Notes under the pieces: model-generated
Seen by the model: the letters and a program-made list of their open reading frames with translations, nothing else
What the model was told of the DNA's origin: nothing
Database searches by the model: none
Shown: positions 1-41,332 of the stretch, piece by piece
Position numbering within the stretch: the stretch's first letter is position 1
How the letters are laid out: every line of letters begins with the position of its first letter
From: a virus
Strand: one strand, 5' to 3'
DNA length: 41,332 bases
IMG/VR virus record: IMGVR_UViG_3300027907_000008
Position numbers and translations under genes: made by a program

Positions 1-127
1 ACGACACTCGTGCGCATTCCGCGTCGCTTCTATGACGACCACGACGGACGTGCGCTGCCGTCGCCCGTCGTCGTCAAGGCGACTGCGCGACACTACTGGA
101 TCGATCGCTGCGACGCACACGTGCAGG
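1..127. repeat. Terminal direct repeat, left copy (identical to 41206-41332)
   Basis: acgacactcgtgcgcattccg...cgcacacgtgcagg occurs base-for-base at both ends. This is typical of an assembler k-mer overlap on a circular molecule. Confidence 0.95.
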
Positions 128-240
128 AGCTCGTCGACGACGCGCGACACTATGTCGATCGCGACGCGCAAGATCACGACTTCGGGGCGCGTGCGCTACT
201 GCGCGCGCTCGACTCGACTGAAAGGAACAGCACCCCATGA
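1..240 (+). CDS. Hypothetical protein, 3-prime portion of a gene that starts at ATG 41200 and crosses the contig junction (81 aa in total)
   Basis: The reading frame is continuous through the 127-bp overlap. Composition is balanced (..RHYWIDRCDAHVQELVDDARHYVDRDAQDHDF..). The stop overlaps the next start (ATGA at 237-240). Confidence 0.6.
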   Translation, partial: TTLVRIPRRFYDDHDGRALPSPVVVKATARHYWIDRCDAHVQELVDDARHYVDRDAQDHDFGARALLRALDSTERNSTP

Positions 241-515
241 CCACGAGAACACAACACTGGTGCGGCGCGACGATGGTCGCGCTCGACCCCACGCGCCCCG
301 GCGCGCTCTTCTGTCCTGAGTGCATCAAGCGACGCACGTCAGCGCCGCCAGCGACGACGAAGCGCTCGTCGTCGCGACTCACTGTCGCGGAGCGCGACGC
401 GGTCATCGAAGCGATCGGGTTTCGACTCGCGGGCGAGATTGATAACGACAACGCAGACGCGATCGTCGTCGCGCTCGAAAGCGCTCAAGCGAAGCTGCTG
501 CGAGGTGTGCGATGA
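237..515 (+). CDS. Hypothetical protein (92 aa) with a CPEC motif
   Basis: ATGA coupling at both ends; the sequence is protein-like (DAVIEAIGFRLAGEIDNDNADAIVVALESAQAKLL). Confidence 0.6.
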   Translation: MTTRTQHWCGATMVALDPTRPGALFCPECIKRRTSAPPATTKRSSSRLTVAERDAVIEAIGFRLAGEIDNDNADAIVVALESAQAKLLRGVR

Positions 516-715
516 GAACGACGACCATCACAATCACGATCGAAGCGCGAGCGAACAGCAGCGAGAGTCGCATCAGAGAGGCGATCATGGCCGACGTCGA
601 CGAGTTGTTCCGCTTTCGTCGCGCTCGCAGCACCGAAGACGGACGCACGGTTTACGTGACGAGCGTCGAGCCGCAGGAATCGATCGAGCGAATCGTCAAG
701 CGAGGTGTGCGATGA
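512..715 (+). CDS. Hypothetical protein (67 aa)
   Basis: A GAGGTG RBS lies 6 nt upstream, and there is ATGA coupling with both neighbours. Confidence 0.6.
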   Translation: MRTTTITITIEARANSSESRIREAIMADVDELFRFRRARSTEDGRTVYVTSVEPQESIERIVKRGVR

Positions 716-993
716 CGACGACGCGCGGCGCGATGCATCTGCTGCGCTGGGCGCGTGTCGACGCAACGACGACGGAGCTTGTCGCGCCGTCGCTCATCGT
801 CGGCTGCGTCTACACGATCGCACGCTATATGGGCAACACGCGCACGCAGGGACAGTGGCGACTGACGTCGTCGAACGAAGACGAGACGCTTTGGTGGGGA
901 CGCACGCTGCGCGCGACGAAGAGCGTCGCGCAGCGTCTCGAAGATCAACGCATACGCGCATTCCTGCGCGAACAGAACGAACGGAGCATTTGA
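712..993 (+). CDS. Hypothetical protein (93 aa)
   Basis: Internal ATG of ORF 439-993, chosen because the junction gcgaggtgtgcgATGA is the same as at 500-515. The upstream part of that ORF is Arg/Ser-rich and out of frame with real genes. Confidence 0.55.
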   Translation: MTTTRGAMHLLRWARVDATTTELVAPSLIVGCVYTIARYMGNTRTQGQWRLTSSNEDETLWWGRTLRATKSVAQRLEDQRIRAFLREQNERSI

Positions 994-997
994 CCCC

Positions 998-1306
998 ATG
1001 ACATTACGCAATTTTCTGCGCGACGTGCGCGAGCACGCGTCGAGCAATCTGATGGAGTTGCACTGCGCGGGCGAGCAGCCCTCACGCTGGCGCGTCGCAC
1101 GTGAGCGCGTCGGCGTCACGCTGCAGCACGTGCGCTATCTCATCGCGGCTGTCTACTGCGACCGCTTCGGTCACTCGTCGCAGACAGAAGTCGCGGACAA
1201 CGTCTACGGTGAGCGTGACGCGCGCGGTCGACTCGTCGACATCGACTGCGGGAGCGTCTCATGGTTCTGTCCGCGTTGCGGACGCGGCGGCACGAATTAC
1301 TTCTGA
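998..1306 (+). CDS. Hypothetical protein (102 aa), C-terminal CPRC zinc-ribbon-like motif
   Basis: ATG-initiated ORF with plausible composition and FCPRCGRGG at the C-terminus. Confidence 0.6.
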   Translation: MTLRNFLRDVREHASSNLMELHCAGEQPSRWRVARERVGVTLQHVRYLIAAVYCDRFGHSSQTEVADNVYGERDARGRLVDIDCGSVSWFCPRCGRGGTNYF

Positions 1307-1321
1307 AAGGACACTGACCCC

Positions 1322-1561
1322 ATGACACAACTCGAACGACTGATACAGGCGCACACGCAGCGCGCGACGCTGGAGACGATTGCGACGCGCAGCGACACCG
1401 TCGCCGAAGAGATGGCGCGCGAACTACTGCGCGACCCCGTGATTCGCACTGAACTAAAGGCGCTCGTGCTCGCGGCCTTCAAGGCGACATGGACGTCGCT
1501 GAAGCAGCAGCGGCCCGCGCGCACGACGCGACGTCGACGCGCGTCGTTCCGCAAGCGCTGA
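1322..1561 (+). CDS. Hypothetical protein (79 aa), basic C-terminal tail
   Basis: RBS aaagga lies 9 nt upstream (aaaggacactgaccccATG); the body looks helical. Confidence 0.6.
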   Translation: MTQLERLIQAHTQRATLETIATRSDTVAEEMARELLRDPVIRTELKALVLAAFKATWTSLKQQRPARTTRRRRASFRKR

Positions 1562-1589
1562 CACGCGTCGCGCGCTCGCGACATCTCGC

Positions 1590-1620
1590 GGCCTCGCTCC
1601 GTAGAACTACGGGCGAGGCC
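1590..1620 (+). terminator. Stem-loop after the early gene block (ggcctcgc-tccgtag..ctacgg-gcgaggcc)
   Basis: Near-perfect inverted repeat starting 29 nt after the stop at 1561, followed by gttgtcatgt. There is no clear U-tract. Confidence 0.45.
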
Positions 1621-1655
1621 GTTGTCATGTACGCGGGCTCCGAAAAACTACGGGC
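1598..1655. repeat. Two copies of a 17-nt motif (tccgtagaactacgggc / tccgaaaaactacgggc); the first contains the palindrome ccgtag-aa-ctacgg
   Basis: Read directly at 1598-1614 and 1639-1655. Possible protein-binding sites upstream of the promoter at 1708. Confidence 0.6.
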
Positions 1656-1707
1656 ACGCGTCGCGCGCGTCGTGTCGTCCGTCGACGACGAGCGACGAAG
1701 GTCGTGC

Positions 1708-1736
1708 TTGCGATCGCGTGCGCCGATGGGTAGAGT
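1708..1736 (+). promoter_or_regulatory. Sigma70-like promoter TTGCGA-17 nt-TAGAGT
   Basis: -35 at 1708-1713 and -10 at 1731-1736 with an exact 17-nt spacer, inside a non-coding stretch upstream of the ORF at 1823. Confidence 0.45.
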
Positions 1737-1822
1737 CTGCGATCTTCGGCGGCGCGATCGGAAGACGGACTCGCCTCCCGCCCACAATCATTCGCAGTCG
1801 ACGCAAGATGGGAGACGAGCCT

Positions 1823-2158
1823 ATGTCGACGTTGTCGTTGTCGTCGGCGTCGTCAGTGCGGGCGCGGCTGAACCAGCTGCCGTCACGCATGCAGCGCGCG
1901 CTGCTCGCGCAGCTGCGTGCGACCGTGCGCGTCATCACGGGACGCGAGTCGTCTACAGCTTCCGGCGTCGACGAGCTCGACGCGTTGCTGCAGCAGCTGC
2001 CGCGTCGCTGGCGTCGGGCGTACGCGTCGACGGTCGCCGGTATCGTGCGTCTGGTGCCTTCGCGGTCGTCGCGTCAGCGACGAGCAGCGACGATTCCTCG
2101 ATCAACGTTGCGAAGCGCAGCTGCAGGACGCGCGGCAGCAGACGCAGATGGTCGATGA
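1823..2158 (+). CDS. Hypothetical protein (111 aa); its 3-prime end overlaps the convergent repressor gene
   Basis: GGAG lies 8 nt upstream of ATG 1823. Third-position GC is highest in this frame up to about 2070, then the opposite-strand frame takes over. The tail of the ORF is Arg/Ser/Ala-rich. Confidence 0.4.
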   Translation: MSTLSLSSASSVRARLNQLPSRMQRALLAQLRATVRVITGRESSTASGVDELDALLQQLPRRWRRAYASTVAGIVRLVPSRSSRQRRAATIPRSTLRSAAAGRAAADADGR

Positions 2159-2474
2159 GTCGCTGCTCGAAGCGCGTCAACTCATTTTTCAGCGACGGCG
2201 GCTGCGTCACGTCGTCGAGCGGCACCGTCACGGTGTAGCCGCGCAGCTGGTCGTAGGGCGTCACGACATCGTGCATGAGCGTCGCGGGCGTCACGCTGAG
2301 CGCCGCCGCGAGCTTGACGATCGTGCGCGGCTCGGGCAGATGCTTGCTACGCTCCCAGAGGCTGACGGCTGTCGTGCGTGTAAAGCCTAAGCGCTTCGCG
2401 AGCACCTGTTGCGTCAGCCCCGCGCTTTCGCGCGCGCGTCGCAGGTTCGCGCCGAACGTCGTGATGTCAGTCAT
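1953..2474 (-). CDS. CI-like repressor, XRE-family helix-turn-helix protein (173 aa)
   Basis: The N-terminus MTDITTFGANLRRARESAGLTQQVLAKRLGFTRTTAVSLWERSKHLPEPRTIVKLAAALSVTPATLM is a textbook HTH_XRE. The gene is divergent from a Cro/Xis-like gene. The start was chosen at the ATG (cat at 2472-2474) that begins the HTH. Confidence 0.8.
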   Translation of the reverse strand: MTDITTFGANLRRARESAGLTQQVLAKRLGFTRTTAVSLWERSKHLPEPRTIVKLAAALSVTPATLMHDVVTPYDQLRGYTVTVPLDDVTQPPSLKNELTRFEQRLIDHLRLLPRVLQLRFATLIEESSLLVADATTAKAPDARYRRPSTRTPDASDAAAAAATRRARRRRKL

Positions 2475-2481
2475 GACGCAT

Positions 2482-2487
2482 AGTCTA
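2482..2487 (-). promoter_or_regulatory. -10-like TAGACT, 7 nt upstream of the repressor ATG (leaderless, PRM-like arrangement)
   Basis: The reverse complement of agtcta is TAGACT. There is no good -35, and the tandem operator-like repeats begin where a -35 would lie. Confidence 0.3.
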
Positions 2488-2507
2488 ATCCGAACAGTGT
2501 ATGCGGC

Positions 2508-2537
2508 GTGAGTTGTAGTGAGTCCTAGTGAGTCCTG
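2508..2537. promoter_or_regulatory. Three tandem 10-bp repeats (gtgagttgta gtgagtccta gtgagtcctg), candidate operators
   Basis: Read directly. An inverted copy (taggact, 2564-2570) overlaps the -35 of the rightward promoter, and the palindrome gcatatgc (2540-2547) lies between. Confidence 0.45.
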
Positions 2538-2569
2538 ATGCATATGCTGTGCGTGATACAGCGTAGGAC

Positions 2570-2600
2570 TTGACAAGGTGTCGTGTGACGGTGGTATACG
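2570..2600 (+). promoter_or_regulatory. Rightward early promoter: perfect -35 TTGACA plus extended -10 TGgTATACG
   Basis: TTGACA is at 2570-2575. TG at 2592-2593 precedes TATACG at 2595-2600, and ATG 2609 is 8 nt downstream of the -10, so the transcript is near-leaderless. The 19-nt spacer is long. Confidence 0.5.
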
Positions 2601-2608
2601 TTCACCGC

Positions 2609-2908
2609 ATGCGACAATCACTCACACCCCAGACGCCGACGCCACCGCCCACCCGCGCGCGCTTCGCCTCGCTCGATGACGCGCCGGTCGTGCTGACGCT
2701 CGACGAGCTCGCCCAGATTTATCGCTGCAGCCCGCACACGATTCGACGACGACTCGAAGCGGGCACCTTCACGCCTGCCCCGATCAAGCGACGTCCGTAT
2801 CGCTGGCGCAAGGACGACGTCATCGACGACCTCGATCGCCTCGCGGACGAAGCGGCGCGCTCGTCGTCGTCGTCCCGTCGTCGTCGTGCGTCGCGTCGTT
2901 CGCAGTGA
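2609..2908 (+). CDS. Excisionase/MerR-like HTH_17 DNA-binding protein in the Cro position (99 aa)
   Basis: LTLDELAQIYRCSPHTIRRRLEAGTFTPAPIKRRPYRWRKDDVIDDL matches the AlpA/Xis-type winged HTH pattern. The gene is divergent from the repressor. Confidence 0.7.
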   Translation: MRQSLTPQTPTPPPTRARFASLDDAPVVLTLDELAQIYRCSPHTIRRRLEAGTFTPAPIKRRPYRWRKDDVIDDLDRLADEAARSSSSSRRRRASRRSQ

Positions 2909-2937
2909 ATGCGTGTCAACCGCTAGGAGGTGTGCTC

Positions 2938-3807
2938 ATGGCTGATTCGTCTACAGCCATTGTTCCCGCGTCGTCGACGAGCGTCGCCCTGCCCGTGCCG
3001 CAATTCACCGGACAGCAGATGGTCGATGCGCTCGTCGCGTATCGCGAGGTGCAGCGTGCGCTCGATGGCGCGATGCCCGAAGCGATCATCGACGTCGAGG
3101 GTCGACCGTTTCGCAAAAAGGCGTACTGGCGCGCCATCGCCGTGGCCTTTAATCTCGACGTCGACGTCGTCGAAGAGCGACGCGAAGTCAGCGGCAGCTT
3201 TCACGACGGGCGCGAGAACGTCGGCTATGTCGTCACGTGTCGCGCGACGACGCGCAGCGGACGCAGCGTCACGGGTGACGGCAGCTGCTTCGCCGTCGAA
3301 AAGGCGGCGCGCTTCCGCTGCCCGCACCCGCACCCGTCATGGGACGGCAAGTCGCTGCACTACCCGCACGAGTCCTGTCCGGACTTCGACGCCGACTATC
3401 GCTGGCGCGAGTATCCGGCACAGGCCAGTGAGCACAATCTGCGCTCGCACGCGCATACGCGCGCCTTCAATCGCGCCGTGTCGAACAACGTCGGCTTCGG
3501 CGAAGTCAGCGCCGAAGAGGTCGAGCGCGACGATCGCGACGAGCGTCACGCGCCGACGACGTCGCGTCGCACGTCGAGCGCGTCGAGCAACCGACCTCCG
3601 CGCGTCATCTCCGATCTGCAGCGCAAGCGACTCTGGGCTATCGCGAAGGAAGCCGGGTGGAAGGAACCCGAGGTCAAGGCGTATCTGCTGCGCGTGCATC
3701 ATGTCGAGCACACCGACGCGATCACCGTCGACAAGTACGACGCCATCTGCAAAGCGCTGGAGCTCGGCGTCGAGCCCGCGCCCGCCGCATCAGAGGTGTC
3801 GTCGTGA
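2938..3807 (+). CDS. Putative single-strand annealing recombinase (ERF/Rad52-superfamily-like), 289 aa
   Basis: A strong RBS taggaggtgtgctcATG is present. The beta-hairpin-like GYVVTCRATTRSGRSVTGDGSC followed by HTRAFNRAVSNNVGFGEVSAEE resembles the ERF/Rad52-type core. The gene is coupled to an exonuclease gene. The family assignment was not verified. Confidence 0.6.
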   Translation: MADSSTAIVPASSTSVALPVPQFTGQQMVDALVAYREVQRALDGAMPEAIIDVEGRPFRKKAYWRAIAVAFNLDVDVVEERREVSGSFHDGRENVGYVVTCRATTRSGRSVTGDGSCFAVEKAARFRCPHPHPSWDGKSLHYPHESCPDFDADYRWREYPAQASEHNLRSHAHTRAFNRAVSNNVGFGEVSAEEVERDDRDERHAPTTSRRTSSASSNRPPRVISDLQRKRLWAIAKEAGWKEPEVKAYLLRVHHVEHTDAITVDKYDAICKALELGVEPAPAASEVSS

Positions 3808-4418
3808 TCAGCGTCGACCACTTCACGCCGAGCGGCCTGACGTTCGATCCCGTGGCGCACGTCTACACGCTCGACGATCGCGTGCTCGTCAGCGTGACCA
3901 ACGTGCTTGCCGCTGCGGGACTCGCCGACCGCGCGTGGTTCACTGAGGACGATCGTCGTCGCGGCACGGCGGTGCATCAGGCGATCGAGCGCTATCACGC
4001 ACGACTCGACGCCGTCGAGTGGGATGCGGTCGTCGCCCCCTACATGCGCGGCTATCGTCGCTTTCTCGCCGAGAGTGCGTTCCGCGTCGACGTCAGCGAA
4101 GAGCGACTCGCCGATCCGTTTCTGCGACTGGCGGGCACGCTCGATCTGCGCGGGCAATTCATCAAGCACGACCTGACAGCGTCTGAGCGCATCGACGTCG
4201 TCGACGTCAAAACGGGCTGCTGTCCGCCGTGGGTCGGGATGCAAACGGCAGCGTACGTGCGTCTGCTGCCCGCGCACGTGCGCCCGCGCTGTCGACGCTG
4301 GGCGCTGCAGCTGCGCAGCGACGGCACCTATCAGCTGCTGTCGCTCGACAACCGCAACGACGAACGTGTCTTCCTCGCGGCGCTGGTCATCGCGCAATAC
4401 AAGCGGGGGTGGCTGTGA
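3804..4418 (+). CDS. PD-(D/E)XK (RecB/Cas4-like) phage exonuclease, 204 aa
   Basis: GTGA coupling. The motifs HVYTLDDRVLVSVTNVL, RGTAVHQAIE, GTLDL, VVDVKT and QTAAY follow the order typical of phage PD-(D/E)XK exonucleases. Confidence 0.7.
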   Translation: MISVDHFTPSGLTFDPVAHVYTLDDRVLVSVTNVLAAAGLADRAWFTEDDRRRGTAVHQAIERYHARLDAVEWDAVVAPYMRGYRRFLAESAFRVDVSEERLADPFLRLAGTLDLRGQFIKHDLTASERIDVVDVKTGCCPPWVGMQTAAYVRLLPAHVRPRCRRWALQLRSDGTYQLLSLDNRNDERVFLAALVIAQYKRGWL

Positions 4419-5101
4419 CACTCGACGCGACTGAGACACGCGGCGACGTGCCGCGCGACGCGCTCGCGCTCGACGCGCTCGTCGAGCGGGCACGGGCGAT
4501 CGTCATCACCGACGCGACGCAGTATCAGCGCGCGGCGGACTTCGTGCTCGGGCTCAAGGACCTCCGCGCCGACATCGATCGACGCTTCGATCGACACATC
4601 AAGCGCGCATATGAGGCGCACCGTGCGCTCGTCGCGGAGAAGCGCGACGCCGAAGCACAGGCGGTCAACGCGGAGCGCATCGTCAAGCAGGCGATGGCGA
4701 CCTACGACACGCAGCTGCAGCAGGCCATCGACGCGGAGCGGGCGCGACGGGACGACGAGCAGCGCGCCGCCAACGCGACGCTCGAAGCAGCCGCAACCCA
4801 AGCGGAGACGCGCGGCGACTTCAGTGAAGCCGACGCGCTGCGACAGCGTCAGTCGATGGCGCCGACCCCACTCGAGGTCGAGCGGCCACGCGCCGAGGGC
4901 ATCAGTGTGCGCGAGACATGGAGCGCACGTGTCGTCGACTTCGACGCGCTCGTGCGTGCCGCCGCCACGACGAAGGCATACGTGGCGCTGTTGCTGCCGA
5001 ACATGCCCGCGCTGCACGCGCAAGCGCGATCGCTCAAGCGGCGGCTGTCGCTGCCGGGAGTCGAAGCGGTGAGCACGAAGGACGTCGCGGCACGCCGATG
5101 A
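4415..5101 (+). CDS. Hypothetical coiled-coil protein (228 aa)
   Basis: GTGA coupling and long helical Ala/Glu/Arg/Gln-rich segments (RALVAEKRDAEAQAVNAERIVKQAMATYDTQLQQAIDAERARR). Confidence 0.65.
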   Translation: MTLDATETRGDVPRDALALDALVERARAIVITDATQYQRAADFVLGLKDLRADIDRRFDRHIKRAYEAHRALVAEKRDAEAQAVNAERIVKQAMATYDTQLQQAIDAERARRDDEQRAANATLEAAATQAETRGDFSEADALRQRQSMAPTPLEVERPRAEGISVRETWSARVVDFDALVRAAATTKAYVALLLPNMPALHAQARSLKRRLSLPGVEAVSTKDVAARR

Positions 5102-5427
5102 GCGAGGGGCTGTCGCGTCTGACGCTCGCGCCGTATACGCCGTTTGCGTGTCGCGTGTTCGGCTGTCTGCGCTGCGTCGCGTGGATGGAGGCACAGCCGA
5201 GCGGCCTCGGCCTCGGCTTCTGCGACGAACACAAGACGCGACACACGACGATTCCGATCGCCGTCTATGGACGCCAGCACGAGGGATGGGAGCAATGGCC
5301 CGAAAGTCTGGTCGAGTATCTGCTGCGCGAGCCCGCGCGACGCGCGACGCAGACGCGCTCGATGCGCTCGTCGCACGACACGTGCTGCGCGGACTCAAAC
5401 GCGAGCTCACCACCATGCGCGCACTGA
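5098..5427 (+). CDS. Hypothetical Cys-rich protein; coding signal appears to end near 5340, although the ORF stays open to 5427
   Basis: ATGA coupling. FACRVFGCLRCVAWMEAQ..FCDEHK..EGWEQWPESLVEYLL looks real, but the last ~30 codons are Arg/Ser/Thr-rich and the position-specific GC pattern switches frame. Confidence 0.45.
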   Translation: MSEGLSRLTLAPYTPFACRVFGCLRCVAWMEAQPSGLGLGFCDEHKTRHTTIPIAVYGRQHEGWEQWPESLVEYLLREPARRATQTRSMRSSHDTCCADSNASSPPCAH

Positions 5428-5534
5428 TTCAGCAGCAGAGGCGTCTCGACGATCGCGATCGGGGGCATCTCGAAATGATTCGCCACGTCGAGACGGTCAT
5501 CGACAACAAGACGGCGACGTATCGCGGGAGGTGA
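5295..5534 (+). CDS. Hypothetical protein (79 aa), overlapping the 3-prime end of the preceding ORF in the -1 frame
   Basis: GAGGGA lies 8 nt upstream of ATG 5295. The convincing sequence begins at DADALDALVARHVLRGLKRELTTMRALIQQQRRLDDRDRGHLEMIRHVETVIDNK. Confidence 0.5.
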   Translation: MARKSGRVSAARARATRDADALDALVARHVLRGLKRELTTMRALIQQQRRLDDRDRGHLEMIRHVETVIDNKTATYRGR

Positions 5535-5537
5535 CGA

Positions 5538-5960
5538 ATGGAACGAATGCTAATCAAGGACCCGGACGTCGACATCGTCTTCGCGATCGAACAGGACGAC
5601 GACGCGATCGTGCTCGCCGCGCTCGACGTGACGGCCGAAGCCAAGAGTGGCGGGCTCTGTTCGCATCTGCTCGCGTCGCTGCCGCTGGCGGGACGCATCG
5701 ACGACGTCGAGATGATCAACCGGCAGCGCGAGCGCTTCACGCGCTTCGAGGTCGACTGCGGCAACGTGCATCACCTGATGCGCGATCTGCTGACGCTGGA
5801 GCACGACTATCGCGAATCGGTCGATCGCTTCGCGCTCGCCGACAGTCGGGCGAAGTCACTCAAAAAGGACGTCGACACGTGCGCCGCCAAGGTGCACGAC
5901 CTACTGCAGCGCATCGCGACGCGCAAGCCGCTGCCGCTCTTCGAGGCGATTGGCGGATGA
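5538..5960 (+). CDS. Hypothetical acidic protein (140 aa)
   Basis: RBS gggaggtgacgaATG; balanced composition. Confidence 0.7.
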   Translation: MERMLIKDPDVDIVFAIEQDDDAIVLAALDVTAEAKSGGLCSHLLASLPLAGRIDDVEMINRQRERFTRFEVDCGNVHHLMRDLLTLEHDYRESVDRFALADSRAKSLKKDVDTCAAKVHDLLQRIATRKPLPLFEAIGG

Positions 5961-6943
5961 CACGGGACCACGTCTACGGCAAGCTGCTCGACTCGTACTG
6001 GTCGGGCGAGACGGGACGCGCGATTCAAGCGCGCGGCAAGGACGCAGTCATCCTCGGTGTGTATCTGCCCTCGACGCGTCACGCGAACATGATCGGACTG
6101 TTCGAGCTCCCGCTGCTGTATATCGAACACGACTTGCCCGTGCTCGATGGACGCAGCGCGATCCGCGACGCGCTGCGCGCGCTCGACGACGTCGGCTTCG
6201 CGTTCTATGACGACGACGCCGAAGTCGTCTGGGTCGTCGAGATGGCGCGCATACGCTGCGGCCTGCCCGATCACGACGTGCTGCTCGATCTGCGCGACAA
6301 AAAGCACGCGGCGATCCGTCGACTCCTGCGCACGGTCAAGCCCAACGACTTGACGTCACGATTCGTCGCGCGCTACCGCGACCAGCTGAGCCTGAGTGAT
6401 GCCCCTTACAAGCCCCTTCCAAGGGGCATCGAAGCCGAAAAGCCCCTTGCAAGGGGCATCGAAGGGGCTTCGCTACGCGCGCGTGATCAGCAGGCAGCAG
6501 GCAGCAGGCAGCAGGACGTACACACACACACTGACGATGAGCTTGTTGTCAGTACAAGCACCTCGGAATCTCAGCCGCGTCCTAACCAGCCGAACAGTCG
6601 CAACGAAGACGGACCGCTCGACGAGTGGCTGCGCGCGCTCATGAGTGACTACCCGTCGACGCGCGTCACGCACGGCTATCGCACCGAGACAGCCTTCGTC
6701 GACCAGATTGCGCGCGACGGACGTGAGCCGCGCGTCGTGTATCAGGAGATGCGCGACAACCTCGAAAACCAGAAGCGCGGATATGAGTGGCGCGTCAAGC
6801 GCATGGTGCCCACGCTCGACAAGTGGCTCAGCGAAGGACGCTGGAAGCAGCGGCACGAGGAAGAACCCGCCGACGCGCTCGCGCCGAAGACGCAGCGCAC
6901 GCTTGCCGCGCTCGACTCGATTCGACGAAAGGAAAATCCATGA
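5957..6943 (+). CDS. Putative replication initiator/replisome organiser (328 aa) with iterons embedded in its linker
   Basis: ATGA coupling. The protein has a winged-helix-like N-domain, a low-complexity linker carrying the DNA repeats, and a C-terminal W/R-rich domain (KWLSEGRWKQR) like phage replication organisers. The lambda O-like layout supports the call. Confidence 0.6.
   Translation: MTRDHVYGKLLDSYWSGETGRAIQARGKDAVILGVYLPSTRHANMIGLFELPLLYIEHDLPVLDGRSAIRDALRALDDVGFAFYDDDAEVVWVVEMARIRCGLPDHDVLLDLRDKKHAAIRRLLRTVKPNDLTSRFVARYRDQLSLSDAPYKPLPRGIEAEKPLARGIEGASLRARDQQAAGSRQQDVHTHTDDELVVSTSTSESQPRPNQPNSRNEDGPLDEWLRALMSDYPSTRVTHGYRTETAFVDQIARDGREPRVVYQEMRDNLENQKRGYEWRVKRMVPTLDKWLSEGRWKQRHEEEPADALAPKTQRTLAALDSIRRKENP
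6398..6468. repeat. Candidate origin iterons: two 24-bp direct repeats, each containing a hairpin palindrome (agccccttSCaaggggcatcgaag), plus extra half-sites
   Basis: GCCCCTT is at 6401, 6412 and 6442. AAGGGGC is at 6421, 6451 and 6462. The full repeats are 6411-6434 and 6441-6464. Confidence 0.6.
6488..6515. repeat. Perfect heptanucleotide tandem repeat (CAGCAGG)x4 inside coding sequence
   Basis: Read directly; the unit length is not a multiple of three. Confidence 0.9.
6520..6531. repeat. Dinucleotide repeat (AC)x6, followed by a locally AT-richer stretch with the inverted repeat ctgac..gtcag
   Basis: Read directly. Confidence 0.9.
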
Positions 6944-7365
6944 CGACGACCACGTTGACCGAATGCAGCGAGATGGTGAGCGCGCTCGCGCTGACGCTCG
7001 GCGTCGAGCTCGACGAGCCGCAGCTGCGTGCGTATCATCGCGCGCTGTCGAAGGTGCCCGCGTCGCTGCTGCGTCGTGCGATCGATCGTGCGACGTCAGC
7101 CTGCGATCGTTTCCCGAAGCCCGCCGAGCTCCTGCGACTCGCCGACGTCGAGCGACGTGCGCTGCTCGACGCGCACCCCTTCGTCGCGTGCGTCGACTGC
7201 ACGCTCAGTCCCGGCTGGCGCCCGGTGCTGATCAACGGCGTCGAACGACTCGCGCGCTGCGCCTGTTATCGCGCGTGGCAGCAGTCGCTCGATCGCCTCG
7301 GCGTGACGCAGACGCCGCTGGCGATCGCCGAACGCGTCGAGAGTGACATCGAGCGCGTGTCATGA
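6940..7365 (+). CDS. Hypothetical replication-associated protein (141 aa); weak resemblance to G39P-type helicase-loader N-domains
   Basis: RBS aaaggaaaatccATG and ATGA coupling to the initiator gene. The pattern ...LRAYHRALSKVPASLLRRAIDRATSACDRFPKPAELL resembles loader proteins (unverified). A Cys cluster lies in the C-terminal half. Confidence 0.55.
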   Translation: MTTTTLTECSEMVSALALTLGVELDEPQLRAYHRALSKVPASLLRRAIDRATSACDRFPKPAELLRLADVERRALLDAHPFVACVDCTLSPGWRPVLINGVERLARCACYRAWQQSLDRLGVTQTPLAIAERVESDIERVS

Positions 7366-7583
7366 CAGCGGACTGGTTCACGGCGCACTGGCACGAGCGC
7401 TGCGGCAGCTGCAACGCGCTCATTCCGGACGGCGCACCCGTGCGTCGGCTGCGGCACGGCGGGCTGCGCTGCGCGTCGTGCATCAAGCGGCTGCTCGGCG
7501 AGGACGTGCCGTCGCATCTCGCGTCGCCGCCCCCGGCGACACCCGCATCGTTCTCTCCATTCGACGACGGAGGCCACGAATGA
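7362..7583 (+). CDS. Hypothetical zinc-ribbon-like protein (73 aa)
   Basis: ATGA coupling; CGSC..x17..CASC. Confidence 0.6.
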   Translation: MTADWFTAHWHERCGSCNALIPDGAPVRRLRHGGLRCASCIKRLLGEDVPSHLASPPPATPASFSPFDDGGHE

Positions 7584-7810
7584 CTGACTCGGCCGACACA
7601 GTGGCTGCTGACTTTCTGACACTCATCGAGCGACTTGCGCGTGAGCTCGACGAACACGAGCGCGCCGCGCGTGAGATTCGAGAGACGCTCGCGACCGTGC
7701 GCAAGCGACTCGCCGCAACGCCGGGAGCGCGAGCGGGCAAGCACGCGCGCAGCGGCAAGCGACGCAAGCCGTTGACGCTGATCGACGACGAGCGCGCCGT
7801 CAGCAGCTGA
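7580..7810 (+). CDS. Hypothetical protein (76 aa)
   Basis: ATGA coupling; helical, FLTLIERLARELDEHERAAREIRETLATVRKRL. Confidence 0.6.
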   Translation: MTDSADTVAADFLTLIERLARELDEHERAAREIRETLATVRKRLAATPGARAGKHARSGKRRKPLTLIDDERAVSS

Positions 7811-7817
7811 GGGCGAC

Positions 7818-8093
7818 ATGGACGACGCAGCCATCGTCGAGCCGGTCCCGCATGACGCCGTCGACGCGCTCGTGCAGCGCTTCGTGCGCATCGCGTGTGA
7901 CGAGCACGTCACGCTGGGCGTGTTTCGCGCGGCGCTCTTCGGCCTCGCCGCGAGTGAGTTGCATCGACTGGTGCACGACCCGCAGCGCGGCGAGGTGCCC
8001 GCCGAAGTCGTCGCGCTAGAAGAGCAGCTGAGTATCTTCGCGACGACGGTCACCGCGCTCGTGCTCGAACGACAGCAGCAGCGCCCGTCATGA
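7818..8093 (+). CDS. Hypothetical protein (91 aa)
   Basis: ATG ORF with plausible composition, coupled to the next gene. Confidence 0.65.
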   Translation: MDDAAIVEPVPHDAVDALVQRFVRIACDEHVTLGVFRAALFGLAASELHRLVHDPQRGEVPAEVVALEEQLSIFATTVTALVLERQQQRPS

Positions 8094-8857
8094 CGTCGTC
8101 GCGTGCGGTGCATCTCGTGCCCGTGGAGGTCGATGAGTACGATCGCGTCGTTCCGGCCTCGCCGCTCTGTCCGCTGTCGGCGATACAAGACGGCGTCAAC
8201 TACGGCTCATCGTGCAGTGCGGACGGCAGCGGCTGCATGGGATTCGCTGGCGTGTGGACTTCGCCCGCAGACGCGCACTACACGATGTGCCGTATGCCGG
8301 GACAGCCGACAGCCGCAGAACACTTCGCGCACGCGCTCGCCGTGCTGAGCGATCTGGCGTTCCTCTATCGCGACGAGCCGCGCGTGATCGGCTTTCGCGT
8401 GTTCGGCAATGTCGACGACTTCGAGGCTGCGTGGAACGCAGACGCGCGTGCGCCACTCAGGTGGCGGTCTGGCGAGTGGCGACTGTATGCGGGTCGCGAT
8501 GGCTTCGAGCCCGTCTTCAGAAAGGACGACGTTATGCGAGAACCGATCGTGAAGTTTTACAAGTCATTCGAGCAAGGCGGCAACGGGGCATTCGCGACGG
8601 CGACCACGGCGGCAGAGCCCGAGGAATTTCTGCGCGAGTGTGCCGCTGAATTGGAAACAGTCGTGACCGCGCGCGCTGGCGATCTGCACTTCACCTTTGA
8701 TGCGTTGCTGCCGCAGATCTGCGAGCTCTGGGCACGACTCAAAGGCTATAAGGCGGATGGTGTCTTCGAGAAGCGATACCTCGTCGCAGGAGAACCCAAT
8801 CCCGAAGCGCACATGGAATGCGTGAACGGACGCGAGGTGACGACGAGCGCGTCATGA
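8090..8857 (+). CDS. Hypothetical protein (255 aa)
   Basis: ATGA coupling; long and compositionally normal. No family recognised. Confidence 0.75.
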   Translation: MTSSRAVHLVPVEVDEYDRVVPASPLCPLSAIQDGVNYGSSCSADGSGCMGFAGVWTSPADAHYTMCRMPGQPTAAEHFAHALAVLSDLAFLYRDEPRVIGFRVFGNVDDFEAAWNADARAPLRWRSGEWRLYAGRDGFEPVFRKDDVMREPIVKFYKSFEQGGNGAFATATTAAEPEEFLRECAAELETVVTARAGDLHFTFDALLPQICELWARLKGYKADGVFEKRYLVAGEPNPEAHMECVNGREVTTSAS

Positions 8858-9105
8858 TGACGATCGACGTCATTCGACAACAGCCACCGGAGCTCGCGAC
8901 GTGTCGCAGCACGACGTGTCGCAAGCGCATCGAGTGGGTGACGACGCTGGCGGGCAAGCGCATGCCCGTCGATCATCCGTTGCTCGTCGAGCGCGTGCAT
9001 GAGCGCAACGACGGCACGCTCGTGAGCGTCATCGACGCAGCGCACTCTCACTTCGTGACATGCCCAGACGCACGTCGCTTCAGACAGAAACGAGGGCGAC
9101 AGTGA
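8854..9105 (+). CDS. Hypothetical protein (83 aa), Cys/His-containing
   Basis: ATGA coupling; CRSTTCRKRIEW...HSHFVTCP. Confidence 0.65.
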   Translation: MMTIDVIRQQPPELATCRSTTCRKRIEWVTTLAGKRMPVDHPLLVERVHERNDGTLVSVIDAAHSHFVTCPDARRFRQKRGRQ

Positions 9106-9308
9106 GTCTGCGACTCGTGCGACGCGCGCTGCACTGGAAGTCGATCGACGAGCTCAATCGCGAGCTCGACGAACGCATCGCGCTCGACGACGCATGGCGC
9201 GAGCTTGAGCGAAAGCAGCGCGCGCTCGATGCTGAGCGCACGCTCGATCTAATCACTGGTCCGTCGTTCTACTTCGGACCCGAACGTCCGCACGAAGACG
9301 AGTCATAA
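9102..9308 (+). CDS. Hypothetical protein (68 aa)
   Basis: GTGA coupling; helical, IDELNRELDERIALDDAWRELERKQRALDAERTL. Confidence 0.55.
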   Translation: MSLRLVRRALHWKSIDELNRELDERIALDDAWRELERKQRALDAERTLDLITGPSFYFGPERPHEDES

Positions 9309-9509
9309 GTGATGGTGTCGTATGTGACAGCCCTCGCACAGCGCGATCAGGTCGTCAGGATCTTCGTGACCCCATCGCGCATACGTGCGGTGATGCGCTT
9401 CAAGCGGTGGCGCGCCGTTGCACAGGGCGCAGCGCCATCCCGCGCGCGCTTTTGCGGCTGTGGCTTTCACGCGCCACTGCGGTGAATTGAGATACATGGG
9501 ATCGAGCAT
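9303..9509 (-). CDS. Small HNH endonuclease-like protein (68 aa)
   Basis: YLNSPQWRVKATAAKARAGWRCALCNG...LEAHHRTYARWGHEDPDDLIALCEGCHIRHH is the classic short phage HNH layout. Confidence 0.75.
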   Translation of the reverse strand: MLDPMYLNSPQWRVKATAAKARAGWRCALCNGAPPLEAHHRTYARWGHEDPDDLIALCEGCHIRHHHL

Positions 9510-9807
9510 GACGTTGCTCCGCTTGCTCTGTGCGGCTGTAGCCGACGCGTTTCGGATCGTCGCATGTCGTCGTCGTCGACGTGCCAGCGTCTTGCATCTG
9601 GGCGAAGTACTCGGACTCGTTGACTGGGGTCGTCACGCGATAGTCCCAGTTTTCCGCGACGCGTTGCTGGGCGGTGCGCGCCATCGTCTTGCGCATCAAC
9701 TCGCGCATGCAATCCTGCACCGAGCAGCGACAGCGCTTGGCGAAGTCGAGATATTCGATGCGTTCCTCTTGCGACACGCGGACGCAGAATGCAGGGATTC
9801 GCGACAT
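9400..9807 (-). CDS. Ribbon-helix-helix (CopG/Arc-like) protein; the ORF runs 110 nt into the HNH gene
   Basis: SRIPAFCVRVSQEERIEYLDFAKRCRCSVQDCMRELMRKTM fits a beta-strand plus two helices RHH. The start was taken at ATG 9807. The C-terminal end is uncertain because of the overlap with 9303-9509. Confidence 0.55.
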   Translation of the reverse strand: MSRIPAFCVRVSQEERIEYLDFAKRCRCSVQDCMRELMRKTMARTAQQRVAENWDYRVTTPVNESEYFAQMQDAGTSTTTTCDDPKRVGYSRTEQAEQRHARSHVSQFTAVARESHSRKSARGMALRPVQRRATA

Positions 9808-9816
9808 GGGTCGAGA

Positions 9817-9825
9817 GTGATACCA
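9817..9825 (-). promoter_or_regulatory. Extended -10 element TGgTATCAC, 9 nt upstream of the RHH start
   Basis: The reverse complement of gtgatacca. Same GTGGTATMC core as at 2591-2600. Confidence 0.3.
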
Positions 9826-9860
9826 CGAATCGTGCAACATCTCGTCAACGGATATCCACG

Positions 9861-10199
9861 ATGAGCACGAGCGACGGCGTGCGCTTCGATCGACTGTGCG
9901 TCGCAGTCGGTCTGCCTGCGCCCGTCGCGGAGTATCGCTTCGCGCTCACGCTCGGCCGACAGTGGCGCTTCGATTGGTGCTGGCCCGCGCAGCGACTGGC
10001 GCTCGAAATCGACGGCGGCGGCTACGTGCGCGGGCGTCATCATCGGCACGACGGCTTCATCGAAGACTGCAACAAGCTCAACACGGCGCTGTGTCTCGGC
10101 TGGCGCGTGCTGCGCATCACGCCCGAACACGTCAAGGACGGCAGCGCGTTCACGTTCGTCAAGCGCGCGCTATCGGAAGCGGGGAACGGTGGACTGTAG
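9861..10199 (+). CDS. Vsr/DUF559-like (restriction-endonuclease fold) protein (112 aa)
   Basis: GLPAPVAEYRFALTLGRQWRFDWCWPAQRLALEIDGGGY..H..GFIEDCNKLNTALCLGWRVLRIT matches the DUF559/Vsr-like endonuclease pattern. Confidence 0.75.
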   Translation: MSTSDGVRFDRLCVAVGLPAPVAEYRFALTLGRQWRFDWCWPAQRLALEIDGGGYVRGRHHRHDGFIEDCNKLNTALCLGWRVLRITPEHVKDGSAFTFVKRALSEAGNGGL

Positions 10200-10695
10200 G
10201 ACCCCCAACGGTCGACGCGCGATCGCGCAGCAGCGCGCCGTCGCGCGACTCATCGCGCAGCGCTGGCAGGGCACGCTGGTCGAGACGCCGAACGGCGCCG
10301 CGAGCGTCGACGTGCTCTTCGCGCGTGAGGGCGAGCTCGTCTCGATCGGCGAGATTAAGATCCGCTCGATGGCGTGGCGCGATCTGGTCGCGCTCGGGTC
10401 GTATCTCGTGACCTACGACAAGCTGCAACGCGGACGCGAGCTCGCGCGACTGCTCGGCGTGCCCTTCGATCTGTTCGTGCGCTTCGCCGACGACGTGCTC
10501 GGCTGGTGGCGCATCGCGCACGCGACGGGCGAGTGGGCGTGTCGCTTCGTCGTGCGCGAGACGGAGACGGCGGCGACGTGCAACGGCGGACGCGTGACAC
10601 GCGCCAACGCGTATCTCGACGTCCGCGACGCGCAGCTGCTGCGCGCGGCTATGCTACGCACGCCCGCGCATGGTCGACGACGATCCGCTGACTGA
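10189..10695 (+). CDS. Hypothetical protein (168 aa) with a PD-(D/E)XK-like D..E-x-K motif
   Basis: GTG start overlaps the upstream stop by 11 nt. VDVLFAREGELVSIGEIKIRS is a possible nuclease motif (weak). Confidence 0.6.
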   Translation: MDCRTPNGRRAIAQQRAVARLIAQRWQGTLVETPNGAASVDVLFAREGELVSIGEIKIRSMAWRDLVALGSYLVTYDKLQRGRELARLLGVPFDLFVRFADDVLGWWRIAHATGEWACRFVVRETETAATCNGGRVTRANAYLDVRDAQLLRAAMLRTPAHGRRRSAD

Positions 10696-10924
10696 GATGG
10701 CGTATGTCTGGCGCTGCGCGATCGACGATGCCCGCGTCGCGTCGTGTGCGCGGGCGCGACAGCAGACGCTGCGTCGAGCGCGCGCGTGCGTCGAAGCGGC
10801 GATCGCGTTGCTGCGGGAGCGCACGACGAAGACGCTGCGTCCCGTCGACGTCGTGCTGCTGCTCGCGCAGCGCTCGTATGTGCAGCCCTACGTGCGATCC
10901 GCACGCCGGAGGTCGGTTCGATGA
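10670..10924 (+). CDS. Hypothetical protein (84 aa; alternative start ATG 10697)
   Basis: In-frame ATGs at 10670 and 10697; helical, Arg/Ala-rich. Confidence 0.5.
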   Translation: MVDDDPLTEMAYVWRCAIDDARVASCARARQQTLRRARACVEAAIALLRERTTKTLRPVDVVLLLAQRSYVQPYVRSARRRSVR

Positions 10925-11133
10925 GTGACGCCCGCTGCGACGCGTGTCGGTTCTTCCGCGAGGCGTCGACGACGACGCTGGAGCAGCTGCCCTTCCGCGA
11001 CGATGCGGCCGCGATGGGCGAGTGTCATCGACGGGCGCCGACACTGAATCAGCACCCCGACCGTCCCGACTACCGCTGGCCCGTGACGAAAGTCGACGAC
11101 TGGTGCGGCGACTTCCAGCCGCACGACGGCTGA
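10921..11133 (+). CDS. Hypothetical Cys-containing protein (70 aa)
   Basis: ATGA coupling; CDACRFF...GECHRRAP...WCGDF. Confidence 0.6.
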   Translation: MSDARCDACRFFREASTTTLEQLPFRDDAAAMGECHRRAPTLNQHPDRPDYRWPVTKVDDWCGDFQPHDG

Positions 11134-11178
11134 GCTCGTGTGGCACGTGAAACGTGAACACGTGCGCGCGACGAGCTC
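11132..11178 (+). terminator. Composite hairpin overlapping the stop codon: gagctcgt..cacgtg-aaacgtgaa-cacgtg..acgagctc
   Basis: An 8-bp outer stem (11132-11139 / 11171-11178) and a 6-bp inner stem formed by two CACGTG palindromes. Confidence 0.4.
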
Positions 11179-11486
11179 GACCATACAGACGGCCCTAGAA
11201 ACGACGCGCGCAGACGACGGGCTGAGACGCACAGTCGACGTCGCGCGTCGCGCAGCGGGCCGCTGAGCGCGTCTACAGCGGCATCTGACGGCAGGACGTC
11301 ACGACACGCGCAGACAGAAGCTCAGCCGTCAATACTGCACAGCTTCGCACAACCGGGGCGCAGCGGCGCGTAGACGCGTCGTGTGCGTCGACGCACGAGA
11401 GGTCGCAGGAGGTCGCGATCGCCGCGCAGACGCCCGCTGTGCGCGTTTGCGGGGCGTTCTGAGCGGCTGCGCCGACTGCAGCGCTG

Positions 11487-11744
11487 TCAGCGGGACGTGT
11501 CGACGTCGAGCTCAGCCAGTCGCACGCGCACGCGCGGCGGCTGCGACGTCACGACATACACGCGTCGCGCGTCGCCCAGCGTCGACACGTCGACGGGGTC
11601 GAAGACGATGTCGAGCGCGGCGACGGTCAACTGCGTCTCGGCCTCGAAGCGCGCGACGCTCCCGCGCACGCTGGCGGCGACGTCACGCGTGAGCAGCTGC
11701 AGCGCAGCGCGCAGCGTGTCGGCGGGACTCTGGGTCGTGGACAT
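11487..11744 (-). CDS. Hypothetical protein (85 aa), the only minus-strand gene in this part of the genome
   Basis: ATG ORF with normal composition (ADTLRAALQLLTRDVAASVRGSVARFEAETQLTVAALDIVFDP). It is flanked by non-coding DNA on both sides. Confidence 0.55.
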   Translation of the reverse strand: MSTTQSPADTLRAALQLLTRDVAASVRGSVARFEAETQLTVAALDIVFDPVDVSTLGDARRVYVVTSQPPRVRVRLAELDVDTSR

Positions 11745-11790
11745 GCGCGCAGGCTAGCAGATTTAATCGCGAACACAATCACGCGCGGCG

Positions 11791-11799
11791 TGCGATACT
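11791..11799 (+). promoter_or_regulatory. Extended -10 element TGcGATACT upstream of the late-region genes
   Basis: gTGCGATACT lies 25 nt upstream of ATG 11825, with RBS gaaagga between. It is nearly identical to gTGCGATAAT at 39168-39177. Confidence 0.4.
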
Positions 11800-11824
11800 G
11801 CGGGCCGCAACGAAAGGACACCCC

Positions 11825-12028
11825 ATGCCCATGTATTGCGGTGAAGCCGTCAGCGACGACTATCTGCAATCGCTCGTCGAGGCGTATCGCGACGGCTGGA
11901 AGACGGTCGACGACAACGTCGAGGACGGCGACGCACCGATCATCGCGCGACTCGAAAGCGAACAGGTCAAGCACGACGTCGGCGCGAAGGCGCTCGGCGT
12001 GAAGGACGCGACCGCAGGCGGGGCGTGA
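11825..12028 (+). CDS. Hypothetical acidic protein (67 aa)
   Basis: RBS gaaaggacaccccATG. Confidence 0.65.
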   Translation: MPMYCGEAVSDDYLQSLVEAYRDGWKTVDDNVEDGDAPIIARLESEQVKHDVGAKALGVKDATAGGA

Positions 12029-12420
12029 GTCAGCGCGCACGTCGCATCTGCGTCGATAACCCGCGCTGTCCGCATGTCGCCGTCGAAGGCAGCCGCTACT
12101 GCGCGCAGCATCTGCAGCAGCGTCTGCGCACGCAGCAGCCGACGGCGCATGCGCGCGGCTACGACGGGCAGTGGGCGCTGTTCTCGCGTCGCTGGCTCGC
12201 GCTGCATCGCTGGTGCGGCGAGCGCGACGACTTCCGCCAGCACGCCGAGCACAGTCGCTGCACGCAGCAGGGCGAGCGCACCCGCGCACAACTCACGGAC
12301 CACATACAGGCGCTGCGTGCGGGCGGCAACAAGTACGACACGCGCAATCTGCAGTCACTCTGTCGTGCGTGTCACAACCGCAAGATCATCGCCCACGAAG
12401 GCGGCTGGGTCACTGTCTGA
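12025..12420 (+). CDS. HNH endonuclease (131 aa), the terminase-associated type of HK97-like cos phages
   Basis: GYDGQWALFSRRWLALHRWCGE...AQLTDHIQALRAGGNKYDTRNLQSLCRACHNRK is a canonical HNH motif. Confidence 0.85.
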   Translation: MSQRARRICVDNPRCPHVAVEGSRYCAQHLQQRLRTQQPTAHARGYDGQWALFSRRWLALHRWCGERDDFRQHAEHSRCTQQGERTRAQLTDHIQALRAGGNKYDTRNLQSLCRACHNRKIIAHEGGWVTV

Positions 12421-12435
12421 CGAAAGGACGCTCAC

Positions 12436-12582
12436 ATGGCGCTGCTGTCACTTTCGGCGTTGCTGCTGCTCGGCGCGTTCGTCGTCACCATCGCCGCCGC
12501 GCTCGGACGGGCGCCCCTCTGGGTCGCGGTGCTGCTCGTCGTCCTCGTGCAGATGCTCGGACTCGGCTGGGCGATTCGGTGA
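12436..12582 (+). CDS. Small two-helix membrane protein (48 aa; below the ORF-track cutoff)
   Basis: RBS gaaaggacgctcacATG. MALLSLSALLLLGAFVVTIAAALGRAPLWVAVLLVVLVQMLGLGWAIR forms two hydrophobic spans. Confidence 0.5.
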   Translation: MALLSLSALLLLGAFVVTIAAALGRAPLWVAVLLVVLVQMLGLGWAIR

Positions 12583-12758
12583 CACGACACACGCTGCTGC
12601 TGCTCGTGCTCGTCACGACGAGCGCCTGCGCGCTGCCGCTGCGTCGCACGTGTCTCGACGGCTGGCCGATTCGCATCCTGCAGGACCCGCAGTGCGCGCG
12701 CGGCATCTGCGGCTACACGTGCGCGCCAGACCGCTGGCGCACTGACGCGTCACGCTAA
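12579..12758 (+). CDS. Small putative lipoprotein (59 aa), Cys-rich mature part
   Basis: GTGA coupling to the membrane peptide. The signal sequence LLLLVLVTTSAC ends in a lipobox-like T-S-A-C. Confidence 0.5.
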   Translation: MTRHTLLLLVLVTTSACALPLRRTCLDGWPIRILQDPQCARGICGYTCAPDRWRTDASR

Positions 12759-12769
12759 ACGGAGGCTTC

Positions 12770-13189
12770 ATGTCCACGACCTACATGCGCTCGGACCTTT
12801 ACGTGTGGGACGTCGCGCTCGCCAACGGCGACATCCGCAAGCTGCTCGCAGCGCAGTCGCCCAGCGGCTTTACCTCGCCCGTGACCTCAGCGGTCCGGGG
12901 GGTGGCGTACGCAAACGGACCACCACCGGCCCCGTCGACACTCGTGCCCGCAACCGCCAAGCTCGGCGACGCGTCCTTCACGCTGCACGTGCAAGGCGTG
13001 AGCTTCCGGGTCGGCGACGTCATCACGTGGAACGGTGTCGCCCAGCCGACGACGCTCGTGTCAGCCACAGAGCTCACGACGTCGGTCGACATGACGAAGC
13101 AGACCACGGCGCTGCCCATCCCGGTGACCGTGCGTGCGCTCAGCGGCGCAGCCAGTGACCCGTTGACGTTCGACCTCCGGCTGACATGA
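12770..13189 (+). CDS. Hypothetical protein with an IPT/TIG-like Ig-fold C-terminal domain (139 aa)
   Basis: The pattern LVPATAKLGDASFTLHVQGVSFRVGDVITWNGVAQPTTLVSATELTTSV...PIPVTVRA is typical of IPT/Ig-like domains. Confidence 0.65.
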   Translation: MSTTYMRSDLYVWDVALANGDIRKLLAAQSPSGFTSPVTSAVRGVAYANGPPPAPSTLVPATAKLGDASFTLHVQGVSFRVGDVITWNGVAQPTTLVSATELTTSVDMTKQTTALPIPVTVRALSGAASDPLTFDLRLT

Positions 13190-13439
13190 GTCACACGCAG
13201 ACACGCGCGACACGGGAGCTCGACGCACACGCGCGGACTCGACGATGGCGAACGTCACTTCTGCACAGCAAATCCGACGAGGCCGCGCCGCCACCGTATG
13301 GCACTCAAATTTCTAGGGAATCTGACCGCGTCTTACTGCTTGGCCCCTCGATTCAGGCGGTCGCACGTTGTCGGTTGGGGGTAGACGGGGCGAAACCACC
13401 GGGAAACCCCACGAAATCGCCGGTACGCAGGATAACGTA

Positions 13440-14012
13440 ATGCCCACGCACATACGCGAGCTCACGAGTGACCCGCAGAACCGACGCACGCACAATCCAC
13501 GCAACCTCGGCATGCTGAGCGACGCGCTGCGCGCGGTCGGTGCTGCGCGCAGCATCGTCATCGACGAGCACGACGTCGTGCTGGCGGGCAACGGCGTCGT
13601 TGAAGCGGCAGCCGAAGCGGGCATCGTGCGCGTGCAGACCATCGACGTCGACGGTGAGACGATCGTGGCTGTGCGTCGCACGGGACTCAGCGACGAGCAG
13701 AAGCGACAACTGGCGATGTATGACAACCGCACGAGTGAGCTCGCCGCGTGGAACGTCGAGCAGCTGAAGCTCGACACCGCAGCGGGACTCGACCTGCAGC
13801 CGTTTTTTACCGATGCCGAGCGCGTCAAGCTGTTCGGCGCTGCACTCGACGCGCCGTCTGCGTTCCCGGTCGTCGACGCGAACCTGCAGACGACGTATCG
13901 CTGCCCGTCGTGCGGCTACGAATGGAGCGGACGCGCGAAGACGCACGCAGCGCCCGAAGACGACGACGCAGCGATCGCGAGTGATGACGCGCCGTCTGAG
14001 CCGAGCGTATGA
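13440..14012 (+). CDS. ParB N-terminal (ParB/Srx nuclease-like) domain protein with a C-terminal CxxC ribbon (190 aa)
   Basis: IRELTSDPQNRRTHNPRNLGMLSDALRAVGAARSIVIDEHDVVLAGNGVVEAAAEAG is the ParB-N signature. YRCPSCGYEW lies near the C-terminus. Confidence 0.8.
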   Translation: MPTHIRELTSDPQNRRTHNPRNLGMLSDALRAVGAARSIVIDEHDVVLAGNGVVEAAAEAGIVRVQTIDVDGETIVAVRRTGLSDEQKRQLAMYDNRTSELAAWNVEQLKLDTAAGLDLQPFFTDAERVKLFGAALDAPSAFPVVDANLQTTYRCPSCGYEWSGRAKTHAAPEDDDAAIASDDAPSEPSV

Positions 14013-14992
14013 CGACGCCCGCGTATGTCGTGCCGACGCTTGCGGAGATACGCGGCTGGCCGCTCAGCGACTACTGCGTCGCGTCGCTGTTCTCGGGCTG
14101 TGGCGGCTCATCGCTCGGCTACCGCATGGCGGGCTTGCGCGTGCTGTATGCGAATGAATTCGTCGAGGCCGCGCGTGACACGTATCGCGCCAACTTCCCG
14201 CTGACGTATCTCGACCCGCGCGACGTGCGCAGCGTGAAGGGCGCCGACGTGCTCGACGTCTGCGGGCTCGAGGCGGGCGCGCTCGACGTGCTCGATGGCT
14301 CGCCGCCCTGCGCGTCGTTCTCCAGCGCGGGCAAGCTCGAACGTCACTGGCGCAGCGCGAAGAGCTACAGCGACACGCACCAGCGCACCGATGATCTGTT
14401 TTTCGAGTACCTGCGGCTCGTCGATGAGATCCGCCCGCGCGTCTGCGTCGCCGAGAACGTGTCGGGGCTCATCCGGGGCGTCGCCAAGGGACTGTGCAAG
14501 CAGATCCTTGCGCGCTTCGCGTCGCTCGACTATCACGTCGAGGCGCGGCTGCTCGACGCGCAATGGCTCGGCGTGCCGCAGCGTCGCTCACGCGTGATCT
14601 TCGTCGCCGTGCGTCGCGATCTGCACGTCGCGCCCGCACTGCCCGCGCCCGCCGCGACGCGCTTCGTCATTCGCGACGCGCTGCCGCAGCTGCTCGCGCT
14701 GCAGGACACCGTGTGGCATGCGCGCTGGATTCCCGCATCACAGCCCGCGCCAGCCATCACGACCGCACCGACGCACTGCATCGAGCTCGACAAAGGCTCG
14801 ACGCGTCGTGCGCTCACCATCCCTGAGCTCAAGCGACTGTGCAGCGTGCCCGATGACTTCGTGCTGACCGGCACGTATGCGCAGCAATGGGAGCGGCTCG
14901 GGCGCGCGGTGCCGCCCGCGATGATGCGCGCGATCGCGACGACGATCCGTGAGCGCGTGCTCGACGTCGCACGACTGGAGGCGAGCGCATGA
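14009..14992 (+). CDS. DNA (cytosine-5)-methyltransferase family protein (327 aa) with atypical motif X (G-R-A-V instead of G-N-A-V)
   Basis: Motif I is LFSGCGGSSLGY, IV GSPPCASFS, VI ENVSGL, VIII QRRSRVIFVAV, IX RALTIPELKRLCSVPDDF and X LGRAVPPAM. Confidence 0.9.
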   Translation: MTTPAYVVPTLAEIRGWPLSDYCVASLFSGCGGSSLGYRMAGLRVLYANEFVEAARDTYRANFPLTYLDPRDVRSVKGADVLDVCGLEAGALDVLDGSPPCASFSSAGKLERHWRSAKSYSDTHQRTDDLFFEYLRLVDEIRPRVCVAENVSGLIRGVAKGLCKQILARFASLDYHVEARLLDAQWLGVPQRRSRVIFVAVRRDLHVAPALPAPAATRFVIRDALPQLLALQDTVWHARWIPASQPAPAITTAPTHCIELDKGSTRRALTIPELKRLCSVPDDFVLTGTYAQQWERLGRAVPPAMMRAIATTIRERVLDVARLEASA

Positions 14993-15717
14993 GTGACGAG
15001 ACGACTGCTGTCGACCACGTGCAGCAGACGGGACCGTGGCGCTTCACGGCAGACGTGGCGTCGGTCTTCGATGACATGCTGCGTCGCTCGATCCCGCAGC
15101 ACGACGACATGCGCGCGCTCGTCTTCGAGCTCGGCTCGCGCTTCGTGCGTCCGCAGACGACCGTGCTTGACTTGGGCTGCTCGCGCGGCGAAGCGCTCGA
15201 TCCGTTCGTGCGACGCTTCGGCGCGCACAATCGCTTCGTCGGTGTCGACGTCAGCGGACCGATGCTCGACGCCGCGCGCGCACGCTTCGAGGGCTACATG
15301 CGCACGAACGTCGTCGCGATTGCCGAGTGCGATCTGCGGCACGACTATCCACGCGAGCACGCGTCGCTGACGCTCGCCGTGCTGACGCTGCAATTCGTGC
15401 CGCTCGAATATCGGGCGACGCTCGTGCGGCGCATGTATGAGCAGACGCTGCCGGGGGGCGCGTGCATCGTCGTCGAGAAGGTGCTGGGCGACTCGCCGCG
15501 CATCGACACGCTGCTCGTCGATGAGTATCTCAGCCTGAAGCGCGCGCACGGCTACAGCGCCGACGAGATTGCGCGCAAGCGACTCGCGCTCGAAGGCGTG
15601 CTCGTGCCGCTCACGGCGCACTGGAACGTCGAGCAGCTGCGACACGCGGGCTTCGCGGACGTCGACTGCTTCTGGCGCTGGCTCAATTTCGCCGGCTGGC
15701 TGGCGGTGCGCGCATGA
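14989..15717 (+). CDS. cmoA: CmoA-like class I SAM-dependent enzyme (carboxy-S-adenosyl-L-methionine synthase homologue), 242 aa
   Basis: Full-length colinear similarity to E. coli CmoA as recalled: [75 protein letters not shown]. Needs an HMM or alignment check. Confidence 0.75.
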   Translation: [242 protein letters not shown]

Positions 15718-16262
15718 AAAGTGGACCCGCTCCGAAACCGACGCGCCTGCGACAACTGCAGGGCAACCCGTCGCGCCGACCCATGAACCTCGACGAGCCG
15801 CAGCTGCCCGCCGCCGACGCGCGCTTCGACGTCGTGCCCATCGTGCTTCGAGACGACGCCGTCGCGAGCAGCGAGTGGCGACGTCTCGCGCCGCTGCTGC
15901 GTGTCGCGCGCATCGTCACCGAAGCCGATCGCGCGTCGCTCATCGCCGCGTGTCAGCAGTGGAGTATCTATCAGCACGCGCTGACGCAGGCGCCGCCCGA
16001 GCGTCGCGTGCTGCGCACGCCTAACGACTACCCGATGGTGAACCCCTATATCGCCATCGCCAATAAGGCGCTGCTGCACTGCGAGCGACTGTGGGATGCG
16101 TTGGGCCTGACGCCCGCGGCGCGCTCGCGTGTCGCGATGGCGGGCGCGGCGAGCGATAACGATCCGTTCGCGGAATTCGACGAGCCGCGTGCGCGTCTCG
16201 CGCATGGGCCGTCGCTCGACGGGCGCATGCGCGTCGACGACGAGGATGGCTCCGTCAACTGA
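15714..16262 (+). CDS. terS: Terminase small subunit, P27 family
   Basis: The N-terminus MKSGPAPKPTRLRQLQGNPSRRPMNLDEPQ is the P27-family signature. The gene lies directly upstream of TerL. Confidence 0.85.
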   Translation: MKSGPAPKPTRLRQLQGNPSRRPMNLDEPQLPAADARFDVVPIVLRDDAVASSEWRRLAPLLRVARIVTEADRASLIAACQQWSIYQHALTQAPPERRVLRTPNDYPMVNPYIAIANKALLHCERLWDALGLTPAARSRVAMAGAASDNDPFAEFDEPRARLAHGPSLDGRMRVDDEDGSVN

Positions 16263-17970
16263 GCACGTCGTCGACGTCTACGCGCGACGCGTCGTCGCGG
16301 GCGACGTGCCGGCGGGCACCTATCATCGACTCGCGTGCGCGCGCCATCTGCGCGATCGTGAGCGCGAGCGCGACGACGACAGCTGGCCGTTCTACTTCGA
16401 CGCGCTCGAAGCGGATCGCTTCTATCGCTTCGCGAGCTCACTGCGACACTACAAGGGCGAGCAATTCGCAGGACGACGCATCGAACTCGTCGACGTGCAG
16501 CGCTTTCGGCTCGGCTCGATCTTCGGCTGGTATCACCGCGAGACGAACCTGCCGCGCTACACGACGGCGTATAACGAGCTCCCGCGCAAGTCGGGCAAGA
16601 CGCTCGAAGCGGCGATCGTCGCGCTGTATCAGGTGTTCTTCCGGGGCGAGCCCGGAGCCGAGGGCTACGTCGTCGCGACGAAGCGTCAGCAGGCCAAGCT
16701 CTGTTTCGACGCGGCGCGCAAGCTGGTGCGCTCATCGGGGCTGCGCGATCGCATCCGCGTGCTGACGCACAACCTGCACCGCGACACGCTCGACGCCAAG
16801 CTCGAACCGTTGGGCGCGGACGCGGACTCGACGGACGGGCTCAACCCGTTCTGCATCATCACCGACGAATTCCACGCGCACAAGACACGCGACCTCGTCG
16901 ATGTCATGGAAAGCGCGACGGGCGCACGTCTCAGCTTTCTGCATTTCATCATCACGACCGCAGGCGACGAGCTCACGAGTCCGTGCGGCGAGATGCACAC
17001 CTACTGCTGCAACATCCTCGACGAGACGCTGCCCAGCGACGCGGCGACCGAAAGCACCTTCGCGCTCATCGCGCACGCAGACCCGACCGACGACTGGCAA
17101 GACGAGCGCACGTGGGTCAAGGCCAATCCGATGTGGGACGTGAGCGTGAACCCGGACGACATGCGCAAGGCGGCGCTGGCGGCGCGACACAATCCCGGCC
17201 GCGCGAATGAATTCAAGCAGAAGCGACTGAACCTCTGGATCGCCGCGCGCGATCCGTGGCTCAGCGTCGAGGGCTGGCGCAGCGGACAGCACGTCTGGGA
17301 CGTCGACGAGCTCGTCGGCGAGTCGTGCTTCGTCGGCATCGACCTCGCGAGCAAGCTCGATCTATGCGCGATGGTCTTCGTCTTTCCGCCGACCGACACG
17401 CGCGCCGCGTATCGACTGTTGCGCTGGGTGTGGACGCCCGAAGACACGCTGCGCGATCGCGCGCATCGCGACCACGCGCCGTATGAGCTCTGGACGCAGC
17501 AGCGCGGCTTCGACCGTGAGCCCGTCCTGCGCACGTCGCCGGGAACGCAAGTCAATCATCAGGTGCTGCGCGACGTGCTGCGCGAGCAGCGCGCGCGCTA
17601 TCGCATCGAGCGGATCGGCTTCGACCCGTGGCATGCCGACACGCTCATCGACCAACTCATCGAAGAGGACGGCTTCGAGCGCGACGACGTCGTCGAAGTC
17701 AGTCAGACGTACGCGGGCATGTCGAGCGGGGCGGCGGCGTATGAAGCAGCGGTACTGGCGGGACTCGTCGACGCGGGCGGCTGTCCGCTGATGACATGGA
17801 CGCACGCGAACGCGGTGGTGCAGCGCGACCCACGTGGCAACGCGTTCCCGATTAAGAAAAAGTCGCGCGGACGCATCGACCCCGTGATGGCGGCGGTCAT
17901 CGGGGTCAACCTCGTGCTGCGTGCGCGTCCAGAGTCACCGGCCGAAGATCCGGTGCTCATCGTCGCATGA
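16246..17970 (+). CDS. terL: Terminase large subunit (574 aa)
   Basis: Walker A-like ELPRKSGKTLEAA, a Terminase_1-type layout and a nuclease C-domain. Start taken at ATG 16246 (MAPSTEHVV), because the upstream part of the ORF overlaps terS and is Arg/Ser-rich. Confidence 0.9.
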   Translation: MAPSTEHVVDVYARRVVAGDVPAGTYHRLACARHLRDRERERDDDSWPFYFDALEADRFYRFASSLRHYKGEQFAGRRIELVDVQRFRLGSIFGWYHRETNLPRYTTAYNELPRKSGKTLEAAIVALYQVFFRGEPGAEGYVVATKRQQAKLCFDAARKLVRSSGLRDRIRVLTHNLHRDTLDAKLEPLGADADSTDGLNPFCIITDEFHAHKTRDLVDVMESATGARLSFLHFIITTAGDELTSPCGEMHTYCCNILDETLPSDAATESTFALIAHADPTDDWQDERTWVKANPMWDVSVNPDDMRKAALAARHNPGRANEFKQKRLNLWIAARDPWLSVEGWRSGQHVWDVDELVGESCFVGIDLASKLDLCAMVFVFPPTDTRAAYRLLRWVWTPEDTLRDRAHRDHAPYELWTQQRGFDREPVLRTSPGTQVNHQVLRDVLREQRARYRIERIGFDPWHADTLIDQLIEEDGFERDDVVEVSQTYAGMSSGAAAYEAAVLAGLVDAGGCPLMTWTHANAVVQRDPRGNAFPIKKKSRGRIDPVMAAVIGVNLVLRARPESPAEDPVLIVA

Positions 17971-18341
17971 GCGATCTGAGTCTGCGATGGGCGGCGGTCG
18001 TCGAGCAGGCGGTCACGAGCGCGGAGTTTCGCGCGGCATGGCGCGAGGTCGGCGAGGCGGGCGTCGGATCGATGGATGCGGTCGAGGCGTGCTTCGCGCT
18101 CGTGCAGCAGAGCGCGTATCACGGCGAGCACTTGACAAACACGGCCAAGGACATCGCCGAGGCGGCGGCGACATGGGCCGATGCGCCCATGGACGAGTCC
18201 TCATTCGAGCGATTCATGGTGCGGTTGTTATCGCTGCTGCAAACGACCGCCGCGATCTATCTGGCGATCGGCGCGCTCACGGGCATCGGATCGATCAGCG
18301 GCGTCGGAGCTGGCGACGACGACGACGAGGGCGTCGCATGA
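17967..18341 (+). CDS. Hypothetical protein (124 aa)
   Basis: ATGA coupling to terL; normal composition; hydrophobic C-terminal segment followed by an acidic tail. Confidence 0.65.
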   Translation: MSDLSLRWAAVVEQAVTSAEFRAAWREVGEAGVGSMDAVEACFALVQQSAYHGEHLTNTAKDIAEAAATWADAPMDESSFERFMVRLLSLLQTTAAIYLAIGALTGIGSISGVGAGDDDDEGVA

Positions 18342-18577
18342 GCAGCAGCGCGCGCCCGCGTGGTCGACCGCCGCTCGAAGCGGGCTCACGCTCGATCGAG
18401 ATTGGCTTCTCGCTGCCCGCGCGTGACGCGCACGCGCTGACGTCGCTGGCGCTCGTCGAGCGGGTCAGCCAGCAGGACATCTGTCGACGTGCGGTCGTCA
18501 AGTATCTGCGCGAGCACACGCGCAGCCAATCCCGGTTACAGCGACGCGTCGTGCTGTCACGACGCCTCGGCCTCTAA
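18338..18577 (+). CDS. Ribbon-helix-helix-like protein (79 aa) inside the structural module
   Basis: ATGA coupling. RGRPPLEAGSRSIEIGFSLPARDAHALTSLALVERVSQQDICRRAVVKYL fits a beta-strand plus two helices. Confidence 0.55.
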   Translation: MSSSARPRGRPPLEAGSRSIEIGFSLPARDAHALTSLALVERVSQQDICRRAVVKYLREHTRSQSRLQRRVVLSRRLGL

Positions 18578-18693
18578 CGCGACGGCGGCTTCGGCGGCTC
18601 GCCCGTCGTCGGCTTGTCGGGAGGCGTTGGCGGGGGCTGGGGCTTCGGGGGCTCGGGCTTCTGCGGCGGGGTCTGCGTCTGCGACTGCGTCAT
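18574..18693 (-). CDS. Possible small Pro-rich protein (39 aa), antisense to the structural operon
   Basis: GAGGTG lies 5 nt upstream of the ATG (cat at 18691-18693). The product is MTQSQTQTPPQKPEPPKPQPPPTPPDKPTTGEPPKPPSR. It could be a chance ORF. Confidence 0.25.
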   Translation of the reverse strand: MTQSQTQTPPQKPEPPKPQPPPTPPDKPTTGEPPKPPSR

Positions 18694-18843
18694 GACATCA
18701 CCTCGAAGCGTGAGCGTGTCACGGGCGCGGGCGCGGGCGCGAATTGTTCTGGAAAAAATTGACGCTCAGCGGAAGCGCGCACGACGCTCGTGCGTCCTGA
18801 AATGAGGTGGTGGCGTCGTTGGCTCTGGTGGCGTCCGCCGTGC

Positions 18844-19038
18844 GTGCTGCGCGTCGTCATCTGCAATCTCAAGAGTGATTCCGAGCTCGCGCTGCGTGGC
18901 GTGCTCTGGGGCTATCGCGGCGGCTGGCTGACGCTGCGCAACGTCGAAGCGCTGCGCGCGAATGCGAAGCCCGCGCTGGTCGACGGTGAGGTCGTCATCG
19001 AGCGGGACAACGTCAGCTTCCTGCAGGTCATGCCGTAG
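18844..19038 (+). CDS. Hypothetical protein upstream of portal (64 aa from GTG 18844; ORF open from 18790)
   Basis: Convincing from ..VVICNLKSDSELALRGVLWGYRGGWLTLRNVEALRANAKPALVDGEVVIERDNVSFLQVMP. The start is ambiguous. Confidence 0.5.
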   Translation: MLRVVICNLKSDSELALRGVLWGYRGGWLTLRNVEALRANAKPALVDGEVVIERDNVSFLQVMP

Positions 19039-20532
19039 ATGGCGATCATCAGCAGCGTCGGCGCACTGCAGTCGGTCAACGCGATGGCGTCGCCCGTGCT
19101 GGCGAGCGCGTCGAGTCCGTCGTCGACGTGGCTGTACAACGCAGTCGATCCCTACGTCTACGGCGCGCTGTATCGCACGCAGCCGAGCGTGCGCATGGTC
19201 GTCGACTTCCTCGCCCGCAACATCGCGCAGCTGGGGCTGCACGTCTATCGTCGCGTCAGCGACACGGATCGCGAGCGACTGCAGGACCATCAGCTGGCCG
19301 ACTGGCTCGCGCACCCGACGGACTACACGACGCGCTATCGCCTCATCGAGTCGACGCTGCAGGACTTGGGGATCTACTTCAACGCGTACTGGGCCAAGGT
19401 GCGCATGCCCGACCGCATCGGACTGCAGCGTCTGCCGCCCGCGCAGATGACGGTCATCGGTGGACTCGTGCCGAGCGTCTATCGCTGGGTCACGAGCGCG
19501 GGTGACATCTACGACTTCGCCCCGCGTGACGTCGTCCACTTCAGCGGCTACGACCCGGACAACCCGCTCATGGGTCTGTCGCCGCTCGAAACCCTGCGCC
19601 GCGTCATCGCCGAAGACGTCGCGGCGATGGCGCATCGCGAAGCGTTCTGGACGAACGCGGCGCGCATCGAGGGCGTCGTCGAGCGACCGCTGGCCGCGAA
19701 GCTGTGGTCGCCCGAACAGGTCGACAGCTTCAAGGGGCAATGGTCCGCGCGCTTCACGGGCGCAGCGGGCGCGGGCACCGTGCCCGTGCTGCAGGAAGGC
19801 ATGAGCTTCAAGCCGATCGCCTTCTCGCCCCGGCAGGCCGAATACGTGCAAGCGCGCAAGCTGTCGCGCGAAGAGGTCGCGAGCGCGTACCACATTCCGC
19901 TGCCGATGGTCGGCATCCTCGAACACGCCACCTTTAGCAACATCAAGGAACAGCATAAACAGCTGTATCAAGACTCACTCGGGCCGTGGCTCGAAATGAT
20001 CGCCGAAGAGATTGAGCGACAGCTGCTCGTCGACTGCGCCGATCAGGATCGCGTCTACGTCGAATTCAACATCGCCGAGAAGCTGTCGGGCAGCTTCGAG
20101 GAACAGGCCGCGTCGCTGCAGACGCTCATCGGCGCACCCATCATGACGCGCAACGAAGGCCGCGCGCGTCTCAACCTGCCGTCGATCGACGAGCCCGGAG
20201 CCGACGCGCTCGTGCGTCCGCTGAACACGACGACGACGACGAGTGACGCGACGGTGCCCGCGAGCGTGCCGCCGAGCGCCGTCGCGCCAGTCATCGAGCG
20301 CGCATGGCGTCGACAAGCGGCGGTGCTGCGCAAGGTCGACGTCGACGATCGCGCGCTCGCGTTCGACGATGAGCGCTGGACGCGCGAGCTCGCGCACGAC
20401 TTGAAGCTGACGGGCGTCGAGGCGCTGCAGGCCGAACGGCTCGCCTACGTCGTCAACCGCGACACGCGCACGCGACTCGAAGCGCAGATCAACCCGTTCA
20501 CGCGTGAGGCTTCCGACTATGTCGACGACTAG
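19039..20532 (+). CDS. Portal protein (HK97 family), 497 aa
   Basis: Its size, its position after TerL and the motifs VRMVVDFLARNIAQLGLHVY and LGIYFNAYWAKV are typical of HK97-type portals. Confidence 0.9.
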   Translation: MAIISSVGALQSVNAMASPVLASASSPSSTWLYNAVDPYVYGALYRTQPSVRMVVDFLARNIAQLGLHVYRRVSDTDRERLQDHQLADWLAHPTDYTTRYRLIESTLQDLGIYFNAYWAKVRMPDRIGLQRLPPAQMTVIGGLVPSVYRWVTSAGDIYDFAPRDVVHFSGYDPDNPLMGLSPLETLRRVIAEDVAAMAHREAFWTNAARIEGVVERPLAAKLWSPEQVDSFKGQWSARFTGAAGAGTVPVLQEGMSFKPIAFSPRQAEYVQARKLSREEVASAYHIPLPMVGILEHATFSNIKEQHKQLYQDSLGPWLEMIAEEIERQLLVDCADQDRVYVEFNIAEKLSGSFEEQAASLQTLIGAPIMTRNEGRARLNLPSIDEPGADALVRPLNTTTTTSDATVPASVPPSAVAPVIERAWRRQAAVLRKVDVDDRALAFDDERWTRELAHDLKLTGVEALQAERLAYVVNRDTRTRLEAQINPFTREASDYVDD

Positions 20533-21511
20533 CCGCTATCGACATCTGTGCGCGTATGCGCTCGATCACCCGTGGGCGCTGACGCCCGACATGCTGCGCG
20601 TCGTCGCGAGCATCCTCAGCGATCGGCTGACGGGTGGACGTGCGAGCGACGAGCAGATCGCCTCGGCGCTGGCGCTGCGCAAAAACGATCTGCCGCAGCC
20701 GACGCGCGGCGGCGTGATGGTGATCCCGGTGTATGGCGTGCTGTCGCCGCGCATGAACATGCTGAGTGAGTCGAGCGGCGGCACGAGTTACGAGCGGCTC
20801 GGCGCGCATCTGCGCGAGGGACTGGCGCACAGTGACGTGTCGACGATCGTGCTCGACATCGACTCGCCCGGAGGCAGCGTCGCGGGCGCCGCCGAGCTCG
20901 CGTCGCAGATTCGCGCCGCGCGTGCGCAGAAGCCCATCATCGCCGTCGCCAACCATCAGTGCGCGAGCGCGGCGTATTGGCTCGCCAGCAACGCGACGAA
21001 GGTGCACGCGTCGCCGTCCGCGTCGGTCGGCTCGATTGGCGTGTTCACGATTCACCACGATCTGAGCGAGATGTTGGCGAAGGCGGGCATCAAGCGCACG
21101 CTCGTCGCCGCAGGCAAGTACAAGCTCGATGGGCTCGACGGCGAGCCGCTGTCCGAGAGTGCGCTGGCGTATCGCACCGACGTCGTCGGCAAGACGTATG
21201 AGCGCTTTGTCGGACACGTCGCCGCAGGACGCGGCGTATCGCCGAGCGTCGTTCGCAAGGACTACGGCGAGGGACGCTGTCTCGACGCTGACGATGCGCT
21301 CACGTGCGGCATGGTCGACAAGATCGCCACGCTCGATGAGACGCTGGACCGTCTGCTGCCCGCAGGCGAGTCGCGTCCCGTGCTCGACTTTTCGTCACGC
21401 AGCGACACACCGCAGGAGCTCGCAGCGCGGGCCACCGGTCAGGATCGACGCGTCGACGTTCACTGGCAGGCGCGCATCGAGCGCGCGCTGCTCGAATTGT
21501 CAATGCCGTAA
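20519..21511 (+). CDS. Prohead (head maturation) protease, S49/ClpP-like
   Basis: VIPVYGVLSPRMN...IVLDIDSPGGSVAGAAELASQIRAARAQKPIIAVANHQCASAAYWLASNATKVHASPSASVGSIGV is the S49 SppA-type core. Confidence 0.85.
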   Translation: MSTTSRYRHLCAYALDHPWALTPDMLRVVASILSDRLTGGRASDEQIASALALRKNDLPQPTRGGVMVIPVYGVLSPRMNMLSESSGGTSYERLGAHLREGLAHSDVSTIVLDIDSPGGSVAGAAELASQIRAARAQKPIIAVANHQCASAAYWLASNATKVHASPSASVGSIGVFTIHHDLSEMLAKAGIKRTLVAAGKYKLDGLDGEPLSESALAYRTDVVGKTYERFVGHVAAGRGVSPSVVRKDYGEGRCLDADDALTCGMVDKIATLDETLDRLLPAGESRPVLDFSSRSDTPQELAARATGQDRRVDVHWQARIERALLELSMP

Positions 21512-21523
21512 GAGGACCGCGCC

Positions 21524-22810
21524 ATGAACATCGACCAACTCCGTCGCGACTTTGTCGCGAAGCGTGACGCCGCGCAGACGCAGCTGAAGAAAGTCAGCAC
21601 CGCAGCGGAAGCCGAGAACCGTCTCATGAACGACGACGAGCGCGCGAGCGTGCAGACGCTCATGAGCGAAGCGAACGCGCTCAAGACGCAACTGGAGCGC
21701 GCCGAGAGTGACGCCGCGATGGGCCGCGCGATCGAAGCGCTCGTGCCCGCGACGATTCCCTCGCCCGCACTGCCCGCCCGCAATGGCGATGGCCGCACGT
21801 CTGCGACGCTGCCCGCGCCCGTGCGTCTGTCATGGGGCGAGCAATTCGTCAGCAGTGAGCAATATCAATTCTTCCGCTCGGGTCAGCACAAGACGTCCTC
21901 AGCGTGGCGCTCGCCGTCGATTGAGCTCACCGCGCGTCCGTCCGGGCTCTGGGCGGCGACGCTCACGGAAGATCCGGCGAGCGGCGGCAAGCTGATTCTG
22001 CCCGACTATCAGGCGGGCGTGCAGCCGCTGCTGTTTCGACGTCCCGTCGTCGCGGACCTGATTGCCCCCGGTACGACCGACAGCAATCTCGTCACCTACA
22101 TGCGCGAGACGACCTTCACCAACGCGGCCGACACGGTCGCGGAAGGCGCGGTGAAGCCGGAAAGCACATTGACCTTCGACACGACGAGCGACCCCGTGCG
22201 GAAGATCGCGCACTGGTTGCCCTGCACCGAAGAGATGCTCGAAGACGCGCCGCAGATTCGTTCCTATATCGACTCGCGTCTGCGACTGGGCATCGAGCTC
22301 GCCGAGGAAGATCAGCTGCTGCAGGGCACGACGACGCCACCCGACATCGTCGGCATCCGCAATCGCACGGGACTCGCGGCGGATGTCGTCGTCGGTGTCG
22401 CGCCCGACAACAACATCGAAGCGATCTTCCGACAGATCATGGCGATCGCGGGCGCGTCGTTTCTGACGCCGGATGGCATCGTGCTCAATCCTGCGAACTG
22501 GTCGACGATTCAACTCGCGAAGACCACGACGGGTGAATATCTCGGCGGCGGTCCGTTCAGCGCAGCGGCGACGCCGACCCTCTGGGGTCTGCCCGTCGTC
22601 GTGACGCCGGTCATCCCTGCGGGGGTCGGACTCGTCGGCGCGTATCGCACGGGCGCGCAAGTCTTCCGCAAGGGCGGCGTGCGGGTCGAAGCCTCGAACA
22701 GCCATCAGGACTTTTTCATCAAGAACCTTGTGGCCATTCGCGCTGAGGAACGACTCGCGCTCGCCGTCTATCGTCCGGGCGCGTTCGGTGAGGTGACGGG
22801 CCTCGTCTGA
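21524..22810 (+). CDS. Major capsid protein, HK97 fold, with an N-terminal delta/scaffold-like coiled coil
   Basis: RBS agaggaccgcgccATG, a helical N-terminus, AEGAVKPES and a C-terminal NSHQDFFIKNLVAIRAEER typical of the HK97 family. Confidence 0.9.
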   Translation: MNIDQLRRDFVAKRDAAQTQLKKVSTAAEAENRLMNDDERASVQTLMSEANALKTQLERAESDAAMGRAIEALVPATIPSPALPARNGDGRTSATLPAPVRLSWGEQFVSSEQYQFFRSGQHKTSSAWRSPSIELTARPSGLWAATLTEDPASGGKLILPDYQAGVQPLLFRRPVVADLIAPGTTDSNLVTYMRETTFTNAADTVAEGAVKPESTLTFDTTSDPVRKIAHWLPCTEEMLEDAPQIRSYIDSRLRLGIELAEEDQLLQGTTTPPDIVGIRNRTGLAADVVVGVAPDNNIEAIFRQIMAIAGASFLTPDGIVLNPANWSTIQLAKTTTGEYLGGGPFSAAATPTLWGLPVVVTPVIPAGVGLVGAYRTGAQVFRKGGVRVEASNSHQDFFIKNLVAIRAEERLALAVYRPGAFGEVTGLV

Positions 22811-23115
22811 TGTCGCTGCTGCTGAAACACGATCCGGGGCCGTGCCCGGTGGACGATTGTCCGCATACGACATGCACGGTCCCGGAGTCGCCGACACCGA
22901 CGCCCATCGACGTGCTGACGTCCGGTCCGCCGTGGCTCGACGAGATTCTGGGGTTCGGTGAACACATCACGACCGCGCTGCTCGTGCCGCAGCGCGGCGG
23001 ACGACGCACACCGCGCGGACCGCAGACGTATGGTGCGCGCACGGCGTCGTCATTCTCGACGGTCGAGTATCGACGCGACGTGCGTCGACCGCGCTGGCAG
23101 GGGGTGCTGCGCTGA
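22810..23115 (+). CDS. Hypothetical protein (101 aa); the C-terminal half is doubtful
   Basis: TGATG coupling to the capsid gene. Third-position GC supports the frame for about the first 40 codons, but the signal weakens after about 23000. Confidence 0.4.
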   Translation: MSLLLKHDPGPCPVDDCPHTTCTVPESPTPTPIDVLTSGPPWLDEILGFGEHITTALLVPQRGGRRTPRGPQTYGARTASSFSTVEYRRDVRRPRWQGVLR

Positions 23116-23648
23116 TGGCTTATGACACGTGCGCCTGTCAACCGCTGACGACGAGCGTCGCGTTGCCAAACGTCAACGTGCTTGTCTATGCGCCCGCGCA
23201 GGAACCGTTGACGCTCGACGAAGCGAAGCTGCGCGCGGGACTGACATGGGCTCCCGGCGATCCGCGCGACGCGCAGCTGCAGTCGTTCATTCGCGCGGCG
23301 CGTGAGCGGGTCGAGCGCGACACGGGCGTCGCGCTGCTGACGCAGACGCGCGACGTCTATCTGACGCACCTCGTGTCGTATGTCGACTTCCCTGCGCCCG
23401 CGCGTCCGCTGCAGTCGATGACGGAGATTGACGCGACCGACCCTGCGATCTATCCGTGGGCCTATCGCATCGTCGTCGGTCACGCGTCGATCGGGGACAT
23501 CCCGCCGCTGCTGTACTTCGCGGTCGGACTGCTCACGGCGCACTATGCGACGGCGGCGCGTGACGCAGTCGTCATCGGGACGATCGTCGCCGAGATGCCC
23601 CTCGGGTATGAGGACGCGATCGCGGACTATCGCCGCGTGAGCGTGTAA
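23115..23648 (+). CDS. Head-tail connector protein (gp6-like)
   Basis: PLTLDEAKLRAGLTW..DAQLQSFIRAARERVERDTGVALLTQT matches the gp6-type connector N-terminal pattern, and the position fits. Confidence 0.75.
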   Translation: MAYDTCACQPLTTSVALPNVNVLVYAPAQEPLTLDEAKLRAGLTWAPGDPRDAQLQSFIRAARERVERDTGVALLTQTRDVYLTHLVSYVDFPAPARPLQSMTEIDATDPAIYPWAYRIVVGHASIGDIPPLLYFAVGLLTAHYATAARDAVVIGTIVAEMPLGYEDAIADYRRVSV

Positions 23649-23653
23649 GCACG

Positions 23654-24034
23654 ATGCCGGGATTGATTGGCGTTGCCCAGACCATCAGTCGACGACAGAA
23701 GCACGTGACGCTCGTCGTGCTCGGTCCGCCCGAGCCTGACGGCGAAGGCGGCTTCGTGCGACCGGACGTGCCGCTCGTGCCCGGAGACAGCTGGGCACGC
23801 GTGCGCCCCGCGTCCCAAAGCGACATGGAAGCGCTCGCCGCAGGCACGGTGCTCACGCAAGCGACGCATCTGGTGTCGCTGCCCTATCACCCGCAGATCA
23901 CGACCGAGACGATCGTCCTCGTCGAAAACTACCCGAATCCCGATCGGCGACTGTCGGTGCTGTATCGCGGTGACCCAGACGAGCGCAGCGCCGAGCTCGA
24001 CTTGTTGTGCAGCGAGGTCGTCGATGCGTCTTGA
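23654..24034 (+). CDS. Head closure / head-tail adaptor protein
   Basis: RRQKHVTLVV..PDGEGGF...SWARVRPASQSDMEA...THLVSLPYHPQIT follows the head-closure (SPP1 gp16-like) pattern. Confidence 0.75.
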   Translation: MPGLIGVAQTISRRQKHVTLVVLGPPEPDGEGGFVRPDVPLVPGDSWARVRPASQSDMEALAAGTVLTQATHLVSLPYHPQITTETIVLVENYPNPDRRLSVLYRGDPDERSAELDLLCSEVVDAS

Positions 24035-24917
24035 TCAAGTCATCCTGCGCACGACGCGCGCGACACAGCCGCTCGCGACGGCGGTGCCTCCCGGGGCGCT
24101 CTGCTTCGTGCTCGACGAACACAAGACCGAACGCAGCAGCGGCAGTGCATGGGAAGACGTGACCGACGTCACGTCGATCCCGCCGCCGCCCGTGATTGAC
24201 GTCGCGGCGCTGCATCTGCGCACGACGCGCGGGGCGCAGCCCGTCGCGACGACGGTGCCGGTGGGCACGCTGTGCTTTGTGAGTGACGAGAACAAGACGG
24301 AGCGCAGCAACGGCAGCGCATGGCAGACCTACTCGGACGTCACGCCCCCGCCTGCGATCCCGACCGCTGCAGGACTGCATCAGATCGGCACGCGCGCCGC
24401 GCAGCCCGTCGCGTCGAGCGTCGCGATCGGGACCGTCTATTACGTCAGCAACGAAGGCAAGCTCGAACGATCGAGCGGCAGCGCGTGGCAGGAATTCAGT
24501 TGGCTGCCCGACACGGGCACGTTCACGCCGATACTGACGTTCGGCGGCGCAGCGACGGGCATCGTCTATGCGACGCAATTCGGACGCTATCTCGCGCTGG
24601 GTCCGTGGGTCGCCTTCAACGCGCTGGTCGAGCTCACGAGCAAGGGCACCGCGACGGGCAATAACTTGATCAGCGGCTTTCCGTTTACGGATGCCGCGAT
24701 GTACTACACACCGATCGCGATGCAAGCCGAGGGCATGGCGGGCACGGGCACCGTGGGCATGGGGGCGATCATGCTGGGTCCGTGGGCGGGCGCGAACGCG
24801 GGCGGGATCGAAGTCGTGTATTCGAGCCGACTGCGACTCACCGACGCCAACTTCTCGAACACGTCACGCATTGCCTTGTCGGGGCTGATGCTGCGCACGA
24901 CGAGCGTGCCGTGGTGA
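24024..24917 (+). CDS. Repeat-containing fibre-like protein (297 aa): three ~40-aa repeats plus a C-terminal domain paralogous to that of 29594-30280
   Basis: The repeats are LRTTRATQPLATAVPPGALCFVLDEHKTERSSGSAWEDV, LRTTRGAQPVATTVPVGTLCFVSDENKTERSNGSAWQTY and IGTRAAQPVASSVAIGTVYYVSNEGKLERSSGSAWQEF. Confidence 0.7.
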   Translation: MRLDQVILRTTRATQPLATAVPPGALCFVLDEHKTERSSGSAWEDVTDVTSIPPPPVIDVAALHLRTTRGAQPVATTVPVGTLCFVSDENKTERSNGSAWQTYSDVTPPPAIPTAAGLHQIGTRAAQPVASSVAIGTVYYVSNEGKLERSSGSAWQEFSWLPDTGTFTPILTFGGAATGIVYATQFGRYLALGPWVAFNALVELTSKGTATGNNLISGFPFTDAAMYYTPIAMQAEGMAGTGTVGMGAIMLGPWAGANAGGIEVVYSSRLRLTDANFSNTSRIALSGLMLRTTSVPW

Positions 24918-24921
24918 CGCG

Positions 24922-25380
24922 ATGAGCGCGAACAATCGCATCCATTGGGTCGGGCTCGACGAGTTGCGGGCGGCGCTGCTGCAGCTGCCCGAGGCTCTGG
25001 CGAGCGACGCGGAGACGATTGTCAACGACGCGGCGCAAGCGGCCTTCGATGAGATATACGCGGCGTATCCCGTGCGCACGGGCAATCTGCGCAACGGGCT
25101 CAAGGTGCAGACGCTCAGTCACGCATTCGACGCACGGGTCGGCTCGCGGGCGCTGGGCGCGGGCGCGATCCTCTACAACAACGCGCCGCATGCGTACATA
25201 TTCGAGCACGGGACCGAAGCGCGACACACCGACATCGGCGCCGATCGCGGGCGCATGCCTCCGGGCAAGGTGTTCATCCCGCGCGTGATGCGCCATCGAC
25301 GTCGCATGTACGAAGAGCTCGTCGCGATGATGGAGTCGCACGGGCTGCTGGTGACGGGCAGCGTGTATGCCGCCGCCTGA
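24922..25380 (+). CDS. HK97 gp10-family tail-attachment/neck protein
   Basis: YPVRTGNLRNGL....YNNAPHAYIFEHGTEARHT is characteristic of the gp10 family. Confidence 0.8.
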   Translation: MSANNRIHWVGLDELRAALLQLPEALASDAETIVNDAAQAAFDEIYAAYPVRTGNLRNGLKVQTLSHAFDARVGSRALGAGAILYNNAPHAYIFEHGTEARHTDIGADRGRMPPGKVFIPRVMRHRRRMYEELVAMMESHGLLVTGSVYAAA

Positions 25381-25798
25381 CAGCAACGCGATCGACACGG
25401 CGCTGGTGTCGAAGCTGTGGAACGACTCCGCGCTGCGCGCGCTCATGCCCGGAGGCGTCTATTTCGACTATGCCCCGGCGAACATGGATCGCTTCGTCAT
25501 CGTGTCACTCGACGCGAGCGACGACGTGCCGCGCTTCAACGGCAGGGCAATCGAAAGCGCGCGCTATCTGGTCAAGGCGGTGCAGCGCGCGACGGGACGC
25601 GACGACGTCGCCGAGGCCGCAGCACGCATCGACGTGCTGCTCGAAGATCAGACGCTCACCGCAGCGGGTTACGGCTGCGTCGCGTGCTATCGCGAAGAGC
25701 GGGTGCGCTTCGTCGAAGTCGACGACCTCGACGCGTCGATTCGCTGGCAGCATCGCGGCGCGCACTATCGCATCCAAATGACGCCACTCGTCGAATGA
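25367..25798 (+). CDS. Tail completion/terminator-like protein (DUF3168-like)
   Basis: The pattern IDTALVSKLWNDSALRALMPGGVYFDYAP...RFVIVSL fits, as does the position before the major tail gene. Confidence 0.65.
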   Translation: MPPPDSNAIDTALVSKLWNDSALRALMPGGVYFDYAPANMDRFVIVSLDASDDVPRFNGRAIESARYLVKAVQRATGRDDVAEAAARIDVLLEDQTLTAAGYGCVACYREERVRFVEVDDLDASIRWQHRGAHYRIQMTPLVE

Positions 25799-25808
25799 AA
25801 GGGACATC

Positions 25809-26285
25809 ATGATCAAGAGCGGACGGTACGGCGAGGTGTATTGGGACCCCACGGGCGCGACGACGCTCGCGAAGGTGCTCTCGCTCAACAAGTGGAAGGC
25901 CGACTTCAAGACGGACAAGATCGACGTCACGTGCTTCGGTGACAGCAACAAGGTGTACGTGCCGGGCATGAAGGACGTCAGCGGCGACTTCGGCGGCTTC
26001 TATAACAGCGCCGACTTGACGATCTTCGAGGCGGCGGATCAGGACACCCCCGGCAAGCTCAAGCTCGTGCCCAACAGCACGGAGGCGACGTTCTTCTGGT
26101 CGGGGCTCGCCTACATGGACGCGTCGATCGACACGAGCGTCGACGGGGCGCCTGCGGTTACGGGCACGTGGATGGCGGCGGGTCCGTGGACGCTCGCGCA
26201 GACGCTGGCGGCGACGGCGGTGAAGGCGCCCGTGCCCATCTGGGACGCGGAACAACAGCGCTGGACGTTGCCGAGCGCGGCGTGA
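25809..26285 (+). CDS. Major tail protein (158 aa)
   Basis: RBS gaaagggacatcATG. SLNKWKADFKTDKIDVTCFGDSNKVYVPGMKDVSGDFGGFY is typical of siphovirus tail-tube proteins. Confidence 0.75.
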   Translation: MIKSGRYGEVYWDPTGATTLAKVLSLNKWKADFKTDKIDVTCFGDSNKVYVPGMKDVSGDFGGFYNSADLTIFEAADQDTPGKLKLVPNSTEATFFWSGLAYMDASIDTSVDGAPAVTGTWMAAGPWTLAQTLAATAVKAPVPIWDAEQQRWTLPSAA

Positions 26286-26288
26286 CGC

Positions 26289-26579
26289 ATGTTCGCGTCG
26301 CTGACGCTGACGGGCGTGCGCGGCTCGATCGTCTGGGCCTATCACGACGCGGCGACGATTGCGCAGTGGGTCGTGCGTCGCTCACGTGACGAGCAGACGC
26401 AGCAATGGCGCTGGCGGCTGGCGGCGACGCTCGGCCCCAGCGTCGACCGCTTCAAGCTGCGGCAGCGTCCGCTGCGCTTCGTCGCGCCGCGTCACGGTGG
26501 CTTCTGGTGCTGGCAGTTGCGTGAGCTCACGCTGACTGATCGCACGCTCGTCGCGAACCTCGACCCCCCGGAGTATTGA
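26289..26579 (+). CDS. Hypothetical protein (96 aa) between the tail tube and chaperone genes
   Basis: ATG ORF, W/R-rich, no recognisable family. Confidence 0.55.
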   Translation: MFASLTLTGVRGSIVWAYHDAATIAQWVVRRSRDEQTQQWRWRLAATLGPSVDRFKLRQRPLRFVAPRHGGFWCWQLRELTLTDRTLVANLDPPEY

Positions 26580-26582
26580 ACG

Positions 26583-27059
26583 ATGACACGCTGTCGGTTC
26601 GTACGGCCCGAGCTCGTCACCCTCACCCTGAGCGACGGCGACACGCTCACGGTCAAGCAGCGCCTGACGGCAGGCGAGCAGCGCGCGGCGTATGCGCGCA
26701 TGTACGAGACGGGCAAAGTGAATCCGCTGCAGACGGGCGTCGCGATGATCATCGCCTATCTCGTCGACTGGTCACTGGTCGGACTCGACGGCACGGTGCT
26801 GCCGATTCGCGGCCTGTCGGTCGACGAGCTTGAGCACGTGCTCAACGGACTGGACACCGAAGACTTCATCGAGATCAAGGACGCGATCGAAGCGCACGAG
26901 CAGCAGCAGCGCGCCACGCGCGAGCGAGAAAAAAAAACACCCCGTTCTGGCGTGAATGGCGCCGAAGCGACCTCGCCATCGCGATCCGTACCGGCTGGCG
27001 CGTCGAATGGGTCCGAGCGCTCGACGACGACGACTATCGACTCGTCGTCGAGCTCCTGA
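26583..27059 (+). CDS. Tail assembly chaperone (G-like), zero-frame product
   Basis: The position immediately upstream of the tape measure fits, as does RLTAGEQRAAYARMYE...IAYLVDWSL. A slippery A-run lies near the 3-prime end. Confidence 0.8.
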   Translation: MTRCRFVRPELVTLTLSDGDTLTVKQRLTAGEQRAAYARMYETGKVNPLQTGVAMIIAYLVDWSLVGLDGTVLPIRGLSVDELEHVLNGLDTEDFIEIKDAIEAHEQQQRATREREKKTPRSGVNGAEATSPSRSVPAGASNGSERSTTTTIDSSSSS

Positions 27060-27157
27060 AGGGACGCGACGTGTCACACGACGACGCGCAGACACAGCCG
27101 CCACAGTCGACGACGACGCACGACGTCGACGCGCTCGCGCGGCTGCTCGACGAGTAA
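26583..27157 (+). CDS. Tail assembly chaperone frameshift fusion (GT-like product); frame shifts by -1 at 26929-26937
   Basis: My translation of the -1 frame is NTPFWREWRRSDLAIAIRTGWRVEWVRALDDDDYRLVVELLKGRDVSHDDAQTQPPQSTTTHDVDALARLLDE*. It ends 6 nt before the tape measure ATG. Confidence 0.65.
26929..26937 (+). other. Programmed -1 ribosomal frameshift slippery site (A9; A_AAA_AAA in the G frame)
   Basis: gcgagcgagAAAAAAAAAcacccc. The -1 frame downstream is open and protein-like up to TAA 27155-27157. Confidence 0.7.
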
Positions 27158-27163
27158 CCCACG

Positions 27164-29581
27164 ATGGCGATCACCGGACGCTTCGAGGCGGACTTCACAC
27201 CCTTCATGACGGCGGTGCAAGCCGCCGAGGTCGAGCTCAAGGGTCTGGAGACGAGCTCGTCGCGCGTCGAGAAGTCGCTCAATCGCATGGTCGACCAATT
27301 CAGCGGTCGGCGCATGATTCAGGACGCGAACCTGATGGCCGAAGCCGTCGAGCGCATCGGCGGCGTCTCGCAGCTGACGCAGTCCGAGCTTGAGCGGGTC
27401 GGCGCGAAGGCAGCAGAAGCCGCTGAGAAAATGCGCGCGATCGGGATGGACGTGCCCGAGCGACTGCAGAACCTCGCGCTGCATGCGAAGGACGGCGCGA
27501 GCGCGCTCGATCGCATGGGCGTCGCGGTCGGCACGTTCATCGGCAACTTCGCCTTCGACCTCGTGCAGCGCGGCGTGTCGTCGATCATGGGCATCGGGAC
27601 CGCTGCGTTCGAGTCTGCAGGACACATCGCCGATCTGTCGCAGAAGCTGGGCATCAGCGCCGAAGCGGTGCAGGGCTTTGACTATGCCGCGAAGCAGACG
27701 GGCACGACGATCGACAGCTTCGCCGGAGCGATTAACAAGCTCAATATCAATCTCGCCAAGGGCGACGACAGCACGATCAACGCCCTGAAGTCACTCGGGC
27801 TCGAGTACGACGCGATCCGTGCGATGAAACCCGAGGACGCATTCCTCGCCATCGCTGACGGGATCGCCGCGATGCCCGACCCGATGGAGCGCGCGCGGGT
27901 CGGCACGGAGTTAATGGGCAAGGGCTTCGCCGACGTGCTGCCAGCAATCATGAGCGGACTGCGCGACACGGCCGACAGCGCCGCCAAGATGAGCGACGAG
28001 ACAGTCGACCGACTCGATCGCGCGGGCGACGCGTGGCAGGCGCTGTACGACAAGGTCGTCATCGTCACTGGCGGGATCATCGCGGAGGTGATTGCAGCGG
28101 GCGAGAAAATGCAAGCGGCGTATCGCGAGATGGGCGCGGGCGGAACCATCATGTTCTCACTGCGCAGTATGCTCGCGGGCATCACGGGCGACTATGGCTT
28201 CGTCGCCGACGCTGCGCAAGACGCGGCCAACACGATCTGGGGCTCGGGCGTGCCCGCGATGGACGACCAAGCCAACGCCATCGAGAACGCACGCGAGACG
28301 ATGCGGCAGTACGAAGAGCAGCAGAAGGCGCGACAGAAGGCCGAGCGCGAAGCGGCCGCCGAAGCGAAGAAAGCCGCAGAGGAATTCACGAAGTGGGGCG
28401 AGACGTTCGAGAAGGTCACGGCCAAGGCGCAGCCGTGGCAAGACGTGCTCGCGACGAATGACGCGCAGCTGAATGAGTGGGTACAGACGCTGCTGCGCGC
28501 GGGCAACTCCGTCGAGGACATCGCGAAAGCCTACAGCGTGAGCACGGGCATCGTCGAAGCGAACAGCCGCGCGCTGCGTGAGAACGATGCGACGCTCAAG
28601 ATGATTGAGCGCACGTATAGCGACCTGACGTCGTTGACCGATCAGTACAACCAGCTGGTCGAAGAGCGCACGCTGACGACGACCGAGCGGCAGATCGCCG
28701 ACATCAATCGCTGGGCCGACACCTACAAGGGGCGGCTGATGGAGCGCGGCACGCTGACGGCGGACAGCGAGAACATGATCGACGCGATCCGCAGCGAGAA
28801 GATCGCCAAGCTCATGGTTAATGAGCAGACGCTGCACGAGGCGAGCATCGCCAATCTCGCCGAGCGCGCGCAGATCGAACAGAACACGCTGCAGACGATG
28901 GTCGACGCGGAGGTCGGCACGTATACGCCCGCGATGATTGAGGCGCAACGCGAGAAGGTCCGAGCCGCCGCCGAAGCCGCTGGTCTGTTCTATGACGCGT
29001 GGGGCACCGCCCTCGGACAGATCCCCGGCTTGGCGGGCGAGGCGGCTGACGGCATCGTCAACGAATTCGATCGCGCGACGGAGCACGTCGTCACGTCATG
29101 GTCCGAAGCGATGGACCAAGTTCGACAGGGCAAGGGCGTCATGGAAGGCGCCGTCGAGGGCGGTCCCGGCACGATGACCGATTACGGGCCGTGGGGCTCA
29201 GCCGAGCACAAAGCCGCCGTGGCGAAGGCGTACGCGGCGGGGCGCTACTTTGGTCCGGTCAAGCAGCGCGCGCCGAATCCGTATCGACTGCCGGGCATGT
29301 CGTACGACGTCGACTGGGAAGCGCTCGGCATTCCGGGCACGGTGTATCCGAAAGCGGCGGGTGGACCCGTCGACGCGCGTGCGCCGTATCTGGTTGGCGA
29401 GCAGGGACCCGAGCTCTTCGTCCCGACGACGAGCGGCAGCATTGTGCCCAACGGCGCGACAGGCAGCGTCGTCGTCAACAACACGTTTCACGTCAACGGC
29501 ACGGGACGCGACGTCGCGCGCGTCGTGCTCGACGAAATCAACAAGCAGATTCGAGTCGGGCGCAAGTGGCCCGCCGTGTAG
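27164..29581 (+). CDS. Tape measure protein (805 aa)
   Basis: Its size, its position and its long helical Ala/Glu/Gln-rich sequence with Gly-rich hydrophobic segments fit a tape measure. Confidence 0.9.
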   Translation: MAITGRFEADFTPFMTAVQAAEVELKGLETSSSRVEKSLNRMVDQFSGRRMIQDANLMAEAVERIGGVSQLTQSELERVGAKAAEAAEKMRAIGMDVPERLQNLALHAKDGASALDRMGVAVGTFIGNFAFDLVQRGVSSIMGIGTAAFESAGHIADLSQKLGISAEAVQGFDYAAKQTGTTIDSFAGAINKLNINLAKGDDSTINALKSLGLEYDAIRAMKPEDAFLAIADGIAAMPDPMERARVGTELMGKGFADVLPAIMSGLRDTADSAAKMSDETVDRLDRAGDAWQALYDKVVIVTGGIIAEVIAAGEKMQAAYREMGAGGTIMFSLRSMLAGITGDYGFVADAAQDAANTIWGSGVPAMDDQANAIENARETMRQYEEQQKARQKAEREAAAEAKKAAEEFTKWGETFEKVTAKAQPWQDVLATNDAQLNEWVQTLLRAGNSVEDIAKAYSVSTGIVEANSRALRENDATLKMIERTYSDLTSLTDQYNQLVEERTLTTTERQIADINRWADTYKGRLMERGTLTADSENMIDAIRSEKIAKLMVNEQTLHEASIANLAERAQIEQNTLQTMVDAEVGTYTPAMIEAQREKVRAAAEAAGLFYDAWGTALGQIPGLAGEAADGIVNEFDRATEHVVTSWSEAMDQVRQGKGVMEGAVEGGPGTMTDYGPWGSAEHKAAVAKAYAAGRYFGPVKQRAPNPYRLPGMSYDVDWEALGIPGTVYPKAAGGPVDARAPYLVGEQGPELFVPTTSGSIVPNGATGSVVVNNTFHVNGTGRDVARVVLDEINKQIRVGRKWPAV

Positions 29582-29593
29582 GAGAGGACTGCT

Positions 29594-30280
29594 ATGGCCG
29601 CGCCGCTCGATCGCTCGTGGTACAACACGCTCGTCGATGATGACGGCAGCGGACAGACGGGCACCGTCTGGGACAAGTCGCAAGTGAACGCGCTCATGAA
29701 CACGATCGACAGCGCGTTCGTCTCGCATGTCGATCGCACGGGCACCCCCGCCTTGGGTCAGATCGCCGTGTTCACGGATGCCGACACGCTGCGCGGCGAC
29801 GCGCTGCTGACGCCACCGAACGGGCAGATCAAATTTCCCACCACGCAAGTCCCGAGCAGCGATGCGTACACGCTCGACGACTACCGCGAGCTCCCGTGGA
29901 CCCCCACGATCCTCGCCACGGGCAGCGCGTCTGGGCAGACCTACTCCAAGCAGCAAGGGATGTACACGAAGATCGGGCGACGCATTACGGCGAGTTTTTG
30001 GGTCGCCCTCTCCGCGAAGGGCACACTGACGGGCGACGTGGCGATTGGCGGCTTTCCCTACCCCCCGGGGCCGAGCGAATCGGCGATCGCGACCGTGCTG
30101 TATATCCTGCTGGCGACGACGTGGTCGAACGTGGTCGGGTTCGTGGACAACCAGAATCAAAACATCTTCCTGCGCGGGACCACGGTCCCGGCCACGAATA
30201 ACAACACGCCGCTGCAAGGGACCGACGTCGCGAACACGAGCAACTTCATCGGTACGATTTCGTTTCTCACCGCCAACTAA
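29594..30280 (+). CDS. Tail fibre-like / distal tail protein (228 aa) sharing a C-terminal domain with 24024-24917
   Basis: RBS ggagaggactgctATG. WTPTILATGSASGQTYSKQQGMYTKIGRRITASFWVALSAKGTLTGDVAIGGFPYP aligns with FTPILTFGGAATGIVYATQFGRYLALGPWVAFNALVELTSKGTATGNNLISGFPFT. Confidence 0.7.
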   Translation: MAAPLDRSWYNTLVDDDGSGQTGTVWDKSQVNALMNTIDSAFVSHVDRTGTPALGQIAVFTDADTLRGDALLTPPNGQIKFPTTQVPSSDAYTLDDYRELPWTPTILATGSASGQTYSKQQGMYTKIGRRITASFWVALSAKGTLTGDVAIGGFPYPPGPSESAIATVLYILLATTWSNVVGFVDNQNQNIFLRGTTVPATNNNTPLQGTDVANTSNFIGTISFLTAN

Positions 30281-30309
30281 CGGATCGGCGCAGGGCGGCG
30301 CGATGATCG

Positions 30310-33300
30310 ATGGCGCGACAAACACAAGCACGGCTCAAAGTCCTGCGGCTGAAGTCTGGACGACTCGGCGCGGGCGTCGTGCGCGTGCAGGCGCGACTCA
30401 AGGTCCTGCGACTCGGCGCGGGACGTCTCAACGCGGTACTGCCGAATGCGCCGAGCGCGCCGATTCCCGCGCACGGCTACGTCGGCGGACCGTACGAGCT
30501 TCGGTGGAGCAGCACGACCGCGCAGACCTATGAGGTCTACTTCGGCACGAGCCCGACGCCCGCGCTCGTCGGCAGCGTCACGACCCCGCGTATCGCCCTG
30601 CCACCGCTGACAGACGGCACCGTCTATTACTGGCGCGTCGTCGCGCACAGCAGCTTCGGCGCCCGCACGTCGCCGACGTGGTCACTCACGGCACGCGCCC
30701 CGACCGCGCCCGTGCTCGTGTCGCCCGCTGACCACAGCGTGAATCAATCGCGCACACCGACGCTGACATGGCAAGCCGTGACCAATGTCACGGATGCCTA
30801 TTACGAGGTGCGGCTCGGCACGAGCACGTCGCAGCCCGCGCTCGTCGCGACGCTCGCGCATCCGACAGCGAGTTACACGGTCGGCACCCCGCTCGCGATC
30901 GGCGTCGCGTATCACTGGCGCGTCGACGCGCGCAACAACGCGGGGCGGCATGGCTCGGTCACGTGGACGTTCACGACGACGAACACGACCGCACTCGTCA
31001 TCAGCATCGGGGGCGCGACGCTCGTGCGCGTGCGTCGTGCGGGCATCGCGATCCATGACGTCATGAATGCAGCGAACACGGCGAGCTTCACTGTCGAGGG
31101 CAGTGCGCCGACGGTGGGACAAGACGTGCGCGTCGGCATCGGCTCGCTCAACGCGAGCGATCTGATCTTCGGCGGGACCATCACGAGCGTGGAGAGTGTG
31201 TATGAGGGCGTGACGCGCAATCGCGCGTGGCGCGTCTCCTGCGAGGACTACACCAACGCGCTCAATCGTCGCAAGGTGCGCCGACGCTATGCGCAGCAGT
31301 CCGCGACGGCGATCGCGCTCGACCTCATGGCGCGCGACGCGCCGCCCGGATTCGCCACCACCGGGATCGTCGCGGGCCTGCCGACGATCGAGGGCGGGAT
31401 CGACTTCACCGACGAAGACTTCGTGCAATGTTTCGCGCGACTCGCCGAGCGCATTGGCGGCTACTGGTATGTGGACTATGCGCGCGCGGTGCATCTCTAC
31501 ACTGAGGAATTGAGCAACGCCCCGGAGCCGATCCTGCCCGACACGCGTCTGCTGCTCAACGACCCGCCGATCGCGCAGACGACCGACGTGTCGCAGATTC
31601 GCACGCGCGTCTATGTCGAGGGTGGCGGCTCGCAGGCACGCGAGCAGATCAACGTCGGCGCGACGAGCATCCCGGTCACTGATGGCACGTGGTACTCGGG
31701 CGCGGGCGGGCTCGTCGTGTCCGGGCCGCAGCGCATTCGCTACACGGGCAAGGGCGTCACTGGCGGACCGGGAGCCCCGACCGCTGCCGCCACGCTCGTC
31801 GCGGGCAATCTGATTGGCGGACCGTATCTGTACAAAGTGACGACCATCGCGGGCAGTGAGTCGCCGCTGTCGGGTCCGTCGAACGCGGTCACGCTGCTGC
31901 AGGTGGTCGAGCCATCGAGCGCGCCGAGTGTGAGTCCGGGGGGCTTCGATGCGCCGACGAGCGCGCCAGACGCGACGCGGGTCGTGGGCGGCTCGATGGC
32001 GAGCGGATCGTATGACTGGCGCGCGACGTTTGCGACGAATGCGGGCGAGACGACCGTGGGCCCGACGAGCGTCGTCGTGTCACTCGGGCCCGAGACGACG
32101 GGCGGGCTCGATCCGAATGCGGGCAGCGTCGCACCCGCTGAGCGTCCTACCGATTGGGGCGGACCGGACGTCGGCAGTCATGCGTACTACACGACGGCGC
32201 TGAATGCCGCAGGCGAGACAACGCCGCGCTTCGCCGCGAACTACTTCGCGCCGTCGCTGGCGGTGCCCGTCGTGAGCGGCATCAATGGACCGGGCGCGGG
32301 CTCGCTGATTTACACCTACGTCATGACCTACGCGACGGCGCTCGGTGAAACGACGCGCTCGGACTCGCGCAGCTTCATCGTGTCGCAGCCCATCTCGACG
32401 TCGGCCGGGATGACGCTGTCGGGTCTACCGCTGGGTCCGAACAACGTCACGCGCAAGCTGTATCGCAGCAAAGGCGCGACCTCTGGTGGGCATCCCGATC
32501 TGTTTGCATGGGGGCTCGTTGCGACGCTCGCGGCGGGCGTGACGCAGATCACCGACACGGTGCCCGATGCGAGTCGCGGCCCCGCCCCACCGACGACGAA
32601 CACGGCGGGCGCCTGCGCGGTCAATCTCGTCATCGTCCGACACGGCGGCGCGGGCGTGACGAAGCGACGCGTGTATCGCACACCGACGACGGGCGGCACG
32701 GCCAAGCTGGTGCTCGAGGTGGACGGCGATCCCGCGAACCTCACGGTCGTCGACACGCTGAAGGACAGCAGTCTGGGCGTCGCCGCGCCGACCGAGAACA
32801 CGACGGGCACGACGACGACCTATGCGAGCGCGTCGCTCACCAACATTCCGATTGGGCCCAGCGGCACGACGAAGCGCAAGCTGTATCGCTGGCTCGCCAC
32901 CGCGGGCGAGTATCGGTTGACGGCGACGATCAACGACAACACGACGACGACCTACACCGACAGCAAGGCGGACGCGTCACTCGGCGCGGCGCCGCCGACG
33001 ACGAACACGATCGGCGGCGCGCTCGGCATCGGCCGGTACTGGTGGGGCGTGAGCTTCGCGACGGCGAATGGGGAAACGCTCACGGGCCCGCTCGTCGCGT
33101 TTGATGTCACGACTGGTGCGGCGACGCTCACGGGCATTCCGACATCGAGCGATGGGCGCGTGACGCAGCGACGCGTCTATCGCACAGCGGTCAATGGCGG
33201 ACCGCTGCTGCTCGAAGCAACGCTCAACGACAACACGACCACGACGCTCACGAGCGCGGGCGCGGATGGCGCGCTCGGCGCGTCGAGTCCCGTCGCCAAC

Positions 33301-33960
33301 ACGACGGGCGGGGCGCGTGTCACGCTGACCAACATCGCGATCGGCGGCGGCGCGACGACCGCGCGCAAGGTGTATCGCACGGTCGCGGGCGGTGGCGAAT
33401 TCCGCTTCCTCGTCACGCTCAACGACAACACGACGACGACCTATGACGACAACAAAGCCGACGCCGCGCTGGGCGAAGTCGCCCCCGGCGATCTGCTCGT
33501 CGAGCTCACAGGCGTGCCGGCGAGTGGCGCGGGGTCCGTGCTGTATCCGCTCAAGACGGGCGATGAGCTCAACCTCTACGTCCAGTGCGACGACGTCACG
33601 GCGCAGAATGAGCTCAAGGCGCTTGAGGGCGCATCGAGCGACGGCGTCGTCGAGCACGTCATCCAAGATCGACGGGTGGGGCTCGCACAAGCGACGGCAC
33701 GCGGCAACGCCGAGCTCGCCCTGTTCGCGCGTCCGCTGCGCACGGTGACGTATGCGACGCGTGACCCGAAGACGCGCACCGGGAAGACGGTACGGATCGC
33801 GCTGCCCTCGGTCGGCATTGACGGGGAATTCGTGATTCAGAGTGTCGAGCTCGACGAGCTCGACGAAGCCCCCGGACTGCAGCCGCGCTATCGCGTCAGC
33901 GCGAGCTCGGTCAAATTCACCATCGAAGACGTGCTGCGTCGCCTGCAGCTGGAGTCGTGA
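30310..33960 (+). CDS. Large tail/host-specificity protein (1216 aa): two FN3-like domains and a siphovirus-tail-like domain split by ~600 aa of tandem repeat modules
   Basis: The FN3-like pattern Y.V.FGTS...YYWRV/YHWRV...W.FTT occurs twice. GET modules (GPYLYKVTTIAGSE, SYDWRATFATNAGET, IYTYVMTYATALGET, RYWWGVSFATANGET) are present. There are five R(K/R)(L/V)YR...LNDNTTTTY(T/D)D...LG..P..NT modules. The start could be a downstream GTG (30379 or 30385). Confidence 0.85.
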   Translation: MARQTQARLKVLRLKSGRLGAGVVRVQARLKVLRLGAGRLNAVLPNAPSAPIPAHGYVGGPYELRWSSTTAQTYEVYFGTSPTPALVGSVTTPRIALPPLTDGTVYYWRVVAHSSFGARTSPTWSLTARAPTAPVLVSPADHSVNQSRTPTLTWQAVTNVTDAYYEVRLGTSTSQPALVATLAHPTASYTVGTPLAIGVAYHWRVDARNNAGRHGSVTWTFTTTNTTALVISIGGATLVRVRRAGIAIHDVMNAANTASFTVEGSAPTVGQDVRVGIGSLNASDLIFGGTITSVESVYEGVTRNRAWRVSCEDYTNALNRRKVRRRYAQQSATAIALDLMARDAPPGFATTGIVAGLPTIEGGIDFTDEDFVQCFARLAERIGGYWYVDYARAVHLYTEELSNAPEPILPDTRLLLNDPPIAQTTDVSQIRTRVYVEGGGSQAREQINVGATSIPVTDGTWYSGAGGLVVSGPQRIRYTGKGVTGGPGAPTAAATLVAGNLIGGPYLYKVTTIAGSESPLSGPSNAVTLLQVVEPSSAPSVSPGGFDAPTSAPDATRVVGGSMASGSYDWRATFATNAGETTVGPTSVVVSLGPETTGGLDPNAGSVAPAERPTDWGGPDVGSHAYYTTALNAAGETTPRFAANYFAPSLAVPVVSGINGPGAGSLIYTYVMTYATALGETTRSDSRSFIVSQPISTSAGMTLSGLPLGPNNVTRKLYRSKGATSGGHPDLFAWGLVATLAAGVTQITDTVPDASRGPAPPTTNTAGACAVNLVIVRHGGAGVTKRRVYRTPTTGGTAKLVLEVDGDPANLTVVDTLKDSSLGVAAPTENTTGTTTTYASASLTNIPIGPSGTTKRKLYRWLATAGEYRLTATINDNTTTTYTDSKADASLGAAPPTTNTIGGALGIGRYWWGVSFATANGETLTGPLVAFDVTTGAATLTGIPTSSDGRVTQRRVYRTAVNGGPLLLEATLNDNTTTTLTSAGADGALGASSPVANTTGGARVTLTNIAIGGGATTARKVYRTVAGGGEFRFLVTLNDNTTTTYDDNKADAALGEVAPGDLLVELTGVPASGAGSVLYPLKTGDELNLYVQCDDVTAQNELKALEGASSDGVVEHVIQDRRVGLAQATARGNAELALFARPLRTVTYATRDPKTRTGKTVRIALPSVGIDGEFVIQSVELDELDEAPGLQPRYRVSASSVKFTIEDVLRRLQLES

Positions 33961-33978
33961 CCCGTTCGGGCACACGAC
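33954..33978 (+). terminator. Hairpin overlapping the tail-fibre stop codon (gtcgtg-a-ccc gttc ggg-ca-cacgac)
   Basis: Inverted repeat read directly. There is no U-tract. It sits at the convergence point with the minus-strand operon. Confidence 0.35.
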
Positions 33979-34257
33979 GGACTGCGTAAGAATTACCCTA
34001 TCGCGACGCGAACCGCTACGCGCCCCGTACAGCGACGCGCGTCGACGACGTGCTGACGTAGGGGCCGAGCCGCGATCGTCGTTGCTGGGGCGACTGTGCG
34101 CGATTGCGGACGCGTCTGAGACGTGGTCGAATCAGCACGCGCGGCTGTGTGCGCGCGTCCGCCAGCCAGCGGTCGTCATGGGGCGCTGGCGGGCAGCAAG
34201 CGCGTGCCTCAGCCGCGTGCTCAGCGCGTGCGGTGCTGCTGGCTCGACGCGCAGACG

Positions 34258-34362
34258 TCAGCCCAGCAACAGCAACAGCCCCATGCACAGCACGAACAGC
34301 ACGACCGCCGCACCGAGCGCGAGCGCGACGAGCAGCAACGCACGCGGCGTCAGCGAATCCAT
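34258..34362 (-). CDS. Tiny hydrophobic peptide (34 aa), last gene of the minus-strand operon
   Basis: MDSLTPRALLLVALALGAAVVLFVLCMGLLLLLG has a single TM span. Its ATG overlaps the end of the preceding peptide gene. Confidence 0.4.
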   Translation of the reverse strand: MDSLTPRALLLVALALGAAVVLFVLCMGLLLLLG

Positions 34363-34442
34363 GTCAGCAGGTAGAGGGCGAGCGCGAGCAGCACGCACGC
34401 GACCAGCAGCAGATGACGCGGACGACGACGATGCGTGTTCAT
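34350..34442 (-). CDS. Tiny membrane peptide (30 aa), basic N-terminus plus one TM span
   Basis: The product is MNTHRRRPRHLLLVACVLLALALYLLTWIR. It is below the ORF-track cutoff and has no clear RBS. Confidence 0.35.
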   Translation of the reverse strand: MNTHRRRPRHLLLVACVLLALALYLLTWIR

Positions 34443-34451
34443 CGTGTGTGC

Positions 34452-34679
34452 TCAGCTGGTACCGAATCGAATCGTGAAGCTCTTGTCGCGCACGTCTTCG
34501 GGTTGCAGTCCCGGCGAGTACGCCTGCAGCGAGGTCCGCTCGCAGCAACGCGGACAGCGTGCGGCTTTCAACGCGGCGACGTAGACGGCGAGCGCACACG
34601 GCACGACGCAGCCGAGATGGAAGTCGAGCGCGCAGCGAGTGCAGCGCGCCCAGCACAAGGACGTGACGTCGCGTGTCAT
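34452..34679 (-). CDS. Hypothetical Cys-rich protein (75 aa, 8 Cys)
   Basis: The ATG (cat at 34677-34679) lies 2 nt after the upstream stop. The sequence is LCWARCTRCALDFHLGCVVPCA...ARCPRCCE. Confidence 0.5.
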   Translation of the reverse strand: MTRDVTSLCWARCTRCALDFHLGCVVPCALAVYVAALKAARCPRCCERTSLQAYSPGLQPEDVRDKSFTIRFGTS

Positions 34680-34681
34680 CG

Positions 34682-35218
34682 TCAGTGTCCGAACGGCGAC
34701 GGCGGCACGGGCACCCCGTCGCCGCGTCGATGCGTGCGGAAGCGTCGCTGTATCTCCGCGCGCATCTCCTGCATCATGAGTCGCATGCGTCCCGGCAGCA
34801 GCGCCTCGTCGTCGTGCTTGACGCTGTCGACGTGTCGACGCAGCGCCGCGTAGTTGTGCGCGTTGATATGCGCGCCGCACGTCGCGCACGCGTGCCACTC
34901 GCCCTGAGACATCATCGGCGCAGCGCGCAGCACGTCGAGGACCGTCGGCATCTCGAAGTCGACGCACGGGAACCGCCAGCAGACGGGACGCGCGCTGCAG
35001 AAGTCGCAGCACGCCATCCACGCGGCGCGCTCGCGCTCAAGGTCGAAGCCGTGCCAGAGCAGACGCCAGACGCCAGACGCGTCGCAGCGCAGCACACCGC
35101 GCGCGATGAGCGCGTCGCGAATCGACGGATGAAACGTCTGCACGCGATCGTCGAGGTCGATCGCCGTGCAGCCGTGTCCGTGTTCGTCACGTGCCATGTC
35201 GCGGGCGTGCTCTGTCAC
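34682..35218 (-). CDS. Hypothetical Cys-rich protein (178 aa, 9 Cys)
   Basis: Stop/start overlap with the upstream gene. WMACCDFCSARPVCWRFPC...WHACATCGAHINAH is present. No family recognised. Confidence 0.7.
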   Translation of the reverse strand: MTEHARDMARDEHGHGCTAIDLDDRVQTFHPSIRDALIARGVLRCDASGVWRLLWHGFDLERERAAWMACCDFCSARPVCWRFPCVDFEMPTVLDVLRAAPMMSQGEWHACATCGAHINAHNYAALRRHVDSVKHDDEALLPGRMRLMMQEMRAEIQRRFRTHRRGDGVPVPPSPFGH

Positions 35219-35760
35219 GCGCTCGCCCCCGTCCCGTTGACGCTGACGTCCGGTCGAAGCTTGCGCACGACCCAGCCGTCAGCGGTGCGTTTGAGCTCGC
35301 GCGTCTTGACCAACTGCGACAGCGTCAGGCCGAGCACGCGTCGTGCATTGCCGTTTGAGCCGAGCTTCGCGTTTCCCGGCCCGCCTTTGAAGTCGCGCTC
35401 GACGAAGCGCGTCTGCGGCAGCAGCTGCTCGAAGCTCACAACTGCGTCGCCCACTTCGCGGAACAGTCCGCGCACGACGTCGATCGGACGCGTGCCCGCC
35501 TTCGTGTCCTCGCGCACCTTGCGACTGTACCGTGCTGCTGCTGACGTCGACGTGCCGCGCTTCGACTTCGCGGGTCCGAGCCTGATGGACGCGTCAGCTG
35601 TCGCGCGCTCGCGCACGTGACCGACGACTTTGTTCGCGCGCTTCAGCATCTTGCCGACGTCGAGCAGCAGTCGAATCGCGTCGTCGCAGCGCTGCGCTTC
35701 GCGTCGATGATGCTCGCGAAGCTCGATGAGTTGCTGTACTTCGGGTGTCGTCTTCGTCAT
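35215..35760 (-). CDS. Hypothetical protein (181 aa), helical N-terminus, basic middle, possible winged-helix C-terminus
   Basis: A strong RBS aaaggaggcacgaccccATG lies on the minus strand. No family recognised. Confidence 0.7.
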   Translation of the reverse strand: MTKTTPEVQQLIELREHHRREAQRCDDAIRLLLDVGKMLKRANKVVGHVRERATADASIRLGPAKSKRGTSTSAAARYSRKVREDTKAGTRPIDVVRGLFREVGDAVVSFEQLLPQTRFVERDFKGGPGNAKLGSNGNARRVLGLTLSQLVKTRELKRTADGWVVRKLRPDVSVNGTGASA

Positions 35761-36011
35761 GGGGTCGTGCCTCCTTTGTTGTTGTGCGTGAGTCGCGCGC
35801 GACGTCGACAGTCGCGACGCTGCAGCGTGCGGATGATGCGTGCGTCTTCGAGCTCAAGGATCGTCGCGCAGCGATGCAGCTGGCTCGCGAGCTCGCGATA
35901 GACCGCTGCTGCGTCGACGCGCGACAAGTCCGCTTCGACGACTTCGCGACCAATGAGGGGCACGAGCTCAGACGCGAGTCGTGCGCAGACAGCAGCGATG
36001 GTGTCGTTCAT
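35757..36011 (-). CDS. Hypothetical protein (84 aa)
   Basis: ATGA-type overlaps at both ends; helical. Confidence 0.6.
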   Translation of the reverse strand: MNDTIAAVCARLASELVPLIGREVVEADLSRVDAAAVYRELASQLHRCATILELEDARIIRTLQRRDCRRRARLTHNNKGGTTP

Positions 36012-36217
36012 GAGTCGATACCGTCAATCCAGAACACGTGACCGACTTCGCAGCGGTACTGATAATCGACATATGCGCCATCGCTCGATTCCCATTCGCG
36101 ATACAGCACGGGCGCGTTGCATGGGCGATCATCGACGAGTCGAGGACAGCGACGCTCCGACTCATGCCACGCGCTGAAGTCGCCTTCGCTGTCGTCGTAC
36201 TTGCGTGAAGTCGTCAT
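36008..36217 (-). CDS. Hypothetical zinc-ribbon-like protein (69 aa)
   Basis: Start taken at ATG 36217 (overlaps the upstream stop). C-x8-C ... C-x3-H; W/Y/D-rich. Confidence 0.6.
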   Translation of the reverse strand: MTTSRKYDDSEGDFSAWHESERRCPRLVDDRPCNAPVLYREWESSDGAYVDYQYRCEVGHVFWIDGIDS

Positions 36218-36726
36218 GGTCGATTCAATGTCGCAGCGACGTCGCGCTCGTGCTGCTGCGTGCGCTCGCGTCGTCGACGCTGACGCTCGTCGCGCTGCGT
36301 GCGCGCTTCCGCTTTGCGCTCGCGCTGCTTCAGTGAGTGAAACGACACGAGCGCATCGCGCGTCGTGCCTGCTGTCGCCCACGCGTCAGCGTTGAGTCCT
36401 TTCGACTCGAAGAGTCGCCAGAGCACATACAGCGTCGTCTCACCGAGTCCCGCGATGCCCGCGAGTGAGTAGGGCGTCGCCTTGTCGTACAACTCGCGCA
36501 CCGTCGTCGCGCCGAGCGCGTCAGCAGCAGCGGTGAGCAGACGCGCCGCGCGTGTATGCACGACGCCGAGCTCCGTCGCGAGTCGATGCGTCGACCACGT
36601 CTCGCGACCGATGCGCAGCGGCGCGTGCTGCTCGTCGCTCGCGCTCAGTCGCTTGACAAAGTCACTGCCGATGAGACGCGTAATGGTCGGGGTAAACGCG
36701 AAGCTCGAACGTCGCTGTCTCGACAT
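36214..36726 (-). CDS. Hypothetical protein (170 aa), first gene of the minus-strand operon; basic Arg/Glu/Gln-rich C-terminal tail
   Basis: Start taken at ATG 36726 (MSRQRRSSFAF..), because the longer ORF extension runs across the attP-type repeats. The helix-hairpin-helix-like segment LAGIAGLGETTLYVLWRLF is present. Confidence 0.6.
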   Translation of the reverse strand: MSRQRRSSFAFTPTITRLIGSDFVKRLSASDEQHAPLRIGRETWSTHRLATELGVVHTRAARLLTAAADALGATTVRELYDKATPYSLAGIAGLGETTLYVLWRLFESKGLNADAWATAGTTRDALVSFHSLKQRERKAEARTQRDERQRRRRERTQQHERDVAATLNRP

Positions 36727-36736
36727 AGTCGCGCAC

Positions 36737-36745
36737 GTTATCACA
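36737..36745 (-). promoter_or_regulatory. Extended -10 element TGtGATAAC, 10 nt upstream of the operon start codon
   Basis: The reverse complement of gttatcaca; the leader would be only a few nt. Confidence 0.35.
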
Positions 36746-36841
36746 GCTGGCGCGTGAGTCATGCACTCCCGCTGCAGTCTAGTGAGTCGACGCTGCGCTC
36801 GTGTGAGCGCTGCACCGCGAAGCGCGACAACGCAGCTGCTC

Positions 36842-36865
36842 GAAACACTAGCCGAAACACTAGCC
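36842..36865. repeat. Perfect tandem 12-bp repeat gaaacactagcc x2
   Basis: Read directly. Confidence 0.9.
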
Positions 36866-36913
36866 GACGAGGGGTCAAAACCGCTAAGTCGAGGTTGTGC
36901 GAGCATTTCGCGC

Positions 36914-36934
36914 GAATCGCAGAAAACGCTAATG
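36914..36934. repeat. Motif gaatcgcagaaaacgctaatg, copy 1
   Basis: Recurs at 37016-37035 as gaatcgcgaaaaccctaatg. Confidence 0.6.
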
Positions 36935-37015
36935 TTCTCAGCGGTGAGCCCCGGTGAATTGAGATGAGCTCAGACGAGCTCTGACGGCATGAAATAGACT
37001 TGACGAGTCTACGTC

Positions 37016-37035
37016 GAATCGCGAAAACCCTAATG
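37016..37035. repeat. Motif gaatcgcgaaaaccctaatg, copy 2
   Basis: See 36914-36934. Confidence 0.6.
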
Positions 37036-37053
37036 AATTCGCGATTTTACCCC

Positions 37054-37077
37054 GAACACTAGCCGAAAACACTAGCC
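37054..37077. repeat. Tandem repeat gaacactagcc / gaaaacactagcc (same motif as 36842-36865)
   Basis: Read directly. Confidence 0.85.
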
Positions 37078-37169
37078 GCGCGCTATCATTGTGTCGTCGC
37101 ATTCACCTTTTGCATGCGACACGCTTTCGTCCTCATGACGACGACGAACGACACGAAAGGCGCACGACG

Positions 37170-38318
37170 ATGGGTCACTTGATACAGCAGAAGAACAACT
37201 CGCAGAACCTGCTCATGGTCTGGACGGGAACGGACGGCAAGCGCATCACGCGCAGCAGCGGCACGAGCGATCGCAAGGAAGCGCAGCGACTGCTCGACAT
37301 CGAAGTCGGCAAGGTCGCACTGGGCGACGTCGTCACGCGTGAGACGACGGGACGTCGCGCGTGTACGTTCGACGACGCGGTGCGGCTGTATGACGACGAC
37401 CTGACGAAGCGCAAGTGCAGCGGGCGCGATGATCTGGTCGGCAAGATCGCGCTGCATCTGCGTCCCGTGTTCGGGACTCCCGGCACGCGCAAGCTCGCCG
37501 ACATCACGACGGCGAGGGTCGAGGCATACGACAAAGCGCGACGCGACGCGGGCGCGAAGCGCGAGACGATCAATTCAGAGCTTCGCGTGCTGCGTCGACT
37601 GTTCATGATTGCGATCGAGCGCAAGCGCTATCGCGGCGACGTGCCCATCATCACGATTCCCGATGCGAAGAACGCACGGACAGGGTTCTTCGAGCGCGCG
37701 CAGTACGACGCGCTGCAGCAGCAGCTGTCGCACTGGCTGCGCGGTCCCGTCACGCTCGCGTACTTCACGGGCTGGCGCTTCGCGTCTGAGGTCTGCTCAC
37801 TGCGCTGGAGTGAAGTCGACCTGACAGCGGGCGTGCTGCGACTCGACAACAGCAAGAACGGCGAGGGGCGCGTCTTCCCGTTCACGCCGATCGCGGAGCT
37901 CGACGACGCGCTGCACGCAGCGGACGTGCAGCGACAGCGTCTGCAGCGCGAGGGCGTCATCGTGTCGCACGTGTTCCATCGCAACGGCGAGCCGCTGGTG
38001 CTGCCGCCACGCGGGAGCTCGCGCACGGGTGAGACGACGAAGTGGGTGCGCAGCGATTGGGCTGAGTCGTGTAAGCGCGCGGGCGTCGTCGGTCGCATCC
38101 CGCACGACATGCGACGCACTGCGGTGCGCGACTTGATGCGCGCGGGCGTGCCGCTCAAGACGGCCATGAAGCTCACGGGTCACAAGTCGATGAGCGTCTT
38201 CCTGCGTTATCAGATTGTCGATGAGAACGACCTGACAGCAGCGGTCACGCAGTTGGCCGCGCGTCACGCGCTGACGCAGCAGCAGCTGCGACGCACGCGC
38301 ACGAAGCGCGCCGCATAA
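37170..38318 (+). CDS. int: Tyrosine recombinase / phage integrase (382 aa)
   Basis: An SAM-like N-domain is followed by the catalytic signature ..TGWRFASEVCSLRW.., HDMRRTAVRDL and GHKSMSVFLRYQI (R..HxxR..H..Y). RBS gaaagg lies 9 nt upstream of ATG 37170. Confidence 0.9.
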   Translation: MGHLIQQKNNSQNLLMVWTGTDGKRITRSSGTSDRKEAQRLLDIEVGKVALGDVVTRETTGRRACTFDDAVRLYDDDLTKRKCSGRDDLVGKIALHLRPVFGTPGTRKLADITTARVEAYDKARRDAGAKRETINSELRVLRRLFMIAIERKRYRGDVPIITIPDAKNARTGFFERAQYDALQQQLSHWLRGPVTLAYFTGWRFASEVCSLRWSEVDLTAGVLRLDNSKNGEGRVFPFTPIAELDDALHAADVQRQRLQREGVIVSHVFHRNGEPLVLPPRGSSRTGETTKWVRSDWAESCKRAGVVGRIPHDMRRTAVRDLMRAGVPLKTAMKLTGHKSMSVFLRYQIVDENDLTAAVTQLAARHALTQQQLRRTRTKRAA

Positions 38319-38332
38319 CTCCGTCGCTCACG

Positions 38333-38365
38333 CGCCCCCGGTTCGACACGACGTCGCCGGGGGCG
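38333..38365 (+). terminator. GC-rich hairpin after int (cgcccccgg ... ccgggggcg)
   Basis: A 9-bp stem read directly, 15 nt after the int stop, followed by tcgtgcgtacgg. The same tail follows the hairpin at 38916. Confidence 0.5.
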
Positions 38366-38484
38366 TCGTGCGTACGGCAGCAGATGCCGTGTCAAACCAC
38401 GCAGCCCAGACCATCACGCGCGCGGCGGCTCGACTCGATACTCACAGTGCGGGCATGTCCGCCCGCCCCTGAAAGGTTGACCCC

Positions 38485-38892
38485 ATGACGAAGACAGCGA
38501 AGCAGACGAAGACGAAGCAGACGAAGACGACGACGAAGCAGACGAAGCGCGCGACGAGCGCGAAGCCGCAGCAGCTGACGCTCGTGCAGCCCGTCGCAGC
38601 AGAGCCCGTCGCAGCAGCAGTGACCGCAGCGCCCGCAGTCGCGACGACGACGAGCGACGACGCAGCGGCGCGGAAGCAGCGCCGCAAGGAAGCACGCGCG
38701 GCGCGTCGTGCGCGCAAGCTCGCAGCGGGAGCAGCGACGACGACGACAGCGACGACGAGCGTCGAGTCGAAGCCGAAGACGACGACGACGGGCGCACGCG
38801 CGTCGCTCATCGCGCAGCTGGTCGATGTCATCGTCGACGAGGTGCGCGTCGAACTACGCGCGAAGCTGTCAGCAGCGCTCGCGACGCTGTAA
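38485..38892 (+). CDS. Low-complexity basic Lys/Thr/Ala-rich protein (135 aa)
   Basis: RBS gaaaggttgaccccATG. MTKTAKQTKTKQTKTTTKQTKR... is followed by a helical C-terminus ASLIAQLVDVIVDEVRVELRAKLSAALATL. A GATACT -10-like hexamer is at 38437-38442. Confidence 0.6.
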   Translation: MTKTAKQTKTKQTKTTTKQTKRATSAKPQQLTLVQPVAAEPVAAAVTAAPAVATTTSDDAAARKQRRKEARAARRARKLAAGAATTTTATTSVESKPKTTTTGARASLIAQLVDVIVDEVRVELRAKLSAALATL

Positions 38893-38915
38893 CGTCGAGC
38901 TCGTCTCAACCCCCA

Positions 38916-38948
38916 GCCCCCGAACGCGCAAGCGACGCGTTCGGGGGC
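38916..38948 (+). terminator. Strong hairpin (13-bp stem gcccccgaacgcg / cgcgttcgggggc, 7-nt loop) followed by tt
   Basis: Read directly, 24 nt after the stop at 38892. Confidence 0.6.
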
Positions 38949-39168
38949 TTCGTGCGTACGGGGGTCTGCGACGCGTCTGCTGACACGCTGAGCGACGAAC
39001 GACGTCGCGCCGCTACGTCAGCACGTCGCGCGCGTCGAGCGCTCAGAACCGCTTCAGAACAGTCGAGCTTGAGCGCGTCAGCTGAGCTCGAAACCCCCAA
39101 CAATCGCCGGGGCGGTACGGCTTTCGTGCAGGAGTGTGCAGGTTCGCCTAACTTAGCGGGACACTTAG

Positions 39169-39177
39169 TGCGATAAT
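39169..39177 (+). promoter_or_regulatory. Extended -10 promoter TGcGATAAT, 6 nt upstream of ATG 39184 (leaderless early transcript)
   Basis: gTGCGATAATaagtgtATG, with no RBS possible between them. It lies in a 290-bp non-coding region. Confidence 0.45.
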
Positions 39178-39183
39178 AAGTGT

Positions 39184-39450
39184 ATGAGAACGAACGACAC
39201 GGCGGCGGCGGTGACGATTGCGACGGGTTGCAAAGCGTGCGGAACACTCTGGAACGCGTCTGGTGCAGAGGGACAGTGCGGAACGTGCAAGCGCTGCCTC
39301 GGCTGCTGCGCAGTAGGCAAGCCCGGTACCTGCGAGCCGCGCAACGCAGCACGCGAAGCAACGATGGACGCAGCCGCGCTGCTGCGTCGTCGTCGCGCGC
39401 AGCGACGCTACACGCTGCACGGACAGCGCGACAACTTGAACAGCAAGTAA
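39184..39450 (+). CDS. Hypothetical Cys-rich protein (88 aa)
   Basis: GCKACGTLWNASGAEGQCGTCKRCLGCCAVGKPGTC. Confidence 0.65.
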   Translation: MRTNDTAAAVTIATGCKACGTLWNASGAEGQCGTCKRCLGCCAVGKPGTCEPRNAAREATMDAAALLRRRRAQRRYTLHGQRDNLNSK

Positions 39451-39478
39451 AACAGCAGCAGCGAAGACGAGAACGACG

Positions 39479-40294
39479 ATGACGACGACGACATTGACGA
39501 AGACGAAGACGACGACACTGCAGCGCGACGACGCGTGCGTGTCGTGCGGTCGTCGTCTCAAGACATTCAAGCACGCATGGGTCAGCGCGACGAGCAAGTA
39601 CTGCACGAAGGCGTGCGCGACGACGCATCAGGAGCAGCACCCCATGACGACAACAACGACGACGAGCGACGACACGAAGACGCAGCAGCGCGCGACGTGT
39701 TCAGCGTGCTTCGCGGAGCAGGCCATCACGAAGCGCGGCGCGCTCGTCGCGCACGGTTACACGCGTCCGCAGCAGTGGCATCAGAACGTCGGCACGTGCG
39801 ACGGCGCAGGGCAGATGCACTTCGGCACGACGCAGGGTCGTGACTACACGCAGACGCTTGCGCAGCGCGTGCGTGACGCGGCGCAGGGAGTCGACGTTAA
39901 CGCGGCAGACGTGCTCGCGGGTCGCGCCCCGGTGATGGGTCGCAAGCGCATCGCGGGATCGCGCGTCTACACGATGACGGCGATCGAGAACGTGACGCAG
40001 TCGCAGCGTCAGCAGTACGCAGCGACGCTGACGCAGCAGGCGCAGCAGATGCGCGAGCACGCGCGCGAGCTCGACGCAGCAGTCGCGAAGTGGGTCGCGG
40101 TCGCGCCGAAGACGGTGCGCGTCGAAGCGAAGCAGACGCTGCTGCACATGCGCGACGCGGGTCGACGCTTCGGCGGCAAGCTGTGCGCGTCGTCAGCAAT
40201 GGGAGCGCTGAAGGGCTACACGACGAGCGACGTCGCAAGCGTGACGTGCGAGAAGTGCAAAGCGCTCATCGCGCGACGTCAGTCAACGAAGTAA
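39479..40294 (+). CDS. Hypothetical protein (271 aa); possible internal start at ATG 39644
   Basis: An N-terminal zinc-ribbon-like segment (CVSCGRR...YCTKAC) is followed by a second MTTTTTT.. start context in the same frame. Confidence 0.65.
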   Translation: MTTTTLTKTKTTTLQRDDACVSCGRRLKTFKHAWVSATSKYCTKACATTHQEQHPMTTTTTTSDDTKTQQRATCSACFAEQAITKRGALVAHGYTRPQQWHQNVGTCDGAGQMHFGTTQGRDYTQTLAQRVRDAAQGVDVNAADVLAGRAPVMGRKRIAGSRVYTMTAIENVTQSQRQQYAATLTQQAQQMREHARELDAAVAKWVAVAPKTVRVEAKQTLLHMRDAGRRFGGKLCASSAMGALKGYTTSDVASVTCEKCKALIARRQSTK

Positions 40295-40321
40295 CGCAAC
40301 GAACGACGAGGAACAACGAAC

Positions 40322-40948
40322 ATGAAGATCAACAGACAGCTTCGCAAGGACATCAATGCAGCGGTGCGCGCACACGTGCGCTCCGCTGCGCCGCTCGCAG
40401 AGGTCGGCTATCGCGACGTCACGACTGACGGTCGCACGCAGAGCAACAACGCGCTCAAGTGGCACGAGGACGCGGACCTCAACGACATGCGTCGACTCGC
40501 TGACGTGCGCGAGCTCGACGACGACGCGCTCAACCCCGGATGCTTCGAGCTCGACTTGTATGTGACGACGGGAGTCGGCCTCTATCGCGAGCTCGAAACG
40601 AACGTCTGCGTCCTGATTCGTGACGGCAAAGTCGTCGGCGCAACGTCGAAGGGACTGCGCGTCGAATCCATTAAGCGCGCGCTCGCGTTTCCGCTCGGCG
40701 GCTTCGACGATTCATTCTGGGGCGAGCGCGACACGCTCAAGCAGCGCGTCGATGAGATGCGCAGCAATCCCGAACGCGCGCAGACGCTGCGCACGACCGC
40801 GCAGCGTCGACACGAGCTCGACGACACGACGACGTCGCGTCTCGATGACGACGGCGAGCGGTGGTGTCGCGATTGTCACGACTCATACAACGTCGCGAGC
40901 GGCTGCGAGTGTGGCCGCAAGGACGACGACGCGCAGCAACAGCAGTGA
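40322..40948 (+). CDS. Hypothetical protein (208 aa), C-terminal CRDC..CECG motif
   Basis: ATG ORF with normal composition. Confidence 0.7.
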   Translation: MKINRQLRKDINAAVRAHVRSAAPLAEVGYRDVTTDGRTQSNNALKWHEDADLNDMRRLADVRELDDDALNPGCFELDLYVTTGVGLYRELETNVCVLIRDGKVVGATSKGLRVESIKRALAFPLGGFDDSFWGERDTLKQRVDEMRSNPERAQTLRTTAQRRHELDDTTTSRLDDDGERWCRDCHDSYNVASGCECGRKDDDAQQQQ

Positions 40949-40978
40949 ACGACAGCAACTCGAAAGGACAACGAACAC

Positions 40979-41203
40979 ATGAAACGAAACCCAGTCACTG
41001 GTCGGATCATTCCGAAGCCGACAGCCTATCTACTGCACGACCTCGACCCCGCGATCTGGGATCGCTTCAAACAGCGCGCAGACGCGAGCGGGCTGCCCAT
41101 GCGCACGGTCATGCTGGAGCTCGTCGCCGCGTATGCGAACGGCGCCATCGAGGTCGAGCAGCAGCTGGTCGTGCGTCCGTCGCGCAAGGCGGGTGCGCGA
41201 TGA
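40979..41203 (+). CDS. Ribbon-helix-helix (Arc/CopG-like) protein (74 aa)
   Basis: RBS gaaaggacaacgaacacATG. AYLLHDLDPAIWDRFKQRADASGLPMRTVMLELVAAYANG is present. Confidence 0.65.
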   Translation: MKRNPVTGRIIPKPTAYLLHDLDPAIWDRFKQRADASGLPMRTVMLELVAAYANGAIEVEQQLVVRPSRKAGAR

Positions 41204-41332
41204 CGACGACACTCGTGCGCATTCCGCGTCGCTTCTATGACGACCACGACGGACGTGCGCTGCCGTCGCCCGTCGTCGTCAAGGCGACTGCGCGACACTA
41301 CTGGATCGATCGCTGCGACGCACACGTGCAGG
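41200..41332 (+). CDS. 5-prime portion of the junction-spanning hypothetical gene (continues as 1-240)
   Basis: ATGA coupling with 40979-41203. From 41206 onward the sequence is the terminal repeat. Confidence 0.6.
   Translation, partial: MTTTLVRIPRRFYDDHDGRALPSPVVVKATARHYWIDRCDAHVQ
41206..41332. repeat. Terminal direct repeat, right copy (identical to 1-127)
   Basis: Exact match to bases 1-127. Confidence 0.95.

Follow-up and report, generated by a model that had tools for sequence, protein, structure and literature searches.

Does the phage genome analysed here encode its own system for writing a carboxymethyl group onto the cytosines of DNA and, if it does, in which form would the modified base be packaged? 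The window, i.e., the whole stretch of DNA that was analysed (41,332 nucleotides), is a circular assembly with a terminal repeat of 127 nt; therefore, the entire genome (complete, ~41.2 kb) was open to inspection. It belongs to a temperate, HK97-type, siphovirus-like phage of soil type, the host of which is probably an Acidobacteriota bacterium. The megablast search of positions 12000-18000 against 50,697 phage records gave no match and no cultured close relative, and no tRNA genes were found in the genome.

Three genes lie between an HNH endonuclease gene and terS (Table 1), and gene calling done independently on the identical metagenome contig returned the same genes. The original prediction described them as translationally coupled to each other and to terS, and the ATGA start/stop overlaps were indeed confirmed at 14009, 14989, and 15714. 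At the last of these, the stop codon of the CmoA gene overlaps the start of terS, and the cassette runs on into the packaging/late operon; a simple scan detected no sigma-70-like promoter near the cassette. One relative (L009) has the identical order, HNH ... ParB-CmoX-CmoA ... terS.

Table 1. Positions of the cassette genes and of their neighbours in the window
Feature	Position	Strand	Evidence
HNH endonuclease	12025-12420	+	PF01844 E 9.2e-9
Stand-alone ParB-N/sulfiredoxin-fold protein, 190 aa	13440-14012	+	ORF; AGGA 7 nt 5' of ATG
CmoX-type DNA cytosine C5-carboxymethyltransferase homologue, 327 aa	14009-14992	+	PF00145, 8YF3 match
CmoA-type carboxy-SAM synthase homologue, 242 aa	14989-15717	+	TIGR00740, phrog_4752, 1IM8/4GEK
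terS, P27-family small terminase subunit	15714-16262	+	PF05119 E 2.2e-19; TIGR01558
terL	16246-17970		

The central gene was evaluated first for its family and then for its cofactor pocket. The 327-aa protein matched PF00145 with E 7e-49 and scored 147.5 bits against TIGR00675, above the cut-off of 100.65. The C5-methyltransferase (MTase) motifs read in the original prediction are present (FSGCGG, SPPC, ENV, and QRRSR, with LGRAVPP as motif X). The best PDB sequence match was 8YF3 (E 6.1e-64), with M.HaeIII reaching only 1e-23. This structure shows the enzyme SpCmoX from Synechococcus phage S-B43, a cytosine C5-carboxymethyltransferase, with carboxy-SAM (Cx-SAM) (PMC12783734). An AlphaFold (AF2) model built from an alignment that did not include SpCmoX (pLDDT 87.2, pTM 0.90) resembles C5-MTase structures, and its best structural match was again 8YF3 (E 2.9e-29, TM 0.78).

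The Arg of motif X, proposed to stand where C5-MTases usually carry Asn, proved to be placed as expected. Arg299 (encoded at 14903-14905) aligned both with the Asn in IGNAVP of M.HaeIII and with Arg350, which in the crystal structure of SpCmoX binds the carboxylate of Cx-SAM; around it, ERLGRAVPP aligned with ERVGRMVPP of 8YF3. Likewise, S98-P99-P100-C101 corresponds to S95-P96-P97-C98 of SpCmoX, the predicted catalytic Cys101 being encoded at 14309-14311, and the SpCmoX contacts F25, E47, F48, and D69 are kept as F28, E50, F51, and D72. Among 47 aligned relatives, SPPC is invariant, and the Arg is found in 46. SpCmoX writes 5-carboxymethylcytosine (5cxmC), accepts Cx-SAM as its only cofactor, and is inactive as the R350N variant (PMC12783734). 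The prediction of a CmoX-type enzyme at 14009-14992, drawn from the conserved residues, SPPC, and Arg299, is well supported.

The target-recognition region is a separate matter. With 61 aa, it is the shortest among the 47 relatives (median 123), and it fails to align with that of SpCmoX (61 vs 105 aa). Being unrelated and shorter, it does not allow the GC specificity of SpCmoX to be transferred to this enzyme, which may differ in specificity and be useful for sequencing chemistry.

In E. coli, CmoA makes Cx-SAM from SAM and prephenate. The original prediction considered the 242-aa product of the third gene to be colinear with this enzyme, and the protein does align to EcCmoA residues 12-243 (34% identity, E 1.6e-38); the EcCmoA peptides quoted for the comparison were correct. 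In the profile search of the CmoA family versus generic MTases, it grouped with CmoA: the best NCBIfam model was TIGR00740 (CmoA; E 8.6e-50), and the next family scored only 31 bits. Furthermore, the protein matched phrog_4752 with E 2e-72, and residues 11-242 aligned to PDB 1IM8 and 4GEK (E about 1e-36).

The residue that holds the carboxylate is retained as Arg198 (codon 15580-15582), equivalent to EcCmoA Arg199, the only side chain touching the Cx-SAM carboxylate (PMC3663124, PMC4482062). Cofactor residues D61, G63, S65, D87, D115, and F136 are also kept, and three are changed relative to EcCmoA, namely Y39 to H38, N90 to V88, and N132 to V131. At the position of His38, EcCmoA and most homologues have Tyr, and EcCmoA N90 and N132 are equally unconserved in SpCmoA, which is experimentally active and produces Cx-SAM (PMC12783734). 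In the alignment with SpCmoA, a Glu appeared opposite EcCmoA Arg199; we rejected it as an alignment shift and not a real difference, since RDML/RSML come into register two or three residues later. The 242-aa protein thus appears to be a full-length CmoA homologue, for which Cx-SAM synthesis is predicted.

Does the presence of a CmoA homologue necessarily imply DNA carboxymethylation? The protein scores below the CmoA equivalog cut-offs (169.6 vs 193.3 bits for TIGR00740 and 128.3 vs 285 for NF011995), which favours a reading in which the MTase is an ordinary SAM-dependent m5C enzyme, and CmoA serves host tRNA cmo5U supply or anti-defence SAM depletion. SAM depletion was raised as an open question by Yang et al. 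(PMC12783734), and the CmoA genes that many phages carry without a C5-MTase make other CmoA partners or roles possible. We consider this reading very improbable: Arg299 takes the place of Asn at the very site through which SpCmoX holds the carboxylate of Cx-SAM, SAM is not used by wild-type SpCmoX (PMC12783734), and the CmoX and CmoA genes are translationally coupled. Moreover, a CmoB that could pass the group from Cx-SAM to tRNA is absent from the genome, as the original prediction had noted (best tblastn match over the genome, E 0.77).

The covariation of the two genes also argues against it. Across 80 related bacterial-genome loci, CmoA was present at 62/65 loci with an Arg-type MTase and at 0/11 with an Asn/Met-type one (Fisher p = 6e-11), a strict association within the clade that still held once the loci had been dereplicated at 90% identity. 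In one Asn-type relative (P0019), ParB lies upstream and CmoA is absent within 10 kb. The search for IMG/VR loci used an alignment query, and the neighbourhood analysis found pairs of CmoA and Arg-type MTase to be recurrent in many phages and prophages.

Residue conservation, CmoA homology, and covariation hence support the original proposal that the phage supplies its own Cx-SAM to an Arg-type C5-MTase that carboxymethylates cytosines, and each computational check put forward with that proposal turned out in its favour. In our judgement, it is likely that the locus is a ParB-like/CmoX/CmoA DNA carboxymethylation cassette operating as follows. CmoA would convert SAM and host prephenate to Cx-SAM. 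CmoX would flip the target cytosine out, with Cys101 attacking C6, and the carboxymethyl group would pass from Cx-SAM to C5 while Arg299 holds the cofactor carboxylate; judging by the conserved residues, the product would be 5cxmC. Given the translational coupling of the cassette to terS, the gene arrangement suggests that its expression probably accompanies that of the late/packaging genes, and the enzyme would modify replicated DNA before packaging. The modification would then protect the packaged DNA from restriction in the next host; HhaI is blocked by 5cxmC (PMC12783734).

The first gene of the cassette was less easily assigned. The Pfam scan of the 190-aa protein detected no family at E<0.01, PF02195 (ParB_N) included, and the sequence search against the PDB returned noise only; PHROGs and Foldseek served to assign the fold. 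The protein matched ParB-like PHROG families (phrog_620, E 4.8e-18), and its AF2 model (pLDDT 84.7) found 13 ParB/Srx matches in BFVD at E<1e-3, as well as ParB-CDP structures in the PDB, for which the probability was 0.87-0.96 and the E-values were weak (0.04-0.4). Of the original description, the ParB-N/Srx fold stands, and the CxxC ribbon does not: the protein has only two cysteines, in one C-terminal knuckle (C155-P-S-C158), and therefore cannot form a four-Cys ribbon by itself.

Canonical ParB proteins bind CTP through the box II arginine patch, GERRxRA. In the phage protein, this position reads GNGVVEA (context LAGNGVVEAA). The reading is kept in 43 homologues, in which G50 and N51 are invariant and the patch has no Arg; RSIVIDE, LAGNG, AVRR, QKR, and DNR are also invariant. 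A homologue is encoded 5' of the MTase at 61/80 genome loci, including 9/10 Asn-type loci. Because the protein also accompanies Asn-type, i.e., ordinary, relatives, its role is most likely that of a DNA-binding accessory of the MTase clade, apart from the carboxymethyl chemistry. The census shows that the ParB-like partner tracks the methyltransferase clade and not the cofactor.

The original prediction had left two roles for this protein, an accessory factor or a nuclease acting on unmodified DNA, and it is the first that the data favour. If the protein cut unmodified DNA, the trio would amount to a unit resembling restriction-modification or to one for host takeover. In favour of this, PHROG and BFVD name some ParB/Srx-domain proteins as nucleases, the invariant D42, E43, R79, R80, K88, D95, N96, and R97 suggest an active or ligand site, and the gene, where present, always precedes the MTase. 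Nevertheless, no nuclease motif was identified in the protein, and the gene is missing from about a quarter of the related loci. In cis fusions, the domain is joined to DNA methyltransferases (phrog_498; BFVD "modification methylase") and, in a clade of phages without CmoX, to a putative transferase, and a targeting module fits these fusions better than a nuclease. We therefore regard a nuclease as quite unlikely and the 190-aa protein as probably a DNA-binding accessory of the transferase.

The second part of our question concerns the final base. In the complete genome, the tblastn search with SpCmoY gave no match (best E 8.2), and no PP-loop/SGGxDS motif was found. The Pfam and PHROG scans, covering most ORFs genome-wide, detected no Asn-synthase, ATP-grasp, AMP-binding, or any other ligase family. 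With no ligase recognised in the complete genome, the final base is predicted to be plain 5cxmC: the carboxymethyl group would stay unamidated for want of a recognisable CmoY-type amide ligase.

In the S-B43 phage, 5cxmC is not the end point: native DNA contains the glycine amide only and no 5cxmC, and an AMP-forming ligase, of several classes, is encoded on 2,251/5,615 CmoX contigs (PMC12783734). By analogy, 5cxmC could be only an intermediate that an unrecognised phage or host enzyme extends, for example to an amide, giving virion DNA with a larger hypermodification. No family was recognised for four ORFs of 250-330 aa in the genome (2905-3807, about 5957-6943, 8090-8857, and 39479-40294), and a novel downstream enzyme may be among them. 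Against this stand the negative ligase searches just described, the direct CmoX/CmoA overlap, which leaves no room for a gene between the two, and the rarity of a SpCmoY-like gene in related loci (2/80 and 3/82). We hold a further extension to be unlikely, and plain 5cxmC to be the better prediction for this phage. No native phage DNA has so far been found to carry 5cxmC as its terminal base. The compact, complete genome and the minimal three-gene cassette are suited to asking whether plain 5cxmC is a terminal natural base.

Considering these points jointly, we put forward a tentative proposal, which we see as possible but short of probable. A class of phages lacking the ligase would keep underivatised 5cxmC as the final virion base, written late together with packaging; the ParB-like protein, devoid of the Arg patch, would help the transferase as a subunit for loading onto DNA or for specificity; and Cx-SAM might serve further DNA modifications.

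The latter point touches on a separate group of phages observed during the survey. Many phages carry CmoA without CmoX or any C5-MTase, including the complete, cultured Alcaligenes phage Afa-NA1. In a sister clade of CmoA phages without CmoX, an uncharacterised, class-I-MTase-like putative transferase carries a homologous ParB_N domain as a fusion, and this fusion hints at the use of Cx-SAM in further DNA modifications. The fusion protein (504-530 aa) and a 439-aa D12-class MTase are candidate users of Cx-SAM. In the hhalign comparison of the ParB_N-fusion family with CmoA, the probability was 0.6%, with an alignment of low diversity. The CmoA phages that lack CmoX point to undescribed Cx-SAM acceptors, and they may be newer, and matter more, than the cassette itself.

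Lastly, we compared the cassette with known systems. The ParB-like protein shares the ParB-N/sulfiredoxin fold with the phrog_498 ParB_N-MTase fusions and with ParB/Noc, and its DNR box resembles ParB box III (ENxxR). Unlike in the phrog_498 fusions, the domain is here a separate protein; unlike canonical CTP-dependent ParB/Noc, it has GNGVVEA for GERRxRA and a single C-terminal CxxC knuckle, with no canonical HTH or dimerisation domain recognised. With the E. coli CmoA-CmoB tRNA cmo5U34 pathway (b1870/b1871), the cassette shares a synthase of the same family, colinear and with the Arg199 contact kept; a DNA C5-MTase homologue takes the place of CmoB as acceptor enzyme. Wang and Kohli reportedly engineered in 2021 a carboxymethyltransferase, M.MpeI N374K, in which a basic residue in place of the motif X Asn allows the use of Cx-SAM to write 5cxmC. 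The phage enzyme likewise has a basic residue at the motif X Asn; it differs in being natural, in having Arg and not Lys, and in being accompanied by its own Cx-SAM synthase, the specificity of M.MpeI N374K being CpG.

The closest known system is that of S-B43. The original prediction knew of no described natural system of this kind, a statement now out of date: natural CmoA-CmoX systems, often accompanied by a CmoY ligase, by ParBc proteins, or by both, have been reported by Yang et al. (Nat Commun, 7 Dec 2025; PMC12783734), whose survey of 5,615 CmoX candidates includes the ParBc association. The prediction had been reached from the letters of the sequence, and it was not until late 2025 that experiments established the chemistry. 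Well supported as it is, the inferred function is not new, the cassette being one more member of the published CmoA-CmoX kind. As in S-B43, CmoA adjoins a C5-MTase homologue with SPPC and with Arg in place of HhaI Asn304, the residues contacting Cx-SAM are identical, CmoB is absent, and the ParBc association is that of the published survey. The two CmoX proteins are about 41-48% identical; the two CmoA proteins are 26-29% identical, that of the phage studied here being nearer to bacterial CmoA. S-B43 has CmoY, leading to 5-glycylcarboxymethylcytosine, whereas the phage studied here lacks CmoY and is predicted to carry plain 5cxmC. Finally, S-B43 is a 214-kb cyanomyovirus, whereas our phage is temperate and siphovirus-like, has a genome of ~41 kb, and carries the cassette fused to the terminase operon.

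The second gene of the three-gene cassette encodes a protein matched by PF00145 (E 7e-49), and it contains the motifs FSGCGG, SPPC, ENV and QRRSR, with LGRAVPP as motif X. Its best solved relative by sequence was 8YF3 (E 6.1e-64), followed by M.HaeIII (1.2e-23), and 8YF3 was also the top structural match (E 2.9e-29, TM 0.78) of its AlphaFold model (pLDDT 87.2, pTM 0.90). 8YF3 is the crystal structure, with carboxy-SAM (Cx-SAM), of SpCmoX, which carboxymethylates DNA cytosine at C5 in Synechococcus phage S-B43 (PMC12783734). Arg299 of the window methyltransferase (MTase) aligns with SpCmoX Arg350, which contacts the carboxymethyl group and stands in place of M.HhaI Asn304; wild-type SpCmoX accepts Cx-SAM as its only cofactor, and the R350N mutant is dead (PMC12783734). 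SpCmoX F25, E47, F48, D69 and S95-P-P-C98 are all conserved as well. The variable target-recognition region (residues about 206-266) is, at 61 aa, the shortest of 47 relatives (range 61-185, median 123) and did not align with its SpCmoX counterpart, so the target sequence may be different from GC.

Then, we compared the motif X residue with the presence of CmoA, the Cx-SAM synthase. Among 47 aligned close relatives the residue was Arg in 46 and Asn in one (P0019), whose locus has a ParB-like gene upstream and no CmoA within 10 kb. In a census of 80 bacterial-genome loci, with MTases 40-65% identical to that of the window, a CmoA homologue was present in 62/65 Arg-type loci, the three exceptions being short contigs or contig ends, versus 0/11 of the others (Asn 0/10, Met 0/1; Fisher p = 6e-11). 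One search pattern favoured Arg, which cannot produce the association between Arg and CmoA. Dereplication at 90% identity left the pattern intact: of the Arg clusters, 38 had CmoA, one lacked it and one was mixed; all five Asn-only clusters and the one Met cluster were without it, as was one further Asn cluster in which the motif X of the second member was unreadable. Within this clade, Arg at this position thus tracks CmoA, which settles the originally stated refuting condition (Arg common in ordinary m5C MTases) in favour of the original prediction. The clade appears to contain a natural switch between a methyl-type and a carboxymethyl-type enzyme.

The relatives with Asn in motif X (L103, L135, L151, L153, L154, L156, L157, L158, L160, L161 and the metagenome locus L085) are 42-59% identical to the window MTase and come mostly from Acidobacteriota MAGs; the majority retain the ParB-like gene upstream, and CmoA is missing from all of them. 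Single Verrucomicrobiota MAGs carry four to six ParB-CmoX-CmoA loci (L113, L117, L120-L122, L125, L129, L133, L134, L137, L139, L142 and L144), with mutual DNA identity of 75-88% across >20 kb. They may represent multiple related prophages or elements in one genome, or else strain variants that were placed in the same bin.

The 242-aa product of the third gene, proposed to be a CmoA, aligned with E. coli CmoA (EcCmoA) over residues 12-243 (34% identity, E 1.6e-38), and the EcCmoA peptides originally cited were correct. CmoA was by far the top NCBIfam model (TIGR00740, E 8.6e-50), although its score of 169.6 bits falls short of the equivalog cut-off (193.3); phrog_4752, a phage family, covers the protein from end to end (E 2e-72). 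In EcCmoA, no side chain other than that of Arg199 touches the Cx-SAM carboxylate, and ordinary MTases do not conserve this residue (PMC3663124, PMC4482062). It is retained here as Arg198, together with D62, G64, S66, D89, D117 and F137. The departures are Tyr39 to His38, Asn90 to Val and Asn132 to Val. In EcCmoA, Tyr39 forms a hydrogen bond to the methionine moiety of the cofactor, and His occurs at that position in only 3/36 aligned homologues. The two Asn positions are likewise not conserved in SpCmoA of S-B43, whose measured activity exceeds that of EcCmoA (PMC12783734). The originally noted absence from the window of CmoB, the tRNA enzyme using Cx-SAM, was borne out (best match E 0.77).

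In S-B43, the ligase CmoY turns 5-carboxymethylcytosine (5cxmC) into a glycine amide, and virion DNA has the amide only (PMC12783734). The window contains no SpCmoY homologue and no PP-loop motif, and the ORFs that were scanned, from all parts of the genome, matched no family of ligases, ATP-grasp proteins, amidotransferases or additional MTases. With no recognised downstream enzyme, and with the CmoX and CmoA genes overlapping directly, the predicted end product is plain 5cxmC. For four ORFs, 250-330 aa long and coding-like in GC3, Pfam gave no family, and PHROGs, run on two of them, yielded a single match (phrog_17208, of unknown function); a downstream modification enzyme that escaped recognition could be encoded only there.

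The three ORFs of the cassette, and their ATGA overlaps at 14009, 14989 and 15714, match the first description exactly. Genes called independently on the metagenome contig Logan SRR5460694 (41,235 bp), which encodes identical proteins, agree. In the window region 12025-16262 the cassette lies directly upstream of terS, a placement repeated in several relatives (L009, L030, L109, L141), which suggests expression together with the packaging genes. An HNH endonuclease gene lies upstream of the cassette in the window and in L009.

Features of the window and of two compared CmoA loci
Feature	Sequence	Position
HNH endonuclease	window	12025-12420
ParB-like protein (190 aa)	window	13440-14012
CmoX-type MTase (327 aa)	window	14009-14992
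Target-recognition region	window	14624-14806
CmoA (242 aa)	window	14989-15717
His38 codon	window	15100-15102
terS, P27 family	window	15714-16262
terL	window	16246-17970
Portal, S49 protease, HK97-fold capsid	window	19039-22810
Tail proteins, gp10-like and gp17-like	window	
Integrase	window	37089-38318
Family-less ORFs	window	2905-3807; about 5957-6943; 8090-8857; 39479-40294
phrog_5475 fusion protein	L056, CmoX-less example	7771-9363
CmoA	L056	10001-10699
CmoA	Alcaligenes phage Afa-NA1	62470-63222

The first gene product is not recognised by Pfam; its proposed ParB/sulfiredoxin fold is upheld by PHROG profiles (E 4.8e-18) and by an AlphaFold model (pLDDT 84.7) matching ParB/Srx proteins. Of the proposed CxxC ribbon, a C155-x-x-C158 knuckle is present, single and hence incomplete as a ribbon. 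The invariant core in 43 homologues comprises RSIVIDE, LAGNG, AVRR, QKR and DNR. GNGVxEA replaces the canonical ParB arginine patch GERRxRA, which, given established ParB biology, makes a CTP-switch ParB unlikely. In 61/80 genome loci, 9/10 Asn-type loci among them, the MTase gene is directly preceded by a homologue, as it is in 13/16 viral loci with CmoX; the protein thus belongs to the MTase clade and not to the carboxymethyl chemistry. Homologous ParB_N domains are fused to DNA MTases (phrog_498) and, in another CmoA clade, to a putative transferase (hhalign probability 91.8%). A DNA-binding or targeting accessory is therefore favoured, with a nuclease the less likely alternative. ParBc proteins are listed on 1,660 CmoX contigs by Yang et al., who state that their function is unknown (PMC12783734).

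CmoA also occurs without CmoX. Among 82 IMG/VR loci with close homologues of the window CmoA, CmoX was present in only 16; in 63 others, tblastn and a CmoX-family HMM detected no C5-MTase in the surrounding ~10 kb, and in this class of about 63/82 a CmoX >10 kb away is possible on longer contigs. Their CmoA proteins (among L007-L084) are 54-62% identical to that of the window, and the conserved gene order is a 504-530-aa fusion, a ~195-aa unknown protein, CmoA, terS and a gpA-type terL. The fusion (phrog_5475, motif TILDFGAGHL) joins a ParB_N domain to a weakly class-I-MTase-like C-terminal part and is a candidate non-C5 Cx-SAM-dependent transferase. The complete genome of the cultured Alcaligenes phage Afa-NA1 (PV550095.1, 78,105 bp; L169-L171) encodes a CmoA with 42% identity that keeps the KR motif and the Arg199 equivalent, and lacks a C5-MTase throughout. 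Near this CmoA lie NUDIX, MmcB-like, thymidylate kinase, a thymidylate-synthase fragment and a 439-aa D12-class N6-adenine MTase with an N-terminal extension of ~190 aa; the phage additionally has an ordinary Dam as a separate protein. We found no description in the literature of the Cx-SAM user in CmoA phages without CmoX.

Nucleotides 1-127 of the window are repeated exactly at 41206-41332, a direct terminal repeat of 127 nt indicating a circularised assembly and a complete genome of ~41.2 kb, with G+C of ~66%. The phage is HK97-type and, as the integrase indicates, temperate. No tRNA genes were found in the window. In DNA sequence the window resembles no cultured phage; the IMG/VR fragment L003 is 98-100% identical. 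Among genome-derived sequences, those closest to the ParB-like protein (75%) and to the MTase (65%) belong to Vicinamibacterales MAGs, which makes an Acidobacteriota bacterium the probable host.

The original prediction coincides with a discovery already reported by Yang et al. (Nat Commun, 7 Dec 2025), who described natural 5cxmC, a phage CmoA and a CmoX with the key Arg, and whose survey listed 5,615 CmoX candidates with 4,257 CmoA, 2,251 ligase and 1,660 ParBc sequences (PMC12783734). Our literature search returned no further paper on natural systems. The window carries a further, predicted member of this system type. It has no recognised ligase, carries a ParB-like gene, and its cassette is fused to the terminase operon.
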